In this document: positions 1 through 64,000 of the stretch, piece after piece
Layout of the letters: every line of letters starts with the position of its first letter
Numbering within the stretch: the stretch's first letter is position 1
Origin: Bacteroidota bacterium
GTDB lineage: Bacteria > Bacteroidota > Bacteroidia > Bacteroidales > ML635J-15
Assembly: GCA_051747965.1 (NCBI GenBank)
Contig: JBNJGS010000001.1
Coordinates: 40,311 to 104,310 of the forward strand
Length of the DNA stretch: 64,000 nucleotides
Direction of reading: 5' to 3'
Made by a program: the position numbers and the translations under genes
The notes under the pieces: model-generated
What the model saw: only the letters and a program-made list of their open reading frames with translations
The model's database searches: none
Told to the model about the DNA's origin: nothing

Positions 1-743
1 GAGTTCAATTCCTCAATGCAACGATTAAACTCATCAGCATTGCCCTTAAACAGGTTTTTTATAAACAAGAATCTGTCACCCAGGCCGATGGCCGCCTTGA
101 TATCAGTAACAGGTTTGGATTTTAGCTTAGATGCCAGATCTTTTGGTTGATTGTTACCACGAATACTTTCGTTTACAGCCCTTTTGTTTGCCCCCAGCTT
201 TTCACCAAGTGCCTGGGATTTCTCTCCTCCGGAGGTATTATTCCCGAACAGATCACTCTGTGGATTTGCAGAAGGCTTTGCATCTTTCTGAGTATTCTCC
301 TCCTTATCAAGCTGTGCAGGTTCTGCAGGTTTTTGTTTTTCTTCCTCATGAGCAGGAGATTTTGGTCTTGCACCTGAAAACATATCTGAGCTTATCATTT
401 CAGAGGCCTCATCTTCAGTAGTATTACCGGCTGCCTCCTGATTTTCAGTTTCTGCTTCCGACTCTGCCTGTGGCTTTTCAGCAGGCTGTTCAGGCTCCTC
501 TGCTTTTTTGCTGACGGAATTGGCTTCAGTTGCAGGAGCTGATTTTACAGCCGATGCCGTATCATTTTTCGCATGGGTGCCTTCATCTGCTTTATCTTGC
601 TGAGCATCTGCCACCAACAAATAGATATCCCTGATTTGCTGCAATGCAGTATCCACATCAATTTTATGAGCATTGTGTTTTTCAATACGCTTCAGGGTTT
701 TCCCCAGATTTTCCCAAAGTTTTAATGCTTCTTTCGCTTCCAT
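1..743 (-). CDS. hypothetical protein, 3' end cut by window edge (N-terminal helix, long acidic/Pro-rich low-complexity linker, conserved C-terminal region)
   Basis: My own reverse-strand translation starts at ATG 743-741 and stays open to base 1 (MEAKEALKLWENLGKTLKRIEKHNAHKIDVDTALQQIRDIYLL...EAETENQEAAGN...KAAIGLGDRFLFIKNLFKGNADEFNRCIEELN). It is missing from the ORF track because no stop lies in the window. The + strand ORFs 131..421 and 147..377 are its shadows. Confidence 0.6.
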   Translation of the reverse strand, partial: MEAKEALKLWENLGKTLKRIEKHNAHKIDVDTALQQIRDIYLLVADAQQDKADEGTHAKNDTASAVKSAPATEANSVSKKAEEPEQPAEKPQAESEAETENQEAAGNTTEDEASEMISSDMFSGARPKSPAHEEEKQKPAEPAQLDKEENTQKDAKPSANPQSDLFGNNTSGGEKSQALGEKLGANKRAVNESIRGNNQPKDLASKLKSKPVTDIKAAIGLGDRFLFIKNLFKGNADEFNRCIEELN

Positions 744-818
744 AAGGTGATATTCTCTTTCATAATTTGTAAATTTGTAAAATTAAAACAATTTAACCGG
801 ATTTTATAATTCCCCGGA

Positions 819-1412
819 ATGTTTAATGAAAACATAGAAAAAAGAACTGCCCATGCCGGGTGGATAGAGGTAATTGCCGGGTCAATGTTTTCGGGAAAGA
901 CCGAAGAATTGATTCGCCGATTGCGCAGGGCCCAGTATGCACGGCAAAAAATTGAGATATTCAAGCCCGGTGTGGATGTACGATACTCCCGTGAGGAGGT
1001 TGTTTCTCACAATGACGCAAGTATTCACAGTACCCCGGTAACATCCTCCTCCAACATTCTGCTGCTCTCAGAAGATGTTGATGTGGTTGGAATTGACGAG
1101 GCCCAGTTTTTTGACGACGGACTTCCTGATGTATGTTCCAGGCTTGCTGAAAAAGGGATCAGGGTAATTGTGGCCGGACTTGACATGGATTTCAAAGGCA
1201 GGCCTTTCGGCCCCATGCCTGCTCTGTTTGCCATTGCCGAAGAGGTTACCAAGGTTCATGCCATTTGCCTCAGGTGCGGAGATCTGGCACAATTCTCCTA
1301 CCGCAAAGTGCAGTCGCAGGAAAAAGTTCTTCTGGGTGAAACCGATTCTTATGAGCCTTTGTGCAGAAATTGTTACATTGAGGCCATGAAAAATGACAAA
1401 CAATCAGAATGA
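819..1412 (+). CDS. tdk: thymidine kinase
   Basis: 197 aa. It has the P-loop [15 protein letters not shown], the DEAQFF motif and a C-terminal Zn-ribbon Cys pair (CLRCG...CRNC), all typical of Tdk. There is a 4-nt ATGA overlap with the next gene. Confidence 0.9.
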
Positions 1413-3862
1413 GATACAGCACCAAATCTGTTCAACATATTTGTCAGGCCGAATTGCATGGTCCCGGAGATATCATCTGCGAACACATTCTTACCGACAG
1501 CAGGAGTCTGATTAATCCAGGTACATGCCTGTTTTTTGCCATCCCCGGTCTTCAGTATGACGGTCATGATTTTATTGATGATCTCTATAAGGCTGGGGTC
1601 AGGGCTTTTGTAACAGAAAAGTTGCCCTCACTCCTCCACAAGGATGCAGCTTATCTACACTGCAATGAGGTTGTGGACTGTCTGCAACAGCTGATGGCAC
1701 ATCATCGCTCCAATTTTGTCATACCGGTTGCAGCCATTACCGGAAGCAACGGAAAAACCATTGTTAAAGAGTGGTTCGCACAGATATTATCAAAAGATCG
1801 CAAGGTCTGTCGCAGTCCGAAATCCTATAATTCTCAAATCGGAGTACCTTTATCCCTGGCTTTACTTGATGAGTCTGACCAAACCGCTGTGTTTGAGGCC
1901 GGCATTTCCAGACCTGATGAGATGGAGAAGCTGGAAAAAATCATCCGCCCGGATATAGCTTTGCTTACAAATCTGGGGGAAGCCCACCAGGAAAACTTTG
2001 AGAGCCCTGAAAATAAACTCAGAGAAAAACTTTGCTTATTTAACAATTGCACTACGGCTATTCTGCCCTTTGATGACCCGAAAATTCCTGAAGTCTGGAA
2101 ATCACTTTATCCTGCTTTTCAGGGAAAACTGATAAGCTGGGCTTTTAATAATCCCGAAGCTGAGTTTCAGGTAGCTTGTGATACCGGAAAATCTTCCAGT
2201 AAAATTCACATTGTATCCGAAAAACTGAGTCTGACATTCGACATTCCCTTTATAGACAGGGCTTCCGGAGAAAATGCTGTCAGCACAGCCCTCTTGCTGC
2301 ATGCCTGTGGGCTTGACAAGCAATTCATCGAACAGAACATGCCTGGTTTGCAGCCTGTGGCCATGCGTCTGGAATTAAAACACGGGATTCACGACTGTAC
2401 CATCATAAACGACAGCTACAATGCCGACATCAATGCTTTACGAATCGCCATTGATTTTGCCGAAAGACAAAACAAGCAGGGCATTGTACTCATTCTATCC
2501 GATATTCTGGAATCAGGTATGGATAAGAATACACTGTACAAAGAGATTGCCAGCCTGATCAATGCCAATGAAAGAATAGAGATGTTTGTTGGTGTGGGAC
2601 GTGATCTAACGGACAGTGCTGCATATTTTTCAGATGATGCCAGATTTTTTCCTTCCACACAGGCATTTCTGGATTCAGGCCTTTGGCACTCATTCAGGAA
2701 TCAAAGCATTTTGCTTAAAGGTGCGAGGCCATTTCGGTTTGAAAACATCAGCAGTGTACTGGAGCTCAAAGCTCATCAGACTTTGCTTGAAATCAAACTG
2801 GAGGCTGTAACACATAACCTTCGCTATTTCAGGAGCCGTCTGAATCCGGGTGTAAAAATGATGGTCATGGTTAAAGCGTTTTCTTATGGCAGTGGTTCGG
2901 TAGAGATTGGGCGTCATTTACAGAACCAGGCGGTTGACTATCTGGGCGTAGCCATTGCCGACGAAGGTGTTGAGCTGAGAAAGGCCGGGGTACACATTCC
3001 CATCATTGTCATGAACCCGCAGCCCGGTAGTTTTGATTTACTATATGAATACAAATTGGAACCTGAAGTGTACAGCCTTGCTATGCTGCAGTCCCTGACC
3101 GCTCATATTCACAGGCAGGGAATCCCCTCTCTTGCCATACATCTCAAACTTGATACCGGCATGCACAGGCTGGGTATAGGGGAAGATGAACTATCTGCCT
3201 GCCTGGAACACCTGAAAAACACGGGAAGTCTGCATGTGAAATCCGCATTTTCACATCTTGCCGGCAGTGATGTGCCTTCCCTGGATGATTTTACAGAAAA
3301 GCAGATTGCATGCTTTCACCGCATGTATGCAAAACTGCAGGACAGCCTGGGGACAAGTCCGCTGCGGCATATAGCCAACACCAATGGCATCATACGTTTT
3401 CCGGGGGCACAACTGGATATGGTACGTCTGGGAATCGGCTTGTATGGCATCAGTGCTGAAGAAAATGAACATCTGGAAAAAACAACGGTCTTCAGAACCA
3501 AAATCATCAGCATCAAACATCTGGAAAAAGGTGAAAGCGTTGGCTACAACAGGGCCGGCATTATCAGCAGGGCATCAGACATTGCGCTTATCCCGGTGGG
3601 TTATGCTGATGGACTCAATCGCAAGCTAGGCAATGGAAAGTGGAAAGTGGAAATCAACAACAGGCTCTACCCCACCATTGGAGATGTGTGCATGGATATG
3701 TGCATGCTGGACATAACAGGCTCTGACATACGGGAAGGAGATGATGCTATCATTTTTGGCGGCATGCAACAGGTGGAGGATATGGCTGAGCAATTGGAAA
3801 CCATACCTTATGAAATATTAACTGGCATATCTCAACGCGTAAAACGAGTATATTTATTATAG
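1409..3862 (+). CDS. bifunctional UDP-N-acetylmuramoyl-tripeptide--D-alanyl-D-alanine ligase (MurF) / alanine racemase (Alr)
   Basis: 817 aa. The N-terminal half is Mur ligase-like (ITGSNGKT P-loop, DSYNAD). The C-terminal half is alanine racemase-like (PLP lysine context [26 protein letters not shown]). Confidence 0.88.
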
Positions 3863-3868
3863 AGTACT

Positions 3869-4642
3869 ATGGAAGTCAAACTATCAGTTGTAGTCATAAC
3901 TTATAACGAATCAAAAAACATCGGGCGTTGTCTTGAATCCGTGCGTAATATTGCTGATGAAATGCTTGTGGTGGATTCTTATTCACAGGATGACACAGTG
4001 GCCATTGCCGGATCATACGGTGCAAAAGTTGTTGAGCACACATTTCACGGTCATATCGAACAAAAGAATTTCGCCATTACGCAGGCAAAATATCCGCACA
4101 TTCTTTCCCTGGATGCAGACGAGGCACTGTCAGATGCTTTACAAAAGAAGATTGCAGATATCAAGCAAAACTGGGAGTACGACGGATACAGTTTCAACCG
4201 TCTGACCAACTACTGCGGACGCTGGATCAGACACGGCGGCTGGTATCCGGATATCAAAACCAGACTGGTTGACAGCAGGCTGGGCTCCTGGCAGGGAAAC
4301 AATCCACATGATAAATATGTATTAAAAAAAGGAAGCAGCCTTTATCATGTAGATGAAGACATCCTGCATTACTCATATTATACCGTATCCGAACATCTGA
4401 AGCAAATCGATTATTTTTCAGGCATTAAGGCAGATGTACTGTACAAAAAAGGCATAAAACCCAATAGAATAAAGCTTTATTTTGCTTCCGGATTCAAATT
4501 TTTCTCGGGATATTTTCTGAAAGGCGGCTTTCTTGATGGTTATGAAGGCTATATGATCGCCAGATTAAGTGCGGCTTCCACACTACTTAAGTACTACAAA
4601 CTACGCAAAGCACATTCTGATAATGATATGGAGAAAAATTAG
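3869..4642 (+). CDS. family 2 glycosyltransferase (LPS-core type, KdtX/WaaE-like)
   Basis: 257 aa. The N-terminus LSVVVITYNESKNIGRCLESV...VVDSYSQDDT...LDADE is a GT2 Rossmann signature. Confidence 0.8.
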   Translation: MEVKLSVVVITYNESKNIGRCLESVRNIADEMLVVDSYSQDDTVAIAGSYGAKVVEHTFHGHIEQKNFAITQAKYPHILSLDADEALSDALQKKIADIKQNWEYDGYSFNRLTNYCGRWIRHGGWYPDIKTRLVDSRLGSWQGNNPHDKYVLKKGSSLYHVDEDILHYSYYTVSEHLKQIDYFSGIKADVLYKKGIKPNRIKLYFASGFKFFSGYFLKGGFLDGYEGYMIARLSAASTLLKYYKLRKAHSDNDMEKN

Positions 4643-4732
4643 ACTCATAAATTAAATTTAATTTCGTTTTTCCAAATACAAAGCCTATATTTGTACTTAA
4701 TCAAAATGAATGTTTAATTAAAAATTGATATT

Positions 4733-6679
4733 ATGAAAAAGTTTACATTGATCGCTGCTTTTGTGGTCATGGCATCCTTCACCTTTGCACAGGTAGTTGG
4801 CGTACATGCACCGACAAAAAACAAAGCACAAAAAACAGAACAAATTTCCATCAAAGGTGAGCCCGAGGCAGCCTGGGAAGTTACATTTGAAGAAGATCCT
4901 GTTGTATGGACTATTGCTCACGATGAAGGTGAAGCAGACTGGGCTGTAACAGACTCTATCACCACCGGCGAAATACTTGAAAACGGCCCGGATTTTACTG
5001 ATGAGACTTTACCAGAAGGTGCCCTGGCATCTGCTATGTGGGTTTATTGCGGCCGCCAATCTGTAGGTGACTATTCAGAATCAGGCAACAACTTTGCTTA
5101 CATTGATGGTATTTCCGACCTTCTCTCCGGTACAGAGGAAATCAAAAATGCATGGATTCAGTTTGACAGCATTGACCTTTCAACTGTTGACAATCCCAAA
5201 CTTACTTTTTATCAGAACTATAAAGCTCTGAACTCTGCATTTTCCTACCTGGACATCAGCCTTGACGGTGGTGCAACCTGGACAGAGTCTATCGAACTGA
5301 ATGAGGGTGTAGAAGGAAATACTTTTGGTGATGATTATTACCAGATTATTCTTACTAATTACATCAGCAACGAAGCCAACGTTTCACTGCGTTTCCGCTG
5401 GCAGACAACTGAAGCTGCTATCGGTGGTTATGGTTACGGATGGGAAATTGACGACCTCAAAATCGTTGATAACCCCGATGTTGACATGAAACTTGTTGAT
5501 GCACGTATGAACTTCTTTGAGTATGTAGATTACACAGATCCTGCTAACAGTAGCTATTATCACATCTCATCTCATTATGGTTCAATCCCTGCCGCACAGT
5601 TTGCCAATGATATGGCCGCAATGTTATGGAATGCTGAAGTTGAAAACAATGGTAACCTTGACAATGCACCTGAATTTAATGTACAGGTATTTGATCCCTC
5701 CGGAGCTGAAATCTACAACGAAACAGCAACCGGCAACACTCTTTCTGTTACCCAGAAAGATACAATCGACCTGCTTACACCTGAATTCTCCATGACAGAT
5801 CCTGCTCTTGGTGAATATACAGTGGTATATAATATTGACATTGCAGATGATGCAAATCCTGAGAACAACATTGACACAACTTATTTCAATGTAACCGATA
5901 CCACATTTGCACGTGATCTTGGCAACCCTGTTTCTTCTACAGGCCCAAGCCGCTGGATTGACGGCGGAGTTGATACTGACATGATTGGTACTGATTATCT
6001 GTACCTCCATGAAGCAGAAATCCACTCAATGACAGTGTTTATCGGAGCTGATACTGATCCCGGCACCGGCTTTGTTGCTCACCTGATGGAGTTTGATGAA
6101 GACACAGAAGAATGGGTTGACATTGTAACCAGCCCGCTCGTAACTCTGGAAGAAGGAGATATCGGCGACTGGATGGAATTTGAATTCCCCGTTTCTGTAC
6201 CCATTATCCCAGATCCTGAAACTGGTTATAATGTAAAAGCAGCTCTGGAATTTTACTACAACGATACGGACAACGAACTGACTGTAGGTTATGATCCCTC
6301 TGTGCCCGTAAGTCCATGGGGTACTACATGGTACATGAATGAAGGTTCTAACGCCGGTGAATGGTACACAATCACCAACTGGTCACGTGGTGGACTGGCA
6401 ATACGCCTGAACTATGATCTGGATTCGGACGCTGTCAACGAACTCAACACTGATAATCTCAGTATCTATCCCAACCCGTCCAACGGTATTGTCAGAATTG
6501 ACAATGTTGAAGGTAACGATGTTGAAGTTTTCAACCTGGTAGGTCAGCGTATCTATTCTGTTGAAAATGCAGAGCAAAATGTAAGCCTCAACCTGAGCAA
6601 TCAGCCTGAAGGTACTTACCTTGTTCGCATCAGTGGAACCAACGGTACCAAAACTCAGAAAATCAGCCTGATTAAATAA
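4733..6679 (+). CDS. secreted protein with T9SS type A C-terminal sorting domain
   Basis: 648 aa. It has a signal peptide (MKKFTLIAAFVVMASFTFAQ) and an acidic beta-rich body. The C-terminus LSIYPNPSNGIVRIDNVEG...GTYLVRISGTNGTKTQKISLIK matches the Por secretion tail pattern. Confidence 0.8.
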   Translation: MKKFTLIAAFVVMASFTFAQVVGVHAPTKNKAQKTEQISIKGEPEAAWEVTFEEDPVVWTIAHDEGEADWAVTDSITTGEILENGPDFTDETLPEGALASAMWVYCGRQSVGDYSESGNNFAYIDGISDLLSGTEEIKNAWIQFDSIDLSTVDNPKLTFYQNYKALNSAFSYLDISLDGGATWTESIELNEGVEGNTFGDDYYQIILTNYISNEANVSLRFRWQTTEAAIGGYGYGWEIDDLKIVDNPDVDMKLVDARMNFFEYVDYTDPANSSYYHISSHYGSIPAAQFANDMAAMLWNAEVENNGNLDNAPEFNVQVFDPSGAEIYNETATGNTLSVTQKDTIDLLTPEFSMTDPALGEYTVVYNIDIADDANPENNIDTTYFNVTDTTFARDLGNPVSSTGPSRWIDGGVDTDMIGTDYLYLHEAEIHSMTVFIGADTDPGTGFVAHLMEFDEDTEEWVDIVTSPLVTLEEGDIGDWMEFEFPVSVPIIPDPETGYNVKAALEFYYNDTDNELTVGYDPSVPVSPWGTTWYMNEGSNAGEWYTITNWSRGGLAIRLNYDLDSDAVNELNTDNLSIYPNPSNGIVRIDNVEGNDVEVFNLVGQRIYSVENAEQNVSLNLSNQPEGTYLVRISGTNGTKTQKISLIK

Positions 6680-6700
6680 TCAGCGCTATTTGATAAAATC

Positions 6701-6735
6701 AAAAGGCTGTCCAATTTTGGGCAGCCTTTTTTTTG
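6701..6735 (+). terminator. rho-independent terminator after the T9SS cargo gene
   Basis: The hairpin AAAAGGCTGTCC / GGGCAGCCTTTT has one mismatch and is followed by a T-run. Confidence 0.6.
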
Positions 6736-6803
6736 ATGATACTATTGTATTTCCAGGCAGTTTCTATCAGCAGGCAGGTCACAAAAGACACAGCTTTGCG
6801 CAT

Positions 6804-6832
6804 AAAAAAAGCCCGGCATTTTATTGCCAGGC
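6804..6832 (-). terminator. rho-independent terminator after ugd (read on minus strand)
   Basis: The hairpin GCCCGGCA...TGCCAGGC is imperfect. The plus-strand A-run at 6804-6810 is a T-run on the minus strand. Confidence 0.5.
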
Positions 6833-6857
6833 TATCTTGATTGATATTGTTTGAACT

Positions 6858-8177
6858 TTACTTGCCTGTACGGCGGCCGATACCATAATAATCATAACCA
6901 CGGTCGAGCAATTCCTTTGGGTCGTATATATTACGTCCGTCAAAAATCACTTTACCTTTCATGGCATCCAGGCGTGTATAATCAAGCACACGGAATTCTG
7001 TCCATTCTGTTACCAGCAAAAGCCCATCGGCATCATTTACAGCATCGTAGGCGCGGTCAACATACCCGATTTTATCACCCACACGGCGTTTACACTCATC
7101 CATAGCCACAGGGTCATAGCCAACAATGGTAGCACCGGCTTTTGTAAACATATCAATGAGGGTGAGTGCCGGAGCCTCTCTCATATCATCAGTATTGGGT
7201 TTAAAGGAAAGCCCCCACATGGCAAATTTCTTACCTTTCAGGTCACCATAGTATGCTTTGGCCTTATGGAAAAGGGTTTCTTTTTGTCTGTCATTCACCG
7301 CTTCCACGGATTTCAGAATATCCAGGCTGTAATCATTCTGATCTGCAGTTTTGATCACTGCTTTCACATCTTTGGGAAAACAGGAACCGCCATAACCTGT
7401 TCCGGCATAAATAAAATATTTACCAATCCGGCGGTCTGAACCAATGCCTCTTCGAACAGAATTGATATCGGCGCCAACTTTTTCACAGAAGTTTGCCATA
7501 TCATTCATGAAACTGATTTTTGTTGCCAGCATTGCATTGGCAGCATATTTTGTAAGCTCTGCAGAAGGAATATCCATAAATATTACCGGGTGACCGTTCA
7601 GCACAAAAGGCTTATAAAGGCGGTTCATGGTTTCTTCGGCCCGTTTGGAATCAGTACCCACAACAATTCTGTCGGGATGCATGGCATCATTGATGGCATC
7701 GCCCTCTTTAAGGAATTCAGGGTTGGAGGCCACATCAAAAGGAATATCAGCACCACGTTTGTCAAGCTCTTCTTTTACAGCTTTACGCACCTTTTCGGCC
7801 GTACCAATGGGCACTGTACTTTTTGTGATAATCAGGAGATAATCCTGCATGTTATGACCAGCTTCACGTGCCACATCCAAAACATACTGAAGATCTGCGC
7901 TTCCATCTTCATCAGGCGGTGTGCCCACGGCAATAAACAAAGCCTCTGCATCTTTTATCCCATCTTTCAGACTGGTGGTAAACGTGAGTCTGTTTTTCTC
8001 AACATTGCGTTTTACCATGGTTTCCAGTCCGGGTTCCCAGATCGGAATAATGCCATTGTTTAAATTTTCAATTTTCTCTTTGTTGTTATCCACACAGGCA
8101 ACATTCACTCCGACTTCTGAGAAACATGTTCCTGAAACCAGACCGACATAACCGGTACCTACCATTGTAATTTTCAT
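6858..8177 (-). CDS. ugd: UDP-glucose 6-dehydrogenase
   Basis: 439 aa. It has the NAD fold MKITMVGTGYVGLVSG, the catalytic GGSCFPKD motif and the UDPG/MGDP dehydrogenase C-terminal region. Confidence 0.9.
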   Translation of the reverse strand: MKITMVGTGYVGLVSGTCFSEVGVNVACVDNNKEKIENLNNGIIPIWEPGLETMVKRNVEKNRLTFTTSLKDGIKDAEALFIAVGTPPDEDGSADLQYVLDVAREAGHNMQDYLLIITKSTVPIGTAEKVRKAVKEELDKRGADIPFDVASNPEFLKEGDAINDAMHPDRIVVGTDSKRAEETMNRLYKPFVLNGHPVIFMDIPSAELTKYAANAMLATKISFMNDMANFCEKVGADINSVRRGIGSDRRIGKYFIYAGTGYGGSCFPKDVKAVIKTADQNDYSLDILKSVEAVNDRQKETLFHKAKAYYGDLKGKKFAMWGLSFKPNTDDMREAPALTLIDMFTKAGATIVGYDPVAMDECKRRVGDKIGYVDRAYDAVNDADGLLLVTEWTEFRVLDYTRLDAMKGKVIFDGRNIYDPKELLDRGYDYYGIGRRTGK

Positions 8178-8211
8178 ATGCTTCAGTTTAATCTGTAAAT
8201 AAAATATAAAA

Positions 8212-9117
8212 TTAAAAAATCAGTTCATTTATTGCATGTATATCTCCAGAGATATTTTCATTTATGCTATCGATATTATCAGATGTCCGGATTCTCTTCT
8301 GAAAAGCCAGGGTATAGATTTCTCCATGATTGAGCGTTTTGTCTTCATCCAGAGATAAAAGATACAGATGCGGCCGATTCTCTTCCCGGCTAACCACAGC
8401 CATTGCCCGGCAATTATTTTCCATGACACTTACAGCATAGGTGCCGTCCGGAGGGATGAGTTTCTCTTCTTCCTCCATTTCAACTGCATGAAAACCCTGC
8501 TTTTTTTTCAAGGGACTGATGTCAGCCTTACCTGTTTTACCCATGACAAGATAAAAATGATCCAGATATGCATTGGCCCGTTGTATATGACCCTCTGCCA
8601 GGGCTTTTCGGATACGTGTTGAACTCACAGCTTCATTTTCGATATCCTGCATGGGTATTTCTTCCACCATAAAATTCTTCGTTTTACTCAATTCATGCAA
8701 ATAATCAAAATTCCCTTCGCGATTATGACCAAAGTAATGATTGAACCCAACGATAATAATTTTTGCATTCAGTTTTCCAAGAAGTATATCGTTGACAAAT
8801 TGTTGTGATGTTGTTTGTGAAAAAGACAGGGTAAACGGGATAATAAAGAGATGATCGATTCCTGTGTTTTCCAGGAGATATTTTTTTTCCCGTTGGGTAT
8901 TGATAAGTTTCAGATCAGCCATTTTATCAGGGAAAAGCACTTTACGCGGATGCGGGTGAAATGTAATCAGAACAGATTCGCCTCTGACCTGTCTGGCTAG
9001 TTGATTCAGTCTGTTCAGAATTGTTTTGTGTCCAATATGAACTCCGTCAAAGGTACCGGTGGTAACAACCGGATTTTTTATTGTGCCAATATCTTCAAAA
9101 TCTGTATGTATCTTCAT
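8212..9117 (-). CDS. ribF: RibF-family FAD synthetase; the C-terminal riboflavin-kinase-like module is divergent
   Basis: 301 aa. The N-terminal FMN adenylyltransferase motifs are intact (GTFDGVHIGH, SSTRIR). The C-terminal module aligns to RFK (GTYAV), but GFHAVE replaces the GFPTAN motif. Confidence 0.8.
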   Translation of the reverse strand: MKIHTDFEDIGTIKNPVVTTGTFDGVHIGHKTILNRLNQLARQVRGESVLITFHPHPRKVLFPDKMADLKLINTQREKKYLLENTGIDHLFIIPFTLSFSQTTSQQFVNDILLGKLNAKIIIVGFNHYFGHNREGNFDYLHELSKTKNFMVEEIPMQDIENEAVSSTRIRKALAEGHIQRANAYLDHFYLVMGKTGKADISPLKKKQGFHAVEMEEEEKLIPPDGTYAVSVMENNCRAMAVVSREENRPHLYLLSLDEDKTLNHGEIYTLAFQKRIRTSDNIDSINENISGDIHAINELIF

Positions 9118-9145
9118 AAATCAAAAAATCAGATAATCGGCAAAA

Positions 9146-9766
9146 CTAATCATTGTGATTGACAAAATAAGCAACTTTTTCCATGCTGGTCACCATATCA
9201 TAATCCTCCACATAAATATGGTCGGGGATGCTAAGCGGAACAGATGTAAAATTCAGTATTCCCTTGATATTGTTTACCACGAGCTGATCGGCTACTTCCT
9301 GTGCATGTTCCGGTGACAATGTCATGATGGCAATGGAAATATCAAGTTCTTTGATCTTTTCTCCAAGTTGGTTGATATGATAGCACCGCACATTGGAGAT
9401 TACCCTGTTGATCTTTTGTTCATCCACATCAAAAGCAGCGGCAATATCAAGTTTGGTGCGTTTGCCGTTAAAGTAGCTGGTGATGGCTTTGCCGAGGTTT
9501 CCCATTCCTATGATTGCTGTATTGATCTTTTTGTTGCCGTCAAGGATTTCGCCAATGCGCTGAATCAGGTCTTCAATAACATAACCTTTTCGTTGAGTTC
9601 CTGAATATCCGATAAGCATGATGTCCCGCCTTACCTGTACCGGTGTAAGGTGCAACTGACTGGCAAGTTCATGCGAGTAAATATGTTCCTTGCCCTTGTC
9701 CAGGTTGCTATAGAGAATGCGTCTGTACTGGCTTAGCCTTTCAACGGATTTTGGTGGTAAATTCAT
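9146..9766 (-). CDS. rex: redox-sensing transcriptional repressor Rex
   Basis: 206 aa. It has an N-terminal winged helix (RLSQYRRIL...SHELASQL) followed by the Rossmann motif IIGMGNLGKAI and ILNFT, which is the Rex family layout. Confidence 0.9.
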   Translation of the reverse strand: MNLPPKSVERLSQYRRILYSNLDKGKEHIYSHELASQLHLTPVQVRRDIMLIGYSGTQRKGYVIEDLIQRIGEILDGNKKINTAIIGMGNLGKAITSYFNGKRTKLDIAAAFDVDEQKINRVISNVRCYHINQLGEKIKELDISIAIMTLSPEHAQEVADQLVVNNIKGILNFTSVPLSIPDHIYVEDYDMVTSMEKVAYFVNHND

Positions 9767-9777
9767 GGTTTCTCAAT

Positions 9778-10896
9778 TTATTTTTTAAAAATAATATAAA
9801 AAGTTGAGCCTTCATCCTTTTTACTTTCCAAATGTATGCTGGCTTTATAGTTGTCAATGATTCTTTTTACAATTGAAAGGCCCAGGCCACTGCCGGAAAT
9901 CTTTTTTGTTTCTTCATTCCGGATACGAACAAACTCCCTGAAAAGCCTTGCCTGGTCATCCTCAGAAATGCCAATTCCTGTATCTTTAACAACAATATGA
10001 ATTTCATGTTCGGTCTGGTAAAGAGAAATGTTCACATTTCCTTCTTTTTTGTTGTATTTGATGGCATTGGAAATAAGGTTATTGAGTACGATTTCCATTT
10101 CTTCCCGGTCGGCGTTCATTTCCAGCTTTTCAGGAAGATCTTTTTGAATGCTGATATCTTTTTGGATGGCATATGGCTGCATGGTAGCGATGGCATCCTC
10201 AACCACTTCAGGGAGATTGATTTTCTCAATGCTTCTTTGTTTTTTCCCTGATTCAAGTTTTGTCAGGTCGAGCAGATCCATGATAAGATTTCGCATATTA
10301 TCCATTCTGTCGAGTGATCGGTTGACCATCTGCATATAATCATTGATGTCATTGCCTGCCTCTTTGTTTTTCATCATCTGCAGATATCCTTCCACTGCAT
10401 TGATTGGTGCTTTCAGCTCATGCGACAGAAGCGACAGAAACTGATAGCGGATTTGCTTTCCCTCTTTGTTCATGCGGGCAGTCATTCGTTTGAGAAACAA
10501 TTGCTTGGCCACATTTTCCAGGGAAGCCCTCAGCTCCTGTGGGGTAAATGGTTTTGGGACAAAGTCGCTGGCCCCTTGCCTGGTGGCTTTTACTGCCACT
10601 TCAAGTGAAGCATAAGATGTAATCATCACCACATAGGATTCAATTTGCTGCTTATTGATGTAATTGAGTACATCCAGGCCCTGAATTCCGGGCAACTTAT
10701 TGTCCAGCAGCACAATATCCGGTGTTTCTTTCTTCAGGATTTCCAGGGCTTCCTCCCCGGTAGCCGCTTCATTCACAGTAAATCCAAACACATCATCCAT
10801 GAAAGGATAATCCAGGGTAAATTTTCTGAGAACACGCTTTACTCCAGCGCGAATCCCGGGTTCATCATCCACAACCAATATTGTAAATTTTTCCAT
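9778..10896 (-). CDS. hybrid receiver-histidine kinase (N-terminal REC, then HisKA + HATPase)
   Basis: 372 aa. The REC domain shows ILVVDDEPGIR...IVLLDNKLPG...VPKPF. The H-box is LSLLSHELKAPINAV, and the G-boxes are DTGIGIS and GSGLGLSIV. Confidence 0.85.
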   Translation of the reverse strand: MEKFTILVVDDEPGIRAGVKRVLRKFTLDYPFMDDVFGFTVNEAATGEEALEILKKETPDIVLLDNKLPGIQGLDVLNYINKQQIESYVVMITSYASLEVAVKATRQGASDFVPKPFTPQELRASLENVAKQLFLKRMTARMNKEGKQIRYQFLSLLSHELKAPINAVEGYLQMMKNKEAGNDINDYMQMVNRSLDRMDNMRNLIMDLLDLTKLESGKKQRSIEKINLPEVVEDAIATMQPYAIQKDISIQKDLPEKLEMNADREEMEIVLNNLISNAIKYNKKEGNVNISLYQTEHEIHIVVKDTGIGISEDDQARLFREFVRIRNEETKKISGSGLGLSIVKRIIDNYKASIHLESKKDEGSTFYIIFKK

Positions 10897-10898
10897 AA

Positions 10899-11291
10899 CT
10901 ATGTAAGGAGTTTGTTGATGACTGAATACAATCTTTCTGTTTCTATACCTTTTTCAAGGTAGGCATCTGCCTTTATCCAGGCCTGATCCTGTTGTTCCTG
11001 AAGTCTGAATGAAATGCCTGTTTCTGCCGCCACGTTGGTAGCAATAACAACAGGGACATCGGGATACCTTGATTTACAACGAAAAGCCAGAACAAATCCG
11101 CTGTCATCGTTTTCCATCATAAGGTCAAAAATGGCCAGATCCGGCCTGACCTGCTTCAGGATGTTCTCGGCTTCTTTCTGACTCTCAGCCGTGATAAGCT
11201 CAAATCCGCTTTTTTCAAGTTTGAATGATGTCTGAAACAAATAATCAGTATCATCATCAGCCAGCAGAATTATTTTCTTTGTTTTCTCCAT
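10899..11291 (-). CDS. stand-alone response-regulator receiver protein (no output domain)
   Basis: 130 aa. It has ILLADDDTD and the phospho-acceptor context LAIFDLMM. No DNA-binding or enzymatic domain follows. Confidence 0.85.
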   Translation of the reverse strand: MEKTKKIILLADDDTDYLFQTSFKLEKSGFELITAESQKEAENILKQVRPDLAIFDLMMENDDSGFVLAFRCKSRYPDVPVVIATNVAAETGISFRLQEQQDQAWIKADAYLEKGIETERLYSVINKLLT

Positions 11292-11296
11292 ATTTT

Positions 11297-13294
11297 TTAT
11301 CCCTCAACTTTTGGATGCCTGGGCAAATCAACTGTAAATGTGGTTCCTGTTTCACCATCGGCGGGATTATCATTGCTTACCAGGGTGATTTTGCCCTTGT
11401 GCATCTTAATAATTCCATAAGTGGTAGGCAAACCCAGACCGGTTCCTTTGCCAATGCCTTTGGTGGTGAAAAAGGGGGTGAATATTTTTTCCCTGATTTC
11501 TTCCGGGATGCCACTGCCTTCATCTGTTATTTCAATTCGTATATTTTCTTCATCACCATTGATGTTAATGTGTATATCACCACCCTCCGGCATAGCTTCC
11601 GTTCCGTTTTTAATCAGATTTGTCAGTGCTTGTATCATCTGTTCTTCATCCAGATAAACCTGAGTATTGTTCAGGTGGTTATGAATTTTTATTCTGACCT
11701 TGTCAGGTATGATAAATGACCTGATGCTTTTCTGTATCAGATCGGTAATGCTTACATTGCTTTGCCTGACCTGATTTTTTCTGGCAAAATTCAGCAGATT
11801 GCCAACAATTTTTTTGCAGCGGGAGGCCTGATCTGCGATCATTTTATAATCTTCATACGCCTCGCTGTTTTCATCAACCTCATCCAGCAGCATATTGCTG
11901 TACATAATAACCACACCCAGGGGATTATTGAGCTCATGGGCTATGCCTGCTGACAACTGACCAAGATGGGCAAGTTTTTCCGACTGTTTGAGCGCCTGTT
12001 GAATGGAAGACAATTTTTCATTTTTTTGATGCAACTCATCAATGGACCGATGCATTTTTTCTATGGTGTAGGGCAAACACATGTCAATTTCTGCAAGGCC
12101 GCGCAAGACCGCAACGGCATGTTCCTCGCAACTGTCGTAACCACAAGCCTGACAATTGAGTCTGTCTTCCGGTTCATTCTTGCCCATTGCCGACCACAAT
12201 GCATATATTTCTTCATTATCGGGCATTTTCACCCGCTGATCATCCGGTGTAAACGTTCTGGTTAGGTCCAGATCCTTAAATCTGTGTATGTATTTCTCCC
12301 AGCTTTTTTGGTCAAGATTGTTCATTTTTTCCTTGACATAGCGGGTAATATGTGCCCTGTTTTCATAGCGCTTTCCGTTTCTGGACATTCCGGGTCCCAT
12401 AATGCAGCCTTCACAGCAAAGCAGCTCCAGGTGATGATCGTTAATCAGGCCATAATCAAATTCCTGTATGGCATCCTTAAAATTCACCCTGCCTTCTGCC
12501 ACCACAATATTTCCTTTAAACAGATTTTCGTGGACATTAATGGTTTGGATGATGCCTCTGCTAATGGGAAAAATGGAACCGCGTCCACCAAAAGGCGGGT
12601 CAAATTCGCTGGCTTTGGTATTTTCAGGTTTGATTTCCTGTGCTTCCAGCATTTCCCTGAATTCTGAAAAAGTCAGGACAGCATCCACTTCATCAGACTC
12701 TTCTTTTTTTGCAACACAGGGACCGATAAAAACAAGTTTGTATTTTTCTCCGTACATTTCTTTCAGCGCTCTTGCCAGAGCCATAACAGGAGACACTACA
12801 GGAGCAAGATTTTCTGTCAGATGGGGATGATATTTTTTGATAAAGTTGACAATTGAGGGACAGTCAGAACTGATGAATCGTCTCTCATCATCAGAAGTCA
12901 GCAAATCTTTGTAACGCAAAGCAACCAGATCTGCACCAAATGAAACCTCGGTAACCATGTCAAACCCCAGTTTTCTTGTCATACCGACAAATTTCCGGTA
13001 ATCGTTGATTTCAGGAAAATCGGCAGGAAAACTTGGTGCCACCATAGCAATAACCGGTTCATGTCGTATGAGCAATTTTTCAGCCATGCTTTCAGATTTC
13101 CTGAAATTTTTGGCTTTTCTGGTACACACACGGATGCAGTTTCCGCAGCCAATGCATCTGTCCTGTATCACTTCTGCCTGACCATTGATGATACGTATTG
13201 CTTTGGCAGGACATTCCCTGACACAGGTGTAACACATTTTACATCTGTCTTTGATGGTGTATACCAGGGGCTTATCTGTCAACAATTCACTCAT
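11297..13294 (-). CDS. HydS-type sensory [FeFe]-hydrogenase-like protein fused to a histidine kinase
   Basis: 665 aa. It starts with two [4Fe-4S] motifs ([23 protein letters not shown]). The H-domain has L1 SSDCPS, L2 GPCVAKKEE and L3 [13 protein letters not shown]. Next comes an exact Cx2Cx4Cx16C motif ([26 protein letters not shown]), then a coiled coil, then HisKA ([12 protein letters not shown]) and HATPase (GTGLGLP). Confidence 0.85.
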
Positions 13295-14970
13295 AGTACA
13301 TTAAATTTATGTTTCAGGTCAGGCTTATCATCCCGTTGAATGTAAGCATTGGCAAAAGGATTGGCCTGCGGTGATTTGGCCTGGGTATTGTCGTCTGATT
13401 TGTAAAGGCTTTTGATCAGCATTTTGGTACGGTTTTCCGTTCTCTCAGAAAGGGGTTGTCCGCCCCCGCCCATGCATCCCAGACTGCAGTTTGACAACTC
13501 CAGGATATCGCAATTGGCTCTGCCCCTGAGAACGTCAAGAATATGCTTTTCAATATTGTGTATACCACTGACAACCTTTGTTTTATATGTTTTTGATCCG
13601 ATTTTGAAGCTGGCTGTTTTTTCCTGCTTCATTACCCGAAGGTCCGGGATTTTATGACGTATCGGCTCTTTGCCCGTTTTCAGGAAATGCATATGTCTGA
13701 AAATCGCCTCGCTCAGTCCTCCGGGCACATGATAGAGACTACCTGAAGCACTGGAGACATGGTAAGGCTGATCAAACCGTTCTTCGTCAATATTGTGGAG
13801 ATCAACACCGGACAATTTCAGCAGGCGCAACAACTCCCGTGTTGTCAGCACTGCATCCACATCCGGGATACCCCTTGTCATATTGTCTGTTCTGGTTGCC
13901 TCTGCTTTTCCGGCTGTACAGGGTGTTACTGAAACGGTAAATGTATCTTCCTGTCTCAATTCTTCTTTTTCGGCATAATCTGTTTTGATAAGCTTGCCCA
14001 GAATTTGCTGCGGGGTCTTCACCGGATTGATAAAAGACAAGGCTTCAGGCATAAATTGCTCCAGGTAATTCACAATGGAGGGGCATGAGCTAATGATGAC
14101 CGGAGACTTTCCGGTTTCGCTGATGTGCCGGGCAGTTTCCATAACAAAAACATCACCTGCGAAGGCAGAATCAAAGACAAAATCAAACCCTGCCTGTTTC
14201 AATCCTGAGATCACAAGGGGAGTGATGTCTGTTCCGGGCTTGAATCCGGCAGCTTCTGCAAGAGTATAACCAATGGCCGGTGCAAGCTGAGCATATATTG
14301 TAATGTTCTTATTGTTGATGGCATCCATCACCGGTGTGATAGCAGATTTCTCTGTAAGTGCACCACTGGGGCAAACAAGTATGCATTGTCCACATGAAAT
14401 GCAGGTGGAGTAATTCAATCCTTTTCCCAGGGCAGTATCAATCCTGGTATTGATGCCTCTGCCTGAAAAATCTATGGATGATGCCTGCACACGCTCATCG
14501 CAAACGCGTATACATCTGCCGCAGAGGATACACTTTGCATTGTCCATGACTATGGCCGGACTGGATTTGTCTTTGTATTGTGATTTTTTGGTTCCGAAAA
14601 ATCGTCTGTCCATAATATTGAGCTCCACAGCAAGGTTCTGTAATTCACAATGCTGATTGTTTTCACAATAAAGACAATCGTCGGGATGATTGGCAAGTAA
14701 AAGTTCCACAATGGTTTTGCGCGCATTGATAACCCGCGGGGAATGGGTAAAGACCTCCATACCTTCTTCAACGGGCTGTGAACAGGAGGGCACCAATTCA
14801 TCACGACCGGAAATTTCGACCACACAAAGTCTGCATGAACCTGTGGGTGTAAATTCATTCAGGTGACAGAGGGTTGGCACTCTGATACCATGTCTTTTCA
14901 GAGCGACGAGAATGGTTTCGCCCTTTTTTCCCTCGAGTTGTTTATTATTTACGTTGAAAAGAATGCTCAT
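13291..14970 (-). CDS. hydA: [FeFe]-hydrogenase large subunit, HydA-like (M3 architecture) with a non-canonical H-cluster pocket
   Basis: 559 aa. It carries a [2Fe-2S] set (C35, C46, C49, C63), a His-ligated cluster (HPDDCLYCENNQHC) and two [4Fe-4S] motifs (CILCGRCIRVC, CISCGQCILVCP). The H-domain has L1 IISSCPS, L2 TPCTAGKAE and L3 ELSNCSLGCMGGGGQP. Confidence 0.85.
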   Translation of the reverse strand: MSILFNVNNKQLEGKKGETILVALKRHGIRVPTLCHLNEFTPTGSCRLCVVEISGRDELVPSCSQPVEEGMEVFTHSPRVINARKTIVELLLANHPDDCLYCENNQHCELQNLAVELNIMDRRFFGTKKSQYKDKSSPAIVMDNAKCILCGRCIRVCDERVQASSIDFSGRGINTRIDTALGKGLNYSTCISCGQCILVCPSGALTEKSAITPVMDAINNKNITIYAQLAPAIGYTLAEAAGFKPGTDITPLVISGLKQAGFDFVFDSAFAGDVFVMETARHISETGKSPVIISSCPSIVNYLEQFMPEALSFINPVKTPQQILGKLIKTDYAEKEELRQEDTFTVSVTPCTAGKAEATRTDNMTRGIPDVDAVLTTRELLRLLKLSGVDLHNIDEERFDQPYHVSSASGSLYHVPGGLSEAIFRHMHFLKTGKEPIRHKIPDLRVMKQEKTASFKIGSKTYKTKVVSGIHNIEKHILDVLRGRANCDILELSNCSLGCMGGGGQPLSERTENRTKMLIKSLYKSDDNTQAKSPQANPFANAYIQRDDKPDLKHKFNVL

Positions 14971-14975
14971 GGTAT

Positions 14976-16907
14976 CTAATCTGTCTTGATCGCGTTAAAC
15001 TTACAATTATCATAACACAGTCCGCAGCCTATGCACTTTTCCTTAACAATAAAGTACGGATGTCTGGCCACCCCGATGATAGCATCAGCAGGGCACTTGC
15101 GTGCACAGATGGTGCAACCGGTACATAAATCCACATCTATGGTGTAGGATTTGAGTTCCTTGCATACGCCTGCTTTGCATTTGCGGTCAAAGATATGTTC
15201 CTCATATTCATTTCGAAAATGTTCAACGGTGCTCAAAACCGTATTTGCTGCATTTTGCCCCAGGCCGCAGAGGGAAGTTTCTTTCATAACTTTGGCAAGG
15301 CTTTCAAGCTGCATAACACCTTTGAACCGTTCCAGTGATTTGTGTCCGGTTTCATCATACGGCTTGCGGGTAATCCGGGTCAGGATATCAAGCATACGCT
15401 GGGAGCCTTCTCTGCAGGGAATACATTTTCCACAGGATTCCTGCTGGATAAAACGCATAAAATACCTGGCAAGGCTGATGATACAATTGCTTTCATCAAG
15501 CACAAGAAAACTTCCGCTTCCCATTTTAAGGCCGGCTTTTTCCATGGCAGCAAAATCCATGGGGATATCCAAATTGCTGGTATTTATCACACCACCTGAT
15601 GGTCCGCCAATATGGACAGCTTTTAATTCTTTATCACCGGGAACACCGCCACAGGTTTGGATTATATCACGCACTTTGGTACCCATTTCAACTTCCAGGA
15701 CGCCGGTTTTGGCAATTTTCCCGCTCACGGACAGTAGTTTTGTACCCGGACTGTTTTCTGTACCGGTTTTTTTGAATTTTTCTCCCCCCTGCCTTATAAT
15801 GTATGGCACATTGGCCAGTGTTTCCAGGTTGTTAACTACAGTGGGTTTACCAAACAGCCCTCTTTCCGCCGGATATGGTGGTTTGGGCTGAGGCATTCCC
15901 CTTTTGCCTTCCAGGCTGGCAATCAAAGCTGTTTCTTCACCACACACATGAGCCCCCGGACCTTCTTTAATGTCAATATACAACTCAAAACCACTGTTGA
16001 AAATATTATCTCCAAGCAACTCATACTCATAGGCCTGCTTCAGTGCGGTTTTCAGACGCTGTATGGCAAGTTTATACTGATTCCGGATGTAAATGATTGC
16101 CCGGTTTGCCTGTATGGCATAAGCGGCAATTGCCACACCCTCAATTACCTGGTGTGGATCACCTTCTACCAGGTGTCTGTCCACAAAAGCCCCCGGATCA
16201 CTCTCATCAGCATTACAGATGATATATCTGGAGGCTTCAGATTGTTCAAGTGCTGCCAGCCACTTGTCGCCGGTGAGATAGGCAGATCCGCTGCGCCCTT
16301 TAAGTCCAGCAGACTTAACAATCCTGCATACTTCCTCTGATGTATGGGCTGTAATTGCTTTAGCAAATGCCCGGTATCCTTCAGAAATGATGTATTCATC
16401 AATATTATCAGGAGATATTATTCCCGTTCGCCGGGTGAGATGTTTTTTCTGTGTATTGAAAAAGCTGAGATTGTTCAGGTATGGCACATCATCCCATTCC
16501 GCAAGATTAGCCTGGGGATATTGTCCCAGATTGCCGTAGTCCGGCAGGAAATTGTTTGTTACCGCATCCATCAATTCTGCCACCTTCTCTTCAGTAATTC
16601 TTGCAAAACTGATACGGGTTCTGCCGGGAATCTGCACATCAACAATGGGCTCAGCAGAACACAACCCGATGCAACCTACTTCAATAACTTCTGCATCCAG
16701 ATTTTCTTCCTTAATATGCTCAATTATCTTATTCTTTGTTTTGTCTGCACCCGCGATAACACCACAGCTTCCCATACCAACATAAATCACCGTTTTCCGG
16801 ACAAAATCCCGGCGTATGGTGGCAATGTTTCTATCCAGCACAGCATTGCCTTTCGGGGGATTGGGCCCCATAAGAAGAAGCGGGAGATGTTCTTTAATCA
16901 AATTCAT
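14976..16907 (-). CDS. hydB: NuoF-like flavoprotein subunit of trimeric hydrogenase (HydB-like)
   Basis: 643 aa. An N-terminal thioredoxin-like region has Cys (GMGSCG, VGCIGLCSAEP). The NuoF core shows CNADESDPGAF, GAHVCGEETALIASLEG, KPPYPAERGLFGKPTVVNNLET and ESCGKCIPCREG. The C-terminus has two ferredoxin motifs (CTGCTICARKCP, CIGCGLCYDNC). Confidence 0.85.
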   Translation of the reverse strand: MNLIKEHLPLLLMGPNPPKGNAVLDRNIATIRRDFVRKTVIYVGMGSCGVIAGADKTKNKIIEHIKEENLDAEVIEVGCIGLCSAEPIVDVQIPGRTRISFARITEEKVAELMDAVTNNFLPDYGNLGQYPQANLAEWDDVPYLNNLSFFNTQKKHLTRRTGIISPDNIDEYIISEGYRAFAKAITAHTSEEVCRIVKSAGLKGRSGSAYLTGDKWLAALEQSEASRYIICNADESDPGAFVDRHLVEGDPHQVIEGVAIAAYAIQANRAIIYIRNQYKLAIQRLKTALKQAYEYELLGDNIFNSGFELYIDIKEGPGAHVCGEETALIASLEGKRGMPQPKPPYPAERGLFGKPTVVNNLETLANVPYIIRQGGEKFKKTGTENSPGTKLLSVSGKIAKTGVLEVEMGTKVRDIIQTCGGVPGDKELKAVHIGGPSGGVINTSNLDIPMDFAAMEKAGLKMGSGSFLVLDESNCIISLARYFMRFIQQESCGKCIPCREGSQRMLDILTRITRKPYDETGHKSLERFKGVMQLESLAKVMKETSLCGLGQNAANTVLSTVEHFRNEYEEHIFDRKCKAGVCKELKSYTIDVDLCTGCTICARKCPADAIIGVARHPYFIVKEKCIGCGLCYDNCKFNAIKTD

Positions 16908-16916
16908 AGGCTGTGC

Positions 16917-17375
16917 TTATTTGTTGTTTAATGTCTTGATTATCTGGTCAAGTTTTTGTTTGCTCAGGCGTGTATGGTAAGTATCATTGACCTGAATAAC
17001 AGGCGCCAGCGCACAGGCTCCCAGGCAACTCACCTCTTCAATGCTGATTTTTCCGTTTTTGGATACGCCGTTATCCATGATATTCAATTTGGAAATGAGC
17101 GTATCACGCAGGCTGTCCGCTCCCATCACATGACAGGCTGAACCAGCACACATGCGGATATGAACAGGGGCATTTTCACGAAACCTGAACTGATTATAAA
17201 AAGTAGCAATGCCATATATCCGGCTTCCCGGAATACTGAGAGCCTTTGTTATTTCCCTGATGTGCTCTTCAGTGATGTATCCCTGCTCATTTTGCACCTC
17301 CTGTAATATCGGAATCAGGTCCTTTTGCGCCTTATCGGGATACTTATAAATAATATGTTTTATGCCTGCTGCCAT
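16917..17375 (-). CDS. hydC: NuoE-like [2Fe-2S] subunit of trimeric hydrogenase (HydC-like)
   Basis: NuoE pattern: YPDKAQKDLIPILQEVQNEQGYI, GIATFYNQF, MCAGSACHVMG and VSCLGACALAP. The track ORF begins at TTG 17414. I prefer ATG 17375 (MAAGIKHII...), because the extra 13 codons fall in AT-rich DNA that carries palindromes and a promoter-like box. Confidence 0.8.
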   Translation of the reverse strand: MAAGIKHIIYKYPDKAQKDLIPILQEVQNEQGYITEEHIREITKALSIPGSRIYGIATFYNQFRFRENAPVHIRMCAGSACHVMGADSLRDTLISKLNIMDNGVSKNGKISIEEVSCLGACALAPVIQVNDTYHTRLSKQKLDQIIKTLNNK

Positions 17376-17388
17376 CTTACTTTTTTTA

Positions 17389-17396
17389 CAAATATA
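17389..17396 (-). promoter_or_regulatory. candidate Bacteroidota -7 promoter box (TATATTTG) for the hyd operon
   Basis: The minus strand reads TATATTTG, which matches TAnnTTTG. It lies 13 nt upstream of ATG 17375. Confidence 0.4.
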
Positions 17397-17403
17397 AGAA
17401 ATA

Positions 17404-17415
17404 TTTGTTAACAAA
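17404..17415. promoter_or_regulatory. perfect 12-bp palindrome TTTGTTAACAAA (fused Rex-like half sites)
   Basis: Read directly from the sequence. It consists of overlapping TTGTTAA/TTAACAA half-site sequences with no spacer. Confidence 0.35.
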
Positions 17416-17421
17416 TAAACA

Positions 17422-17439
17422 CTGTTAAGATATTAACAA
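17422..17439. promoter_or_regulatory. candidate Rex operator
   Basis: CTGTTAAGATATTAACAA matches the TTGTTAAnnnnTTAACAA Rex box at 17 of 18 defined-plus-spacer positions, with perfect inverted arms TGTTAA/TTAACA. It lies in the hydC / sigma-factor divergent intergenic region. Confidence 0.55.
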
Positions 17440-17563
17440 GTAAAAATGCAAAAATGTTGTTCCTATACTTTTTCGCTTTTAATTAAAAATATTGCATAAA
17501 ATATTTGGATGTGTGAGAAATTGTTGTAATTTTAGGGGTAAATGAAACCATAATATTAAAAAC

Positions 17564-18061
17564 ATGACAAAACTATCAACACAGATTACAGAACATTCAG
17601 AACATTTAAAGTATTATGCTTTAAGTTTAACCAACGACAGTGAGACGGCCAATGACTTAATGCAGGAAACAATGTTTAAGGCATTGAAAAATGAGGATCG
17701 GTATGTTCACGATAAGAATCTGCGCTCATGGTTGTTCACAATAATGAAAAATACCTTCATCAATCAGTACCGAAGGGAGAAATCCAGGCAAAAAATGGTG
17801 GCAGAAGTAAAGGATGTAAGTTCATATGCTTCAGCGAAAGTAGAAAATGAGACAGGTCTTGATTTGTATGTCATGAGATCTGATATTCACAAAGCATTAT
17901 TGAAGTTGAATTCAAAATACAGAGTACCTTTCATTCTGTTTTACAAGGGTTTTAAATACACAGAAATTGCCAAAAGACTTAATCTGCCACTCGGAACAAT
18001 CAAAAGCCGCATCTATTTTGCCCGCAAAATCCTGATGGAAGAACTCTCAGGACTGATCTAG
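17564..18061 (+). CDS. ECF-type RNA polymerase sigma-70 factor
   Basis: 165 aa. Region 2 is LMQETMFKALKN...SWLFTIMKNTFINQYRR. Region 4 is FKYTEIAKRLNLPLGTIKSRIYFARKIL. No adjacent anti-sigma gene is present. Confidence 0.85.
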   Translation: MTKLSTQITEHSEHLKYYALSLTNDSETANDLMQETMFKALKNEDRYVHDKNLRSWLFTIMKNTFINQYRREKSRQKMVAEVKDVSSYASAKVENETGLDLYVMRSDIHKALLKLNSKYRVPFILFYKGFKYTEIAKRLNLPLGTIKSRIYFARKILMEELSGLI

Positions 18062-18066
18062 CCCAA

Positions 18067-20202
18067 TTATTCCTCATAAATGATATCGGAGTAATCCTCA
18101 AGTTCGCCGATTATTCTGAATTCTGTCCGCCGGTTTTTGGCACGGCCTTCTTCGTTGTCGGTACCATCGGGATTGGTATTGGGTGCTATTGGATCTTTTT
18201 CGCCGTAACCTTTGGCCTCTAGCTGATCCTCCGGGATACCTCTGTCTATCAGGTGCTCCACTACCGATTCTGCCCGTTTTTGTGAGAGTTCCAGATTAAA
18301 CTCATCACTACCGACACTGTCTGTATGAGAGCTTATCTCAACCACGATGCTCGGGTTTTCCTGCAGCAGATCGAAAATGGTATTATCAATGACATTTTTG
18401 GCCTCATCAGTGAGCTTATGGTCATTGTATTCATAATAGACATTTTTCAGTATAAGCGGTTCCGTGGGTATCGTATTTACGATAATGGCATCCATATGCA
18501 GGGTATCATCTTTGGTAATGTCCCGGGTTGTGAGAGCAAATTCTTTTTCATCACGGTTAAAATCCTTGACTTTCAACACATAATCAATACCTTGCTCCAG
18601 ATTGAACCAAAAACGGCCCTGATTTGTGGAATCTGTTTTGATAAAACTTTCCTTTCCGGTATCCGGATCTTTCATGAATAATGACACCGGGTACTTATGC
18701 AGGCGTTCCATGGATGATGTGTCATCCATGTGATCTAAATGATCAATTGTGAGATTTTGCTCATATTCTTCCCGGATACTGTTATAAAAGGACAAATCCG
18801 TGATTCCGTAGATTTGTCCGGTCAGCCAGATACGGATGTAATCACTGTCAATGTATTGATAAATATCATCACAGCAGGTTTCATGCCGCAGGCTTTGGCC
18901 ACCGGCACGGTTGGATACAAAATACCCGTAATACCCTTCCTCTGCTTTAGAGAAATACAGTTCATCCACTTCAGAATTTACCGGTTTCCCGATATTTTCG
19001 GGCTCACTAAACTGCCGTCCGCTGCCCCGGGTTTTAAAGACATCAAGTCCTCCATAATTTGGATAAGCATCAGAACTAAAGTACATCGTCTTGCTGTTTA
19101 CATGGTAGAAAGGTGTCATCTCATCACCAGCCGTATTGATTTTCCGGCCACAATTTCGCGGCGGCATAAAAGCTTCCCGTCTTGGATCCCAGTAGGTGTA
19201 CCAGATATCCATGCCACCTTGTCCGCCTTCGGGTCGGTCAGAAACAAAATACAGCATATCGGTATTACGACGTGACACTCCCACAGCCGGCATACTTGAA
19301 GTATATCCCGGCATGTTGATTTCATTATTGAGCAATTCGGGTTCCTGCCATTCGTTGTTTTTCTTTTCTGTCCTGTATATTTGACAAATCATCTTATTAC
19401 CGATTCCCTGATGTTTTGAGCAACGGGTAAAATAAAAGCGCTTATGATCGGGTGAAAAAGCCCCATTTCCTGTATTTGCCTCCTGTGTATTGATAAGATC
19501 ACCACCAAACTCTTCTCCGGTTTTCCAGGATTTGCCGTCTTTATATGCCATATAGAAACGACGTTTGGGAATGCTGTCGGTTGCAGGATCGAAATATTGC
19601 ATTTCATCCATGGGTAAAGAAGCATAAATCATAAGATCCTCCTCGAGAGGTATGGGATTAAAATCAATGTGTTTATGGTTGATGCCATGCATATTGTTCA
19701 CCACATAATTGGTATGAATACTGTCGGCAAGTGCCAGCTCGCATCCCTCTATCTCTGATTGCAAACGGTTTTTATAATAAACACTTTTTGATTTGCTTAC
19801 ATCTCTGCTGTATCGTCTGAAAATATTGAATTCTTTGAGTGCCTCCTCATATTTTCCCTGCATTTTCAGGCAAACAGCATACTTAAACTGTGCTTCAGGA
19901 AATTTTCTTCTTTTGGCACGGAAGGCCTTGTGATAATACTTTTCGGCAGCAGGATAATTTCTTTCTTTAAAATACAGTTCCGCAAGCGTATAAGACATAT
20001 TTGCATCATCCGGTTCTTCCTCAAGATAAGCAGCCAGATAATCAATGGCTGTAAATATATCACCTGATTTCATGGCCTGCAGGCCGTATCTCATAATCTG
20101 CCGGCTATTCATGTCTTCCATCGCATCCTGCCCGAAAGCCGGAGTGATGACAAATCCAAAAAAGACAAAAGCGGGAATCGTAATCAGTTGAAAATGCTTC
20201 AT
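18067..20202 (-). CDS. OmpA-family outer membrane protein with TPR and TolB-like beta-propeller repeats (PorE-like)
   Basis: 711 aa. It has a signal peptide, N-terminal TPR-like helices and PD40-like repeats (FSPDHKRFYFTR, MLYFVSDRPEGGQGGMDIW, TMYFSSD). The C-terminal OmpA_C region reads ISSHTDSVGSDEFNLELSQKRAESV...NRRTEFRI. Confidence 0.75.
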   Translation of the reverse strand: MKHFQLITIPAFVFFGFVITPAFGQDAMEDMNSRQIMRYGLQAMKSGDIFTAIDYLAAYLEEEPDDANMSYTLAELYFKERNYPAAEKYYHKAFRAKRRKFPEAQFKYAVCLKMQGKYEEALKEFNIFRRYSRDVSKSKSVYYKNRLQSEIEGCELALADSIHTNYVVNNMHGINHKHIDFNPIPLEEDLMIYASLPMDEMQYFDPATDSIPKRRFYMAYKDGKSWKTGEEFGGDLINTQEANTGNGAFSPDHKRFYFTRCSKHQGIGNKMICQIYRTEKKNNEWQEPELLNNEINMPGYTSSMPAVGVSRRNTDMLYFVSDRPEGGQGGMDIWYTYWDPRREAFMPPRNCGRKINTAGDEMTPFYHVNSKTMYFSSDAYPNYGGLDVFKTRGSGRQFSEPENIGKPVNSEVDELYFSKAEEGYYGYFVSNRAGGQSLRHETCCDDIYQYIDSDYIRIWLTGQIYGITDLSFYNSIREEYEQNLTIDHLDHMDDTSSMERLHKYPVSLFMKDPDTGKESFIKTDSTNQGRFWFNLEQGIDYVLKVKDFNRDEKEFALTTRDITKDDTLHMDAIIVNTIPTEPLILKNVYYEYNDHKLTDEAKNVIDNTIFDLLQENPSIVVEISSHTDSVGSDEFNLELSQKRAESVVEHLIDRGIPEDQLEAKGYGEKDPIAPNTNPDGTDNEEGRAKNRRTEFRIIGELEDYSDIIYEE

Positions 20203-20205
20203 AGT

Positions 20206-21225
20206 TTAATATCTGTCACAAGGAATTGCAAAGCGTTCAATATCTTTCACAAAATTGGTATAAACAATGGATAACTCAAAAGCTCCTTTAAAATTACTGG
20301 CTTGTCTCAGCCCGGAAATATTGACATCATAACTGATGCCAACATCAAAACCCATGACACCCACCCCGGCTTTAAATATCAGAGCATCCGTGGAATGGAG
20401 TTGAGTTCTGACACCTCCGCCGGCATATATTTTTTCAAGCAGGTCTTCCAGGGGAAACTCATATCCGGCTACAGCTCCGAAAAGAAAATTGCTTGCTTTG
20501 GTTGTAAAACCGGTGTACAAATCGGGCCGGGCAAACCATTGCTCTGTCAGCTCAATATCTGCATAAGCACTGACTGCATACCGCAGGGGAAGTTTTGCAT
20601 CATCATCCCGCAGGAAGCTTAGCGAAGGATTGTTGATGTGATACAGACTCAGACCGGCAACAGGTGTGATTTTTCCGTAGGTTCCGGACCAGGCCACACC
20701 CAGGTTGATATCGGGATAATTGACATTCTCATCCCATGTATCAAGGTAGGATGGCATTTCCGAATCAAACAATCCGGTATTCGGATTGTATTGTCCGGGA
20801 AAAGTAAGCGGATCATGATCAAAAGTATTGACTACATAGCCTGCCTGCAATCCACCCGAGAGATCATGACCAGCTATTTGGGTATGCCATGACAGGGAAA
20901 GATATACCTTATTGGCTGTCAGTGCCGCAGCACCCGACTGATCGTTTACAAAATAAACACCTGCCCCAAGAGTTCCTGCAACAAAGTTAAATGGCTTGTC
21001 AAATCCGGCAGATATGGTTTTAAACGGAATTCCTACAGAACTCCACTGGTTCCGGTAATTGTTACTGAATCGCCAATTGCCTTCAAACATCCCTGTATAA
21101 GCCGGGTTTACATGCAACGGACTCTTACCAAACTGCGAAAAATGAATATCCTGAGCAGAAAGATCAGACACCTTTAACACAGATAAAAGAACCAGAATGG
21201 TTATGAAAATTTGGTTTTTTTGCAT
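20206..21225 (-). CDS. T9SS membrane protein PorP/SprF family
   Basis: 339 aa. A signal peptide is followed by AQDIHFSQFGKSPLHVNPAYTG...YRNQWSSVG, the characteristic PorP/SprF N-terminal signature. Confidence 0.85.
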   Translation of the reverse strand: MQKNQIFITILVLLSVLKVSDLSAQDIHFSQFGKSPLHVNPAYTGMFEGNWRFSNNYRNQWSSVGIPFKTISAGFDKPFNFVAGTLGAGVYFVNDQSGAAALTANKVYLSLSWHTQIAGHDLSGGLQAGYVVNTFDHDPLTFPGQYNPNTGLFDSEMPSYLDTWDENVNYPDINLGVAWSGTYGKITPVAGLSLYHINNPSLSFLRDDDAKLPLRYAVSAYADIELTEQWFARPDLYTGFTTKASNFLFGAVAGYEFPLEDLLEKIYAGGGVRTQLHSTDALIFKAGVGVMGFDVGISYDVNISGLRQASNFKGAFELSIVYTNFVKDIERFAIPCDRY

Positions 21226-21306
21226 TTTGCTCTTTTATTTATCCCTCAAATATAGTATTTTTGTTAGTGAATCCAACGAAACCAATACAATTTAAGGGAA
21301 AATTTT

Positions 21307-24300
21307 ATGCCATTACTAAAAATTATTTCTGCCATTGTTGCCTTTGCTATCATGTCCTTAAGTATTGCAAACGCACAGCCTGTGGCCGATTTTGAAATCG
21401 GGGAAGGCGAAGAGTCTGTATGTGTCAACGAAAATATTCATTTTACCAATCTCAGCGATACCTCTGCATGTTCCGGTGATGTTTCCTGGGTATGGGATTT
21501 TGGAGACGGAGCCACTTCTACGGTCTACAACCCGGTGAGAAATTATGATGCACCAGGCACTTATGATGTGGTTCTTACCATAACCTGTGATGGGTTTAGT
21601 GATGCAGAGCTCATGAGTATTTCCGTGCTGCCCACACCGGATGCAGGATTTCAGGATGTGAGCTTTACAGGATGCGCACCACATACGGTAAATTTCGTGA
21701 ATACCACAACACAAATAGGCGGTGGAAACATTGACGGATATACCTGGAATTTCGGCGATGGCACAAGCAGTGCAGATGAAAATCCTGAACATACCTATAC
21801 TCAGGCAGGTACTTATACCATTACACTTGAGGCCACCAATGAAAACGGCTGCACATCATTTGCCAGTCAGGAGAATGCCATTACCCTGTCTGCCGTTCCT
21901 GAACTTAGTCTGTCTGCCAACCCCCAGTCACATTGCCAGACTCCTGTGAATATTGATTTTACTTCAAACATCAATGTTACATCAGGGTTGGATTACGACA
22001 TTGACTGGGATTTCGGGGATGGCGGAAATGCCACAATTGAAAATCCAAGCCATGAATATACCAGCAATGGAGATTATGATATCAGCCTGACTGTCACAGA
22101 TGAATATGGTTGCACCAACACCATTGACTCCATTGATTATGTACATGTGCATCCGGTAACACCGGATTACACAATTCTGGATGATGACTCTCAGGAAATA
22201 ACCAACAACATCACCTGCATTAACACAAACACGTATTTTGTATGCAACAATGCAGGCTATGATGTGGAATGGGATTTTGGCGAGGGCAGCACATCGTCAA
22301 ACAGTACGGCAGCCTTTTCTTTTTCTACTTCCGGCTCACATAACATCACCATGACGGTAGACCCCGGAGGTGTCTGTGAAGCCTCAAGCGTGATCAATCT
22401 TACTGTTGAAGATCCAGAGCCCACTTTTATTGTTGATGAGGATTTCAGCTGTACAGCTCCTTTTACAGTCCAGTTTACCAGCGATGCTTCAACAACAATC
22501 GATGAATACGACTGGTTGTTTGGCGATGGCTTTGACGACGCTCAGGAAAATCCATCGCATACTTATAACGAAACAGGAACATTTACCCCGGTACTTGAGG
22601 TTGTTTCCTCCAATGGTTGCGAAGCACAGTATTCAGGCCCGGAAATCAATATCAGCTCTCCTTCCGCTTCATTTTCCGTGGATACGACAGAGGGCTGCCT
22701 TGGCATCATATTCAACACAAGCTACGACAGCATTACCCATCCCGACGAAATCACAGATTTTACATGGGATTTCTACAGCAATATAGAATCACTGTCAGAT
22801 CCGTTTTCCTCCGGCACCGAGGAGTCTCATGCATATACAGATACAGGGGAATATATCATCAGCCTTACTGTAACAGATACTTCCGGATGTATTTCTGATT
22901 TTGAACTTGATGTGCAGGTTGGTGAACATCACATGCCATTATTTGATACCCTGGCATACCCGCACTTGATTTGTCCCCAGGATTCTCTGGACTTCTATAG
23001 TCTCTCCGAAGATCCAGATTATATTGATGACTATGAGTGGCTTATGGGAGACACCAATTCCTGGCAATGGGGTACTTTTGAAGAACAGGACCTGGAGGAT
23101 TTCATGTTTGAAGAAGATACCGGGTATGTGCAGGTAGTCCATGTAGTAAATCATAACGGATGCAGAGATTCACTATACATGCCGGACTTCTTTTATGTGC
23201 GGGGGCCGGTAATTCATAATATTGAGATTACCCATGACTGTGAGCAGGGCACTGAATACCTGTTTACACTTGATGCAGTACTGGCCAGTGAATGGGATTG
23301 GTTTGTATATGATGATGCAGGAAACCAAGAGTCTCAGCATTTATCCACAACCGATACCACGCTTATATGTAATTTTACACAAAACGGCGAATACTGGGTT
23401 CATGCTCTTGCCAGAAACGACACAACAGGTTGCGATTATATTGATTCGGTGAAAGTGAATGTGATACAACCGGTGGCAAATTTCGATCTGTCTCCTGCTA
23501 ACATTTGTGCAGGAGAACCGGGCTATAGTTTTACTGAAAGTGGCAGTGAACATGCCGATAGCATTTACTGGGATTTTGGTGATGGTGAAAATTCCGGTTG
23601 GTTACCCCCCTCAGAAGACACCGGTGAATTTGATGCTGTCACCCATGCATACGATACGGTAGGGGATATTGAAGTATGGCTGCATGTACAGGATGAAAAC
23701 GGCTGCGTGGATTCTGTGATGCGCGTTTTACACCTTATGGGTCCGATGATAACAATAGATTCAGATTATCCACTGGAAGGCTGCACTCCTTTCAATCTTT
23801 TGATCGAAGGCGAGGTTGAGGCAGATGATGCCATCAGCTACATGAGTGTTGAGGTGGCAGGTAATGGCACAGATGAACCGGCGGTAAATGGAACAGGTCT
23901 GCTGCCGTTCTCCTCGGAATTCAACATCAACGAAGCCGGCGTATATGATGTGGAAATCACCGCTGTATCCGGAGGATGCACCAATACCAACACATATCCT
24001 GATTTTCTGACACTCACTTCACTGAATGCTGATTTTACGGCCGCCTCGGTAAATGATAATGATCGTGAATTATGTGCAGGTGATGCTGTTGAATTCACCC
24101 CGGACACATTATATGGTCCGGATTATGATTATGAATGGGATTTTGGTGACGGCTCTCCTGCCAGCAGTGAACTCTCACCGGTTCACACCTATACAAGCCC
24201 CGGAAGTTATGATGTAAGTCTGACTGTTTCAGGGAATGGCTGCACCCGGGATGAAATCAAAACAGCCTATATTGAAGTAGAGGAAGCTGATGCCGGCTTT

Positions 24301-25860
24301 AGTATTGCCACAACAGCAATTTCATGTCCGCCATTTAACATTGAAGCCGGCGATATAACACTGGATGCCCCGGAGTTAGACAATGCTACATACATCTGGG
24401 ATTCCGATTCCGGAAATCCTAATGCTCCTGCCGGTGACGGCTACAATTCTTATGAATTCTCCTACTTTGAAGCTGGTGATTATCAGCTTCATCTGGAAGT
24501 GGTAACGAGTTTTGGCTGTCAGGATGAAAATTCCGTGATGCTAAATATTGACGGCCCTTCAGGCGATCTGTATGTCAATGGTGAGCCTGTGCAGCACAAT
24601 GGCACTGTGAACGCATGCCTTAATGAAACACTGGAATTTTCTTTGGAAAACACTGAAGGACTGGATTCTATAGAATGGACATTTGATGACGGTTACTCAG
24701 ACACGGTTTTATCTACCAGCCATATTTATACCAGTTTGCCCAATGAAGGAAATACCTATGATGTGGATGCAAGCATGCACGGATCAGACTGCAGCTATCC
24801 GTTGACAGTTCATGTGATGATTCACGATGTGATGTCACAGTTTTCACTGATAGATCCCGAATACGGCGTGCCCGCAGATACTGCTCAGTGCAGTCCCTTT
24901 GTGATTGACCTGATAAACAACTCCATTGGTGATGATCTGACATACAACTGGACAGTGGAAGGAATTGGCAACCATACAGATGAAGATTGGACAGGGGTGG
25001 AATTTGTCAACGACAGCCAGCAGGATTTGGTTGTGGATATCAGCCTGAGCGTAACCAATGCTGAGGTTGGCTGCTCAGATACCAGCAGCAGGCAGGTGGT
25101 TGCCGGCTACATTCCTGATCCGCAGATTACGCCGGATACCATCATTTGTGAAGGTGACAGTTTTCATCTTCACGCATCCAATGGTTCTCACTATCTCTGG
25201 TACCCCGGACTTTACCTTAGCGACACAGAGGTGGCTGAACCACAGGCTATGCCGGAAGAAGACATGACCTATTATGTAACAGTTACCGCAGACAACGGTT
25301 GCAAGAACTCCGATTCTGTCCACATATGGCTGCAACATCCGGTCAACAGTTCAATAGGCAGCGAATGGGACAGCATTGTGATCGGTGAAAGCATTTCCAA
25401 CTTTGTCAGCGTGGATCAGGAAAACTCTAGTATTCTCTGGAGTCCCGATGAATCCATTTCCTGTTTAGATTGTGAAAACCCGGTATTCAATCCGCTTGAA
25501 GACCAGGACTACGTTGTTGAAATCTCAGACAGTCTGTCATGTTTTACCAATATTTATGCTTATTCTGTTTTTGTCGATCTAAGTTTCACACTTGATGTAC
25601 CAAAGGCATTTACTCCGGAAGGCAATGAAATCAACCGGCTTGTATTTGTGCGTGGGCATGGCATCAGGGATCTGAAAGAATTTGCCATATACAATCGCTG
25701 GGGTGAGGAGCTTTTCCGCACTGATGATATCAAGCAGGGCTGGGACGGCTATTACAAAGGCAAACTACAACCGGTGGATACTTATGTGTATTATGTGGAA
25801 GCTGAAATGTACAATGGCAAAATCAAAAGCAAAAAAGGCACCATTATGCTGATGCGCTAA
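21307..25860 (+). CDS. PKD-repeat surface protein with T9SS type B (gliding-motility-associated) C-terminal domain
   Basis: 1517 aa. It has many WDFGDG...NPxHxY PKD-type repeats. The C-terminus is VPKAFTPEGNEINRLVFVRGHGI...FAIYNRWGEELFRT...GWDGYYKGKLQPVDTYVYYVEA. Confidence 0.85.
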   Translation: MPLLKIISAIVAFAIMSLSIANAQPVADFEIGEGEESVCVNENIHFTNLSDTSACSGDVSWVWDFGDGATSTVYNPVRNYDAPGTYDVVLTITCDGFSDAELMSISVLPTPDAGFQDVSFTGCAPHTVNFVNTTTQIGGGNIDGYTWNFGDGTSSADENPEHTYTQAGTYTITLEATNENGCTSFASQENAITLSAVPELSLSANPQSHCQTPVNIDFTSNINVTSGLDYDIDWDFGDGGNATIENPSHEYTSNGDYDISLTVTDEYGCTNTIDSIDYVHVHPVTPDYTILDDDSQEITNNITCINTNTYFVCNNAGYDVEWDFGEGSTSSNSTAAFSFSTSGSHNITMTVDPGGVCEASSVINLTVEDPEPTFIVDEDFSCTAPFTVQFTSDASTTIDEYDWLFGDGFDDAQENPSHTYNETGTFTPVLEVVSSNGCEAQYSGPEINISSPSASFSVDTTEGCLGIIFNTSYDSITHPDEITDFTWDFYSNIESLSDPFSSGTEESHAYTDTGEYIISLTVTDTSGCISDFELDVQVGEHHMPLFDTLAYPHLICPQDSLDFYSLSEDPDYIDDYEWLMGDTNSWQWGTFEEQDLEDFMFEEDTGYVQVVHVVNHNGCRDSLYMPDFFYVRGPVIHNIEITHDCEQGTEYLFTLDAVLASEWDWFVYDDAGNQESQHLSTTDTTLICNFTQNGEYWVHALARNDTTGCDYIDSVKVNVIQPVANFDLSPANICAGEPGYSFTESGSEHADSIYWDFGDGENSGWLPPSEDTGEFDAVTHAYDTVGDIEVWLHVQDENGCVDSVMRVLHLMGPMITIDSDYPLEGCTPFNLLIEGEVEADDAISYMSVEVAGNGTDEPAVNGTGLLPFSSEFNINEAGVYDVEITAVSGGCTNTNTYPDFLTLTSLNADFTAASVNDNDRELCAGDAVEFTPDTLYGPDYDYEWDFGDGSPASSELSPVHTYTSPGSYDVSLTVSGNGCTRDEIKTAYIEVEEADAGFSIATTAISCPPFNIEAGDITLDAPELDNATYIWDSDSGNPNAPAGDGYNSYEFSYFEAGDYQLHLEVVTSFGCQDENSVMLNIDGPSGDLYVNGEPVQHNGTVNACLNETLEFSLENTEGLDSIEWTFDDGYSDTVLSTSHIYTSLPNEGNTYDVDASMHGSDCSYPLTVHVMIHDVMSQFSLIDPEYGVPADTAQCSPFVIDLINNSIGDDLTYNWTVEGIGNHTDEDWTGVEFVNDSQQDLVVDISLSVTNAEVGCSDTSSRQVVAGYIPDPQITPDTIICEGDSFHLHASNGSHYLWYPGLYLSDTEVAEPQAMPEEDMTYYVTVTADNGCKNSDSVHIWLQHPVNSSIGSEWDSIVIGESISNFVSVDQENSSILWSPDESISCLDCENPVFNPLEDQDYVVEISDSLSCFTNIYAYSVFVDLSFTLDVPKAFTPEGNEINRLVFVRGHGIRDLKEFAIYNRWGEELFRTDDIKQGWDGYYKGKLQPVDTYVYYVEAEMYNGKIKSKKGTIMLMR

Positions 25861-25944
25861 GATATGTTTTTGGTTTCCATGAAAATGATGCCCCTGAAAT
25901 AAAATCCGCACAGGTATCACGAGATATGATAAAACCGTAATCGC

Positions 25945-26301
25945 TTAATCCATGGTTTTCAGAAGCTCTCTGTCTTTTTTTCGCAGCTTACTGACAACAA
26001 GTTCATAGGAATGATCAATCAGTTCTTTTAAGAAATCATCACTCAGGCTTCCGTCAACGGACACTGTATTCCAGTGCATTTTATTCATATGCCAGCCCGG
26101 TCTGATTGCCGGATATCTTTCTCTGAGCTCAATTGCACGTTCAGGATCGCATTTCAGGGCCAGTGCAAAGTCATTTTCCAAATCAGTCAGAGCAAACATT
26201 TTACCCATAACTTTAAAGACCAGCGTTGTTTCATCAAAGGGAAATTCTTCAGTAACACCGGCCTTAGACAAGCAGTATGTTCTAAAACTTTCAATATGCA
26301 T
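25945..26301 (-). CDS. MmcQ/YjbR family protein
   Basis: 118 aa. Both MHIESFRTYCLSKAGVTEEFPFDETTLVFKVMGKMFAL and the overall size fit the YjbR fold family. Confidence 0.7.
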   Translation of the reverse strand: MHIESFRTYCLSKAGVTEEFPFDETTLVFKVMGKMFALTDLENDFALALKCDPERAIELRERYPAIRPGWHMNKMHWNTVSVDGSLSDDFLKELIDHSYELVVSKLRKKDRELLKTMD

Positions 26302-26312
26302 AATGTATGGTT

Positions 26313-27143
26313 TTACATGTCATGTACCAATCTGATCCCTCGGGCATTGCTGCCATAATCCTTTACCCCTTCTATTCTGTTGGTAAGCCTGCAATCCACC
26401 GGATCATTGAACCATGATCCGCCACGCAAGACCTGATAATTTCCTTCTTCCGGTGCAATCGGGTTGTTTGGTACGGAATATTCATAAAAATCAGGATCGT
26501 ATTTATCCTCACAGGGTTCCCAGACATTCCCGGCCATGTCATATATTCCGAGTTCGTTGGGGACTTTCTGTCCCACGGGTTGGGTTTTTCCACTTGCATT
26601 TTCACCATACCAGGCTACTTCGTCAATATCATTGCTGCCACTGTATCTGAACCCTTTGGATTTCTGGCCTCCACGGGCTGCATATTCCCATTCGGCTTCG
26701 GTAGGAAGACGATAGTTTTTTCCGGTTACATCATTCAGGGCATCAATAAAGATATCCACCCTTGTTTCGATATCCTCTACCGGGCAATTATAGCATCCGG
26801 CATAATAACTGGGGTCATCACCCATCACAGCAAACCACAATTCCTGAGTGACCTCGTACTTTCCAATATAAAAACCATCCAGCCTGACTTTGTGTACCGG
26901 TTGTTCGTCTTCTTTGGCATCCGGCCCGTCGTCACCCATCATAAACTCACCACCTTCCACAGCGATCATATCAAAGCTTACACCCAGGACTTCTTCAGTA
27001 TAATCTTCCCCGCTTACCATACTTTCCGAAGCTCCGATTTTAACGCTGCTTGTTTCAAGGGGTTCCTGAAAATCTTTGTTAGAAGTGCAGGAAACTCCCC
27101 AAAGAACAAAAACTACTATCACAATATGCCGGATTCTCTTCAT
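26313..27143 (-). CDS. formylglycine-generating enzyme (SUMF1/FGE-sulfatase) family lipoprotein
   Basis: 276 aa. It has a lipobox (LWGVSCTSN) and FGE motifs: YRLPTEAEWEYAARGG, NELGIYDMAGNVWEP and LRGGSW. Confidence 0.8.
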   Translation of the reverse strand: MKRIRHIVIVVFVLWGVSCTSNKDFQEPLETSSVKIGASESMVSGEDYTEEVLGVSFDMIAVEGGEFMMGDDGPDAKEDEQPVHKVRLDGFYIGKYEVTQELWFAVMGDDPSYYAGCYNCPVEDIETRVDIFIDALNDVTGKNYRLPTEAEWEYAARGGQKSKGFRYSGSNDIDEVAWYGENASGKTQPVGQKVPNELGIYDMAGNVWEPCEDKYDPDFYEYSVPNNPIAPEEGNYQVLRGGSWFNDPVDCRLTNRIEGVKDYGSNARGIRLVHDM

Positions 27144-27232
27144 TACATCACCCGCTTTAAAGCCGAAAGATACGCATTTTAGTCAAATATAATCAATCTC
27201 AGGAAAATTTGTGTATGAAGTGATTTGCAAGC

Positions 27233-28741
27233 TCAGTCCTCATCGCTTTGATGCCAGTCCCTGCTTCTTTCAACAGCACGTTTCCATCCTGCGTATAAGG
27301 TCTGTCTCTTCCCGGGGTCCATGGCAGGCTGAAAATTTTTGCCGGTCTTCCACATTTGACTCAGTTTCTGCATATTGGCAAAACCCACACCCAGGGCTGC
27401 CAGAAAGGCGGCTCCCAGGGCAGTGGTTTCGGTAATCTCAGGTCTTGAAACTGCCAGGCCGGTGATATCTGCCTGAAACTGCATCAGAAAATTATTGGTA
27501 GTTGCACCACCATCAACACGCAGGCTTTCTGTTTCAAGTTCAGCACTTTCCTGCATAATTTCCAATACATCGCGGGTCTGGTAAGCAAGGGATTCGAGCC
27601 CGGCACGAACAATCTCCGCTTTGCCGGCAGCCTGTGTAATTCCCACAATGGTACCTCGGGCATCCGGATCCCAGTATGGTGTACCCAAACCGGCAAAAGC
27701 AGGGACAAAATAAACACCGGCAGTATTGTCTGTCTGAGCGGCCAGTGTTTCTGATTCTGCTGCCGTATCAATCAATCCCAATTTATCACGCAGCCATTTG
27801 ATGGTAGCTCCGGCAAAAAAAACCGAGCCTTCCAGGGCATAAGTCGGGATGCCATCAATACGCCAGGCTACTGTACGCAACAAACCATCTTCCCGGATCG
27901 CAGGACAAGTATTTCCCACATTCATCAACATAAAACAACCCGTACCATACGTATTTTTTACCATGCCGGGCGTGTGGCATGCCTGGCCGAACAGGGCTGC
28001 CTGCTGATCACCGGCAATGCCTGTTATGGGGATAGATACTCCTGAAAACAGATCGGGATGGGTTTTGGCAAGCATACCGGAAGAATCACTCAGTTCAGGA
28101 AGCATAGCAGCCGGCACGTCAAAATAGTGGAGCAATTCATCATCCCAGTCAAGGGTGAGAATATTGAAAAGCAGCGTACGTGAAGCATTGCTTACATCTG
28201 TGATGTGGTATTCACCTCCACACATTTTCCATATCAGCCAGCTATCAATGGTACCAAACAAATATCTGCCCTGTTTGGCTCCGTCCATGATATCAGGATA
28301 GGAATTCAGCAGCCATTGCAATTTGGTACCTGAAAAATAAGGATCACTGAGCAGGCCGGTTTTGCGACGTATTATCCGCGAAATTTCCTCCTGCCCCATA
28401 CGCTCGCACTTATTGGCTGTACGCTTATCCTGCCAGACAATACAAGGATACACAGGCTTACCGGTTTTCTTATCCCACACCACAAAGCTTTCTCTTTGAT
28501 TGGTGATTCCGATACCGGCAATTTCAGATGGATGAATATTGAGCTTTTGCATCACATCCCGGGCTGTTTTTATCTGGGTTTCATATATGGCAACCGGGTC
28601 CTGTTCAACCCAAGCGTCTTTCGGATATTGCTGCGTGGTTTCTTCCTGACTGAGACCAAGCAATCGAAAGTTCTTATCAAAAACAAGGCTCCGGCAACTG
28701 GTTGTGCCCTGATCAAAAGCAAGAATGTATGATTTTCCCAT
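27233..28741 (-). CDS. glpK: glycerol kinase
   Basis: 502 aa. YILAFDQGTTSCRSLVFD, GITNQRES and GDQQAALFGQ are FGGY kinase / GlpK signatures. Confidence 0.92.
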   Translation of the reverse strand: MGKSYILAFDQGTTSCRSLVFDKNFRLLGLSQEETTQQYPKDAWVEQDPVAIYETQIKTARDVMQKLNIHPSEIAGIGITNQRESFVVWDKKTGKPVYPCIVWQDKRTANKCERMGQEEISRIIRRKTGLLSDPYFSGTKLQWLLNSYPDIMDGAKQGRYLFGTIDSWLIWKMCGGEYHITDVSNASRTLLFNILTLDWDDELLHYFDVPAAMLPELSDSSGMLAKTHPDLFSGVSIPITGIAGDQQAALFGQACHTPGMVKNTYGTGCFMLMNVGNTCPAIREDGLLRTVAWRIDGIPTYALEGSVFFAGATIKWLRDKLGLIDTAAESETLAAQTDNTAGVYFVPAFAGLGTPYWDPDARGTIVGITQAAGKAEIVRAGLESLAYQTRDVLEIMQESAELETESLRVDGGATTNNFLMQFQADITGLAVSRPEITETTALGAAFLAALGVGFANMQKLSQMWKTGKNFQPAMDPGKRQTLYAGWKRAVERSRDWHQSDED

Positions 28742-28863
28742 AGACTTGATTTGTTTTGAGACCTAAAGATAACAAATACTGTTGTATTCACAGCACATCA
28801 TGTCCAACTGATAGCTGAATAAACACAAACCCGGGCAGCATGTCATAGATTCTCAAATCCAAA

Positions 28864-29796
28864 TCACTTTTTCAGTTTTCTGAGGTAGAAATTGTGTTCC
28901 CCAAAATTCAATTTCAGAAGCTTCTTGTCATTGATGAGCTGTTCCACAAGCTGCATATCTGCATTGTTCTTGTTGAGCAATTCCCGGAGTGCATCCTCAC
29001 GCATGGGATGTACCGCGGTAATACTGAGAATATCTGATTCAGCATCTCCGCTGGCGGCAAAAGCATTGCCTTCATACCCAATCAACAACTCAGCGCGTTT
29101 TACTTTTTCAGAAAACAATGCCCAGGCCGTTTGCAGGGCTTTTTCTCCGGCCGGTTTAACATCCGGATCAGCAGGCGGACGTGTGGGAATGGCGATATAT
29201 GCCACATCAGGATTTATTTCACCCAGAAAATCAGCCATCTTACGCAATTCAGCTTCCTTGTCATTGTATCCATCTATCAGCATACTTTCTGTCATAAGAT
29301 AGCCCTCATAGGCAGACGCAAAATCACGCACACCCTGTTTTACGGTTTCGAAATCCAGGTTTTTATGCGGGCGATCCACTTTACGCCACATCTCTTCTGT
29401 TGCAGCATCTACTTTGACTGATACGCGATCAGTTTTGAGCAAAGCCTTCCTCACCTGCTCATCCCACAACAATGATGCGTTGGAAATCACTGCTACGGGC
29501 ACATCCAGCTTTTTCAGGCCGGTAATCAATTCTTCCAGACGGGCATCCAGGGCAGGCTCCCCATCGGGAACGAGGGTAAGATAATCCACTTTATCAGCAG
29601 TATTAAGCCGCTCTTTCACCTGCCGGACAATATCTTCCGGGTCATAAAATGCCTCACGTTCTGTCTGCATGCGAATGGCATTCCCAAGCTGACAATATCT
29701 GCAGGCGTAGGTACATATTTTCGGCGGTATGTGGTTGATTCCAATACTTTGTCCCAGCCGCCTCGATGGAACAGGACCAAATATTATCTGAGCCAT
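28864..29796 (-). CDS. radical SAM protein (unknown substrate)
   Basis: 310 aa. The N-terminus is FGPVPSRRLGQSIGIN followed by the CX3CX2C motif (CTYACRYC). It is the last gene of a tightly packed 5-gene operon. Confidence 0.8.
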   Translation of the reverse strand: MAQIIFGPVPSRRLGQSIGINHIPPKICTYACRYCQLGNAIRMQTEREAFYDPEDIVRQVKERLNTADKVDYLTLVPDGEPALDARLEELITGLKKLDVPVAVISNASLLWDEQVRKALLKTDRVSVKVDAATEEMWRKVDRPHKNLDFETVKQGVRDFASAYEGYLMTESMLIDGYNDKEAELRKMADFLGEINPDVAYIAIPTRPPADPDVKPAGEKALQTAWALFSEKVKRAELLIGYEGNAFAASGDAESDILSITAVHPMREDALRELLNKNNADMQLVEQLINDKKLLKLNFGEHNFYLRKLKK

Positions 29797-29803
29797 AAAA
29801 CCA

Positions 29804-30118
29804 TTATTTTACTTTTTTCAGTGCTTCGCGAATGCTGATTTGTCCGACTTGAGATTTCATCTTCACCCCTGCCTGTTTCAGTACATCTGAAGCTTTGGGG
29901 CCAAAAGGACCACTGGTGACAACCATATCTGCATCTGCCTGAATCACGCTCTGTGCAGCCTGAATGCCAACACCATGTCCGGCATTTTTTTCCGTGTTCT
30001 CAATAAAATGCAGACTGTCATCAGCATCATCGTACACGACAAAACCTGCAGCCCGTCCAAAACGTTCGTCCAAAACAGCATCAAAAGATGCCTTATTTGC
30101 TGGAAATACAATTTTCAT
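29804..30118 (-). CDS. NifB/NifX-family (dinitrogenase FeMo-cofactor-binding-like) small protein
   Basis: 104 aa. ERFGRAAGFVVYD and MVVTSGPFGPKA...LKQAGVK show the typical small NifX-like fold pattern. Confidence 0.75.
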   Translation of the reverse strand: MKIVFPANKASFDAVLDERFGRAAGFVVYDDADDSLHFIENTEKNAGHGVGIQAAQSVIQADADMVVTSGPFGPKASDVLKQAGVKMKSQVGQISIREALKKVK

Positions 30119-30128
30119 AACTTTTTGT

Positions 30129-31004
30129 TTATTTTACTGTGTTTACAATATCCTGCCATATATTTTCAAAAATGGCAGTTAAATCACTGCGTCCGGTTTC
30201 CGGGACAGTCAAGCCTTCACTAACAGCCCTTGAAAATACCGGATCATATGGCAATTCCCGTGTATATCCAAGGTTGTTTTCTTCGGCAAATGCTTTGATT
30301 TTCCTGCGATAATCAGGATTAATATCTGCTTTGTTCAGAACTATCATGGCTGGAATTTCCATTTTCTGCAGCAATTCATTGACTCTTTTCATATCGTGCC
30401 AGCCGGAAGTGGTGGGTTCGGTCACCACCAATGCCATAGAAGCACCGGACATGGCAGCAATTACAGGACATCCAATCCCCGGCGGGCCATCTGTAAGGAT
30501 GATATCCCGGCCTTCCCTTTCAGCAATCACACGACTGCGGTTTTTTACTTCGGTTACCAGTTTTCCGGAATTATCTGCTCCGATGTTTAGTTTTGCGTGT
30601 ACCATAGGACTGCTTTGTCTGGTAAAAGCCTCGAACAGGATACCGGCTGCCTGGGTTTCCAGGTGCAGGGCATTGTGGGGGCAGACATGGGTACACAAAC
30701 CGCAACCTTCACATTCTATGGGATTAATTTTCAGTTCTGCATTCTCAACAGATATGGCATCAAAATGGCAATGATCAATGCAAATGCGGCAACGGATACA
30801 TTTTTCCTGATTGACAACAGCCAATTTCCCACCATAAAAAATTTCTTCTCTGGTATTGTCCGGAGCCATCAGCAAATGCATATCGGCAGCATCCACATCG
30901 GCATCCGCCAGTACAATATCATTGGCAGCAAGCCATGCCAGCCCGGCGGTTATGGATGTCTTTCCACATCCACCTTTTCCGGATATTACAACAACTTCTT
31001 TCAT
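30129..31004 (-). CDS. MinD/ParA-type P-loop ATPase with inserted 2x[4Fe-4S] ferredoxin domain
   Basis: 291 aa. It has a deviant Walker A (SGKGGCGKTS), the inserts CIRCRICIDHC and CEGCGLCTHVCP, and DGPPGIGCP. Confidence 0.85.
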   Translation of the reverse strand: MKEVVVISGKGGCGKTSITAGLAWLAANDIVLADADVDAADMHLLMAPDNTREEIFYGGKLAVVNQEKCIRCRICIDHCHFDAISVENAELKINPIECEGCGLCTHVCPHNALHLETQAAGILFEAFTRQSSPMVHAKLNIGADNSGKLVTEVKNRSRVIAEREGRDIILTDGPPGIGCPVIAAMSGASMALVVTEPTTSGWHDMKRVNELLQKMEIPAMIVLNKADINPDYRRKIKAFAEENNLGYTRELPYDPVFSRAVSEGLTVPETGRSDLTAIFENIWQDIVNTVK

Positions 31005-31891
31005 ACATCCATCCGTTTTTTCAGATTATCCGTCAGTGTATTCCAGGCATCGGCAATCTCTTCATTCAGGTTATATACAAGCTCTCCACGTGAGTAAGCT
31101 TCTGCAATGGCCTGACTCTGAGGTATACGGCCCAGAATTTCCAGACCTTCTTTTTGACAATACTCTTCTATCAACTCATCCCTGCCGCTACCTGCTTTAT
31201 TGATCACAACACCTGTGGGTCTGCCAAGCTTTCGGACAGTTTCTACAGCAAGCCCAAGATCGTGGAGTCCAAAAGGTGTTGGTTCAGTTACCATCAGCAC
31301 ATAATCTGCATCTTTGGTTACCTCCATCATGGGACAAGACGTTCCGGGCGGTGCATCAATAAGAATCAGGCTGTCATCCACTGCAGCTTTTTCCATTTTG
31401 TCCAGTGCTTCGGAAATCAAGGGGACAGCACTGGGCTGGCCAACTTCCAGACGGTTTTCTATCAGACTGAGATTTTCCTGTACCGGTTTGAAATACCGGG
31501 ATTCGCCCATCCTGTGTTTTTTCATTGGCAGGGCATCAGCCGGGCAAAGGGTGGAACAGGCATGACAGGAATGACAAAGGTCCGGAAATATCAAAACCCT
31601 GCTACCTAAAAACGCGATGGCATTGAACTCGCAGACCTGAGAGCATTTGTTGCAGAGCGTACATTTTTGCTCCTCCCAAACAGGTACAAGACGGTGCTCA
31701 TCCTGAACAAGTATTGTTTTTGCATCACTAAAAAACAGGGAGGCATTGGGTTCCTCTACATCCAGATCGCTGAGTAAAACCTGATTCGCAAAAGCAGGCA
31801 AATCTTCAGCCAGCCGGGCAGCAAGGTTTACTGACAAACTGGTTTTACCCGTTCCGCCTTTACCACTGGCAATGGCAATTTTATATCTCAT
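31001..31891 (-). CDS. MinD/ParA-type P-loop ATPase with inserted 2x[4Fe-4S] ferredoxin domain (paralog)
   Basis: 296 aa. It has SGKGGTGKTS, CTLCNKCSQVCE, CHSCHACSTLCP and DAPPGTSCP. There is a 4-nt overlap with the downstream paralog. Confidence 0.85.
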   Translation of the reverse strand: MRYKIAIASGKGGTGKTSLSVNLAARLAEDLPAFANQVLLSDLDVEEPNASLFFSDAKTILVQDEHRLVPVWEEQKCTLCNKCSQVCEFNAIAFLGSRVLIFPDLCHSCHACSTLCPADALPMKKHRMGESRYFKPVQENLSLIENRLEVGQPSAVPLISEALDKMEKAAVDDSLILIDAPPGTSCPMMEVTKDADYVLMVTEPTPFGLHDLGLAVETVRKLGRPTGVVINKAGSGRDELIEEYCQKEGLEILGRIPQSQAIAEAYSRGELVYNLNEEIADAWNTLTDNLKKRMDV

Positions 31892-31897
31892 AATCTT

Positions 31898-32233
31898 TTA
31901 GTGATCACACAGATTCTCATTTGTCACCAGTTTTCCTGCAAGAAAATCTTCTACCAGACGATCAGCAGTTTTGCCGGGGACACCTACATAAACATTTACA
32001 CCGGCCTCCTGAAAAAGGGTAATGGCACGCTGTCCCATACCTCCGGCAAGAATATCTGTAGCGCCTTTATCTGCCAGCCATTTGGGCAGCAAGCCGGGCT
32101 CATGAGGAGGTGCATCCAGCAAAACATGCTTCTTTACTTCATTATTTTCAGTATCATATAAAGCAAAATGATCACAATGACCAAAATGCTGACTCAATAA
32201 TCCGTTGGATACGGGGATGGCAACTTTTTTCAT
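31898..32233 (-). CDS. NifB/NifX-family small protein
   Basis: 111 aa. The motifs are HFGHCDHFALYD and ILAGGMGQRAITLFQEAGVNVY. Confidence 0.75.
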   Translation of the reverse strand: MKKVAIPVSNGLLSQHFGHCDHFALYDTENNEVKKHVLLDAPPHEPGLLPKWLADKGATDILAGGMGQRAITLFQEAGVNVYVGVPGKTADRLVEDFLAGKLVTNENLCDH

Positions 32234-32257
32234 TTTTTATTGTCTTTTGGTTCGGGA

Positions 32258-32265
32258 CAAAGGTA
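32258..32265 (-). promoter_or_regulatory. candidate -7 box (TACCTTTG) for the NifX/MinD-Fer4/radical SAM operon
   Basis: The minus strand reads TACCTTTG, which matches TAnnTTTG. It lies about 25 nt upstream of ATG 32233. Confidence 0.4.
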
Positions 32266-32419
32266 ATTATTTTAAACATATGTTCATTACAAAAATGATT
32301 TGATTTTAATAAAATCCTTAATTACCGAATAGAATGGGTGTATAACAAAATTTGTTGATAAAAGCCTTTCTGTTTTTCAATTTTAGATTTTACCTTTACA
32401 TCGAATTAATCAGAAAGCT

Positions 32420-34255
32420 ATGGAAAACTTTATTGTATCGGCAAGAAAATACCGTCCGGAATCATTTGAATCCGTTGTTGGTCAGGAGAATATCACCCGG
32501 ACACTGAAGAATGCCATCGGTCAGAAGCAGCTTGCCCAGGCGTATTTGTTTTGCGGGCCCCGTGGTGTTGGCAAGACAACCAATGCGAGGATTTTTGCCA
32601 AGACAATCAATTGTGAGAATCTGGATAATGATTTGAATCCATGCAATAAATGTGAAAGCTGCATTGCATTTAACGAGCAACGTTCGATGAACATCCACGA
32701 GTTGGATGCGGCCTCCAACAATTCTGTTGAAGACATCCGAAATCTGATTGATCAGGTCAGGATTCCTCCCCAGATAGGGCATTACAGTGTTTACATCATT
32801 GATGAGGTACATATGCTGAGCAGTTCAGCCTTCAATGCTTTCCTAAAAACGCTGGAGGAACCCCCTTCCCATGCAATTTTTATTTTGGCGACCACTGAAA
32901 AGCACAAGATTCTGCCCACCATCCTTTCGCGCTGTCAGGTATATGACTTCAATCGTATTGGTGTGAGAGAGATTGCCGACCGGTTGAGATTTGTTGCCAT
33001 GGAGGAGCAGATAGAAGCAGAAGTTGAAGCCTTGCAAATCATTGCTCAGAAGGCAGATGGTGCCATGCGTGATGCACTTTCAATATTTGATCAGATTGTT
33101 TCATTTTCCGGCAAAAAAGTAACATATCAGGATGCCATTGATAATCTGAATGTGCTGGATTATGATTATTATTTTCGTCTCACCGATGCTTTTCTTGCTG
33201 CCGATCATCTTGAAAGCCTGTTGATTTTCAACGAGATTCTGGAACACGGCTTTGACGGAAACTATTTCATCACTGGTCTGGCTGCTCATTTCCGCGACAT
33301 TCTGGTAGCAAGAGACACAAAGTCAAGCGAATTGCTGGAGGTTGGAGATAAAATCAAGGAGAGTTATATGACAACGGCAGGCAAATGCAGTGAGGCTTTT
33401 CTGATAAAAGCACTGGAATATGCCACAGAATGTGATTACCGGTACAAGGGCAGTCAGAACAAGCGTTTGCATGTGGAACTTGCTTTGATACGGATCAGCA
33501 ATATAATGCGTAACTCAAAGAAGCCTGTAAGCAGTGGGCAACCATCAGCACAACCCACGACAGAGCCCAAAAGGCCGGCACAGCCAAAGCCAAGCCCTGA
33601 GCGCAATGCAACGGTTTCACATGATCCGACGGGAAAATACGGACAATCTGAGGCTAAAAACGAGATAAAAAAGCCGGTTTCGAACAATCCTCAGCCACAG
33701 GAAAAACCAGACACGGAAAAAACCGGACCAGTGGCAGGCACATCCCATGATCAAAATGGCAAACCAGGTAATCCGCAAGCGAAGCAAGGCAATGGCAGCG
33801 GTATTTCCATTATGGCAGAGCTAAACAAAGCAGAAACAAATACTGAAAAAGCCGAAAAAGACAACAGCAGCCCGGGAGTTTCCGCTGAGGAAAATTTTGA
33901 TCAGGAAGCCTTAACAGGTGCATGGCTTTCTTTTGCTGAAAAGCATAAGAACCAGCCCCGTCTTTATCAGAACCTGAAAAAATACCAGCCGGTACTGAAA
34001 GACGGATTTAAACTTGAGGTAGAGATGCCTTCGGAAAGCATGAAACGGGTTATTTTAAACATCAAACCGGAAATAGTCCGCGATTTGCAGGAGCACTTAA
34101 ACAACGGCAAACTGGACTTGTTTGTCACTGTGCAGGAAATTGAAAACAATGGTTCAAAAACACCATACACAGCGGAAGAAAAATATGAGGCCATGGCACA
34201 AAAAAATCCTGCTATTCAGAAGTTGCGCCACGATTTTGACATGAATGTGCGATAA
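32420..34255 (+). CDS. dnaX: DNA polymerase III subunit gamma/tau
   Basis: 611 aa. It has the AAA+ core (GPRGVGKTT, IIDEVHML), a Zn module (CNKCESC), SRC (LSRCQ), and then a Pro/Gln-rich linker and C-terminal tau-like region. Confidence 0.9.
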   Translation: MENFIVSARKYRPESFESVVGQENITRTLKNAIGQKQLAQAYLFCGPRGVGKTTNARIFAKTINCENLDNDLNPCNKCESCIAFNEQRSMNIHELDAASNNSVEDIRNLIDQVRIPPQIGHYSVYIIDEVHMLSSSAFNAFLKTLEEPPSHAIFILATTEKHKILPTILSRCQVYDFNRIGVREIADRLRFVAMEEQIEAEVEALQIIAQKADGAMRDALSIFDQIVSFSGKKVTYQDAIDNLNVLDYDYYFRLTDAFLAADHLESLLIFNEILEHGFDGNYFITGLAAHFRDILVARDTKSSELLEVGDKIKESYMTTAGKCSEAFLIKALEYATECDYRYKGSQNKRLHVELALIRISNIMRNSKKPVSSGQPSAQPTTEPKRPAQPKPSPERNATVSHDPTGKYGQSEAKNEIKKPVSNNPQPQEKPDTEKTGPVAGTSHDQNGKPGNPQAKQGNGSGISIMAELNKAETNTEKAEKDNSSPGVSAEENFDQEALTGAWLSFAEKHKNQPRLYQNLKKYQPVLKDGFKLEVEMPSESMKRVILNIKPEIVRDLQEHLNNGKLDLFVTVQEIENNGSKTPYTAEEKYEAMAQKNPAIQKLRHDFDMNVR

Positions 34256-34270
34256 ATATCATGGTGGGTA

Positions 34271-35035
34271 TCAGCATTTTTGCCTGAAAACAGCACAAAA
34301 AATACCGGTTGCAACGGAAATATTCAGGGATTCCATATCTTTTCTGTCCTGTGGATAAGGAGGTATAGAAATACGCTGTGTACAGTAAGCTTCAAGTTCA
34401 TCCGATATCCCCTGCCCTTCATTCCCCATCAGCAACAAGCCTGTGGGAGAAATGCCGGCATCGTAAACTGAACGACCGTCCATAAAAGTTCCGTACACCG
34501 GATAATTTATTATTGTTTTCATTTCTTCAATGAAATCCGGAAGGTCCACATAATGCACATTCACACGAAACAAGGCGCCCATACTGGCCTGCACGACTTT
34601 GGGATTGTAGCAGTCCACTGTATCTTTGGAGCAGAATATATCAGAAATTCCAAACCAGTCTGCAATTCTTATTATGGCACCCAGGTTTCCGGGATCCTGT
34701 ATGCAATCCAGTCCGATACTCAGGTTTTGTAAACATTTCTGCCTGTTGATCGTAGGTTTTCTGACAGGCATAACAGCGATGACATCCGGGGCAGTTTTCA
34801 GGCTGCTGATCTGAGACAGTTGCTTATCATCTGCATGTTCAAAAAAAGGCAATTTTTTCCATTCCGGAAAAGATGTTATTATACTGTTGTTTGCAATCAG
34901 ACAATCAGGTTCAAGACCAATACTTAGTGCTTCAGATACGATTTTTCTGCCCTGAATCATAAACTGACCATACATCTCCCGGTATTTTTTTTGTTTCAGC
35001 GCCCGGTATTGCCTGATTTTTGCATTTGTTAACAT
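34271..35035 (-). CDS. TrmH/SpoU-family RNA 2'-O-methyltransferase
   Basis: 254 aa. The SpoU motifs are DPGNLGAIIRIADWFG, LLMGNEGQGIS and IPPYP...ESLNISVATGI. Confidence 0.8.
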   Translation of the reverse strand: MLTNAKIRQYRALKQKKYREMYGQFMIQGRKIVSEALSIGLEPDCLIANNSIITSFPEWKKLPFFEHADDKQLSQISSLKTAPDVIAVMPVRKPTINRQKCLQNLSIGLDCIQDPGNLGAIIRIADWFGISDIFCSKDTVDCYNPKVVQASMGALFRVNVHYVDLPDFIEEMKTIINYPVYGTFMDGRSVYDAGISPTGLLLMGNEGQGISDELEAYCTQRISIPPYPQDRKDMESLNISVATGIFCAVFRQKC

Positions 35036-35099
35036 GTTACAAAGTTAAAATTATCCTGCATTCAAACTTATTCCTTATTTTTGAAGCAAATTAGATAGA

Positions 35100-37460
35100 T
35101 TGAAATACATAAACAAACATAACAGGTTTTGGCTTAACATCGGCATTTTGTTTCTGCTGGTTGTCATGATTTCTTCATGCAAATCAACAAAGCTGGTACC
35201 GGAAGATGAATATTTGTTAAATCGGGTAGAAATAAGCAGTGACAATTCAAAACTTGATGAGGATGAGCTAAAGCCCAGTTTAAAACAACAGCCAAACCAA
35301 AAAACCCTTGGTTTGTTCCGCTTTCATCTGGCTGCCTACAATCTTTTCCATCCCAAAGACAGCAGCAAGGATTTCCCCAAATGGTTTACCAGAATAGGTG
35401 AAGTCATTGGAGAACCCCCAAGCATATACCAGCCATCATTGCATTATAAGAGCAAAAAAAATCTGCAAAACTATCTCGAACAACGGGGATATTATGAAGC
35501 CACGATTGAGGACAGCTTGATTGTCAATGAAAACCATCCTCAAAAAGCCCGGCTTATATTTGACATAAAGACAGGTCCGGCATATCGGATCAACAATTTG
35601 ACATATGATATCAGTGATCCTTTTGTCAAAGATATAATCCTGTCCGACACAAGCAACAGTCTGGTAAAAGAAGGGATGATTTTTGATTCCGAAAAGCTAC
35701 TGAAAGAGCGGGACAGGATTGTTCAGGTGATGAAAAATAAAGGGTATTATTATTTTTCTGATGAGAACATTCATTACTATGCTGACACCACAGAAAACAA
35801 GTATAAGGTAGATATCCGGCTAACGATAAAAAAATCTTTTGATGCGGACCGTTATTTTCTGGAAGAAATATTTACACCCCAGGAAATCAAGAAAGTTTAC
35901 TTCTACATCAATTTTGACAGAGGCGCATATGCTGTTGACAAGAAAAAATACCTGAACAGTCTTGATACCGTACAATACCTGGGCTTCACATTCCTTGTTG
36001 ACGGTGAGATGAAAATCAATAAGGATGTTATCCTGCAGGCCAATTATATCAAGCCAGGTCAAACATACAACCGGGAAAATGTTGTTTCCACGCAAAAGCA
36101 TCTGTCTTCACTGGGTCAGTTCAAGCTCATCAACATACAATTTCAGGAAAATACTGATCAGAGAAAGGATGTCTGGAATGCAGAAAACCCCTATCTGGAT
36201 GCTCACATCTTTCTGAGTCCTTCCTTGCGGCAATCTTATTCAATAACCACAGAAGGGACAAACTCCAGTGGAAATTACGGATTGGCCGGTGTTGTAACCT
36301 ACCAGAACAGAAATCTGCTAGGTGGTGCCGAACAATTCAGCACAAACCTCAGGGGATCTATGCAAACGCTGGTCGGTAGTGAAGGTCAGGACAGGTTTAT
36401 GAATACATTTGAGTTTGGTGCAGATTTCAAGCTGGATGTTCCCAAGCTCATGATTCCCCTTCAGAGTGAGCGCTTTGTCAAGGAGCATGATCCAAGAACA
36501 AATTTTGTTTTGTCATTCAACCACCAGAACCGTCCGGATTACACGCGTACATTGGGAAATGCCAGTTTCGGGTACACCTGGTTCAGCAAAAATGATTTTT
36601 ACCGGCACAGCATCAATCCGATTGAATATTACACAGTAAAGATTTTTGACTTTGATGAAGGATTCAGGCAGCAAATCGACTCCCTATATATCAGATACAG
36701 TTTTCAGGATCAGCTTATCACAGCCTTTAGTTATGACTTATTGTACAACAACCAGAACTATCGAAAAAATACTGACTACTGGTACATCTGGATGAATCTG
36801 GAGACATCGGGGAACTTGTTCCGCAGTTTGGGTCAATCCCTGGAATTACCACAAAACGAAGCCGATGCTTACAGTATTTTCAATCTTGAATTTGCCCAAT
36901 ATGTAAAAGCGGATTTTGATATTCGTTATAATCATATTATAGACAGGTCAAGAAGTCTGGTATCCCGGGTATATCTTGGTGCAGGACTGCCTTATGGCAA
37001 CTCAACCCAGGGATTGCCCTTTGTGAAGAAGTACTATATTGGCGGAGCCAATTCCATACGCGCGTGGCAGGTACGTACACTCGGACCAGGCTCCTACGAC
37101 GAGGGTTCTCTGTATAATCAGATTGCAGACATGAAACTACTTTTCAATCTGGAATACCGCTTTGATATCATTTCTTTCCTTGAAGGAGCCATATTCATGG
37201 ATGCAGGAAATATATGGGCCATAGATCCTTCCGATGACAGGGAGGGTGCATTATTCAAAACCGACAGATTTTACAAAGAAATAGCACTGGGCACAGGCAT
37301 TGGTTTCCGAATGGATTTTTCTTTCTTTATCTTAAGATTTGATTTCGGGATGCCACTTTACGATCCGGGATATCCTGAAGACGACCGCTGGCTTGCTGAA
37401 TTTGATGAGCTTGAGTTCAGCGACTTTACATTGAATTTTGGTATCGGATATCCTTTTTGA
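35100..37460 (+). CDS. BamA/TamA-family (surface antigen D15) outer membrane protein
   Basis: 786 aa with a TTG start. It has a lipoprotein-like signal (LLVVMISSCKS). The C-terminal Omp85 barrel pattern includes YIGGANSIRAW, FMDAGNIW and a terminal aromatic residue (GIGYPF). Confidence 0.7.
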   Translation: MKYINKHNRFWLNIGILFLLVVMISSCKSTKLVPEDEYLLNRVEISSDNSKLDEDELKPSLKQQPNQKTLGLFRFHLAAYNLFHPKDSSKDFPKWFTRIGEVIGEPPSIYQPSLHYKSKKNLQNYLEQRGYYEATIEDSLIVNENHPQKARLIFDIKTGPAYRINNLTYDISDPFVKDIILSDTSNSLVKEGMIFDSEKLLKERDRIVQVMKNKGYYYFSDENIHYYADTTENKYKVDIRLTIKKSFDADRYFLEEIFTPQEIKKVYFYINFDRGAYAVDKKKYLNSLDTVQYLGFTFLVDGEMKINKDVILQANYIKPGQTYNRENVVSTQKHLSSLGQFKLINIQFQENTDQRKDVWNAENPYLDAHIFLSPSLRQSYSITTEGTNSSGNYGLAGVVTYQNRNLLGGAEQFSTNLRGSMQTLVGSEGQDRFMNTFEFGADFKLDVPKLMIPLQSERFVKEHDPRTNFVLSFNHQNRPDYTRTLGNASFGYTWFSKNDFYRHSINPIEYYTVKIFDFDEGFRQQIDSLYIRYSFQDQLITAFSYDLLYNNQNYRKNTDYWYIWMNLETSGNLFRSLGQSLELPQNEADAYSIFNLEFAQYVKADFDIRYNHIIDRSRSLVSRVYLGAGLPYGNSTQGLPFVKKYYIGGANSIRAWQVRTLGPGSYDEGSLYNQIADMKLLFNLEYRFDIISFLEGAIFMDAGNIWAIDPSDDREGALFKTDRFYKEIALGTGIGFRMDFSFFILRFDFGMPLYDPGYPEDDRWLAEFDELEFSDFTLNFGIGYPF

Positions 37461-37594
37461 TTTCTTTGTACCATTCCTTCTCACATCATTCATTCTTTCC
37501 TGTTTGAATCACAATTATTGAGATTTTTAAAACAGTAGACCATCCAAATGCGTATTAGTAAGAAATAATGATAATATAAAACGGAGGAAAAACT

Positions 37595-37990
37595 ATGTAT
37601 GATTTTAAATGTCCACATTGCAATTCATTCTTGAATGTAGATGAGCAACTTATTTTGTCGGCTGAGAAGGCCAAAGGCGATAAAGGACTGGTACTGCTTA
37701 ACACAGAACCGGGGAGTTATGATGCAAAATATCATCCCGATTTCAGTCCGAAAGAAGGTGAGAAATTTTCCTTCAAATGTCCGGTATGTCATGCTGATCT
37801 TACATCAGACAAATCTGAAAATCTGGCAAAAGTTGTCATGGTAGATGAAAAAGGAAAGGAATATGACATTCATTTTTCCAAAATCAAGGGTGAAAAAAGT
37901 ACCTACAAAATTATTGGAGAAACAGTTGAAACCTATGGTACAGACAAGCAAAAGTACATCAACTTCTTCAATTTAAGCCAGTTAACCTGA
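37595..37990 (+). CDS. hypothetical small zinc-ribbon protein
   Basis: 131 aa with two CxxC pairs (CPHC, CPVC). GGAGGA lies 6 nt upstream of the ATG, and a hairpin terminator follows the gene. Confidence 0.55.
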   Translation: MYDFKCPHCNSFLNVDEQLILSAEKAKGDKGLVLLNTEPGSYDAKYHPDFSPKEGEKFSFKCPVCHADLTSDKSENLAKVVMVDEKGKEYDIHFSKIKGEKSTYKIIGETVETYGTDKQKYINFFNLSQLT

Positions 37991-37996
37991 TTTAAG

Positions 37997-38035
37997 ATAC
38001 AGCATCACATATCAAAAAGCATGCTGTACTTTTTT
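37997..38035 (+). terminator. rho-independent terminator
   Basis: The hairpin TACAGCAT...ATGCTGTA is followed by CTTTTTT. Confidence 0.55.
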
Positions 38036-38049
38036 CCGTCCGGTCCGGA

Positions 38050-39609
38050 TCAGGTCTGCTGTCTGCTTACAGCCTCAGCAGCATTGAGTCCATCCACGGC
38101 GGATGAAACAATACCACCGGCATAGCCCGCCCCTTCTCCGGCAGGATATAAGCCTTTACAAGCTGTGTATCCGAAGCTATCTTTGTCTCTGGGAATACGC
38201 ACAGGTGAGGAGGTGCGGCTCTCCATGCCGACAACCACTGCATCATTGGTGAGGAAGCCTTTCAGTGGCCGGTTGATTTTTTTAATACCATCGCGCAGGG
38301 CCTGAGAAAGAAATTCCGGCATCCAGAAATGCACGGGTGAAGAAACCATGCCAGGAGAATAGGATCCTTTGGGCAAATCAGCAGACAAATTTCCTCTGAC
38401 AAAATCGCCGAGCCGCTGAGCCGGAGCGATCAGGCCTTCAGCACCATTAAGATATGCCTGAGCTTCTGTTTCTTTCTGAAACTGCAGCCCTGCCAGTACA
38501 GACTGCTGCCCTGTGGCTTTATAAACATCATCCGGTGTAACTCCGGCCACCAGGCCTGCATTGGCCCATGGCAGATTGCGGCGTGAACCTGACATTCCAT
38601 TGACAACCAGGGCATTTTCTTCCGTGGATGCCGGGACAATGCTGCCTCCCGGGCACATACAAAAGCTAAAAACACCTCTGTCTCTGGTCTGCACAGCCAC
38701 ATTGTATTCGGCTGCAGGCAACTCCGGATGTTTGTATGCTTTACCGTAGCGAATTTTATTGATCAGCTCCTGGGGATGCTCAACACGTACACCCATGGCA
38801 AAAGACTTAGCCTCCAGCGGGAGTTTATTGTTGTCAAACCATTCGTAGATATCATGGGCAGAGTGCCCGGAAGCCAGTATGAGTGATGATGCTTTATACT
38901 GCTGTCCGTCTGCACAATTTGCAGCAGCAAAATTTCCGTTTTTGATTTCAAAGCCGGTAACCTGTGTATTGAAATGTATTTCACCTCCGGCATCCAGTAT
39001 GGCTCGTCTGATGTTTCCGATTATACCGGGAAGCTTGTCGGTACCGATGTGAGGACGGGCATCCACAAGAATATCATCCGGTGCGCCAAACTGATGGAGG
39101 ACATGCATCACATACTCTTTATCTCCCCGTTTTTTGGAGCGGGTGTATAGTTTCCCGTCAGAATAGGTGCCGGCACCTCCTTCTCCAAACGCATAATTCG
39201 AATTTGGATTTACTTTCTGATTGCGGTGAAGCGCAGCAATATCATGCTTTCTTTCTTCCACAGGTTTTCCGCGTTCGAGTATCACCGGTTTAAAGCCTTT
39301 CTCAATCAGTCTCATCGCTGCAAAGATACCTGCCGGCCCCATTCCGACAATCAACACTTCTTTTGACGTTTTAACATTTCGCGGCCTGAAGGATACATCA
39401 TGGGTCGCCGGAATATCCTGATCCAGGCTATAATTCAATTTGATATTATATTTTACCTTGTCCCCTCTTGCATCAAGAGAACGCTTTATCACCCGTACAG
39501 ATGTTATATCTTCAGGTTTTTTGTTTAGCTTTTTAGACAGGATTTTTTTGATTTCATCCGTCTTATTGTGTTGTCCGGGAAAACATGTAATCTGAATTTC
39601 TTTAATCAT
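38050..39609 (-). CDS. NAD(P)/FAD-dependent oxidoreductase (uncharacterized FAD-dependent dehydrogenase family)
   Basis: 519 aa. The dinucleotide fold is VLIVGMGPAGIFAA, followed by GGAGTYSDGKL and a C-terminal GEGAGYAGGI. Confidence 0.8.
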   Translation of the reverse strand: MIKEIQITCFPGQHNKTDEIKKILSKKLNKKPEDITSVRVIKRSLDARGDKVKYNIKLNYSLDQDIPATHDVSFRPRNVKTSKEVLIVGMGPAGIFAAMRLIEKGFKPVILERGKPVEERKHDIAALHRNQKVNPNSNYAFGEGGAGTYSDGKLYTRSKKRGDKEYVMHVLHQFGAPDDILVDARPHIGTDKLPGIIGNIRRAILDAGGEIHFNTQVTGFEIKNGNFAAANCADGQQYKASSLILASGHSAHDIYEWFDNNKLPLEAKSFAMGVRVEHPQELINKIRYGKAYKHPELPAAEYNVAVQTRDRGVFSFCMCPGGSIVPASTEENALVVNGMSGSRRNLPWANAGLVAGVTPDDVYKATGQQSVLAGLQFQKETEAQAYLNGAEGLIAPAQRLGDFVRGNLSADLPKGSYSPGMVSSPVHFWMPEFLSQALRDGIKKINRPLKGFLTNDAVVVGMESRTSSPVRIPRDKDSFGYTACKGLYPAGEGAGYAGGIVSSAVDGLNAAEAVSRQQT

Positions 39610-39691
39610 AAACTGATATTCTTTTTTAGGTAGCCGGGTAATTTGTGGAATAATTATCTGTGCAGGTGATTCTGATCATTGATTGGTGGGC

Positions 39692-40444
39692 TTAATCACT
39701 AAACCAACTGAGTCCATCAATTTTTCCTCCTTCGAAATGAAATGATATAATCAGCATTTTTGAATTCAGGCTCTCAAAATAATTGGTGTATTCTGTATTA
39801 TCGTAATTCACTGCGTTCAATGCACCAAAAGCACCTTTCACCTCGACTGCGAACATAAAATACTCAAGAAAAAAGTCCACACCCAGGCCGATTTCATAAT
39901 ATGCGTCCATTCTTCTTAACCTGATTTTGGGTTTATCAGCGGGATCAATTTTGCGCTGTGCGGCGAGGTCGTATCTCAGGCTGCCACCTCCTATCAGGAA
40001 AGGCCGAAAGTTGTTGTAACGTTCTGCCCGGTATTTCAGCAATACAGGAAAATCCAGGAAAGTTGACTCTAATCGCATGACGTGTTTTTTATACACCCCA
40101 TTCTTTTTGAGTTTGTATTCCAGATCCCTCTGTCCGAAATTCAGTCCGGGATTAAATCGCAAATCCAGGTAATTTGCCAGCCTGAGGTTAGCAATCATAT
40201 TGATATTGAAACCCACATAGGACTTATTCTCAACAGCATAAACAGTATCAAAATTATAAAATTCAGCTGCAGGTTTCAGGGTAAAGTCCATCACATTCAG
40301 CCCCAGGCTATAACCGAAATGTGCTGGTTGCATATCAAGCTTTGGCAGATTCCTTGGCCGTCGTTGCTGAGCCGTTGCAAGGGAAACAAAAAAGAGCAAC
40401 AAGAATGCAGATAAGCCAAGATATGTAAACCATTTTTTCAACAT
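39692..40444 (-). CDS. PorT/SprT-like outer membrane beta-barrel protein (T9SS-associated family)
   Basis: 250 aa. A signal peptide is followed by LPKLDMQPAHFGYSLGLNVMDF, which resembles the PorT family N-terminus. The rest shows an alternating beta-strand pattern. Confidence 0.55.
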   Translation of the reverse strand: MLKKWFTYLGLSAFLLLFFVSLATAQQRRPRNLPKLDMQPAHFGYSLGLNVMDFTLKPAAEFYNFDTVYAVENKSYVGFNINMIANLRLANYLDLRFNPGLNFGQRDLEYKLKKNGVYKKHVMRLESTFLDFPVLLKYRAERYNNFRPFLIGGGSLRYDLAAQRKIDPADKPKIRLRRMDAYYEIGLGVDFFLEYFMFAVEVKGAFGALNAVNYDNTEYTNYFESLNSKMLIISFHFEGGKIDGLSWFSD

Positions 40445-40680
40445 GTGTTCTTATTAACAATCAAAAGCAAATATTAGTATGTACATGCTATATTATTTTG
40501 GGGCAAATATAAAGCTTTCCAAATGATTTTAAGCCATTGAGCAGAAATTATGGATCAAATGATAGTATGGTCATAGCGGATTCCTCACACGGGCTGCAGC
40601 AGCAATGGTTCAGAATATCAATCATCTGTAACACTTTCATGCTTGTCAGCAGTTTTAATTTCCGGCAACAAATAATTACA

Positions 40681-40688
40681 TACTTTTG
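40681..40688 (+). promoter_or_regulatory. candidate -7 box (TACTTTTG) upstream of the TonB-dependent receptor
   Basis: It matches TAnnTTTG and lies 33 nt upstream of ATG 40721. Confidence 0.4.
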
Positions 40689-40720
40689 CCAACGATTAAT
40701 AAAAACAAAATTATCATCCT

Positions 40721-42823
40721 ATGACAGCACAATTTGCAAGAAGAAAAGAGACAATTCACTTCACACAGTGGAGCAGAAAGTCTTATGCTGTCTTTCAATC
40801 TCTGGGAAAGATTGTTCACATCGGAGTTATTCTGGTATCCTACAGTTTGATTGCTCCTGAAGCGAAGGCACAGGAATCAGCTGAGAATACTCATCCCTCC
40901 GAAGAAACGGACACCCTCCCTGAGGTTGAAATCACGACATCAGAACCGGGTGTCATGATGGGGCTCATCGACGTACCCACACTCAGCACGCAGCCTGAGC
41001 AAGCGGGTACAGAAGATGCAAGCGAACTGGCCCTGAAATTACCCGGAACTGATATCAGACAGCGGGGAATTAACGGAGTACAGGGCGACATCAGCATCCG
41101 CGGAAGCTCACCCGAACAAGTACAGGTTTTACTGAACGGAGTTTTGTTAAACGACTCTCAGACCGGGCATCACAATCTCAACCTGCCGGTATCCGCCATC
41201 AGCATCCACAATTTGCAGCGGTATTCACCGGCAACTGGCCAGCAGGCGGGCAGTGATGCTTTCAGCGGAAGCCTGAATTTTATGAATAGTCTGACACAAA
41301 AGGAAGGCATCAGGTTATGGCTCACCGGTGGTCAGCATAAGTATATTGACATCAGTGCTGCCGGAGATTTTCACACGGGCAGGGTCATCCATCATTTGGC
41401 TGTCAGCCACAAATCTTCTGAGGGGCATTCTGACAACACGGATTTCTCACGCCAAAACGTTTATTATCACAGTAGAGCAAGCATTACAAACAAGCTTTCT
41501 GCTGATATACAGGCCGGATACCTCAACAAGTCTTTTGGTGCCGAGGGATTTTACAGTGATGCCTATCCCACACAATTTGAGGCAATCCAAACCAGCCTGA
41601 TAAGCGGTCGGATTCAGAAATCCGGAAAGGTCAGGTTGTCAGCAACAGCCTGGTACAGACAGAATAATGATCGTTTTGAACTTTTCAGGGAGAGTCTGTA
41701 TGCAGAGGACGAGGGGTACTATATCTACGGAGATGATACAGCCAGATATATTCCCGGGGTATATGAAAGCTGGAATTATTACAGCGGGCACAATTATCAC
41801 CGCACACGCCTGGGAGGATATCGCTTTGATGTTTCTGCGAGCACCGGCATCGGTCAGTTCAAAGCCGGCATCAATCACCGTCATGAAGAAATTGTCAGCA
41901 ATGTTTTGGGCAAACCTAATCCTGAGCCCATGCCTGTAACAGGAGAACCAGAAGCCATATATAGCAGGCAGGCTGTCAGGGACCAGATAAATGCAGCACT
42001 TACCTGGCAAAGCCCTGAGCTACTAGGATTCACTGCAAGTCTGAGTGGTCTCATGCACAGTACCGGCACATATGGCACTTATTATTATGGAGGAGCCAGG
42101 CTGCAATACAGACCAACGGCCGGGATAAGTCTGTGGTCAGGCATCAACCAAAGCATGCGTTTGCCCACTTTCACAGACCTCTATTATAATGGTCCGAGCA
42201 ATCAGGGCAATCCGGAATTGTTGCCGGAAGAAGCTGTCAATTATGAACTGGGGATATATGCAAAGTCAGGCGATTGGAATCTCAGGAATCAGCTTTTTCA
42301 TCAGGCAGGCAAAAACATGATAGACTGGGTCAGAAGACCGGAAGAGACACAATACACAACGATGAATTATACGCGGATGAACACAATCGGTAATGAACTG
42401 AGTCTGCAGTGGCGTCCTTCAGCTAATCAGGCAGTATCCAACTGGATTACTTCCTTTGATTTTCACTATACTTTTATGATCAGAGATAAAGAAGAGCAGG
42501 ACAGTCTGATATCGGCTTATGCTTTGGATTACCTCAGACATCAGGCAGGCCTGGGCGCAAATCACAAACTCGGGAAAAGCGACTTTTGCTTTTCCTGGCG
42601 GATAAGATTCAATGACAGACAAGGCAGTTACACGCTTTCCGGTAAAGAGTACAGTTATGATATGTACATCCTGGCTGATGTAAAAATTGCATACCACAAA
42701 AAGTCATGGACAGCATTTATCGCGGCTGACAACATTACTGATGAGCGGATGCGGGATTTTGGCAACATCAGGCTGGCAGGTCGCTGGATAAAGGCGGGCA
42801 TCAGGCTGTTTATTGAAAAATAA
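40721..42823 (+). CDS. TonB-dependent receptor
   Basis: 700 aa. The plug region reads LPGTDIRQRGINGVQGDISIRGSSPEQVQVLLNGVLLND. A long beta-barrel follows, and the C-terminus has a terminal aromatic context. Confidence 0.85.
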   Translation: MTAQFARRKETIHFTQWSRKSYAVFQSLGKIVHIGVILVSYSLIAPEAKAQESAENTHPSEETDTLPEVEITTSEPGVMMGLIDVPTLSTQPEQAGTEDASELALKLPGTDIRQRGINGVQGDISIRGSSPEQVQVLLNGVLLNDSQTGHHNLNLPVSAISIHNLQRYSPATGQQAGSDAFSGSLNFMNSLTQKEGIRLWLTGGQHKYIDISAAGDFHTGRVIHHLAVSHKSSEGHSDNTDFSRQNVYYHSRASITNKLSADIQAGYLNKSFGAEGFYSDAYPTQFEAIQTSLISGRIQKSGKVRLSATAWYRQNNDRFELFRESLYAEDEGYYIYGDDTARYIPGVYESWNYYSGHNYHRTRLGGYRFDVSASTGIGQFKAGINHRHEEIVSNVLGKPNPEPMPVTGEPEAIYSRQAVRDQINAALTWQSPELLGFTASLSGLMHSTGTYGTYYYGGARLQYRPTAGISLWSGINQSMRLPTFTDLYYNGPSNQGNPELLPEEAVNYELGIYAKSGDWNLRNQLFHQAGKNMIDWVRRPEETQYTTMNYTRMNTIGNELSLQWRPSANQAVSNWITSFDFHYTFMIRDKEEQDSLISAYALDYLRHQAGLGANHKLGKSDFCFSWRIRFNDRQGSYTLSGKEYSYDMYILADVKIAYHKKSWTAFIAADNITDERMRDFGNIRLAGRWIKAGIRLFIEK

Positions 42824-42874
42824 AACTTATCAAAAATATTTCAACAAATTTTTTGCCAATTAAAATTCTTTTTA

Positions 42875-42882
42875 TACTTTTG
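42875..42882 (+). promoter_or_regulatory. candidate -7 box (TACTTTTG) with upstream TTTG for rplU-rpmA
   Basis: TACTTTTG is at 42875-42882 and TTTG at 42852-42855, giving 19-nt spacing. This matches the Bacteroides TTTG/TAnnTTTG promoter layout. Confidence 0.5.
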
Positions 42883-42920
42883 CAATCCAATCTGTTGAAG
42901 CACTTTATAAAATAAAAACA

Positions 42921-43232
42921 ATGTACGCAATAGTAGAGATCGCAGGACAACAATTTAAAGTTGAAAACAAAACAAAATTATTTGTACACCGTCTGGAAAC
43001 AGAGGAAGGCAAAGACATTGAATTTGACAAAGTTCTTTTGGTAGCAAACGATGGCAAATATAAAGTTGGCAAACCACACGTTAAGGATGCCCTTGTAAAA
43101 GCAAAAGTTGTATCACACCAGAAAGGTGAGAAAGTTCTTGTTTTCAAGAAGAAAAGAAGAAAAGGATACCAGACATTGAATGGACATCGTCAGCAATTCA
43201 CAGAATTGCAAATTGAAGATATTGTTGCATAA
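42921..43232 (+). CDS. rplU: 50S ribosomal protein L21
   Basis: 103 aa. [15 protein letters not shown]...GHRQQFTEL is a typical bL21 sequence. Confidence 0.95.
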
Positions 43233-43249
43233 AGTAAAAATATTGTCAT

Positions 43250-43519
43250 ATGGCACATAAAAAAGGAGTTGGTAGTTCAAGAAACGGTCGTGAATCGGAA
43301 AGCAAACGATTGGGTGTAAAACTGTTTGGTGGTGAAATGGCCATTGCAGGAAACATTATCGTTCGTCAAAGAGGCACAAAGCACTACCCTGGCAAAAATG
43401 TCAAAAAAGGAAAAGATGATACATTGTATGCTATCAGTGATGGCATTGTAACATTTAACAAAAAGCGCAATAATCGTTCTTACGTTTCTATCGAACCAGT
43501 TGCGGGAGAAGAAAAATAA
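43250..43519 (+). CDS. rpmA: 50S ribosomal protein L27
   Basis: 89 aa. [24 protein letters not shown]...IIVRQRGTK is a typical bL27 sequence. Confidence 0.95.
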
Positions 43520-43541
43520 GCATTAAAGCAAATAAACGATT

Positions 43542-43593
43542 AAAAATCTCCTGTTTTTTCTAATTTCGCGGAAAGAACAGGAGATTTTTATTT
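43542..43593 (+). terminator. rho-independent terminator after rpmA
   Basis: A 14-bp perfect stem (AAAAATCTCCTGTT / AACAGGAGATTTTT) is followed by a T-run. Confidence 0.75.
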
Positions 43594-43606
43594 AACAGAC
43601 AAAGGT

Positions 43607-44884
43607 ATGTTAAACATAAAGACCATCAGAGACAATAAATCTCTGCTTATTGAGCGATTAAAAATCAAGAATTTTGATGCTGCGGAAATCATTGAAGATC
43701 TTTTACAGACAGATGAAGAACGCAAGAAGCTGCAGTCAGAAAATGACAAACTTCTGGCAGAGCAAAAGCAGATATCAAAATCTATTGGTCAGTTATTTAA
43801 GGAAGGCAAAGCTGAAGAGGCCAACGCAGCCAGGCAAAAGACCGGTGAATTGAAGGGTAAAATCCAGGACAACACCCAAAAACTCAAGGAGCTGGAAGAA
43901 AAGCAAAGCAAATTGCTTTCAGATATACCAAACATTCCTCATGAAACGGTCAGGGCCGGAAAATCTGACGAAGACAATGAAGAGGTTTCAAGGCATGGTA
44001 AAATCAGCGAACCGGAAATCAAGAAGCCACACTGGGAAACCATCAGTGAATATGACATCATTGATTTTGACATGGGAAACAAAATCACAGGTGCCGGTTT
44101 TCCTGTTTACAAGGGTAAAGGAGCAAAATTGCAGCGTTCTTTGATAAGCTTCTTTCTGGATGAAGGGGAAAAAGCCGGCTATGAAGAAGTTTTGCCCCCT
44201 CTGCTTGTAAATGAAGCCAGTGGCTTTGGCACAGGCCAGCTACCCGATAAGGACGGACAGATGTACGAGGTAAAAGAGGACAAGTATTATCTTATTCCCA
44301 CTGCCGAAGTACCTGTTACCAATATTTACCGTGATGAGATTCTGGCTGCAGATGACTTGCCATCAAAACGCATGGCCTATTCTGCCTGTTTCAGGCGTGA
44401 AGCCGGCAGCTGGGGTTCACATGTACGCGGTCTCAACCGTCTGCATCAGTTTGATAAAGTAGAAATAGTCCGTGTGGAGGCGCCGGAAAAATCCTATGCA
44501 GCCCTGGAAGACATGAAAAAGCATGTTGCGGGCTTACTAGAAAAACTTGAGCTTCCCTACCGCATTCTCAGGCTTTGTGGCGGAGACCTCAGTTTTACAT
44601 CCGCGCTCACTTTTGATTTTGAAGTGTATTCTGCCGGGCAGGATCGATGGCTTGAAGTCAGCTCAGTTTCCAATTTTGAGGATTATCAGGCCAACAGGCT
44701 TAAGCTCAGATACCGGGATCCGGACACAAAGAAACCCAGAATTGCCCACACCCTCAACGGAAGTGCACTTGCTCTTCCCAGAATTATGGCAGCCATTATT
44801 GAAAACAATTTAACGGCAAAGGGCATCGTTATACCTGAAGTCTTACGTCAGTACACCAATTTTGACATCATTGAAAGAAAATAG
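43607..44884 (+). CDS. serS: serine--tRNA ligase
   Basis: 425 aa. It has an N-terminal coiled-coil arm and class II motifs (FRREAGS, GSALALPR). Confidence 0.93.
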   Translation: MLNIKTIRDNKSLLIERLKIKNFDAAEIIEDLLQTDEERKKLQSENDKLLAEQKQISKSIGQLFKEGKAEEANAARQKTGELKGKIQDNTQKLKELEEKQSKLLSDIPNIPHETVRAGKSDEDNEEVSRHGKISEPEIKKPHWETISEYDIIDFDMGNKITGAGFPVYKGKGAKLQRSLISFFLDEGEKAGYEEVLPPLLVNEASGFGTGQLPDKDGQMYEVKEDKYYLIPTAEVPVTNIYRDEILAADDLPSKRMAYSACFRREAGSWGSHVRGLNRLHQFDKVEIVRVEAPEKSYAALEDMKKHVAGLLEKLELPYRILRLCGGDLSFTSALTFDFEVYSAGQDRWLEVSSVSNFEDYQANRLKLRYRDPDTKKPRIAHTLNGSALALPRIMAAIIENNLTAKGIVIPEVLRQYTNFDIIERK

Positions 44885-44888
44885 CATT

Positions 44889-45455
44889 ATGAAAACAAAG
44901 GTATTTATTCTTATTGTTACGTTTACACTGGCGCTGTTTGCCTGTAAATCTGAAAAGGAGAAAGAAGCACTGAACACGCTTGGTAATTTAATTGAGCAAA
45001 ACAAGTCAACTGAAGATATGCTCAACGGTGAAATTCTGGACTCCGTACTGGCATATCAGGATTCACTGGACCAGCTTCATGATGATATCACAGGAAGAAA
45101 AATTGACAAGCTTCCTGAGAATCAAAACCTGGTAACGGCTTATCATGCCACAAGCAATGCAGAAAAAATACTGGGACATTACACAAACAGATACCTGGAT
45201 AAGTTCAATGAAAAAATTGAAGCTTCGAACGCCCAGCTTGAGGACCTTCGTCATGATATTGACAAGGGCTTACTGGAAGACAGTCTGATAAATGAATACA
45301 TCAGCAAAGAAGATTCTGTTGTCCAGATGCTTCATCGCGGCGCCAAATCCCAGATCAGTTTTGCACGTCAGCAGTTTACGGCATACGAAAACAACAAAGA
45401 AAAGGTAAAAGAATTCATTAAGAGTCTGGAAGCAGAGAACAATTTGGATGAATAA
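44889..45455 (+). CDS. hypothetical lipoprotein
   Basis: ATG 44889 gives MKTKVFILIVTFTLALFACKSE, a lipobox. The track start at 44862 would overlap the serS stop. The body is helical. Confidence 0.55.
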   Translation: MKTKVFILIVTFTLALFACKSEKEKEALNTLGNLIEQNKSTEDMLNGEILDSVLAYQDSLDQLHDDITGRKIDKLPENQNLVTAYHATSNAEKILGHYTNRYLDKFNEKIEASNAQLEDLRHDIDKGLLEDSLINEYISKEDSVVQMLHRGAKSQISFARQQFTAYENNKEKVKEFIKSLEAENNLDE

Positions 45456-47316
45456 AAAAACCCGGAACATACTGTCTGGATTATTTACCTGTCTTTTTCT
45501 TTTGACAGGAGAATTTGTCAGTGCTCAAAGCAAGAATCAACTGGCTTTTGAGTATTATCGCAACAATGAATTTGATAAGGCGGCCACACTGTTTTTGGAG
45601 TTGTACGAGAACAGAAACAACCAGCATTACAGAAATTATTATATCCAGAGTCTTGTCAAGGATGGTGATCTGGAAAGTGCAGAGAAGTTTATTAAGGAGG
45701 AATTGAGACGATACAAAAACGATCTTGGACTTCAGATTGAACAGGCATATATCTGGGAAGAGCAAGGCAAAACAGAAAAGGCAAATAAAGCCTATCAGGA
45801 GATCATCGAAAATGAAACTCTCAGCAAGCAGGCGGTAACAAGTCTGGCAAACAATTTCATGCAAAAGCGCAAATTTGATTTGGCTGAGCAGACTTATCTT
45901 TCCGGCCAGGAAAACATCAGCAATGAAAATTTTTATTATCAGCTGGCCAATCTGTATGCCATACAACGGAAACACAAAGAAATGACAGAGGCCTATATGG
46001 ATTTGCTTGCAGACAATCCGTCATACCTGACCAATGTTCAGACCAGGTTACAGCGCCTTGCAGCCCGTGATATTGACGAAAGTCTAAATCCGATTCTTGA
46101 GCAGGCCCTGATCAGGCGCATACAGAACAATCCCGACAAAACTGTTTTTTCAGAAATGCTTATTTGGCAGTACGTGCAGACGGGTCAGTATGATGCGGCC
46201 AAAAATCAGGCCATTGCACTTGACAGGCGCCGTGACGAACAAGGCAAACGCCTGTACGAGCTTGGCAAAATGGCCAGCAAGAATGACAAAAAAGAAGTTG
46301 CCGCCGACTGTTTTGAGTATGTTTACCAATTTGGCAGGACATCCCCATATTATTTTGCTTCAAAGCTGATAGAATTGTCGGACACTTACACCGCATTACG
46401 TCAGGAAAATCATGTTGACAATCAGCTGGCTGCTGATCTTGCCGAAGACATAAAAAAAGTCCGTGCTGAAGCTCCCCGCAAGCTTCATTATCAGCTCACT
46501 GTCTTACTGGTTAGAATTCAGGCCTTTTATCTTGACAAGGGAGATCATGCCCTGCTGGAGATTGATTCCATTCTTAATACCGGCCGTCTGGATAAGTCGG
46601 AGCGAAGTGAGATAGAGTTGTTGCGTGGAGACATCAATCTCATCAATGATAATCCCTGGGAAGCCAGCCTGATATATGCAAAAATTGAACAGGACAACAA
46701 GGACAATCCGCTTGGTTCAGAGGCCAAATTCAGAAAAGCAAAAATGGCTTATTACACAGGCCAGTTTGAATGGGCCAAAGCACAATTGGATGTTTTAAAA
46801 GCCAGCACCAGCAAGTTAATTGCCAATGATGCTTTTGAGCTGAGTTTGTTTATTAAGCAAAATGTCATGGAGGACAGTCTCGAAAGTGCCATGAAGTTGT
46901 TTTCCCGTGCTGACCTGCATGAGTTCAAGCACAATTTTGACAGTGCCCTGATGGTACTGGATACAATTCTGGAGAAATTTCCTGCTGATGAATTAACAGA
47001 TGATGTTCTGTTTCGGAAGGGTCGCATCAAGGCCACTCTGGGAGAATATGAAAGTGCTGTTGACCTGTATAATCAGGTTGTAAGTGATCACAGCTGGGGC
47101 ATGCTTGCTGACAATGCTTTGATTGCTATGGGCAAATTACAGGAGGAAAAACTAAACAAACCGGAAGCAGCCATGGAAAGCTTTAAACAAATTTTACTAC
47201 ATCATCCCGGCAGCATATTTGTTACTGAAGCCAGGGAATCTGTCCGAAGGCTCCGGGGTGACAAAGCAGGCTCAGGCGGAGAAATAAACATCCCAGAACC
47301 CGGCAGGGATGAGTAA
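45448..47316 (+). CDS. tetratricopeptide-repeat protein, secreted
   Basis: 622 aa. It has a signal peptide and repeated TPR-like helices (AFEYYRNNEFDKAATLF, AEQTYLSG... and others). Confidence 0.7.
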   Translation: MNKKTRNILSGLFTCLFLLTGEFVSAQSKNQLAFEYYRNNEFDKAATLFLELYENRNNQHYRNYYIQSLVKDGDLESAEKFIKEELRRYKNDLGLQIEQAYIWEEQGKTEKANKAYQEIIENETLSKQAVTSLANNFMQKRKFDLAEQTYLSGQENISNENFYYQLANLYAIQRKHKEMTEAYMDLLADNPSYLTNVQTRLQRLAARDIDESLNPILEQALIRRIQNNPDKTVFSEMLIWQYVQTGQYDAAKNQAIALDRRRDEQGKRLYELGKMASKNDKKEVAADCFEYVYQFGRTSPYYFASKLIELSDTYTALRQENHVDNQLAADLAEDIKKVRAEAPRKLHYQLTVLLVRIQAFYLDKGDHALLEIDSILNTGRLDKSERSEIELLRGDINLINDNPWEASLIYAKIEQDNKDNPLGSEAKFRKAKMAYYTGQFEWAKAQLDVLKASTSKLIANDAFELSLFIKQNVMEDSLESAMKLFSRADLHEFKHNFDSALMVLDTILEKFPADELTDDVLFRKGRIKATLGEYESAVDLYNQVVSDHSWGMLADNALIAMGKLQEEKLNKPEAAMESFKQILLHHPGSIFVTEARESVRRLRGDKAGSGGEINIPEPGRDE

Positions 47317-48196
47317 TCAGGGCAAGGCCATATTGTTTGCCCTATTATCCGTTTTATGCTGGTCAACTGTAGCACCGGCATTCAAACTTGCCCTCAATGA
47401 GATTTCTGTTTTGCAGGTACTCACCATTTCTTCCGGTGTAGCAGCTTTGACTTTACTCATCTTACTGAGTTTTCGCGGTCAGTTAAAAGAGCTTAAAACC
47501 CTTCGTATGGCTGACTTTTGGTGGTCATTATTGTTTGCCGGCATCAATCCCGTTGTATATTATCTGGTCTTGTTCACCGCTTATGACAGATTGCCTGCAC
47601 AAATTGCCCAGCCTTTGAATTACACCTGGCCTGTGATGCTCAGCCTGCTTGCCATTCCCTTTTTGAAGCAAAAATTACCATGGAAGGCTTTGCTGGCCCT
47701 GCTGATAAGTTTTGCCGGAGTCATTGTTATTTCCTTACAGAATGAATCCAACACCGGGCTTGAGACAGACGGTCTGGGTATTTTTCTTGCTCTGGCCAGT
47801 TCTGTGGCCTGGGCTTCATACTGGCTACTGCAATTCAGAAGCCGGCTGGACAAATCATTACAATTATTTTTAAATTTTTCCATCAGTTTTATTTTGCTGA
47901 TTCTCTTATCTGTGGCGACAGGGCAAAGCTTTCCTGAAGGAAAAGAAGCCTGGCTGCCATCCATATGGATAGGCGTATTTGAAATGGGCATAACCTTCTT
48001 TTTATGGATGAGTGCTTTGCAATATGCAGAAAAGACACATATTGTCAGCAACCTGGCATTTTTATCCCCATTTGTTTCACTCTTTTTCATTAACTTAGTG
48101 CTCAAAGAGCCCATTACTGTTTATACAGTTACAGGTTTAAGTTTGATTATCACAGGCATATTGTTACAGAAATATTTAAGCAGGAAACCAGCATGA
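47309..48196 (+). CDS. DMT-superfamily (EamA-like) transporter
   Basis: 295 aa with about 10 hydrophobic segments and a duplicated EamA-type pattern. Confidence 0.8.
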   Translation: MSNQGKAILFALLSVLCWSTVAPAFKLALNEISVLQVLTISSGVAALTLLILLSFRGQLKELKTLRMADFWWSLLFAGINPVVYYLVLFTAYDRLPAQIAQPLNYTWPVMLSLLAIPFLKQKLPWKALLALLISFAGVIVISLQNESNTGLETDGLGIFLALASSVAWASYWLLQFRSRLDKSLQLFLNFSISFILLILLSVATGQSFPEGKEAWLPSIWIGVFEMGITFFLWMSALQYAEKTHIVSNLAFLSPFVSLFFINLVLKEPITVYTVTGLSLIITGILLQKYLSRKPA

Positions 48197-48759
48197 GTAC
48201 AGGCAGAAAAGAAAACATCATAATGGGCATTGACCCCGGGACGAGCATCATGGGCTATGCTGTAATTGCCTGTTCAGGAAAAAAGGTAAAGATGTTGAGT
48301 CTGGGGATTATTGATTTAACCGGATATTCAGACCATTACCTGAAAATCAAGCATATTTTTGAACGCACACAAAGCCTGATAGACCAGTATCATCCTGATG
48401 AGCTGGCCATTGAAGCTCCGTTTTATGGCAAGAATGTACAATCCATGTTAAAGCTTGGCCGGGCACAGGGGGCTGCCATTTCTGCGGCTTTGTCCCGATC
48501 CATGCCTATATTTGAATATGCTCCGAAAAAGATCAAGATGTCGATTACCGGCAATGGCAATGCCCAAAAAGAGCAGGTAGCAAATATGCTTCAGCGTATG
48601 CTTGGATATGAGAATCCACCCAGGCATCTGGATGCCACGGATGCGCTTGGTGCCGCCATGTGTCATCACTATCAAAAGCAGACGCCTATGCAAGGTAACG
48701 GCAGCAAAAGCTGGAAAGCATTTATCCGCAATAATCCAGGGAAAATAAAGGGGATGTGA
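48193..48759 (+). CDS. ruvC: crossover junction endodeoxyribonuclease RuvC
   Basis: 188 aa. The motifs are IMGIDPGTSIMGYAVI, ELAIEAPFYGKNVQSMLKLGRAQG and DATDALGAAMCH. Confidence 0.9.
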   Translation: MSTGRKENIIMGIDPGTSIMGYAVIACSGKKVKMLSLGIIDLTGYSDHYLKIKHIFERTQSLIDQYHPDELAIEAPFYGKNVQSMLKLGRAQGAAISAALSRSMPIFEYAPKKIKMSITGNGNAQKEQVANMLQRMLGYENPPRHLDATDALGAAMCHHYQKQTPMQGNGSKSWKAFIRNNPGKIKGM

Positions 48760-48763
48760 TCAG

Positions 48764-48794
48764 AATTCCGGGATAAGTTTCATTCCGGAATTTT
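48764..48794 (+). terminator. rho-independent terminator after ruvC
   Basis: The hairpin AATTCCGG...CCGGAATT is followed by TTTT. Confidence 0.55.
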
Positions 48795-49046
48795 GGTGGG
48801 ATAACAATTATTCTGGTAAGCATTTTTCATACAGGTTCCGGAAAATAAGTTTAAGAAATCATTAAGAAATTTGCCGGGTTTGGTATTTTACAGGCATTTT
48901 TTTAGATGATTTTATACATGTTTTACAAAACATTTTGTTCACCATCACATGCTAAGTTGCCAGACAGGCTGTCATCAGAGGGTTTACACGTTCCATTCCC
49001 TGAAAAAAAAATTAAAAAAAACTGCATGCTATTGTTTGAAACTCCT

Positions 49047-49054
49047 TAATTTTG
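49047..49054 (+). promoter_or_regulatory. candidate -7 box (TAATTTTG) upstream of korAB
   Basis: It matches TAnnTTTG and lies 40 nt upstream of ATG 49094. Confidence 0.4.
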
Positions 49055-49093
49055 CTGTATAAAATTGTATTTTAACAAACACGTTATACTGTC

Positions 49094-50947
49094 ATGAGTA
49101 AAAACGGAAAAGTAATTGAACGCGAAGAAGTAGTTGTAAAGTTTGCCGGTGACTCCGGTGACGGAATGCAGCTAACGGGCACCCAGTTTTCTGATGCCTC
49201 AGCTTCTTTGGGTAATGATCTTTCAACCTTTCCTGATTTCCCGTCAGAAATCAGGGCGCCACAAGGTACCCTGGCCGGTGTATCCGGATTTCAGGTACGA
49301 ATCGGCACAAAGGACATTGAAACGCCGGGCGATCTGGCTGATGTTTTGGTTGCGATGAATCCCGCAGCCTTAAAGTCTAACCTAAAATGGGTCAAACCAG
49401 GTGCAACCATTATTATCGACATTGATAATTTTGACAATAAGCACTATAAAAAAGCCGGATTTGTTGAAGATCCGCTTGGTGATGGTTCAGTTGAAGGCTA
49501 CAACATTATCAAAGCTCCAATAACTCAGCTCACGCGGGCAACCATTCGTGAGCTTAACATTGGCCTTGATAACAAAACAGCAGACAAGGCCAAGAATCAG
49601 TTTGTCATGGGCATACTGTTTTGGTTATTCAACCGGAATCTTGAAAACGGCAAAGAATTTATCCGGCAAAAATTTGCCAAAAAGCCTAAGCTTGTTGAAG
49701 CAAACATAGCTGTTCTCAATGGTGGCTACCATTATGCCGAGACAATTGAGGCCTTATCTACAACATTTCAGATAAAGCCGTCAGATGAGCGAAAGGGTAC
49801 ATTTCGTCAGATCACTGGTAATGTTGCCACCAGCTGGGGTCTTATTGCCGGCGCAGAAAAAGCAGGAAAGCCATTATTTCTGGGTTCCTATCCCATTACT
49901 CCGGCATCGGAGATATTGCAGGAGTTATCCAACCGCAAGGACATGGGAGTTAAGACATTCCAGGCGGAAGATGAAATTGCCGGTGTAATTACCGCCATTG
50001 GTGCAAGTTTCACAGGCAATCTGGGAGCTACGAGCACATCAGGACCGGGTCTTGCATTAAAAGCTGAGGCACTGGGTCTGGCTGTTATGACTGAATTACC
50101 TCTGGTAGTGGTTAATGTACAGCGCGGAGGCCCTTCAACAGGTCTCCCCACCAAGCCGGAACAATCAGATCTGCTTCAGGCACTGTACGGCAGAAACGGT
50201 GAAAGTCCGATACCGGTTATTGCAGCCACCTCCCCTGGCAATTGTTTTCATTATGCCTTTGAGGCCAGTCGTATCGCCATTGAGCATATGACACCTGTAA
50301 TTTTGCTGACTGACGGATACCTTGCCAATGGCACAGAGCTCTGGAAAATCCCTGATATGGATGACATTCCTGCCATCAATGCCCCTGATGTTGAAGACAA
50401 GGACCCGAATTATGAACCCTACCGCAGGGATCCTGAAAAGCTGAACCGTGACTGGGCAGTTCCCGGTCAAAAAGGTCTCAGACACCGAGTAGGCGGACTT
50501 GAGAAAGCCGATGTTACAGGAGAAGTTTCACATGATCCCTATAACCATCAGCGAATGACAGAGTTGCGCCAGCAGAAAGTTGAACGCATTGCCAAATATA
50601 TTCCTGAGCAGGAGATATATGGCAGTGAAGAAGGTGGTGATCTTCTTGTTGTCGGATGGGGAGGCACATACGGTGCCTTACATACAGCGGTAAAAGAATT
50701 GCGTGATCAGGGCAAAGACATCAGTCTGGCTCAGTTCAACTATATTTATCCGCTGCCGGAAAATACAGAAGAAGTATTCAGTAAGTTTAAGAAGATACTG
50801 GTATGCGAGATTAATATGGGACAATTTGCTCATTATCTGAGATCCCACCTCCCACAATTCACATATTTACAACACAACAAAGTTCAGGGACTGCCATTCT
50901 ACATCTCTGAACTGAAAGAAAAATTCACTGAAATTCTGGAGGGCTAA
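49094..50947 (+). CDS. korA: 2-oxoacid (2-oxoglutarate):ferredoxin oxidoreductase subunit alpha
   Basis: 617 aa. FAGDSGDGMQLTG and the fused gamma/alpha domain pattern are present, and it pairs with a TPP-binding beta subunit. Confidence 0.88.
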   Translation: MSKNGKVIEREEVVVKFAGDSGDGMQLTGTQFSDASASLGNDLSTFPDFPSEIRAPQGTLAGVSGFQVRIGTKDIETPGDLADVLVAMNPAALKSNLKWVKPGATIIIDIDNFDNKHYKKAGFVEDPLGDGSVEGYNIIKAPITQLTRATIRELNIGLDNKTADKAKNQFVMGILFWLFNRNLENGKEFIRQKFAKKPKLVEANIAVLNGGYHYAETIEALSTTFQIKPSDERKGTFRQITGNVATSWGLIAGAEKAGKPLFLGSYPITPASEILQELSNRKDMGVKTFQAEDEIAGVITAIGASFTGNLGATSTSGPGLALKAEALGLAVMTELPLVVVNVQRGGPSTGLPTKPEQSDLLQALYGRNGESPIPVIAATSPGNCFHYAFEASRIAIEHMTPVILLTDGYLANGTELWKIPDMDDIPAINAPDVEDKDPNYEPYRRDPEKLNRDWAVPGQKGLRHRVGGLEKADVTGEVSHDPYNHQRMTELRQQKVERIAKYIPEQEIYGSEEGGDLLVVGWGGTYGALHTAVKELRDQGKDISLAQFNYIYPLPENTEEVFSKFKKILVCEINMGQFAHYLRSHLPQFTYLQHNKVQGLPFYISELKEKFTEILEG

Positions 50948-50952
50948 TTATT

Positions 50953-51972
50953 ATGGAAGACAAACAAAAACTCACAAAAAAAGATTTCGTTGTTGACGGG
51001 CCCGTAAAATGGTGTGCCGGCTGCGGCGCTTTCAGCATATTATCATCCATACAAAATGCATTGCCGGAGATGGGGAAAGATATTGAAGACTTTGTCTTTG
51101 TATCCGGAATCGGCTGTTCATCACGTTTCCCCTATTATATGGAAACATATGGATTTCATGGGCTGCACGGAAGAGCATCAGCCCTTGCGTCGGGGATGAA
51201 AACTGCCAATCCCAAATTGTCAATTTGGCAAATTACCGGTGATGGGGATGCTATGGCTATCGGTGGCAACCACTTTATCCACATGATACGGCGTAATATT
51301 GATATCAATGTGCTTTTGTTCAACAACAAAATCTACGGACTCACCAAGGGACAGTATTCTCCAACCACGCCAAAAGGTTCAATAACCAAAACATCTCCTC
51401 ACGGGACCATTGAAAATCCGTTTAATCCGGGAGAGTTAACCATGGGAGCGCAGGGTACGTTCTTTGCCAGATTGCTGGATAAAGAGCCCAAAATGATGAA
51501 AAACGTATTTATCGAGGCGGAGAAACACAAAGGAACATCCATTATGGAAATCCTTCAGAATTGTGTAATCTTCAACAATGCTGTCCATGAAAGTATTGCA
51601 GGCAAAGACGTGCGTGGTGACCGTACCATTTACCTTGAGCATGGTAAACCAATGCTTTTTGGTAAGGAAAAAGAAAAAGGCCTTGTGATAAAAGAAGGCA
51701 AACTTGCAGTAGTTAAACTGGGCGAAAACGGAATCAGTACAGATGATATTCTGATACATGATGCCCATAATCCCGATCCCAATGTTCACTATATGCTTAG
51801 CCGGATGACCTATCCGGAATTCCCGGTTGCCCTCGGCATTATCCGTTCGGTAAATGATGGTGACACTTACGACCAGTTGCTTGAGCAGCAGGTAGATTAT
51901 GAGAAAAAAGAAAGTAAATTCAACAATATGAATGACTTGCTTAACTCAGGCAAAGTATTTAAGCTTGAATAA
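50953..51972 (+). CDS. korB: 2-oxoacid:ferredoxin oxidoreductase subunit beta
   Basis: 339 aa. It has WCAGCGAFSIL and the TPP motif GDGDAMAIGGNH...NNKIYGLTKGQ. Confidence 0.88.
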   Translation: MEDKQKLTKKDFVVDGPVKWCAGCGAFSILSSIQNALPEMGKDIEDFVFVSGIGCSSRFPYYMETYGFHGLHGRASALASGMKTANPKLSIWQITGDGDAMAIGGNHFIHMIRRNIDINVLLFNNKIYGLTKGQYSPTTPKGSITKTSPHGTIENPFNPGELTMGAQGTFFARLLDKEPKMMKNVFIEAEKHKGTSIMEILQNCVIFNNAVHESIAGKDVRGDRTIYLEHGKPMLFGKEKEKGLVIKEGKLAVVKLGENGISTDDILIHDAHNPDPNVHYMLSRMTYPEFPVALGIIRSVNDGDTYDQLLEQQVDYEKKESKFNNMNDLLNSGKVFKLE

Positions 51973-52003
51973 GGAAAAAATAACCAGCAGAAAACATAGA
52001 TTA

Positions 52004-52034
52004 AGAGGTTGTCGTTCATGGCAACCTCTTTTTG
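52004..52034 (+). terminator. rho-independent terminator after korB
   Basis: The hairpin AGAGGTTG...CAACCTCT is followed by TTTTT. Confidence 0.65.
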
Positions 52035-52083
52035 CATATAATATGCAGCATAATCTTAAATGCTTTTCTTATATTCGTTGATT

Positions 52084-52476
52084 ATGATAAAGAAAATCAG
52101 CATACCTGTTTGCATGCTGGCAGCACTGCTCTTATTTTCTGCCTGTGACACACCATACAGCGATGCAAAAAAAATGCACAGGAGACAGAAAGTATTGCTT
52201 GCGTATCAGCAAAAGGCTGTCAGGGATTCTGTGTTGACCGATGAGGAAATCAACAGGATGCTGGAAGCATACAAAGAAAATCTGGGTTTTAACAGAAATA
52301 TATCCATGAAATACAAAACAGATACTACAGGCATGGCTTCCTATATGGAGCATTTGAATGCAATGAATCAGAACCTGGATGAGCACTATACTACAGTCAA
52401 TAAAAAACTGAAAGCAAGTGAAGGATATGATGAGTTCAGAAAAAAACTGCTTGAATTATATTTTGGAAAACAATAA
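52084..52476 (+). CDS. hypothetical lipoprotein
   Basis: The internal ATG at 52084 gives MIKKISIPVCMLAALLLFSACD, a lipobox. The body is helical and there is no recognisable domain. Confidence 0.5.
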   Translation: MIKKISIPVCMLAALLLFSACDTPYSDAKKMHRRQKVLLAYQQKAVRDSVLTDEEINRMLEAYKENLGFNRNISMKYKTDTTGMASYMEHLNAMNQNLDEHYTTVNKKLKASEGYDEFRKKLLELYFGKQ

Positions 52477-52485
52477 GCTGAGAAC

Positions 52486-53244
52486 ATGAAACAAAGTACA
52501 GGCATCATATTACTATTCATCACGATTCTGGCAGCCCTGATTTTTCAGGCTTGCAATGATCCCAAACAAGCAGGGGAGGAAATTCTAACTTCAAGCAATT
52601 CACTGCTTGAAGCTCAGAATGCAGCCATGGCTGATAGTGTGCTGACAGAAGATGAGATAACTGATCTCATTGAACAAAGGACAGATCTCCGGACATTGCT
52701 AAAATCCACTCTGGATGATACGAACGAGAAAGAAAGGGTTCAACTTTGCAAATATCTGTCTTCCCACATGTATGAGACTGAAAGGGCATGGAAACAATCC
52801 AACCGCCACCTGTTTTATCCCGAGGGTACCAGTAAGTATATTCTGCGGTGTCAGAAATTCAAGCCATTATATCAGGATTGCAAAAGTTGGAGGAAACTGG
52901 CCTCACGCATTTTTTTCAGATCCATACGCGGTACAGCACAAGGAGCTATGGCAGTACAGTACGATTTGGCCAGGAAGCAGGTCAGGGCTGCACAAGACGG
53001 TGAAATAACAGATGAAGAAATTGACAGCATTATTTATGCATTTAAGCGCAGCATGAGCACCTATCAGAATATATATAACAACATCAGTGAAAATGACAAG
53101 CTGGTGAATGAATTTGAAAAGGAGCTGGCTGATATTGAGCAGCGTTTTGCAGAAATGAATAAAGCTGACAGAGCCATGCTGGTGGAAAGTAAAAACTACG
53201 ACAGGCTCAAAGATGCCATGGAAAAAGCCATGTATGATGAATAG
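52486..53244 (+). CDS. hypothetical lipoprotein (helical; shares the SVLTxxEI motif with the preceding gene)
   Basis: 252 aa with signal and lipobox (ALIFQACND). Its DSVLTEDEITDLIE resembles DSVLTDEEINRMLE in the upstream ORF, which suggests the two are distant paralogs. Confidence 0.5.
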   Translation: MKQSTGIILLFITILAALIFQACNDPKQAGEEILTSSNSLLEAQNAAMADSVLTEDEITDLIEQRTDLRTLLKSTLDDTNEKERVQLCKYLSSHMYETERAWKQSNRHLFYPEGTSKYILRCQKFKPLYQDCKSWRKLASRIFFRSIRGTAQGAMAVQYDLARKQVRAAQDGEITDEEIDSIIYAFKRSMSTYQNIYNNISENDKLVNEFEKELADIEQRFAEMNKADRAMLVESKNYDRLKDAMEKAMYDE

Positions 53245-53380
53245 ATCCTTCGGGCAGTCTGGTAAAATTTCTGTTTAACAAAGCGGTCTCTAAGTTTTGG
53301 CAGGGCTGCATGATTTTGGAAAAACTATTTACTACCGGATATTTCTTTTTTCACCCCTCACCTGAAATCAAACACAAGCA

Positions 53381-53566
53381 TCCCTGCAGCCCGACGGAGA
53401 CGGATACCCTGCTGCACTGCAGGGAAGGATTTTGCGCTGTGACAGGAGTGGACGACAGAAACTCCCTGTCACAGCAATGCAAAACCTGCCGTGCAGTGCA
53501 GGAGGTAGCAGGCGGAGGCGGAGAACAAGCCACCGGATAGCCTGAATGCACTTCTGCTGCCCTCCT
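53381..53566. other. GC-rich multi-hairpin intergenic element (candidate structured RNA or palindromic element; strand and identity unknown)
   Basis: There are three strong inverted repeats. The first pairs TCCCTGCAG 53381-53389 with CTGCAGGGA 53417-53425. The second pairs CTGTGACAGGAG 53437-53448 with CTCCCTGTCACAG 53462-53474. The third pairs AGGAGGTAGCAG 53500-53511 with CTGCTGCCCTCCT 53554-53566. By eye the GC content is clearly higher than in the flanks. Confidence 0.3.
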
Positions 53567-53656
53567 ATAAGTCACACTTGTCAAGCTCAGAGCCGGTTTA
53601 AACATTTTTCGGGTACATGTGTTATATTGGTACATTAATTAGAAACATTCTAAATT

Positions 53657-54445
53657 ATGGCTATGAAACACATGAAATTATTACTACTACCCATTTTGCT
53701 GGTGGGAATTATTTCCTGCGAATCAGGAGATAAAACCGAGAAGGAAAAAACATCACATTCAGAGAAAGAAACATCTTCCATCAGTGTAAAAGCTGATGAT
53801 GTGCCGGACTCCCCTTATGCCTTTGGTGATTTGCCTTATTCTGCAGATGCTTTGGAACCCCATATTGATGCAGAAATCATGAGATTGCATTATGGCAAGC
53901 ATCACAAAGGATATTACAAGAAATTTTTGAATGCCATAGAAGGCAGCTCAATTGAAGGAGAGGAATTGTCGGTAATTTTTTCGAAGATAGACAATCACGA
54001 TGCTTCGGTGCGCAACAATGCAGGAGGTTATTACAATCACTGGGTATTTTGGCACAACATGTCACCTGAAGGAGGTGGTGAGCCCGGATCCGCATTAAAA
54101 GCAGCCATTAGCGATGCTTTTGGCAGTATGGACAATTTTTTCTCTGAGTTCAACACCGCAGCAAAGAGTCAGTTTGGCAGTGGCTGGGCCTGGTTGATAA
54201 TGGATGAAAACGGTGAGTTAATGATTACCAACACGCCAAATCAGGACAATCCCCTCATGAACACAAGTGATTATCAGGGATATCCTTTGTTGGCCATTGA
54301 TGTCTGGGAACACGCATATTATCTTCAGTATAAGAATGAGCGTGGCAGTTATATTGAAGCTTTTCGTCATGTAATTGACTGGGAAGAAGTAAGCAGACGT
54401 TATCAGATGGCACTGGAAGGCAAGCATTACATACCACACAAATAA
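53657..54445 (+). CDS. Fe/Mn-family superoxide dismutase with lipoprotein signal and linker (exported)
   Basis: 262 aa. The signal and lipobox read [17 protein letters not shown], followed by a Ser/Glu/Lys linker. The SOD core shows [28 protein letters not shown] and DVWEHAYY. Confidence 0.85.
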
Positions 54446-54480
54446 AATATTGTTACATTTTAAAAAATACAGGAGAAATT

Positions 54481-55110
54481 ATGTTACACGATAAGATTAA
54501 AGAAGTAGAGTTTCCCGAACTGGGATATGATTACAATGCACTGGAGCCCAATATAGATGCACAGACAATGGAGTTGCATTACACCAAGCATCACAAAGGC
54601 TACTACACCAAATTGCAGAATGCAGTAGAGAACACGGATACCGCAGATAAAAGCCTTGCCGTGGTATTTAAAAACATCAGTAATTATCCGGCAGGTGTGA
54701 GAAACAATGGTGGCGGACATTACAACCACAGTTTATTCTGGAGTGTAATGAGTCCAGATGGTGGTGGTAAACCTTCAGGCAAGCTAATGGATGCCATTGA
54801 GTCGGCTTTTGGTTCTTTTGACAGTTTCAAAGAGAAGTTTGAAACCGCAGCCAAGGGACGATTTGGTTCCGGCTGGGCCTGGCTGGTGGTAAAAGACAAC
54901 AAGCAACTGGCAGTTACTGACACGCCAAACCAGGACAACCCGCTAATGGACACAGTTGATACAAAAGGGATGCCTGTATTAGCACTTGATGTCTGGGAGC
55001 ATGCCTATTACTTAAAATACCAGAATCGTCGTCCGGATTACATTTCAGCTTTCTGGAATGTAGTTGACTGGGATGCAGTATCAAAGCGATATGAAAAAGC
55101 CATATCATGA
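54481..55110 (+). CDS. Fe/Mn-family superoxide dismutase (cytoplasmic)
   Basis: 209 aa. The core shows [28 protein letters not shown] and DVWEHAYY. There is no signal peptide. Confidence 0.9.
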
Positions 55111-55126
55111 TAACAAAACAATGATT

Positions 55127-55167
55127 AAAAAAACCTGCATAAACCAAAGATTATGCAGGTTTTTTTG
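55127..55167. terminator. bidirectional rho-independent terminator between convergent sod and adhesin genes
   Basis: A 16-bp stem (AAAAAAACCTGCATAA / TTATGCAGGTTTTTTT) has an A-run on one side and a T-run on the other. Confidence 0.75.
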
Positions 55168-55176
55168 TCTGATTTT

Positions 55177-58100
55177 TTAATAAACCACCGTTACAATGCC
55201 TGTGTACGGCTCGCTACCGTTGTTCAGGTTGATGAGGTACATATAGCTTCCTGCAGGAACATATTTGCCATTTTTGTTTCTGCCATCCCAGGGCTCTTCG
55301 CCGGGATGTGCTTCGTACAGTTTTTGTCCCCAGCGGTTAAAGACTTTTATCATGTATTTATCGAACATTTCAATGTTTTCAATAATCCAGGTATCGTTGT
55401 TATCATCGGCATTTGGAGTAAACGCGTTGGGAATACGCAGGCAATCAACCGGGTTATCCATCAGGGTAATTGAATTCAATTTGTATTCACAGTCATTGGC
55501 ATCCAGTACACGGATATTATAACTTCCCTGCTCAAGGTTTTCAATGTATGGCAGCGGATAGGGAATATCTTCAACAAAATATCTGTAAGGCTGTGTTCCT
55601 CCCTCCACTTCCAGTACGATATATCCATCACTGCTTCCAATGCAGGACGGGTCGTCATATGTAAAATCCACAGATAATGGCTGAGGCTGATTGATGCTGG
55701 CGATTGTATCCATGGCACAACCCTGTGCATCTGTAACAGTCAGTTCATACACACCTTCTCCCAGGCCATCAGCAACAGAATCAGTTGCCACCTGATTTCC
55801 ATGAGCAGACCATGCAAAATAATATGGTTTTGTCCCCCCGTGAGGCCTTGCAGTGAGCACTCCATCCGAAGCTTCGTAGCATGACACATTTTGAACATGA
55901 ATATCCATATACAAGGAGGAAACCGGTTCATATACAAAAACACTATCACGGGCCTGGCATCCCTCATCATCAGTCAAGGTAAAACTGTACCAGCCGCCGT
56001 TCAAATCTGCGATAGAAGGTCCGTTATGCCCGTTAGACCACAAGCATACAACAGGCTGTGCCCCACCGGATATATTGAGGGAGACGGCACCATCTTCGCT
56101 ACCGTGGCATGTGACACTATCAATGTTAGCATCATAATCTATGGGTTCCGGGTCTGTCAGAAGGTAGCTGTTTGTTCCGGTACATCCACGGTCATCTGTT
56201 ACAGTAACCTGATAATTACCTGCAGATAAGCTACTGATTGGATTGTTTGTCAGATTTCCGGGATTCCACAAATAAGTTTGTGGTTCCACACCCTCTCCAC
56301 TGGCTGACAGAATTCCGTCGGAATCACCATGGCATGATACAGGCTCGACAAGGTCAATGCTTACATCAACATTTCCGCTGGTTTCCACTGTCATGGTACT
56401 GGTATTGCTACAGCCATTGGAATCTTCAACAGTAATGCTGTAAGTACCGGCTGACACCTCAGTTAAGACAGGAGCATTGACAGGGGAGTTATCCCATTGA
56501 TAAGTATATGAACCACTGCCTCCGGATACAGATACACCGCATGAACCCGGGGCATTTGTCTGGCACTGCACATCGCTGACACTTTCTGTCAGAACAATTT
56601 CATCAGGCTGGGTAATATTTTCACTGGCAATCGTCTCGCAGCCATTATCATCTGTAACAGTAATGGTATAAGTACCTTCTGACAATCCTGAAATTGAAGG
56701 GACATCATCACCTGTATTCCAGCTCCAGACATAATCCCCCCCTGTCGTACCGCCGGCAGCGCTTGCTGTAAGGCTTCCGTCATCAGTACCATAACAGGTA
56801 AGATGCTGTATATCTTCAAATGAGACGATGAGTTCCGGAGGTTCGATTAGCGTGATATCAGTGGAATTTTCACAGGCATATGCATCCTGCACGCTTACAA
56901 CATAGGTTCCGGCACTCAGATTTGAATATGTATTTCCGTTGCTCATATCCGGCCAGGTAAAAACCGGTGAATCAGCAGAGCTACTGACCTGTATATTCCC
57001 ATCGGAATCACCAAAGCACAGAGGATCATTTGCGCTTACTATGCTGATATCCGGTTCCGGATGTACTTCAACATCCGTCTGATCGGTGGCTGTACATGTT
57101 CCTGTACTGTTTTGATAAGTAATGGTATGTGTACCCTCACCAGCCAGGCCGGGATCAAATTCTCCGCTTGAAGTATCAGCGATTCCGTTTCCAGACCATG
57201 TTCCTCCTGCAGAGGCTGCGGTAAGAAAAACAGTGGGATCGTTGATACAATAATCGCTTGCAGATGTAATGGTGGGATCCGGGGCATTTTCCACTGTGAT
57301 GCTTTCAGAGTCGATATCTGAACATTCACCGTTGATAATTTCGTATGTAATGAGGTAGTTTCCGGCACTTACTGCACCCGGATCAAACGCACCAGTAGCA
57401 GGGTCGGTTATTCCTGAACCGGACCAGGTTCCCCCAGCGCTTGCAGCCGTTAGTGTTACCGGACTGTCGGATGTACAAAACGGGCCTGCGGGGTCGATGG
57501 TGGCATCAACTGCAGCATACACATGGAATGTTTCTGCATCACTGTCAATGCAAGCACCCGAACCAATTACATAAGAAATTGTAATTTCTCCGGACCCGGC
57601 GGCAGCGGGATCAAATTCTCCGGTTGAAGCATCTGCAATACCGGGGCCCGACCAGGTACCTCCGGCATCAGCAGCAGACATAAAGACAATTCCGTCTGAA
57701 GCACACATATCTGCCTGTGGGCTGATGGTAGCATCCAGGGCATCATCCACGTGGATGGTTTCCGTGTCGCTGTCAGCGCAGGGGCCGGGTAAAGTATAGC
57801 TTATCACATGATCTCCGGTGCCGGCAAGAGCGGGGTCAAATTCGCCTGTGGTTGCATCGGCAATACCGGTACCTGACCAGGTTCCACCTGCATCAGCAGC
57901 GCTAAGGTTCACTGAGGAACCAGTAGAACAGAACGGACCTGCAGATGAAATGCTTGGATCTCCTCCAGCGTCAGTTACTACTGAGACAGAAGCACAGGAT
58001 GTTGTATTGCAATCGCCTTCATAGCGAATGTAGTATGTTGTATTTCCTGAGGGAGTTACACTCAGGTTGTTCCCGCTGCCAACTGCAGTACCACCACAGG

Positions 58101-61044
58101 AAGATTCGTACCATTGGGCAGTAGCACCTGTGCCGGCAGTTCCACCCGCAAAGCTAAGCACAACGGGATCACCGAGGCAGACCGTATCAGGTGAAGCGGA
58201 TGCAGATGAAGGCGCTGTGGAGTTTGATTTTACTGTTACGGTAACAGATGCGCAAGCGGTTGTATTACAACTACCTTCTGCCCGCACATAATAAGTTGTT
58301 GTGCTTGTTGGGGAAACAGATATACTTGTACCCGAACCCAGGGATGTTCCTCCGCAGGATTCGGTATACCATTCCCAGGAAGCTCCGGGTTCCAGACTGC
58401 CGCCAATCACAGAAATCGTTGAAGAAGAGCCCGAACAAATGGCTGCGGGTGTTGCGTCAGCGTCTGTTGGGGCAACAGAGCCCGGATCAACGGTAAGTGT
58501 GACACTTTCACATACAGATGTAATACATGCATTATTGTAGTTCACATAGTATGTCTCTGATGATGTCAAAGTCTGTGACACTGTTAAGGGGTTTCCTGTG
58601 CCAAGAAGTGTTCCCCCGCAACTACCGGTATACCAATAAACATCACTGCTTGCCGGGGAGCCTCCATAGGCTGTCAGTGTAATATCTGTTGGTGTTCCCG
58701 AGCAGACTTCAGTTGGACTGACTGCTGCAGAATCCGGTCCTTCAGCGTTCAGGTAATGATGAAAAACAGCAGCTCCTGTACAGGATCCACCATCAACATA
58801 CTGATATCCGCCGCCGGCATTTGACAAGCCATTGAATTTTCCGGCCAGATACAGGTATACGCTATCGTTTGTTGGCTCTCCAATGTCAAAGCCACTGTAT
58901 CCTGAATATCCTCCGGAAAAGCCGTAATAACTTAACCAGGCCAAATAATCGTTATCCATAAGCTGTGCAAGCAGAATGTTGGAAGAAGTGCCTGCCATGG
59001 TCTGGTTATAATAATCAGCATGAGTGATTGTTGATAGCCCTACAGGATTCTGCTGCCCGCATATCCACAAATTGTTATGAGAATCTTTTTTTAATTTTTT
59101 CATGCTTGTGTAATCCGGGCCTCCGAAAAAGGTTGCATAAACAACCGTTCCCGCGGTATTCACTTTAAAGAGGTAGCCATCCTGCGTACCAGCCTCATTG
59201 GCAGTAATGTTTGTTCCATCATTGATTGTTCCGTCGTAATAAGTACATGCATCGCCCGGATCAACGACAGGAAAATCAGCGCTGTAGGTATGGCCTGTCA
59301 TATACATATTGCCGTCTGCATCAAGTTCAGTATCGCCATTTGCAGCACCTATATTGATTTTATCAAATCCGGCACCACCAATGTAGCCACCCCATGCAGG
59401 AACAGGTTGATTGGAGGCATCAAATTTCATATAGAACAAATCATTGGCTCCCTGATTGGTATATCCATCTGTAATCAATTCAGATACAAAGGGGGTTGAG
59501 GAGCTCCACATTTCATCACCTGCAATATAGAATTCGCCGGTATTTTGATCAATCGCGATATCACAAGCTCTACCTGTGTACGTATCTGCTGCGACTCCTG
59601 GCAGCCAAGTTGCCCAGGTCAATGCTCCGGCAGCAGAAAATTCCATAATAAAGCTGGTGGATGTAGAAGTTCCGCTTAAACTTCCCTGATATCCGGATCC
59701 AGAGGGGATACCACTGGAATATGTGGGATAACCTCCTGATTTACCCACCATCACAATATTTTTGCTGGCATCGAAATCAATATCAAAAACTTCGAGTTTA
59801 GCACCAATATCGAGATATGTAGCCCATTGTCTTGTATTATCCGGAAGAAATTTCAGCAGGTAGCCACGTGTACCAGAGCTCTGGGAATCGTCCCATCCCT
59901 GATAGAAGGCTCCTGTCCAGTTTTGCAAAGGGAAATCGCCGGAAGCCATGCTAAATTCTTTTTGACTTGTTCCTGCAATGAACAAATTATCATCCTGGTC
60001 AATACCAACAGCACCGTTCACATCATCGTCTCCTGAACCACCGTACAAACATGTCCACAAGAGTGCTCCGTTGGGTCCGAACTTAGAGATAACGATATCA
60101 TTATTTCCTGTCACTGTACCATAGGTTATTGTTGTTCCGGCGCTATTGAGATAATCAGCTACATCCTGAGCATCGGGGCTCCATTCCCAATCAACCACAT
60201 AGTATTCTCCTGATGAATTGGAAACCATTTCTCCCCAGGTTCCGTAACCATTGTATTCCAGAGAACTTGCCCAGAACAAACCCGGATCAATAATCAGTTT
60301 TTGTTGCTCATTATATTCAGCCACATCAAATTTCACACTGCTTTCTTCAAGAACATAACTTGTTTCAATATCACGTTCTCCAGAAAAAGATACAGGGGCT
60401 TTGTCCTTGAAAACAAAATTACCTGAGGTAAATTCCACTTGATTATCTTTATTTACATGTATGTCTTCAACACCCTGCCAGTTCAAATTTATTACAGATG
60501 GGTCACCACCCGGCTGAACAATAAATTCATATTTTAGTACAGAGTCATCCTGATAAAAGACCATATCAATATCCGGATAAATATTTTTGTACTTTACCTG
60601 ATTAAAAGATTTAACTTCCAGTAAGCCATCCGGACAATGGGGTAAATAAAAATCATGTTTAATTTTTGTATCTGTTTCACCCCGGATGTCAATGTTTGTA
60701 TCTGCATTTTCAAAATACAAATCAAAACGATGCTGGCTTGTGACCGCTGCAAGTTTTTTTGCCAGATTATCATCCCCCCGTTCTTTTGCTTCCAGGGATT
60801 TCTCATTTTCTTCGTAATCAATTTCACGTGTAACAAAGACAACTCTGTCCTGCAGGAAATATGCATACACATTGTTATGATTATAGTAATACTTCACGCC
60901 GTCAAATCCCTTAATCTGGCCTTCATTTTTGATAAATGTTTGTGTTTGGGATTTCTGTTCTTGTCCTGTTGCGATATTTGTCAGATAAGACAAAGTGGTA
61001 AAAACGCAAAACACGAGGAATACACGGGTATAACTTTTTTTCAT
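55177..61044 (-). CDS. giant surface protein: N-terminal beta-propeller-like region, Ig-like/HYR-like repeats, SprB repeats, T9SS type B C-terminal domain
   Basis: 1955 aa with a signal peptide. The middle contains about 70-80 aa repeats (GGTWSGxGIxDxxTGEFDP and WYxxSCGGTxxGxG...TTYYVR types). SprB-type repeats are present (CxGxxDGxxxxxxxGGxxPYxYxW). The CTD reads CLRIPNAFTPNADDNNDTWIIENIEMF...VFNRWGQKLYEA...GIVTVVY. Confidence 0.85.
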   Translation of the reverse strand: MKKSYTRVFLVFCVFTTLSYLTNIATGQEQKSQTQTFIKNEGQIKGFDGVKYYYNHNNVYAYFLQDRVVFVTREIDYEENEKSLEAKERGDDNLAKKLAAVTSQHRFDLYFENADTNIDIRGETDTKIKHDFYLPHCPDGLLEVKSFNQVKYKNIYPDIDMVFYQDDSVLKYEFIVQPGGDPSVINLNWQGVEDIHVNKDNQVEFTSGNFVFKDKAPVSFSGERDIETSYVLEESSVKFDVAEYNEQQKLIIDPGLFWASSLEYNGYGTWGEMVSNSSGEYYVVDWEWSPDAQDVADYLNSAGTTITYGTVTGNNDIVISKFGPNGALLWTCLYGGSGDDDVNGAVGIDQDDNLFIAGTSQKEFSMASGDFPLQNWTGAFYQGWDDSQSSGTRGYLLKFLPDNTRQWATYLDIGAKLEVFDIDFDASKNIVMVGKSGGYPTYSSGIPSGSGYQGSLSGTSTSTSFIMEFSAAGALTWATWLPGVAADTYTGRACDIAIDQNTGEFYIAGDEMWSSSTPFVSELITDGYTNQGANDLFYMKFDASNQPVPAWGGYIGGAGFDKINIGAANGDTELDADGNMYMTGHTYSADFPVVDPGDACTYYDGTINDGTNITANEAGTQDGYLFKVNTAGTVVYATFFGGPDYTSMKKLKKDSHNNLWICGQQNPVGLSTITHADYYNQTMAGTSSNILLAQLMDNDYLAWLSYYGFSGGYSGYSGFDIGEPTNDSVYLYLAGKFNGLSNAGGGYQYVDGGSCTGAAVFHHYLNAEGPDSAAVSPTEVCSGTPTDITLTAYGGSPASSDVYWYTGSCGGTLLGTGNPLTVSQTLTSSETYYVNYNNACITSVCESVTLTVDPGSVAPTDADATPAAICSGSSSTISVIGGSLEPGASWEWYTESCGGTSLGSGTSISVSPTSTTTYYVRAEGSCNTTACASVTVTVKSNSTAPSSASASPDTVCLGDPVVLSFAGGTAGTGATAQWYESSCGGTAVGSGNNLSVTPSGNTTYYIRYEGDCNTTSCASVSVVTDAGGDPSISSAGPFCSTGSSVNLSAADAGGTWSGTGIADATTGEFDPALAGTGDHVISYTLPGPCADSDTETIHVDDALDATISPQADMCASDGIVFMSAADAGGTWSGPGIADASTGEFDPAAAGSGEITISYVIGSGACIDSDAETFHVYAAVDATIDPAGPFCTSDSPVTLTAASAGGTWSGSGITDPATGAFDPGAVSAGNYLITYEIINGECSDIDSESITVENAPDPTITSASDYCINDPTVFLTAASAGGTWSGNGIADTSSGEFDPGLAGEGTHTITYQNSTGTCTATDQTDVEVHPEPDISIVSANDPLCFGDSDGNIQVSSSADSPVFTWPDMSNGNTYSNLSAGTYVVSVQDAYACENSTDITLIEPPELIVSFEDIQHLTCYGTDDGSLTASAAGGTTGGDYVWSWNTGDDVPSISGLSEGTYTITVTDDNGCETIASENITQPDEIVLTESVSDVQCQTNAPGSCGVSVSGGSGSYTYQWDNSPVNAPVLTEVSAGTYSITVEDSNGCSNTSTMTVETSGNVDVSIDLVEPVSCHGDSDGILSASGEGVEPQTYLWNPGNLTNNPISSLSAGNYQVTVTDDRGCTGTNSYLLTDPEPIDYDANIDSVTCHGSEDGAVSLNISGGAQPVVCLWSNGHNGPSIADLNGGWYSFTLTDDEGCQARDSVFVYEPVSSLYMDIHVQNVSCYEASDGVLTARPHGGTKPYYFAWSAHGNQVATDSVADGLGEGVYELTVTDAQGCAMDTIASINQPQPLSVDFTYDDPSCIGSSDGYIVLEVEGGTQPYRYFVEDIPYPLPYIENLEQGSYNIRVLDANDCEYKLNSITLMDNPVDCLRIPNAFTPNADDNNDTWIIENIEMFDKYMIKVFNRWGQKLYEAHPGEEPWDGRNKNGKYVPAGSYMYLINLNNGSEPYTGIVTVVY

Positions 61045-61205
61045 AACACGGCTTTAGTATTAGACATCAATCACAGTCTGAGACAAACAAAAAATGTTTG
61101 TAATCATACTATCTGAAAACTCTCTCCTCTTCAAATTTAACACAAAAAGGGACATCATCAAATGTCGAAAGACAAATAAATACCAGACATGCAAAATGAA
61201 ATAGT

Positions 61206-61234
61206 AAAAAGGGGCTTACCATACGGCAAACCCC
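61206..61234 (-). terminator. rho-independent terminator after the upstream adhesin gene (read on minus strand)
   Basis: The hairpin GGGGCTTACC...GGCAAACCCC is imperfect. The plus-strand A-run at 61206-61210 is a T-run on the minus strand. Confidence 0.45.
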
Positions 61235-61259
61235 TCAATACATATAGATGATAATCACT

Positions 61260-64000
61260 CTAATAAACAACAGTTACAACACCTGATTTTGGTTTGCTTC
61301 CATTGTTCAGGTTAATAATGTAAATATAGCTTCCCGTTGGTACTTTTTTCCCATCTGTGGTTGTACCATCCCATGGTTCCTCACCGGGCTGAGCTTCATA
61401 AAGCACCTGGCCCCAGCGGTTAAATACCTGCACATGATAATTCCTGAAGAGATGGAGGTTTTCAATTATCCAGGTATCATTGTTATCATCACCGTTGGGA
61501 GTAAAAGCATCAGGGATTCTCAGGCATTCTTCGGGGACATCCATCAGTGCTATGGTTTCCAGGTCATACTCACAGCCATGGGCATCCGTCACAAGAATAT
61601 CATAATTGCCTTCATACAAATCATCGAAATACGGTAAGCTTGCGGTGGCATTTTCCCAGAAATATGTATATGGTTCTGTTCCACCATTAACTTCCAGTTC
61701 GATATAGCCATCATTGTTACCAATACAAGAGGGATTATTGGAAAAATAATCAACTTCTATTGGTGCTGGTTGGGTTATCATCAGGCTGGTATCGATACGA
61801 CAGGCATTTTCATCATGGACGGTGAGCTGATAGAATCCTTCCGGCAAATCATTTATGGAATTATCATCAGAAGTAGCTCCATCCGCATTCCATTCATAAT
61901 GATAGGGAGCCGTTCCTCCTTCTACACCGGCTGCCAGTCTGCCATCTCTGTATCCATAACAAGTGATATCTTGTTTTTCAACATCAAGCTTCAGGGGGCT
62001 GTCAGGTTGACCGATATATACACTGTCAATAACTTCACAACCATGTAAATCAGAAACATCAACATAGTACCATCCGGCACTCAGATTTTCCTGAGATTCA
62101 CCGTTACCCAAATCTTCCCAAATAAAAGAATACGGCTCAGTTCCACCCTGAGCAGTAAGCTCAACAGCTCCGTCAGAGCCATTGTAGCAATTAACAGGAT
62201 CGACAGAGAAGTTTGTAATTATGGGCGCAGGTTCCACCACAACATGAGATCTGACACCTGAACAACCCAAAGCATCGTTTACTTCAACCGTATAACTGCC
62301 TGCCCCAAGGTTATCAATCTGTGAACCTGAGCTGTTTGTTGTTGGCCAGTAATACTCTACATCACCCATAGCATCTGAACAATGGGCATTCAGAATCGCA
62401 TTTTCTTCACCGTAACAGGTAATGGGATTCATCTCGGAAATACTTATTGACAGACTACCCTGCGTACCAACAAACAAGGATGTTTGTGCTGAACATCCTT
62501 CAGCATCTTCAACCACTACAGTATAAACGCCCTGTCCAAGTCCACTCTGATGATCGCCTGTTGCTGTCAGGTCATGACTCCATGAGTATGAATAACCCCC
62601 ATTTCCTCCGGAAACACTGACTCCACAGGCACCGGGATTGATACCACAGAGCACCGGTGTAACCGATTCTTCCAGTTCCAGTGGATCCGGCTCGGTGATT
62701 ATGACCTGCTCTGTGTATTCACATCCATTGGCATCGGTGATATCTACTGTATAGGTACCAGCCGTGGCATTGTCCAGCATCGGCAAATTACCCATGCCAC
62801 CTGACCAGGAAAAATCATATCCGGGCGTACCACCGGAGGGCGTAATGCTTGCTGATCCATCTGCACCATTGTGACAGGTCACATTCGACTGGCTTGTGAT
62901 GCTTCCGCCCAACTCCGAAGGCTCTGAAATATCCACAGTGGCAATGGCCGTGCATCCCTGACCGTCACTTACAATCACTTCATAGCTGCCGGCACACAAA
63001 TTATCCGCAGTGGATGTAGACTGACCTGCTGCATCGTTCCAACTGTAACTGTAGCTACTGTCTCCGCCTCCGGCAATTACCGTGGCAGATCCGTTACATT
63101 CTCCGTAACAAAGTACATCACTGCTCGCACTGATGGATGCCGTTACTACCGGGTTTTCTTCTATGGTAACCGTAGCTGTCTCTGTGCAACCATTGCCATC
63201 GCTTACCTCCACAGTGTATGTGCCGGCACTCAGGTTCGTCGCTGCAGCGGTGGTCTGGCCTGAAGAATCATCCCACAAATAGCTGTACGTACCGCTACCG
63301 GTACCGCCTCCGGCAACAACTGTGGCCTCGCCATCAGATCCGCCGTTACAGGTGACATCTGTGCTTGTGCTTATGCTCGCTGTCACGGCTGGATTTTCAT
63401 CGATGGTGACTGTGGCTGTCTCTGTGCAACCATTGCCATCGCTTACTTCTACAGTGTAGGTATCGGCACTCAGATTCGTCGCTGTTGACGTGGTCTGACC
63501 TGAAGAATCGTCCCACAGGTAAGTGTATGATCCGGTTCCTCCACCGGCTGTTACGGTAGCCTCGCCATCAGATCCGCCGTTACAGGTAACATCCGTGCTT
63601 GAGGTAATGCTTGCTGTTACAGCCGGATTCTCACTGATGGTTACCGTGGCCGTTTCGGCGCAGCCGTTACCATCTGTTACTTCAACTGTGTAGGTATTCG
63701 CTGGCAGGCCGCTTGCGGTTGCAGTGGTTTGTCCTGAGGGATCATCCCACAGGTAAGTATATGAACCTGTTCCACCACCGGCTGTGACGGTAGCTTCTCC
63801 GTCTGAACCACCATTACAGCTTACATCTGTGCTTGAGCTTATTGCTGCTGTGACAGCCGGGTTTTCATCAATGGTTATGCTTGCTGTTTCACTGCAGCCG
63901 TTACCATCGCTCACTTCTACAGTGTAGGTATCGGCACTCAGATTAGACGCTGTGGATGTAGTCTGGCCTGAAGAATCGTCCCACAGGTAGGTGTATGAAC
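61260..64000 (-). CDS. giant SprB-repeat surface protein with T9SS type B C-terminal domain, 5' end outside window
   Basis: The track ORF starts at an internal GTG (63914). My translation of 63915-64000 continues in frame with another repeat copy (SYTYLWDDSSGQTTSTASNLSADTYTVEV), so the gene runs off the window. The CTD reads CLRIPDAFTPNGDDNNDTWIIENLHLF...VFNRWGQVLYEA...GVVTVVY. Confidence 0.85.
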   Translation of the reverse strand, partial: SYTYLWDDSSGQTTSTASNLSADTYTVEVSDGNGCSETASITIDENPAVTAAISSSTDVSCNGGSDGEATVTAGGGTGSYTYLWDDPSGQTTATASGLPANTYTVEVTDGNGCAETATVTISENPAVTASITSSTDVTCNGGSDGEATVTAGGGTGSYTYLWDDSSGQTTSTATNLSADTYTVEVSDGNGCTETATVTIDENPAVTASISTSTDVTCNGGSDGEATVVAGGGTGSGTYSYLWDDSSGQTTAAATNLSAGTYTVEVSDGNGCTETATVTIEENPVVTASISASSDVLCYGECNGSATVIAGGGDSSYSYSWNDAAGQSTSTADNLCAGSYEVIVSDGQGCTAIATVDISEPSELGGSITSQSNVTCHNGADGSASITPSGGTPGYDFSWSGGMGNLPMLDNATAGTYTVDITDANGCEYTEQVIITEPDPLELEESVTPVLCGINPGACGVSVSGGNGGYSYSWSHDLTATGDHQSGLGQGVYTVVVEDAEGCSAQTSLFVGTQGSLSISISEMNPITCYGEENAILNAHCSDAMGDVEYYWPTTNSSGSQIDNLGAGSYTVEVNDALGCSGVRSHVVVEPAPIITNFSVDPVNCYNGSDGAVELTAQGGTEPYSFIWEDLGNGESQENLSAGWYYVDVSDLHGCEVIDSVYIGQPDSPLKLDVEKQDITCYGYRDGRLAAGVEGGTAPYHYEWNADGATSDDNSINDLPEGFYQLTVHDENACRIDTSLMITQPAPIEVDYFSNNPSCIGNNDGYIELEVNGGTEPYTYFWENATASLPYFDDLYEGNYDILVTDAHGCEYDLETIALMDVPEECLRIPDAFTPNGDDNNDTWIIENLHLFRNYHVQVFNRWGQVLYEAQPGEEPWDGTTTDGKKVPTGSYIYIINLNNGSKPKSGVVTVVY
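63150..64000. repeat. in-frame tandem DNA repeats of about 237-240 bp (79-80 aa SprB-type units), at least 3.5 copies, continuing past the window edge
   Basis: Unit starts recur at about 63181, 63421, 63658 and 63892 (for example CTGTGCAACCATTGCCATCGCTTAC at both 63181 and 63421). By eye the copies are roughly 80-90 percent identical. Confidence 0.8.

Follow-up and report, generated by a model that had tools for sequence, protein, structure and literature searches.

Is the run of hydrogenase-like and signalling genes found in an uncultured Bacteroidales bacterium an H2-producing enzyme with its regulators, or a redox module that works with a sensor kinase, and is rex part of the unit that Rex would control? 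The stretch of DNA analysed (64,000 nucleotides, hereafter the window) carries seven minus-strand genes: a hydC (nuoE-like), a hydB (nuoF-like), an M3 H-domain hydA (hydA*), an H-domain histidine kinase gene (hydHK), a receiver (REC), a receiver-histidine kinase hybrid (REC-HK), and rex (Table 1). Their order, domains and spacings, as claimed in an earlier sequence-only reading, are borne out by the ORF coordinates and by Pfam and NCBIfam. In cassette order the intergenic gaps are 9, 5, -4, 5, 2 and 11 nt, and the hydA*/hydHK overlap, read directly from the sequence, is an ATGA at 13294-13291. The hydC start given in the table is kept in relatives and is also that of the public gene call. The window contains no hydEFG maturase genes and no Rfam hits, and no antisense ORF within the cassette matches a protein family.

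All seven genes are predicted to be carried by a single transcript. The terminator scan found no strong terminator within the unit before 6833-6810, and none splits the seven genes as they had been proposed. The boundary set at rex did not stand, since the same-strand run goes past it via ribF and ugd to that terminator. ribF probably shares the transcript of rex, and ugd is possibly the last gene of the unit. Internal promoters may also occur within the coding sequence.

Table 1. Features of the cassette, its promoter and its downstream flank (window coordinates)
Feature	Position	Strand	Basis or remark
Rex box 1, TTGTTAATATCTTAACAG	17422..17439	-	1 mismatch to clostridial Rex consensus TTGTTAANNNNTTAACAA
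Rex box 2, GTGTTTATTTGTTAACAA	17405..17422	-	2 mismatches to consensus
Probable Bacteroidota -7 promoter element TATATTTG (TAnnTTTG)	17389..17396	-	13 nt before ATG; kept in promoter alignment
hydC ORF	16917-17414	-	ORF list; true start most likely ATG 17375
hydC, NuoE-like [2Fe-2S] subunit, 152 aa from ATG 17375	16917..17375	-	2Fe-2S_thioredx, PF01257, 3.6e-46
hydB, NuoF-like FMN/NADH subunit	14976..16907	-	Pfam, NCBIfam
hydA*, M3-type H-domain subunit, sensory-type pocket	13291..14970	-	Pfam, NCBIfam, alignments
hydHK, group C1-type sensory [FeFe]-hydrogenase fused to histidine kinase	11297..13294	-	Pfam, NCBIfam, motifs
Stand-alone receiver (REC)	10899..11291	-	D56, T85, K114
REC-HK hybrid: REC, HisKA, HATPase_c	9778..10896	-	D65, T93, K115; H159
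rex, NADH/NAD+-sensing repressor	9146..9766	-	NCBIfam NF003995, 203.8 bits, cutoff 126
ribF, FAD synthetase/riboflavin kinase	8212..9117	-	Pfam, NCBIfam; 28 nt after rex
ugd, UDP-glucose 6-dehydrogenase	6858..8177	-	Pfam, NCBIfam; 34 nt after ribF
First strong intrinsic terminator 3' of cassette	6810..6833	-	9-bp stem, 6 GC pairs, T7 tail

This neighbourhood recurs widely. Of 73 related loci, 72 contain the triad of hydHK, REC and REC-HK; hydC-hydB-hydA lies upstream of it in the same orientation in 54 of 57, and rex comes after it in 46 of 68. An independent collection of metagenome loci, approached from the rex side, has REC-HK directly before rex in 44 of 55. Counted from either side, linkage between the hyd genes and the kinase and rex genes, by which the earlier reading was to be judged, is strongly conserved.

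The window protein matches B. subtilis Rex (2VT2) over its full length (1e-32) and keeps the GxGxxG motif and the RRD helix, and it is predicted to bind the boxes in the hydC promoter. The Rex-type operator already noticed upstream withstood comparison: its palindrome at 17439-17422 is kept across relatives as tandem boxes. Box 2 lies 17 bp downstream of box 1 and shares one base with it. Three matches with at most two mismatches to the clostridial consensus TTGTTAANNNNTTAACAA occur in the window against 0.55 expected; two of the three are adjacent, both in the hydC promoter. A promoter alignment shows box 1 kept in the window and in L002-L005, box 2 nearly invariant in five promoters with a single variable spacer position, and, in five relatives' promoters, a conserved stretch that begins exactly at box 1 and ends at the ATG. 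The element TATATTTG, just 3' of the boxes, is by comparison with Bacteroides promoters presumably the -7 element. Of the 33 rex-linked loci, 31 have a box with at most one mismatch 5' of hydC, versus 1.3% of random 250-nt windows, enrichment statistics that ignore phylogenetic kinship, and tandem boxes exactly 17 bp apart are common before hydC in many related loci. Almost no locus has a box directly 5' of rex, so rex can come under Rex control only by read-through from the hydC promoter. Among the hits listed by the literature searches, none was an experimental study of Rex in Bacteroidota.

Whether such read-through closes an autoregulatory loop depends on where rex is transcribed from. If rex-ribF(-ugd) were a separate housekeeping unit abutting the cassette, Rex would repress the hydC promoter while rex itself came from a constitutive promoter in or after REC-HK, and there would be no loop. 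The rex-ribF pair is very stable (rex is followed by ribF in 41 of 43 loci of one collection and 48 of 56 of another), the REC-HK/rex gap, 30-70 nt in most relatives and 180-386 nt in five of them, could accommodate a promoter, in the relative L015 a Rex box immediately precedes rex, and about a third of the cassettes keep Rex boxes without a linked rex. This arrangement nevertheless seems unlikely, if not strikingly so, for the window, where the 11-nt gap holds no terminator-like hairpin; moreover, of the loci whose upstream sequence can be read, about 87% have the cassette next to rex of this subfamily, more than by chance, and Rex autoregulation is the norm where tested (PMC6391272). Binding of the palindromes by another transcription factor has in its favour that no experimentally defined Rex operator is known from Bacteroidota and that the motif is AT-rich in an AT-rich promoter, but it is very improbable: the core TTGT[T/G]A-N6-T[A/C]ACAA is the published Rex consensus (PMC6391272, PMC5367854), perfect TTGTGAAnnnnTTCACAA sites are present in some relatives, the boxes co-occur with a dedicated linked rex, and the Planctomycetota locus L079, which starts with rex, has its box in front of rex instead.

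The three structural genes share the three-gene architecture and C-B-A order of HydABC/Bfu (T. maritima, A. woodii, T. kivui; PDB 7P5H, 7Q4V, 8A6T). HydB combines Complex1_51K, SLBB, NADH_4Fe-4S and 2x Fer4; its N-terminal region is thioredoxin-like and its C-terminal module is 2x[4Fe-4S], and a survey of Cys columns showed that T161 and V440 replace two cysteines conserved in canonical relatives. HydA* consists of Fer2_4, NADH-G_4Fe-4S_3, 2x Fer4 and Fe_hyd_lg_C; it aligns with T. kivui HydA1 along its entire length at about 45% identity and retains the H-cluster Cys 296, 351, 495 and 499 and all other cluster cysteines. The pocket differs from that of CpI by C299→S, M353→T, K358→G and M497→S (S295, T349, G354, S493), that is, in the proton-relay Cys, both framing Met and the CN-binding Lys, and the P1-P3 motifs are non-canonical (ISSCP, TPCTAGKAE, ELSNCSLGC). 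These substitutions, verified by comparison with T. kivui HydA1 and CpI, are stable in a small subfamily (13 closest protein clusters, 53-97% identity). By these alignments, HydA* carries a sensory-type signature rather than that of a prototypical HydA, and a normal bifurcating hydrogenase cannot be assumed: the HydABC-type domain architecture that had been recognised stands, while its reading as an H2-producing enzyme is unsafe.

HydCBA might still be an ordinary electron-bifurcating [FeFe]-hydrogenase making H2 from NADH and reduced ferredoxin, which the kinase relay and Rex merely regulate. Its best structural relatives are bifurcating enzymes, HydA1 of T. kivui (3.5e-128) and those of A. 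woodii and T. maritima; HydA has all its FeS cysteines, HydB has its FMN/NADH and C-terminal ferredoxin modules, and about half of the related loci have a fully canonical HydA at the equivalent position. K358 holds the distal CN ligand, however, and is Gly in HydA*; HydA* scores below the NCBIfam cutoffs for groups A and A6, PF02256, the C-terminal small-subunit-like domain, was not detected in the subfamily, whose NCBI name lacks 'group A', and the HydB Cys columns drift too in variant loci. Replacing C299 by anything but Asp abolishes or severely impairs prototypical enzymes (PMC10055695). HydA* might yet be a working hydrogenase, because TmHydS and TamHydS, sensory-type enzymes without C299, M353 and M497, turn over H2 slowly (PMC10055695, PMC8163306), but taken together an ordinary enzyme is unlikely. 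Another proposal joins HydC, HydB, HydA* and the kinase into one sensory complex, in which a Bfu-type NADH/ferredoxin module wired to the kinase H-cluster would make kinase activity report H2 against the NADH/ferredoxin balance, not H2 alone. The variant hydA is consistently tight with hydHK (median junction about 20 nt, and the ATGA overlap in the window, versus about 111 nt for canonical hydA), and HydA* keeps the [4Fe-4S]H ligands and entire electron-transfer chain while losing catalytic pocket residues. Precedents are NiFe-HydABCSL, with a plain [4Fe-4S] in place of the HydA H-cluster and the catalytic site on another subunit (PMC9304861), and group C3, drawn as the 'T' subunit of Bfu gene clusters in Hydrogenedentota (PMC11406978). 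This purely inferential complex is decidedly unlikely; in many loci canonical hydA lies 0.1-4.6 kb from hydHK, even with an ABC transporter inserted between them, so a physical complex is not a general property of the family. The sensor-type pocket of HydA* makes a slow or non-catalytic redox module the more likely role of HydCBA*.

HydHK (2x Fer4, Fe_hyd_lg_C, the FeS domain PF04060, HisKA and HATPase_c) has all the hallmarks of groups C and D given in PMC8163306 and PMC10055695, the motif definition being that of PMC8163306. Its H-domain residues are D144, C145, G191, C193, K196, L292, C293/294 and C297. Like the putative sensory, histidine-kinase-linked group C1 of HydDB and the HydS proteins of Thermotoga maritima (group C, M2f) and Thermoanaerobacter mathranii (group D, M2e), it carries 2x[4Fe-4S] at the N-terminus, the cluster cysteines in its H-domain and, C-terminally, a Cx2Cx4Cx16C cluster (at 381-406). 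C299, M353 and M497 are replaced by D, G and L in HydHK and by A, G and S in TmHydS, while TamHydS has S at M353 and L at M497. Its gene, too, adjoins a HydABC-type set (PMC5037454, PMC8163306, PMC10055695, PMC7768429). Unlike HydS, HydHK has a HisKA/HATPase kinase (H453) directly after the C-terminal cluster in place of PAS, an Asp, able to transfer protons, at the C299 position, and an L3 spacing of CxxC instead of CxxxC. By these motifs HydHK is a putative H2 sensor. The receiver and H-box residues are all conserved. Of the H2-sensing phosphorelay put forward earlier, the kinase, REC and REC-HK are present, but the relay is incomplete as encoded, with no DNA-binding output or output domain in the cassette. 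To our knowledge, no group C1 protein has been characterised biochemically or shown to bind H2 or autophosphorylate.

The combined layout, which the earlier reading was not aware of having been characterised experimentally, particularly in Bacteroidota, is not without precedent. Related layouts exist in silico in Petrimonas, where group C1 adjoins the bifurcating hydrogenase Hnd (PMC7768429), and in Caldithrix, with a rex-hydCBA operon bearing its own Rex box (PMC5317091), and EMSA has demonstrated Rex repression of [FeFe] hyd genes and autoregulation in Caldicellulosiruptor bescii (PMC6391272). The Rex operons of C. bescii and Caldithrix abyssi likewise place an NADH-sensing Rex and an 18-bp palindromic operator before [FeFe]-hydrogenase-type genes, with rex inside the regulated unit and autoregulation expected. 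There, however, rex is first or separate, whereas it is the seventh gene here; the window also differs in its tandem boxes in 17-bp register, its added four-protein sensory relay and its Bacteroidota host. The regulatory [NiFe] system HoxBC-HoxJ-HoxA (group 2b, Cupriavidus/Rhodobacter) is alike in principle, in that a low-activity hydrogenase module signals H2 to a histidine kinase governing hydrogenase expression. Its metal site and protein families are unrelated, its sensor and kinase are separate proteins instead of fused as in HydHK, and it encodes a response regulator, HoxA, whereas the window cassette encodes no output regulator.

In the mechanism proposed, rising NADH would make Rex leave, and the whole unit, rex included, would be transcribed; lying within its own regulated unit, rex would be subject to negative autoregulation. 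H2 would react with the kinase H-cluster, and the redox change would reach the DHp domain (H453) through the C-terminal [4Fe-4S] cluster and then a helical linker. The phosphoryl group would next be taken up by REC (D56), by REC-HK (D65, then H159) or by both, and would finally reach a response regulator whose gene lies elsewhere. HydCBA* would act with the kinase as a slow or non-catalytic NADH/ferredoxin-linked redox module, likelier than as a high-turnover bifurcating hydrogenase. On balance, the cassette is rather likely to be a widely conserved Bacteroidota operon in which a hydrogen-related redox module and signalling proteins would stand together under Rex control.

Seven minus-strand ORFs occupy 9146-17414, with gaps of 9, 5, -4, 5, 2 and 11 nt, the negative value being an ATGA overlap that can be read directly in the sequence. 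The sequence-only reading had taken them for a hydrogenase operon with its own sensor kinase, receivers and rex, and ORF, Pfam and NCBIfam analysis confirmed the gene order, the domains and the spacings. The table collects the features of the window, with domain assignments from Pfam and NCBIfam for all seven proteins. The true start of hydC is most likely the ATG at 17375, since this codon is conserved in relatives and is used by a public gene call (GCA_046482795.1, contig JAWOEK010000087.1, a Bacteroidales MAG whose kinase is identical to that of the window). The antisense ORFs had no family matches, and the Rfam search returned none. A weak hairpin was rejected as a terminator, as it sits in the codons of the receiver's conserved phospho-acceptor motif, RPDLAIFD. 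The sole strong intrinsic terminator on the cassette's strand lies beyond ugd, and rex-ribF and ribF-ugd are spaced by 28 and 34 nt; judged by these features, the transcription unit may therefore hold nine genes.

Features of the cassette and of other genes in the window
Feature	Position	Strand	Description
hydC		(-)	NuoE-like [2Fe-2S] protein
hydB		(-)	643 aa, NuoF-like, FMN/NADH modules and C-terminal 2x[4Fe-4S]
hydA*		(-)	559 aa, M3-type: 2Fe-2S, His-ligated 4Fe-4S, 2x4Fe-4S, H-domain
ATGA overlap	13294-13291
hydHK	11297-13294	(-)	665 aa: 2x4Fe-4S, H-domain, PF04060 Fe-S motif, HisKA, HATPase_c
REC		(-)	receiver, 130 aa
Weak hairpin	11151-11133		rejected as terminator
REC-HK		(-)	receiver-HisKA-HATPase hybrid, 372 aa
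rex	9146-9766	(-)	Rex repressor, NCBIfam above cutoff
ribF	8212-9117
ugd	6858-8177
Intrinsic terminator	6833-6810	(-)	beyond ugd
Box 1	17439-17422	(-)	TTGTTAATATCTTAACAG, 1 mismatch to clostridial Rex consensus (host: Bacteroidota)
Box 2	17422-17405	(-)	GTGTTTATTTGTTAACAA, 2 mismatches to clostridial Rex consensus (host: Bacteroidota)
Presumed -7 element	17396-17389		TATATTTG
ECF sigma factor gene	17564-18061	(+)	divergent from the hydC promoter
Third Rex-like palindrome	35026-35043		2 mismatches
Mur ligase (MurF-like)-alanine racemase fusion	1409-3862	(+)	one 817-aa ORF
CbiA/ParA-type P-loop paralogues, two	28864-31891	(-)	each with an inserted 2x[4Fe-4S] ferredoxin domain
2-oxoacid:ferredoxin oxidoreductase	49094-51972	(+)	two subunits, POR/POR_N then TPP_enzyme_C
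Fe/Mn superoxide dismutase 1	53657-54445	(+)	N-terminal extension of about 50 aa
Fe/Mn superoxide dismutase 2	54481-55110	(+)

The linkage of the hydrogenase-like genes with the kinase and with rex, on which the operon reading depended, proved strongly conserved. When one genome per GTDB species was scanned for the H-domain kinase, 278 relatives came up, and nearly all of the 80 best lie in Bacteroidota MAGs. Among loci with enough flanking sequence, a receiver and a receiver-kinase stand beside the kinase in 72/73 loci, hydC-hydB-hydA lies upstream on the same strand in 54/57 (directly adjacent in 42), rex follows in 46/68, and ribF comes after rex in 41/43. The reverse test, in which metagenome contigs were searched with a Rex alignment, gave the same picture from the rex side: the gene immediately upstream of rex encodes the receiver-kinase in 44/55 loci, and ribF follows rex in 48/56. 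The pairing of rex with ribF thus recurs among the numbered loci L002-L076 and L082-L161; HydB is an FMN protein. The same cassette also occurs outside Bacteroidota, in a Planctomycetota MAG (L079, 1954-9014), with rex as its first gene.

Some loci carry additional genes. In L019 (6454-9973) and L073 (6463-9968), as well as in L021, L028, L032, L035, L045 and L074, a four-gene ABC transporter separates a canonical hydA from the H-domain kinase. It comprises a PBP_like_2 binding protein (the only member scanned with Pfam), two permease-sized genes and an ATPase-like gene, and resembles pstSCAB. Upstream of the cassette in L017 (87-5476) are a second, canonical M3 HydA and a NuoE-like gene; in divergent orientation lies a HydS-like, group C3-like protein (H-domain, Cx2Cx4Cx16C and PAS) along with a SpoIIE/PP2C phosphatase. 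L018, L025, L033, L041, L046 and L047 resemble this locus, and two different putative H2 sensors would therefore stand side by side in these organisms. In the window itself, two adjacent superoxide dismutase genes are found in an apparent anaerobe.

The first three genes had been read as a HydABC-type hydrogenase. A NuoE-like HydC, a NuoF-like HydB with extra N- and C-terminal FeS domains and an M3-type HydA are indeed encoded together, as in group A3, but the canonical H-cluster motifs of HydA are replaced by sensor-type ones. In HydA*, the M3-type subunit of the window, all 20 cluster-ligating cysteines are kept, and the segments ISSCPSI, TPCTAGKAE and ELSNCSLGC do not match the group A3 motifs P1 (TSCCPxW), P2 (MPCxxKxxE) and P3 (ExMxCxxGCxxG). 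Residue-by-residue alignment with T. kivui HydA1 (8A6T), CpI and 35 canonical relatives gave the substitutions C299→S295, M353→T349, K358→G354 and M497→S493 (first residue in CpI numbering). Replacement of C299 by anything but Asp cripples prototypical enzymes, and sensors have Gly, Ser or Thr in place of M353 (PMC10055695). HydA* also scores below the family cutoffs (TIGR02512, 326.5 vs 405.95; NF040763, 536 vs 765).

This pocket seems to be an alternative state that has been maintained, and not the outcome of decay. The survey of 66 HydA genes adjoining the kinase found 35 fully canonical proteins, those of all rex-less loci among them, and about 30 variants, in which C299 is replaced by S, T, D, E, L, N, F or I and K358 is usually gone. 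The variants all come from loci with a linked rex or from contigs ending before the rex position. Their median hydA-hydHK gap is about 20 nt vs about 111 nt at canonical loci, and in their HydB, N-terminal cluster cysteines are often missing, along with another conserved Cys. In the HydA tree, the canonical proteins form one tight clade and the variants several long branches. The subfamily of HydA* is small (13 protein clusters, 53-97% identity) and has a uniform signature: [S/T]CP, [T/G/N]PCxx[A/G]K and S/T at M497. It lacks the C-terminal small-subunit-like domain, and its NCBI naming omits 'group A'. The P1 motif of the Planctomycetota HydA is TSCSP, with the second Cys replaced instead of the first. 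A search for hydEFG found none within the window, to which it was confined. The CbiA/ParA-type pair adjoins a 310-aa radical SAM protein, and none of these proteins is HydE/F/G. The 2-oxoacid:ferredoxin oxidoreductase of the window probably supplies the hydrogenase-like complex with reduced ferredoxin.

HydHK, the group C1-type fusion of an H-domain protein with a histidine kinase, was compared with the sensory-type hallmarks defined after PMC8163306 and PMC10055695. Its N-terminal 2x[4Fe-4S] region holds eight cysteines at 18-57 (Fer4 families), and PF02906 matches residues 80-301 (3.6e-47), reaching the end of the profile. C145, C193 and C297 align with C300, C355 and C503 of CpI, and the counterpart of C499 is C293 or C294, the CxxC/CxxxC spacing being ambiguous. 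K358 and E361 are retained, and D144, G191 and L292 stand in place of C299, M353 and M497, the positions separating sensory from prototypical enzymes (PMC10055695, PMC8163306). The C-terminal Cx2Cx4Cx16C motif of sensory-type enzymes (PMC8163306) is present as C381-x2-C384-x4-C389-x16-C406, with PF04060. A predicted helical linker leads from this cluster to the DHp domain, where H453 is the predicted phospho-accepting residue, and HisKA (444-507) and HATPase_c (549-659) lie on the same polypeptide as the H-domain. These motifs are nearly invariant across the best 80 of the 278 relatives. By its hallmarks HydHK would be a sensory-type [FeFe]-hydrogenase and a putative H2 sensor. To our knowledge, no histidine-kinase-linked [FeFe] sensor has been studied to date. 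Group C1 enzymes have been assigned an 'undetermined role' (PMC5037454).

The relay partners carry the residues expected for phosphotransfer. H-box histidines (H453 in HydHK, H159 in REC-HK) and ATPase domains are present in the kinases and, in alignment with CheY, both receivers keep the acidic pocket, the phospho-accepting Asp, the Thr and the Lys (D12-14, D56, T85 and K114 in REC; D10-11, D65, T93 and K115 in REC-HK). The best NCBIfam matches of the receiver-kinase are PhoR/PnpS-like, under cutoff. Neither the window nor the surroundings of any rex-linked cassette encode a REC protein with an output domain, such as a DNA-binding domain. NarL-type regulators were confined to the neighbourhood of rex-less cassettes, where a PAS-HisKA_3 kinase, one more receiver and hydGFE occur as well. 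In L038 (4235-5591 and 13724-17470) and L065 (3177-4900), the PAS-HisKA_3 kinase occurs with a NarL/LuxR-type response regulator, hydC is preceded by an additional receiver of 165 aa, and hydG-hydF-hydE follows the receiver-kinase.

The last gene of the cassette encodes a protein with the architecture of Rex, namely an N-terminal winged helix and a C-terminal Rossmann NAD(H) domain with GxGxxG within about 200-220 aa. It matches PF06971, PF02629 and NF003995 (203.8 bits vs a cutoff of 126), and residues 3-204 align to B. subtilis Rex 2VT2 (1e-32) with the IGMGNLG, RRD and FD motifs kept. A Rex-type operator had been proposed upstream of the cassette, and was found as tandem boxes at a 17-bp offset, with one base in common. 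Rex operators are palindromes of the form TTGTGAAnnnnTTCACAA or TTGTTAAnnnnTTAACAA in target-gene promoters; both predicted boxes are of this form and are kept in orthologous promoters. Just downstream of box 2, TATATTTG fits TAnnTTTG, which we take to be the Bacteroidota -7 element. In an alignment of the window's hydC promoter with those of four relatives (proteins 59-86% identical), conservation begins at box 1, with none further upstream; from there through box 2 and the -7 element to the ATG most positions are invariant, and variation falls chiefly in the box spacers and the dozen bases just ahead of the ATG. The divergent ECF sigma factor gene, whose start codon lies about 190 nt from that of hydC, has a counterpart in the same place only in L002, the closest relative.

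Scans with the Bacillus-type consensus TTGTGAAnnnnTTCACAA at 3 mismatches were uninformative (7 matches in the window vs 7.1 expected) and were replaced by scans with the clostridial TTGTTAA form, whose consensus is quoted as TTGTTAANNNNTTAACAA (PMC5367854), and with a core motif. The sigma-70 promoter model does not apply to Bacteroidota, and a scan with it did not rise above shuffles. With at most one mismatch to TTGT[T/G]A-N6-T[A/C]ACAA within 250 nt upstream of hydC, a site was found in 31/33 rex-linked loci vs 1.3% of 250-nt windows drawn at random from these loci, kinship among them being ignored. Tandem boxes at the 17-bp offset recur across many lineages. The idea that rex-less loci have no Rex boxes was dropped when the full scan found boxes in several, either immediately before hydC (L055, L056, L063, L066) or upstream of the extra receiver gene preceding it (e.g. 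L038, L070). Judged by these predicted sites, the cassette appears to be under Rex control in general. Boxes directly ahead of rex are rare (L015 and the rex-first L079), and Rex control of the window's rex would therefore need read-through from the hydC promoter. The third Rex-like palindrome overlaps the 5' end of a SpoU-type methylase gene, in a region shared with a divergent Omp85/BamA-like gene, and is possibly due to chance.

Taken as a whole, the arrangement first noticed is real and its interpretation is partly supported: the linkage and the operator stood, and a prototypical HydA and an encoded relay output did not. In the mechanism we propose, Rex would gate the promoter according to the NADH/NAD+ ratio and limit its own synthesis via read-through, and the kinase would report H2, or the redox state of its own clusters, to the receiver and receiver-kinase, which would pass the signal to a distant regulator. 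For HydCBA*, the trimer containing HydA*, the role of an NADH/ferredoxin redox partner, slow or without catalysis, is more probable than that of a high-flux hydrogenase. A bolder alternative, which we consider improbable, is that HydCBA* is no hydrogenase but the input stage of a four-subunit sensor, with electrons passing from a Bfu-type NADH/ferredoxin module through the degenerate H-domain to the H-cluster of the kinase. One kinase would then compare H2 pressure with the NADH and ferredoxin state, and Rex would separately gate the amount of sensor. This reading is suggested by the ATGA coupling and by the precedent of NiFe-HydABCSL, in which a plain [4Fe-4S] stands in place of the HydA H-cluster (PMC9304861).

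Parts of the arrangement are known elsewhere. Group C1 enzymes lie beside a bifurcating hydrogenase in Petrimonas mucosa (PMC7768429) and in Hydrogenedentota, where P1-motif variation in BfuA was noted at the sequence level (PMC11406978). Caldithrix abyssi has a rex-hydCBA operon with its own Rex box (PMC5317091), and in Caldicellulosiruptor bescii EMSA showed both Rex repression of [FeFe]-hydrogenase genes and Rex autoregulation (PMC6391272). What appears to be new is that rex lies distally in a Bacteroidota operon, that the Rex boxes are tandem and conserved, that the four-protein relay has no encoded output and, above all, that a sensor-type HydA sits within a HydABC-like set.

This cassette, widespread in anaerobic Bacteroidota (278 relatives in one reference-genome scan), bears on how fermenting bacteria sense H2. 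Since the kinase is fused directly to the putative sensor, H2-dependent autophosphorylation would be a simple assay. The conserved tandem boxes offer a concrete candidate Rex operator in a phylum from which no study of Rex is known to us. Finally, because a sensor-type HydA occurs inside a HydABC-like set, the H2-producing capacity of Bacteroidota may be overestimated by genome surveys that tally 'group A3 bifurcating hydrogenases' in this phylum.

Follow-up and report, generated by a model that had tools for sequence, protein, structure and literature searches.

A sensory-type [FeFe]-hydrogenase domain joined by a helix to a histidine kinase in a member of the Bacteroidota, a probable H2 sensor

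Why are a hydrogenase-like metal domain and a histidine kinase encoded in a single polypeptide, and does the former inform the latter about H2? The question is raised by one gene in the window analyzed here, a stretch of 64,000 nucleotides from a Bacteroidota genome (all positions refer to this window), for which an earlier note had proposed an H2-binding sensor with the H-domain fused directly to the kinase. [quoted passage not shown] Our analysis indicates that the protein, referred to below as HydS-HK, is probably a sensor of H2 gas, in which a hydrogenase-like metal domain is joined by a rigid helix to a signaling kinase. The gene and its parts are as follows:

11297–13294, minus strand: hydS-HK, a 665-aa sensory-type [FeFe]-hydrogenase domain plus histidine kinase (ORF, Pfam, >120 full-length homologous clusters)
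13115–13261, minus strand: N-terminal 2x[4Fe-4S] ferredoxin domain, aa 12–60, Cys18/21/24/28 and Cys47/50/53/57 (Pfam Fer4 dicluster)
12392–13057, minus strand: H-domain, aa 80–301 (PF02906 Fe_hyd_lg_C, E-value 3.6e-47)
12854–12871, minus strand: L1 motif SSDCPS, aa 142–147; Asp144 corresponds to Cys299 of CpI and Cys145 to the cluster ligand Cys300
12698–12724, minus strand: L2 motif GPCVAKKEE, aa 191–199; Gly191, Cys193, Lys196 and Glu199 correspond to Met353, Cys355, Lys358 and Glu361
12389–12427, minus strand: L3 motif (13 aa), aa 290–302; Leu292, Cys294 and Cys297 correspond to Met497, Cys499 and Cys503
12077–12154, minus strand: C-terminal Cx2Cx4Cx16C [4Fe-4S] motif, Cys381/384/389/406, in an acidic environment (PF04060 "FeS", aa 379–408)
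11966–12076, minus strand: signaling helix, aa 407–443, joining the Fe-S motif to the kinase dimerization domain (AlphaFold2 helices 407–434 and 441–472)
11774–11965, minus strand: HisKA/DHp domain, aa 444–507 (Pfam E-value 6e-14), with His453 (codon 11936–11938) in AHELNNPL
11318–11650, minus strand: HATPase_c domain, aa 549–659 (Pfam E-value 2e-23)

The Pfam searches, the motif positions and the AlphaFold2 model confirmed the domain order and motifs described before, including the missing PAS domain: HydS-HK gave no Pfam match to PAS, while a PAS-type relative (L068) gave PAS matches in the same search, and aa 302–443 are modeled as helical, without a PAS-like β-sheet (mean pLDDT 81.6). The protein exhibits the layout of group C (M2f) HydS, i.e. 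an N-terminal 2x[4Fe-4S] domain, the H-domain and a C-terminal Cx2Cx4Cx16C motif, but no PAS follows the latter, and Cys406 and His453 lie just 47 residues apart. The C-terminal motif, described by the earlier note as that of Thermotoga HydS, is exact (aa 381–406) and is indeed the one defined as common to HydS proteins (PMC8163306). Among 79 close homologues the mean column identity is 64%, and all catalytic boxes, 8/8 ferredoxin cysteines and the four cysteines of the C-terminal motif are invariant. Foldseek aligned about 410–470 columns, spanning the H-domain and its flanking regions, to CbA5H, DdH and CpI. NCBIfam has no dedicated model for HydS-HK, and no model reaches its cut-off (FeFe_hydrog_A: 98 bits, cut-off 406). 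Such architecture and motifs are far beyond chance.

The C-terminal half shows the hallmarks of a class I (HisKA) histidine kinase: the H box His, the N box (N559, N563), the G1 box (D591, G593, G595), F608, the G2 box (G617, G619, G621) and a DHp helical hairpin, formed in the AlphaFold2 model by helices 441–472, which carries His453, and 478–505. His453 and the N, G1, F and G2 boxes are invariant in the 79 close homologues. In the PDB the kinase part matches ZraS (9jfj, E-value 9e-30), with which it agrees in fold as well, and the AtoS model scores 181 bits, below its NCBIfam cut-off; ZraS/AtoS/NtrB-like kinases share the DHp and CA domains with HydS-HK, but they are membrane or PAS sensors, and the kinship holds at the family level only. 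The distance between Cys406 and His453 is 47 aa in 120/120 close homologues, and family-wide the last Fe-S cysteine and the phospho-accepting histidine are 33, 40, 47, 54 or 68 residues apart, in steps of 7. A single heptad phase is shared by 25 of the 28 directly fused representatives (binomial P-value 1.6e-18, not corrected for phylogeny). This heptad-locked spacing argues for continuous coiled-coil coupling.

The residues of the H-domain were mapped by sequence alignment to solved group A structures, since the PDB set searched contains no HydS-type structure. All four cluster-ligating cysteines are present in the alignment with structures (C145, C193, C294 and C297, equivalent to C300, C355, C499 and C503 of CpI) and invariant in the 79 close homologues. 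L3 comprises Cys294-x2-Cys297, one residue below the canonical C-x3-C; both these cysteines are invariant, and Cys293 is only about 90% conserved. The second-sphere anchors of the CN ligands are retained as well: K196 (K358), A86-P87-S88 (A230-P231-S232) and S168-P169 (S323-P324). Lys196 is invariant and Glu199 conserved; in the CpI loop S319-S320-A-K-S323-P324-Q325, Ser319 is replaced by Ala164 and S323-P324 corresponds to Ser168-Pro169. Judging from its sequence, HydS-HK possesses all residues required for the H-cluster, for two N-terminal and one C-terminal [4Fe-4S] clusters and for a complete class I histidine kinase.

Or perhaps the kinase reads the reduction of ferredoxin or HydABC through its Fe-S clusters, with the H-domain acting as a scaffold or as an incidental H+/H2 equilibrator? 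None of the three accessory [4Fe-4S] sites varies, the gene shares its locus with that of another redox sensor, Rex (see below), some "C1" proteins of Hydrogenedentota reportedly possess HATPase domains yet no recognizable H-cluster motifs (PMC11406978), and the residue equivalent to 299 is very variable in sensory H-domains (A, P, T, S, C, N, H or D among 150 diverse representatives). We nevertheless regard this reading as rather unlikely: the conservation of the four H-cluster cysteines, Lys196, Glu199, Ser168-Pro169 and Ala86-Pro87-Ser88 would be unexpected without the [2Fe] subcluster, and a strictly conserved Asp144 beside the azadithiolate (adt) position speaks for selection acting on the chemistry of the H-cluster.

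Asp144 (codon GAC, 12865–12863) was previously placed at the position of C299 in CpI, and the alignment to solved structures bears this out; the best-scoring CpI entry is in fact the C299D variant (6GLZ), in which TSDCPGW pairs with SSDCPS. Asp144 is invariant in the 79 close homologues and forms, together with His288 just upstream of L3, the signature of a clade. Aspartate occurs at the equivalent position in 3 of the 150 diverse sensory H-domains, and kinase-fused orthologues outside the Bacteroidota clade exhibit Thr, Ser, Ala, Pro or Asn, so that Asp cannot be taken as a general feature of kinase-fused sensors. The sequences identify it as the single-origin, invariant hallmark of one monophyletic Bacteroidota clade. 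For the residues at this position Chongdar 2023 (PMC10055695) gives Cys 17%, Ala 43%, Pro 10%, Ser 10%, "etc.", and our literature search found no paper discussing a natural Asp there.

What could an aspartate do at this site? The Cys-to-Asp replacement keeps 30–80% activity in CpI and HydA1, while Cys-to-Ala or Cys-to-Ser leaves <1% (PMC6226526; PMC10055695), and in CpI C299D a hydrogen bond of 2.7 Å connects the carboxylate with the adt amine (PMC6226526). The statement of the earlier note that this exchange preserves activity is correct for those enzymes but not simply transferable to HydS-HK, which lacks the remainder of the canonical proton path (E279, S319, E282 and R286 are replaced by Tyr128, Ala164, Leu131 and Asp135). 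CpI C299D and CrHydA1 C169D (PDB 6GLZ) share with HydS-HK the local motif (T/S)SDCP, but they keep Glu279, Ser319, Glu282 and Arg286 and so stay fast. HydS-HK departs from prototypical group A at D144, Y128, A164, L131 and D135, and also at G191 (M353) and L292 (M497). Asp at 299 is the one substitution compatible with fast catalysis, and as such it would suit a catalytic function no less than sensing.

A catalytic role has to be weighed also because of the gene directly upstream:

13291–14970, minus strand: hydA, a 559-aa group A3-like hydrogenase subunit with an atypical active site (ISSCPS, PCTAGK, ELSNC)

The hydA stop codon overlaps the start of hydS-HK by 4 nt (ATGA). In HydA, which scores below the NCBIfam cut-offs, the residues equivalent to Cys299, Lys358, Met353 and Met497 are Ser, Gly, Thr and Ser, respectively; this supposedly catalytic subunit is degenerate, and its degeneracy is associated with Asp-type sensors. 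Cys299 of HydA was lost in 9/15 loci with an Asp-type HydS but in 0/20 other loci (Fisher P-value 7e-5), and Lys358 in 10/15 versus 1/20 (Fisher P-value 1.5e-4), an association restricted to one phylum and lacking phylogenetic independence.

These observations could mean that HydS-HK of the Asp clade ("BfuT") is a working H2-activating subunit docked on HydABC via its ferredoxin domain, with the kinase reporting turnover; it would then supply or complement the hydrogenase site because HydA lost key active-site residues. The overlap of the two genes, the treatment of the protein as the T subunit of the Bfu cluster in PMC11406978, the association just described and the presence of Ser in HydA at a position where C299S leaves <1% of the activity and C299D 30–80% are all compatible with this idea. 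We nonetheless find it improbable: the proton path is absent beyond Asp144, a canonical HydA is retained in six loci of the Asp clade, which makes Asp independent of HydA decay, the association with HydA is subject to the phylogenetic restriction given above, and a complete, invariant kinase with two receiver partners is hard to explain if the protein is purely catalytic. We attach equally little probability to a partial swap of roles, in which HydS-HK would have regained a proton-accepting Asp144, co-evolving with His288, when HydA lost Cys299 and Lys358. Should it apply, H2 would react mainly or solely at HydS-HK within the HydABC-HydS assembly, and the kinase of HydS-HK would be coupled to actual turnover and not to the passive binding of H2.

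The genomic neighborhood sheds more light on the possible function. hydS-HK is embedded in a tight operon (hydC-hydB-hydA-hydS/HK-RR-REC/HK-rex) behind a predicted Rex operator, and the remaining members are:

17405–17439, no strand assigned: two overlapping Rex-operator-like palindromes, 30–64 nt upstream of hydC
16917–17375, minus strand: hydC, a NuoE-like [2Fe-2S] subunit (152-aa call, with a longer TTG ORF to 17414; NCBIfam)
14976–16907, minus strand: hydB, a NuoF-like flavin/NADH subunit (Pfam, NCBIfam)
10899–11291, minus strand: single-domain response regulator, 130 aa, 5 nt downstream of hydS-HK (Pfam; conserved neighbor)
9778–10896, minus strand: receiver-HisKA-HATPase hybrid kinase, 372 aa (Pfam; conserved neighbor)
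9146–9766, minus strand: rex, a redox-sensing (NADH/NAD+) repressor (Pfam; NCBIfam 203.8 bits, cut-off 126)

The better palindrome, TTGTTAATATCTTAACAG (minus strand, 17422–17439), deviates from the N4-spacer consensus by 1 mismatch; a search with an N6 spacer gave chance-level matches only. In 1.19 Mb of loci, Rex boxes with ≤1 mismatch were found almost only at the promoters of hydS-HK operons, and related loci possess a Rex-like box at the same position. The set of rex, hydC, hydB, hydA, hydS-HK, the receiver protein and the receiver-kinase, with rex either first or last, is conserved across phyla, from Bacteroidota to Hydrogenedentota, Planctomycetota, Calditrichota, Elusimicrobiota, Myxococcota and others. 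Pfam revealed no output domain, DNA-binding or other, in the cluster, and the upstream receiver proteins of loci L004, L009 and L028, considered as candidate outputs, showed only the receiver domain. The proposal of a "minimal H2 biosensor" is in consequence premature, as the operon lacks a gene for an output regulator. Neither HydE, HydF nor HydG was found among the 10 window ORFs scanned (26.3–40.4 kb), where the nearest candidates were a radical-SAM protein of generic type (310 aa) and two Fe-S NTPases resembling MinD; insertion of the H-cluster is thus assumed.

The neighborhood bears also on whether HydS-HK senses another ligand of the H-cluster, CO or O2, or is a decayed, non-signaling relic. 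H-clusters bind CO and react with O2, and sensory-type enzymes with altered CO affinity have been described (PMC8163306), but hydS-HK is always linked to hydABC and rex, no neighboring gene is related to CO or O2 metabolism, and the strong conservation in all domains, with invariant boxes, excludes decay; this is the kind of explanation to which we would give hardly any credence.

The fusion is neither rare nor unreported, and hence no singular find: it is represented by >120 close clusters, by at least 15 phyla and by 45 of 150 diverse representatives. It is already in print for Elusimicrobia lineage V, Caldithrix abyssi and Ignavibacterium album as kinase-fused group C proteins of the same architecture, predicted bioinformatically (10.1101/765248), for "BfuT" of sub-type V Bfu clusters of Hydrogenedentota, Calditrichota and Bacteroidota, with the same rex/hydCBA/hydS-HK neighborhood (PMC11406978), and as the putative "histidine kinase-linked" group C1 of HydDB (PMC5037454). 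The C1 label named in the earlier note is on record, but reports differ on the HydDB sub-group of the kinase-fused type, with a Petrimonas protein reported as C1 and the Caldithrix orthologue, in PMC11406978, as C3. The published proteins are true orthologues of HydS-HK (41–52% identity over the full length), but they exhibit Thr, Ser, Ala, Pro or Asn at 299 beside a canonical HydA, while the Asp144/His288 signature is peculiar to the Bacteroidota branch, as is the degenerate HydA. In agreement with the earlier note, we found no biochemical study of a kinase-fused HydS in the literature. In a neighbor-joining tree (a distance tree only, without curated references) the kinase-fused clade groups with PAS-type and sigma-54-type sensors, and elsewhere the Fer4/H-domain/FeS module is fused to PAS or sigma-54 AAA+/HTH outputs, in line with the behavior of a module that provides the input of a sensor. 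The putative signaling role is strengthened by this variety of outputs, by the conserved HydABC/two-receiver/Rex cluster and by the heptad-locked linker. The single origin of the Asp clade, the heptad-locked spacing and the association of degenerate HydA with Asp-type sensors go beyond what had been noticed before.

Of the characterized proteins, TmHydS resembles HydS-HK in the N-terminal 2x[4Fe-4S] domain, in all H-domain ligands, in the Met353-to-Gly replacement, in the loss of the canonical proton path, in the C-terminal Cx2Cx4Cx16C motif and in the genomic link to a bifurcating HydABC; it differs by Ala131 at the Cys299 position and by PAS after the Fe-S motif, where HydS-HK has Asp144 and, with no PAS, a helix leading directly into the kinase, and L3 of HydS-HK is one residue shorter. 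TamHydS (group D) also lacks PAS and carries its C-terminal Fe-S motif in an acidic environment, and a carboxylate near its adt amine, Glu252, has been proposed to position the amine and to start an alternative proton path (E252/E289/S249/D265), stated to be exclusive to group D (M2e). It belongs, however, to another group, has its carboxylate elsewhere and Ala137 at 299, and its kinase-like ATPase is encoded by a separate neighboring gene. The [NiFe] system HoxBC/HoxJ (HydDB 2b; PMC5037454) is an analogue rather than a homologue: there, too, a slow hydrogenase signals H2 to a histidine kinase, which in turn controls the expression of hydrogenase, but the metal site and fold are unrelated, and sensor and kinase are separate polypeptides linked via a PAS-like domain.

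Taken as a whole, HydS-HK seems reasonably likely to act as the kinase at the head of a phosphorelay informing the cell about H2, or about H2-linked redox poise, and to be co-expressed with a HydABC-type hydrogenase. According to this model H2 would bind to the H-cluster and be split heterolytically, with Asp144, at the position that in CpI C299D hydrogen-bonds the adt amine, positioning the amine and taking up the proton. The lack of a canonical proton exit would result in slow turnover and a long-lived reduced or protonated state, and the electrons would leave via the N-terminal clusters. TmHydS and TamHydS are indeed slow and stabilize reduced states, consistent with sensing (PMC8163306, PMC10055695, PMC13104023). 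[quoted passage not shown] The phosphate would then be passed to the 130-aa receiver protein and/or to the receiver of the 372-aa hybrid kinase, and Rex would add transcriptional control by NADH/NAD+.

With its H-domain and Fe-S motif leading through the heptad-locked helix into a kinase, HydS-HK offers a read-out that is direct and quantitative, the autophosphorylation in the presence and absence of H2, and that is provided neither by the PAS-type TmHydS nor by the PAS-less TamHydS. The Bacteroidota clade represents a natural experiment at a second-sphere position, with Asp where the characterized sensors have Ala, and the orthologues with Thr, Ser, Ala or Pro are built-in controls for the Asp-type sensor. 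The family is abundant in anaerobic Bacteroidales and hence probably matters for the way in which fermenters tune their release of H2.

The protein hydS-HK (BfuT in PMC11406978) joins a sensory-type [FeFe]-hydrogenase domain to a histidine kinase. The domain order, motifs, coordinates and Asp144 codon read from the sequence in the earlier note were all borne out by the ORF, the Pfam search and the motif positions, as was the lack of a PAS domain, none being identified by Pfam in the 665 aa:

11297-13294, minus strand: hydS-HK ORF, 665 aa
aa 12-60: 2x[4Fe-4S] ferredoxin domain (Pfam)
aa 80-301: H-domain, PF02906 (Pfam, E 3.6e-47)
aa 379-408: small 'FeS' domain, PF04060 (Pfam)
aa 444-507: HisKA (Pfam)
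aa 549-659: HATPase_c (Pfam)

The H-cluster motifs SSDCPS, GPCVAKKEE and L3 start at aa 142, 191 and 290, the Cx2Cx4Cx16C motif spans aa 381-406, and Asp144 is encoded by GAC (12865-12863). Mapping by phmmer against PDB sequences pairs D144/C145 with C299/C300 of the reference hydrogenase CpI, C193 with C355, K196 with K358, E199 with E361 and G191 with M353, while a one-residue deletion puts L292 on M497, C294 on C499 and C297 on C503. All four cluster-ligating cysteines (C145, C193, C294, C297), whose possible absence the earlier note had raised, are thus present by comparison with structures. The top-scoring CpI entry is the engineered C299D variant (6GLZ), because its TSDCPGW fits SSDCPS. 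Elements A86-P87-S88 and S168-P169, which anchor the CN ligands, are retained; the group A proton pathway is otherwise lost (E279 replaced by Tyr128, S319 by Ala164, E282 by Leu131, R286 by Asp135). The AlphaFold2 model, built from a 79-sequence alignment (mean pLDDT 81.6, H-domain >90), was fitted by Foldseek to CbA5H, DdH and CpI across ~410-470 columns and, in its C-terminal part, to ZraS; the PDB copy searched contains no HydS-type structure. Segment 302-378 is helical in the model, unlike PAS.

Among 79 homologues (55-83% identity), the invariant positions comprise D144, C145, C193, K196, K197, E199, C294 and C297 in the H-domain, the eight ferredoxin cysteines and C381/384/389/406, and H453, N559/N563, D591/G593/G595, F608 and G617/G619/G621 in the kinase (79/79 in each case), so hydS-HK is under selection both to bind cofactors in the H-domain and to keep its kinase active. 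The nearest proteins come from Bacteroidales metagenome-assembled genomes, and the full architecture is common to >120 clusters at 90% identity. In a survey of one genome per species, the matches listed include full-length orthologues from Bacteroidota, Hydrogenedentota, Planctomycetota, Lentisphaerota, Calditrichota, Desulfobacterota, Verrucomicrobiota and Elusimicrobiota, and further ones from Spirochaetota, Ignavibacteriota, Bdellovibrionota, Myxococcota, Marinimicrobia, Actinomycetota and Melainabacteria-like bacteria. With a fusion this widespread, hydS-HK is no singular object; the earlier observation stands, and its interpretation finds partial support.

The kinase fusion is of a kind already known but not yet characterised. 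In HydDB, [FeFe] group C1 carries the description 'histidine kinase-linked (putative)' (PMC5037454), as the earlier note states. Kinase-fused group C hydrogenases of Elusimicrobia, akin to those of Caldithrix and Ignavibacterium, adjoin a trimeric group A enzyme and Rex (10.1101/765248). A 2024 mSystems study named the protein BfuT, reported its His-kinase domain in 'sub-type V' Bfu clusters, noted the cluster in three cultured Bacteroidota and placed the Caldithrix reference BfuT in HydDB class C3 (PMC11406978). Bioinformatics had therefore already established the architecture and neighbourhood; as a label, C1 versus C3 is unsettled. As the earlier note supposed, no biochemical work on any kinase-fused member was found in the literature; in reviews, a sensory role for group C is still described as 'putative' (PMC8924675).

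What sets the window protein apart is Asp144. The earlier statement that Cys-to-Asp retains activity at this position holds: C299D/C169D variants keep 30-80% of H2-evolution activity vs <1% for Ala or Ser, and in C299D the carboxylate makes a 2.7 A hydrogen bond to the adt amine (PMC6226526, PMC10055695). All 16 bearers of Asp at position 299 among the loci compared are Bacteroidota; the 30 other kinase-fused orthologues have Thr (13), Ala (7), Ser (6), Pro (3) or Asn (1), and PAS-type Firmicutes proteins mostly Cys or Ala. Asp is not general to kinase-fused sensors. A neighbour-joining tree built on aa 10-420 places the Asp proteins in a single clade (16/16, no foreign member); its sister is a Ser-bearing protein from Bacteroidales, and Thr/Ser/Ala forms surround it. 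When aa 1-420 were searched exhaustively, and without a profile, against 1.84 billion representatives, 927 clusters came up at E<=1e-30; the best 150 carry A (49), P (25), T (22), S (19), C (12), N (7), H (4) or D (3) at this position. Two of these three Asp entries are fragments of the Bacteroidota clade. The third, P0228, is a kinase-less, group C-like protein of 574 aa with SSDCPS and an L3 of canonical length, in which Pfam finds Fer4, H-domain and FeS only; as an independent case, it implies that Asp arose at position 299 at least twice. Within the Bacteroidota clade, Asp144 is a change of single origin, strictly maintained. Inside the H-domain the clade differs from its kinase-fused sisters by D144 and H288, with G307 as a third marker just C-terminal of it. 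H288 precedes E290 by two and L292 by four residues on the L3 strand and, from beta-strand geometry, would be expected to point to the side of the Met497 position. The best reading of Asp144 is that it tunes the proton chemistry of the H-cluster in a protein otherwise devoid of a proton exit route.

The connection to the kinase has a constrained length. The last Fe-S cysteine and the phospho-His (Cys406 to His453, window 11936-12079) are 47 residues apart in 120/120 close homologues, and 47 or 40 apart in 47/47 kinase-fused loci. Directly fused representatives below 50% identity show spacings of 33, 40, 47, 54 and 68, each equal to 5 mod 7, a phase found in 25/28 of them (binomial 1.6e-18, uncorrected for phylogeny); longer spacings (141-396) probably hold inserted domains. 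Whole-heptad length changes are what a continuous coiled coil with register-sensitive output predicts, in agreement with the AlphaFold2 helices: 407-434 right behind the last Fe-S cysteine, then, after a low-confidence hinge, 441-472 (with His453) and 478-505, modelled as a signalling helix leading into the DHp hairpin. Spacing and model thus fit direct mechanical coupling of the Fe-S domain to the kinase. With its heptad-locked linker, the Asp144/His288 clade of Bacteroidota represents a variant not described before and offers a good starting point for experiments.

The Fer4/H-domain/FeS unit behaves, to judge from its fusions, as a portable input module: it is joined to PAS in Firmicutes and to sigma-54 AAA+/HTH_8 in Clostridia and Desulfuromonas-like genomes (loci L047:2108-4318, L049:126-2432, L050, L055), which would be a one-component H2-to-transcription design. 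The Desulfuromonas-like sigma-54 fusions have His at the Cys299 position. Many Bacteroidales loci, the window not among them, also have a second HydS-like paralogue (~620-630 aa), usually divergent and upstream of hydC, with Fer4, H-domain and FeS motif, no output domain recognised by Pfam, Asn (or Ala/Lys) at position 299 and His retained at position 288:

L006:1366-3258, minus strand: HydS-like paralogue
L008:1534-3411, minus strand: HydS-like paralogue
L021:1741-3618, minus strand: HydS-like paralogue
L033:1183-3042, minus strand: HydS-like paralogue
L045 and L054: HydS-like paralogue
L003:14603-16456: HydS-like paralogue, downstream on the same strand

BLAST labelling of the orthologue loci gives a remarkably constant gene set of hydC (NuoE-like), hydB (NuoF-like), hydA and hydS-HK, continued by a single-domain receiver of ~130 aa and a receiver-HisKA-HATPase protein of ~375 aa; rex follows this set in Bacteroidales (with ribF next) and precedes hydC in other phyla. 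From hydC to rex the successive gaps in the window are 9, 5, -4, 5, 2 and 11 nt, the hydA stop and hydS start overlapping in ATGA. Upstream lies a candidate operator:

17405-17439, 30-64 nt upstream of hydC: two overlapping Rex-operator-like palindromes (best TTGTTAATATCTTAACAG; the other a 2-mismatch copy)

TTGTTAATATCTTAACAG is the sole match with <=1 mismatch in the 64-kb window. In 1.19 Mb of related loci such matches fall mostly just upstream of the cluster's hydC or rex (13 loci, several phyla), and most of the remainder in three Firmicutes-type loci, in intergenic DNA upstream of or just beyond hyd genes. The operon, rex included, is probably Rex-autoregulated.

We propose that hydS-HK would act as an H2-responsive (or H2/redox-responsive) kinase starting a phosphorelay via both receiver proteins encoded downstream, with Rex adding NADH/NAD+ control over the operon. 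The step from H-cluster to helix may be a conformational relay with the Fe-S domain as rigid hub. In the group D enzyme TamHydS the C-terminal cluster stays unreduced under H2, and the structural change that H2 induces does not depend on it (PMC13104023); the corresponding motif of hydS-HK is likewise set among acidic residues (D377, E390, E391, E402, D404). By this analogy, the earlier proposal that redox state gates autophosphorylation is less likely than such a relay. Nor is this yet a minimal H2 biosensor: the hydS-HK cluster encodes no output domain, and the extra upstream receiver proteins of some loci have a receiver domain only (Pfam).

The partner hydrogenase is itself anomalous:

13291-14970, minus strand: hydA, atypical active site (ISSCPS, PCTAGK, ELSNC)

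It has Ser at Cys299, Ile at Trp303, Thr at Met353, Gly at Lys358 and Ser at Met497, keeps all four ligand cysteines, and scores 326 bits, below the NCBIfam group A cut-off of 406. Perhaps, as a minority reading, catalytic competence moved toward the 'sensor' in the Asp clade: HydA has lost Cys299 in 9/15 loci with Asp-type sensors vs 0/20 others (Fisher p = 7e-5) and Lys358 in 10/15 vs 1/20 (p = 1.5e-4), but the counts lack phylogenetic independence, and a canonical HydA persists in six loci of the Asp clade. Most group A3 HydA partners outside Bacteroidota (L012-L047 and Lachnospiraceae loci) have TSCSPGW, a variant mentioned in PMC3787301 and PMC11406978, which aligns gap-free with Cys in the 299 column and Ser in the 300 (ligand) column.

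Around the cluster, ribF (8212-9117, minus strand; bifunctional riboflavin kinase/FAD synthetase) starts 28 nt past rex, is kept there in Bacteroidales loci L002, L003, L005-L008, L021, L025, L033 and L054, and may be tied to flavin supply for HydB. At 28864-31891 (minus strand) a 310-aa radical-SAM protein, close to two tandem NTPases of MinD/ParA type that carry inserted 4Fe-4S ferredoxin motifs, was not recognisable as HydE/F/G, nor were the NTPases. An ECF sigma factor gene (17564-18061, plus strand) occupies the site where many Bacteroidales loci have the HydS-like paralogue. In favour of a Bacteroidota source for the window, the locus is flanked by type IX secretion genes, the neighbourhood at 18067-25860 comprising a 711-aa TPR/PD40/OmpA protein, PorP/SprF (339 aa) and a 1517-aa PKD-repeat protein with a CHU_C sorting domain.

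Follow-up and report, generated by a model that had tools for sequence, protein, structure and literature searches.

A lineage-specific derivative of group A3 HydABC in Bacteroidales with a rebuilt H-cluster pocket and a possible sensor-like role

The window analysed here, a 64-kb stretch of DNA from a Bacteroidota bacterium, encodes on its minus strand (13291..14970) a 559-aa HydA-like subunit of the M3 type with a remodelled [2Fe] pocket, a description that draws on Pfam domains, the best PDB match, an AF2 model, and dN/dS. Our preferred reading, to which we give a probability of roughly 0.43, is that this altered HydA belongs to a lineage-specific, selectively maintained derivative of group A3 (Bfu-type) HydABC, a variant of the group not previously described, in which it serves as an H-cluster subunit that is down-tuned and sensor-like. 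Ordinary, fast H2 production by this protein is improbable, because the proton relay and the 'invariant' lysine next to the catalytic iron pair have been lost, though selection maintains the gene in a restricted set of uncultured Bacteroidales. K358 and C299 (CpI numbering) are regarded as near-universal needs for the assembly and operation of the H-cluster. The altered HydA naturally lacks both, along with M353, M497, and the proton pathway, yet it stands in an intact HydABC operon beside an H2-sensor kinase.

The architecture is that of group A3. Pfam finds Fer2_4, NADH-G_4Fe-4S_3, two 4Fe-4S domains, and Fe_hyd_lg_C, in the M3 order, and the features of the group (a [2Fe-2S], a His-ligated [4Fe-4S], two [4Fe-4S] clusters, and the H-domain) are present with all their ligands. 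Five nucleotides separate the gene from the upstream hydB (14976..16907, minus strand), whose product is a 643-aa NuoF-like flavoprotein with N- and C-terminal Fe-S domains (Complex1_51K, NADH_4Fe-4S, and two Fer4 in Pfam), with the conserved Cys and His all present and with Bfu-type B subunits as top PDB matches. This gene is in turn preceded by hydC (16917..17375, minus strand), encoding a NuoE-like [2Fe-2S] subunit with a likely ATG start at 17375. A NuoF-like HydB carrying a C-terminal 2x[4Fe-4S] is hence co-encoded with a NuoE-like HydC, as in group A3, and Pfam and gene order bear out the full M3 accessory clusters and NuoE/NuoF-like partners described in a sequence-only reading of this DNA. 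The top PDB sequence match of the protein is T. kivui HydA1 (8a6t_A, E = 3.5e-128), which is also the top Foldseek match of the AF2 model (H-domain pLDDT ~90) and confirms the fold. The HydA proteins of T. kivui, A. woodii (7q4v), and T. maritima (7p5h) have the same M3 order, Fe-S ligands, and NuoE-like and NuoF-like partner genes. The altered HydA differs from them at L1, L2, and L3 (C299S, W303I, M353T, K358G, M497S), lacks the CpI-type proton pathway, and scores below the NCBIfam cut-offs, with 326.5 bits against 405.95 for TIGR02512 ('group A') and 536 bits against 765 for NF040763 ('group A6'); the earlier label 'catalytic-type' is therefore unsupported. The Pfam search detected no C-terminal Fe_hyd_SSU domain (PF02256), which is also missing from relatives P0001-P0013 and found in most from P0014 on. 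Identity to the nearest canonical proteins does not exceed 49%.

The pocket was mapped by phmmer alignments to CpI and to the T. kivui, A. woodii, and T. maritima HydA, which pair S295 with C299, C296 with C300, T349 with M353, G354 with K358, K355 with K359, and A232 with S232 of CpI. An alignment artefact was excluded, as four pairwise phmmer and three MAFFT alignments agree on the mapping. In L1 (IISSCPS, aa 292-298, 14077..14097, minus strand), Cys296 takes the place of C300 and Ser295 that of C299; its codon, TCA at 14088-14086, is two base changes away from TGY, as had been proposed earlier and as four alignments uphold. Directly past this motif (IISSCPSI) W303 is replaced by Ile299, where group A3 has TSCCPxW with Cys299. 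L2 (TPCTAGKAE, aa 349-357, 13900..13926, minus strand) keeps C355, K359, and E361 as C351, K355, and E357, and has T349 for M353 and G354 for K358, where group A3 has MPCxxKxxE with Lys358. Both replacements had been recognised, but the wording 'shifted lysine' has to be dropped: K355 corresponds to K359, which is conserved in normal HydAs (124 of 131 diverse representatives and every operon HydA examined), and the stretch C355-E361 is free of indels. Rigorous alignment, which the sequence-only reading had named as one way to overturn its claim, places no Cys at the C299 position and no Lys at that of K358.

Further changes lie in YHVPGGLSEA (aa 413-422, 13705..13734, minus strand), where F417, G418, V423, and M424 are replaced by Y413, H414, L419, and S420. 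GGLSEA does align with GGVMEA, with Ser for Met, but this Met is M424 rather than M497 as had been thought. M497 sits in L3 (ELSNCSLGCMGGGGQP, aa 491-506, 13453..13500, minus strand), where ELSNC faces EVMAC (M497, C499) of CpI, so that Ser493 replaces M497 and L3 cannot be called canonical; compared with ExMxCxxGCxxGGGQP, the motif retains GGGQP and the cysteines (C495 for C499, C499 for C503) and has S496/L497 for H500/G501. The remaining CpI proton pathway is lost (E279T, E282H, R286T, S319N), and other pocket substitutions are I268S, A272G, W303I, F417Y, and G418H. A232 was correctly placed on S232, but this APA motif, once listed among the deviations, is not unusual, being that of the T. 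kivui, A. woodii, and T. maritima HydA. All 20 ligands (16 of accessory clusters and four H-cluster Cys) are intact, and around the proximal iron the pocket retains A230, P231, P324, and Q325. Near the distal iron and along the relay, it has been remade from small or hydroxyl residues, which across the clade are C299S/T, M353T/G, K358G/A, M497S/T, A272G, F417Y, G418H, E279T, and S319N.

This altered state is common to 13 protein clusters (53-97% identity), all from Bacteroidales MAGs of independent samples and assemblies. The order of the clade operon is invariably hydC-hydB-hydA-hydS(His kinase)-RR-RR/HK-rex-ribF, and the same operon occurs in at least 80 species, most of which have a canonical HydA. 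Since none of the 41 canonical operon HydAs departs from C299, K358, or M497 (100% conservation) and all three are replaced in 13/13 clade members, their replacement is not due to chance; the 20 Cys/His cluster ligands are retained in 13/13. Clade-specific replacements affect 6/14 positions of the [2Fe] pocket versus 21/518 others (Fisher p = 2e-5), and few residues are permitted: only S/T at 299 and 497, G/T at 353, and A/G at 358, with G272 and Y417 invariant. The GG and GGGQP motifs are retained in most members, and A230, P231, P324, and Q325 are invariant. Judging from these patterns, the pocket replacements are constrained, not random. The dN/dS is 0.072 for the altered hydA (versus the 97%-identical L088), 0.065 for hydB, and 0.070 for hydC; the gene is under purifying selection, and relaxed decay is excluded by these values. 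A pseudogene in decay, or an error of assembly or alignment, is very improbable: scores below the curated cut-offs and the existence of a more degraded relative (L005) go in this direction, but the ORF is intact, its dN/dS equals that of housekeeping neighbours, 13 clusters of independent origin share the state, and pairwise and multiple alignments are concordant. Two other origins were considered and rejected. Gene conversion of L1 by the adjacent hydS (SxCPSIVN occurs in both) is contradicted by 42/111 identical nt and no blastn match, and a domain swap with a sensory H-domain by the far better match to group A and the 23% identity to the H-domain of the operon HydS.

The comparison of clade and non-clade operons reveals a stem acceleration specific to HydA, whose divergence has outpaced that of HydB and HydS. 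For similar degrees of HydS divergence, clade members and others share 43.7% identity in HydA and 51.3% in HydB, compared with 52.5% and 53.1% among the others. Within the clade, conservation is 62.5% in the H-domain and 79.9% in the Fe-S domain, versus 72.9% and 73.1% in fully canonical enzymes.

Downstream lies hydS-HK (11297..13294, minus strand), an H-domain sensor fused to a histidine kinase, whose start overlaps the stop of the altered hydA by 4 nt. It retains K358 in an intact KK pair and has, at the position of C299, an Asp144 that is invariant in 65 loci. The description of this Asp as 'more activity-compatible' is right at the sequence level, C299D retaining 30-80% activity (PMC6226526). 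Then come a stand-alone response-regulator receiver (10899..11291), a hybrid receiver-histidine kinase (9778..10896), and a rex of the NADH/NAD+-sensing repressor family (9146..9766; Put_DNA-bind_N and CoA_binding), all on the minus strand, recognised by Pfam, and syntenic in related loci; synteny gives a ribF-like FAD synthetase (8212..9117, minus strand) as the last conserved gene of the cluster. Upstream of hydC are two adjacent Rex-operator-like palindromes, TTGTTAA-N4-TTAACAA (17405..17439, no strand assigned), a motif with three matches in the window versus 0.55 expected by chance; most of the related loci that were checked have the box at this position, and the copy in L088 is perfect. 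An alternative hydC start given by the ORF tool (TTG at 17414) falls within these boxes. The Rex consensus TTGTGAA-N4-TTCACAA is not enriched in the window. BfuABC with an adjacent group C3 'BfuT' His-kinase sensor in Hydrogenedentota is an operon of the same kind (PMC11406978), to which the present one, from a Bacteroidota host, adds two receivers, rex, and ribF. That study describes variation at the fifth P1 position, C300 to Ser, and does not report the loss of C299/K358/M497 (PMC11406978). In the literature searched, natural HydABC subunits with C299S or without K358 are undescribed, and a search for K228N/K358N gave unrelated papers only.

The rebuilt pocket has parallels among sensory enzymes. 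TmHydS (group C) and TamHydS (group D) also lack the relay Cys and the remaining group A pathway; the absence of proton-pathway residues in groups C and D goes with exchanges at M497/M353, S/G in TmHydS, which is of low activity, and L/S in TamHydS (PMC8163306), and the altered HydA, in a clade with M497S/T and M353G/T, shows the same combination. The specific activity of TamHydS is ~0.1 µmol H2 per mg per min (PMC10407848). Sensory HydS nonetheless keep K358 and have M2-type N-termini, a C-terminal 4-Cys domain (Cx2Cx4Cx16C), and a PAS or kinase output, none of which the altered HydA has; it is group-A-derived, with group A HydA rather than groups C/D as top matches, and has an M3 N-terminus and the position of a HydABC subunit. 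The Pfam search found in it no FeS (PF04060), PAS, or kinase domains, such features being on the neighbour gene 11297-13294. As a down-tuned, sensor-like subunit, the altered HydA would bind the [4Fe-4S]-[2Fe] cofactor with the help of maturases that the co-encoded HydS likewise needs. Its H2 turnover would be slow, ~1% or less of that of a prototypical enzyme, and the Rex-controlled complex would thus serve as a regulatory or low-flux redox module for NADH, ferredoxin, and H2, and not as a bifurcating hydrogenase that evolves H2 at high flux. The retention of the operon, sensor kinase, and Rex boxes in the clade supports this reading. K358 is lost, though the neighbouring HydS retains it, and this speaks against such a reading, as do the absence of a signalling output domain and the losses in L005 discussed below. 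Among 35 ORFs scanned in the window there is no hydE/F/G or second hydrogenase; a radical-SAM ORF (28864-29796) matches Radical_SAM only, without a BATS domain.

Could the protein instead be a competent catalytic subtype, i.e., a normal-flux bifurcating hydrogenase? Ser/Thr299 with water, Y413, H414, S420, and S493 would then form an alternative proton path, and the distal CN would be held by Lys355, which would move into the room freed at 354. Strong purifying selection, intact HydB and HydC with all clusters present, and Rex control, as expected of an NADH-disposing enzyme, would fit this idea, and the proton pathway is not universal, that of group D being different (PMC10407848). Moreover, a residue other than Cys at 299 is common among HydBC-linked HydAs (27/107 non-clade relatives and 44/131 of the M3 HydA representatives nearest to the altered one), and E279 is missing from 24 of the 41 C299-bearing operon HydAs, which suggests that no strong selection acts on the relay in such complexes. 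Yet we consider this unlikely. First, activity falls below 1% with any one of C299S, C299A, or E279A/Q (PMC6226526), and the altered HydA has lost five relay residues at once. Second, K358, M353, and M497 are jointly replaced. Third, no indel brings K359 into register, and normal enzymes conserve it for another role. Fourth, the H-domain evolves faster than the partner proteins. The laboratory variants (CpI C299S/A and E279A/Q, CrHydA1 K228) hit the same positions, but each is a single change that cripples activity (PMC6226526) or, for K228, blocks cofactor insertion (PMC9516953), whereas those of the altered HydA arose naturally, occur together, are conserved, and evolve under purifying selection. 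Between the two alternatives offered by the sequence-only reading, a distinct catalytic subtype thus finds no support here, and a non-conventional HydABC-like complex is favoured, because 1) the relay and K358 are lost and M353/M497 are replaced as in sensory HydS (PMC8163306); and 2) within the clade the H-domain changes more rapidly than HydB and the Fe-S domain, with a correlated change in a HydB loop.

That change affects the Gly-rich FMN/NADH loop of HydB (GLKGRSGSAYLTGDKW, aa 201-216, 16260..16307, minus strand; canonical GLRGRGGGGFPTGxKW), where GRGGGG has become GRSGSA in correlation with the altered HydA, and for this reason HydB may have co-evolved with it. The variant loop, of the RSGS type, co-occurs with HydAs lacking K358 in at least four operon lineages (the query clade, clade2, L064, and L091), in keeping with a path that evolution can take repeatedly rather than with a single case of decay. 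One might therefore envisage a new functional class derived from HydABC, with an enlarged, hydroxyl-rich distal pocket devoid of the Lys anchor and a co-evolved nucleotide/flavin loop, although we find it improbable. In such a class the H-cluster could assemble and work without the 'essential' lysine, e.g., with the distal iron differently oriented or ligated, or the terminal site could accommodate something different from H2/[2Fe], whether substrate or cofactor.

A better-supported competitor, which we hold possible but would not bet on, is that the altered HydA keeps the [4Fe-4S]H cubane without [2Fe] and has become an electron-transfer or scaffold subunit, like HylA or the NuoG of complex I; in that case the complex would work without H2 chemistry, either as an NAD(H)/ferredoxin oxidoreductase or as a donor to an unknown acceptor. 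K358, lost in 13/13 clade members, is the extremely well conserved K228 of CrHydA1, whose variants fail to assemble the H-cluster (PMC9516953), so that [2Fe] uptake would not be expected of a protein without it. The proton pathway is missing in its entirety, Fe_hyd_SSU is undetectable, constraint on the H-domain and C-terminal tail is relaxed relative to the Fe-S domain, and the flavin/nucleotide loop of HydB has changed in every K358-less lineage found. In addition, hydCBA-rex persists in the sister lineage L005 although its sensor genes and the C-terminal HydB Fe-S domain are gone and GGGQP has degraded to GSRIQ, which suggests that the complex can manage without an H-cluster. There is a precedent in HylA of HylABC-FdhF2, a HydA homologue without H-cluster motifs, kept as a subunit in a flavoprotein complex of the HydBC type that performs no hydrogenase chemistry (PMC6085437). 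But HylA wholly lacks L1-L3 with their cysteines and is linked to a formate dehydrogenase, whereas the altered HydA retains the four H-cluster Cys and there is no FDH gene in its operon or the 64-kb window. The invariance across the clade of these cysteines, including the bridging C503, and of A230, P231, P324, and Q325, together with the GG and GGGQP motifs of most members, is not what loss of [2Fe] would lead one to expect, and the pocket positions are confined to small or hydroxyl residues, without drift or bulky filling. The exchanges M353 to G and M497 to S match those of the cofactor-binding TmHydS (PMC8163306), the H2-sensor kinase remains translationally coupled to the altered hydA, and NADH-to-ferredoxin transfer alone is thermodynamically uphill, so that an electron sink would still be required.

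Should the altered HydA bind [2Fe], it would illustrate a way of rebuilding the second coordination sphere and provide a natural scaffold on which to study catalytic bias, inhibitor tolerance, and cofactor insertion that does not depend on the lysine. Otherwise, it would record how a bifurcating hydrogenase is converted, step by step, into a different Fe-S flavoprotein complex. Related Bacteroidales operons contain intermediates, from canonical to non-Cys299, K358-less, and sensor-less (L005) forms. Homology-based counts of 'group A3 hydrogenases' in metagenome surveys will overestimate H2 producers, because among the 131 nearest M3 HydA representatives 44 lack C299 and 28 have neither Lys nor Arg at position 358.

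The third gene of a densely packed minus-strand cluster in the window (13291-14970) encodes a 559-aa HydA-like subunit with an M3-type architecture: Fer2_4, NuoG-type His/Cys [4Fe-4S], two ferredoxin-type [4Fe-4S], and Fe_hyd_lg_C domains, with no detectable Fe_hyd_SSU domain at the C-terminus. Among solved structures, the HydA subunit of T. kivui HydABC (8a6t, E = 3.5e-128) is closest; the HydAs of two other bifurcating HydABC enzymes, from A. woodii and T. maritima, also rank ahead of CpI. An AlphaFold2 model agrees on the fold, with a confident H-domain (pLDDT about 90) and, as by sequence, 8a6t_A as top Foldseek match. The protein misses the NCBI curated cut-offs for both 'group A6' (536 vs 765 bits) and 'group A' (326 vs 406).

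Mapping CpI onto this protein by pairwise and multiple alignments bore out the central points of the earlier reading, which was largely right: C299, M353, and K358 are all replaced. The Fe-S relay and the H-cluster cysteines are intact (C300, C355, C499, and C503 correspond to C296, C351, C495, and C499), the distal pocket is rebuilt, and the CpI-type proton pathway is absent. The proton-relay C299 is S295, whose codon (TCA, 14088-14086) is indeed two base changes away from Cys, and E279T, E282H, R286T, and S319N remove the rest of the pathway. In the H-cluster motif L2, M353 is T349 and K358 is G354, with K359 and E361 kept as K355 and E357; W303 (L1) is I299, F417 in the pocket is Y413, G418 beside it is H414, and the pocket residues I268 and A272 are also altered. 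The earlier reading had not noted the changes at 279, 282, 286, and 319, those at I268 and A272, or the missing Fe_hyd_SSU domain. Three of its details need amending. The lysine described as shifted is K359, aligned without an indel; this residue is conserved throughout the operon HydAs examined and in 124 of the 131 diverse M3 representatives closest to the query, and it is K358 that is lost. The Met of GGVMEA, called M497, is M424 (S420 here); M497 lies in L3, which was taken as canonical but reads ELSNC where CpI has EVMAC (M497 to S493). Finally, APA for APS (S232 to A232) was listed as a deviation but is the usual state in the HydAs of T. kivui, A. woodii, and T. maritima.

The remodelled pocket is shared by a clade. 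When 5.8 billion protein clusters were searched with the query, the match list broke sharply after the thirteenth match, P0013: P0001-P0013, all from MAGs of Bacteroidales or Bacteroidota, match the query at 53-97% identity and lack a hit to PF02256 (Fe_hyd_SSU), and P0014 onward are ordinary 574-aa HydAs with at most 49% identity. The query and P0001-P0012 share S/T299, G/T353, A/G358 with K359, S/T497, T279, and mostly N319, and P0013 has the same pocket with Asn at 353. The clade is narrow, leaving one representative when 1.84 billion proteins are clustered at 50% identity, but it is real and recurs in independent samples, and members at 75% and 63% identity have identical synteny, reaching the flanking genes. 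Its genomes include GCA_964522185.1 and GCA_046546095.1 (both with 97% relatives), GCA_964418565.1, JAYEFQ01, and the complete chromosome OY781043.1. One match in the 1.84-billion-protein library, P0121, is predicted at 4122 aa, with seven separate HydA-like stretches totalling 825 bits, and may be either a giant protein with several H-domains or a fusion created by mis-calling.

With the adjacent H-domain sensor kinase (HydS-HK) as seed, a genome scan found more than 575 matching stretches; the best 80 come almost entirely from Bacteroidota MAGs and have the same operon, complete where the contig is long enough. Among 65 operons, including that of the window, where HydA lies directly upstream of the sensor, C299 is kept in 41, the fully canonical state being E279/E282/R286/S319 with C299/M353/K358/M497; E279 is missing in 24 of these 41 otherwise canonical HydAs. 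Another 15 carry S, A, D, H, N, or V at 299; they have K or R at 358, except L064 with Ala, and retain M497, except two with Leu. Six belong to the query clade, and three (L030, L031, L046) to a second group with E299, S/V358, V319, and A324. Because C299 is missing from 44 of the 131 representatives, and 28 show neither Lys nor Arg at 358, deviant HydBC-linked HydAs are common in metagenomes. We found no description of them in the literature searched, the nearest report being that of Hydrogenedentota BfuABC, with a C300-to-Ser variation and 'BfuT' His-kinase sensors alongside (PMC11406978). In 24 of the 131, L1 reads TSCSP, which, like that of A. woodii HydA1 (7q4v), has Ser at the C300 ligand site.

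The gene is under purifying selection. Against a 97%-identical relative, its dN/dS is 0.072, near those of hydB (0.065), hydC (0.070), and UDP-glucose dehydrogenase (0.061), which rules out a pseudogene; it is a group-A3-derived HydA kept by selection. When operons of comparable HydS divergence are compared, clade HydAs are 43.7 +/- 1.7% identical to those of other operons, which are 52.5% identical among themselves, a gap exceeding that of HydB (51.3% vs 53.1%), so there was an acceleration specific to HydA on the stem of the clade. The replacements concentrate around the cofactor site: among positions with 85% or more conservation in canonical HydAs, those replaced in the clade include 6 of 14 [2Fe]-pocket positions (268, 272, 299, 353, 358, 497) vs 21 of 518 others (Fisher p = 2.2e-5). 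The 14 positions are presumably those listed by Knörzer et al. 2012. The replacements are also constrained, with only S/T at 299 and 497, A/G at 358, G/T at 353 (save Asn in P0013), and invariant G272 and Y417; no change affects the proximal-iron side (A230, P231, P324, Q325) or any of the 20 cluster ligands.

Characterised enzymes provide a frame for these changes. The variants C299S/A and E279A/Q retain <1% of activity and C299D keeps 30-80% (PMC6226526). Sensory enzymes of groups C and D lack the residues of this proton pathway; in place of M497 and M353, TmHydS has Ser and Gly, and TamHydS has Leu and Ser (PMC8163306). TamHydS, with a specific activity of about 0.1 umol H2 per mg per min, has its own pathway through E252, E289, S249, and D265 (PMC10407848). 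Since TmHydS carries M497S and M353G, the M353G/T and M497S/T of the clade converge on its pocket. We put at about 0.8 the probability that the window HydA is not a conventional high-turnover H2-evolving subunit, counting together the two leading models of its function. Of the two alternatives offered by the sequence-only reading, a complex that as a whole is not a conventional H2-evolving one is the better supported, a distinct catalytic subtype is less so, and the label 'catalytic-type' is unsupported. Tentatively, and at somewhat below even odds, we favour the model in which the protein would still bind the [2Fe] subcluster and act as a slow, sensor-like hydrogenase module, because small or hydroxyl residues keep the pocket open, its proximal side is unaltered, and the substitutions correspond to those in a sensor that binds the cofactor. 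A fully competent enzyme that uses a new proton path is unlikely, even though H-cluster chemistry may not be what limits HydABC turnover and variants without Cys299 are frequent.

The main argument that the protein may hold no [2Fe] subcluster and serve in Fe-S chemistry only is the loss of K358, the one feature of this HydA without precedent in any characterised hydrogenase. Its equivalent in CrHydA1, K228, is extremely well conserved, and K228 variants prevent H-cluster assembly (PMC9516953). The H-domain is also relaxed: conservation within the clade is 79.9% in the Fe-S domain, 62.5% in the H-domain, and 43.5% in the C-terminal tail, and in the fully canonical group H-domain and Fe-S domain are equally conserved (72.9% and 73.1%). 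The trajectory of L005, the locus of P0013 (Mono Lake sediment; 3225-7127), points the same way. This most divergent clade member is further degraded: hydS-HK and both receiver genes are gone, HydB has no C-terminal ferredoxin domain, and the end of L3 reads GSRIQ where GGGQP is expected, with hydCBA-rex-ribF retained. We consider this Fe-S-only role possible, and somewhat less probable than the sensor-like module with a [2Fe] subcluster.

Degeneration arose more than once. The second group occupies the same operon position independently (L030 8279-9976; L031 8277-9980; L046 8278-9975; L048 1653-3350) and has Glu299, S/V/A358, V319, A324, and N/R325. L030, L031, and L046 also encode a canonical HydA (593 aa where complete), about 6-7 kb upstream of the one in the operon, and, likewise upstream, an H-domain sensor that has a SpoIIE-like phosphatase and is transcribed divergently. 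A further K358-less HydA (F299, A358; P0140) lies in the same operon type in L091 (3850-5499), directly followed after the operon by a TM1266-like gene and a radical-SAM/BATS HydG-like gene (10738-11499 within that locus); the sensor alone would explain such maturases. HydB varies along with HydA. In canonical operons its Gly-rich FMN/NADH loop reads GLRGRGGGGFPTGxKW, and solved homologues have GLRGRGGAGFPTG, whereas in the window HydB (14976-16907, minus strand) it is GLKGRSGSAYLTGDKW (16260-16307), with GRSGSAYLTG for GRGGGGFPTG; a second motif, MGSGG, is MGSGS (15510-15524), and all conserved Cys and His are kept. This 'RSGS' HydB occurs in every locus with a K358-less HydA (the query clade, the second group, L064, and L091), and also in L021 and L040, two loci with K or R still present at 358 of HydA. 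Flavin or nucleotide binding is possibly altered, and the co-occurrence suggests that the complex as a whole, beyond the H-domain, has shifted function.

The operon itself is conserved, linked to HydS and Rex. All on the minus strand, NuoE-like hydC (16917-17375) and NuoF-like hydB precede the HydA gene, whose stop is overlapped by 4 nt by the start of hydS-HK (11297-13294; H-domain, 4-Cys FeS domain, HisKA/HATPase), followed by a receiver (10899-11291), a receiver-kinase hybrid (9778-10896), rex (9146-9766), and ribF (8212-9117). The sensor keeps its KK pair in 65 of 65 loci, where its relay position is always Asp (ISSDCP) and L3 carries an additional Cys (ELLCCEGC), and across species it is more conserved than the HydA it follows. 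Two adjacent palindromes matching TTGTTAA-N4-TTAACAA, a Rex operator variant, occupy 17405-17439, about 30-65 nt ahead of the hydC ATG; the window has three matches, vs 0.55 expected by chance. They are conserved in position in most related loci checked (clade loci and several canonical operons) and perfect in L088, the 97%-identical relative. Because they overlap the TTG at 17414, the ATG at 17375 is the more likely hydC start, and these putative Rex sites make the operon appear still wired to the NADH/NAD+ ratio. An ECF-type sigma-70 gene (17564-18061) is divergent from hydC, as in clade loci L001, L003, L005, and L088 and not in canonical L006.

Among 35 ORFs scanned in the 64-kb window, there are no hydE/F/G genes and no second hydrogenase. 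A 310-aa radical-SAM protein, whose sole Pfam match is Radical_SAM and which lacks a BATS domain, adjoins two MinD/ParA-like ATPases with ferredoxin-type 4Fe-4S domains (28864-31891). A tandem pair of Fe/Mn superoxide dismutase genes (53657-55110), the first with an N-terminal extension of ~50 aa, is noteworthy in an organism that also carries oxygen-sensitive hydrogenase-type proteins.
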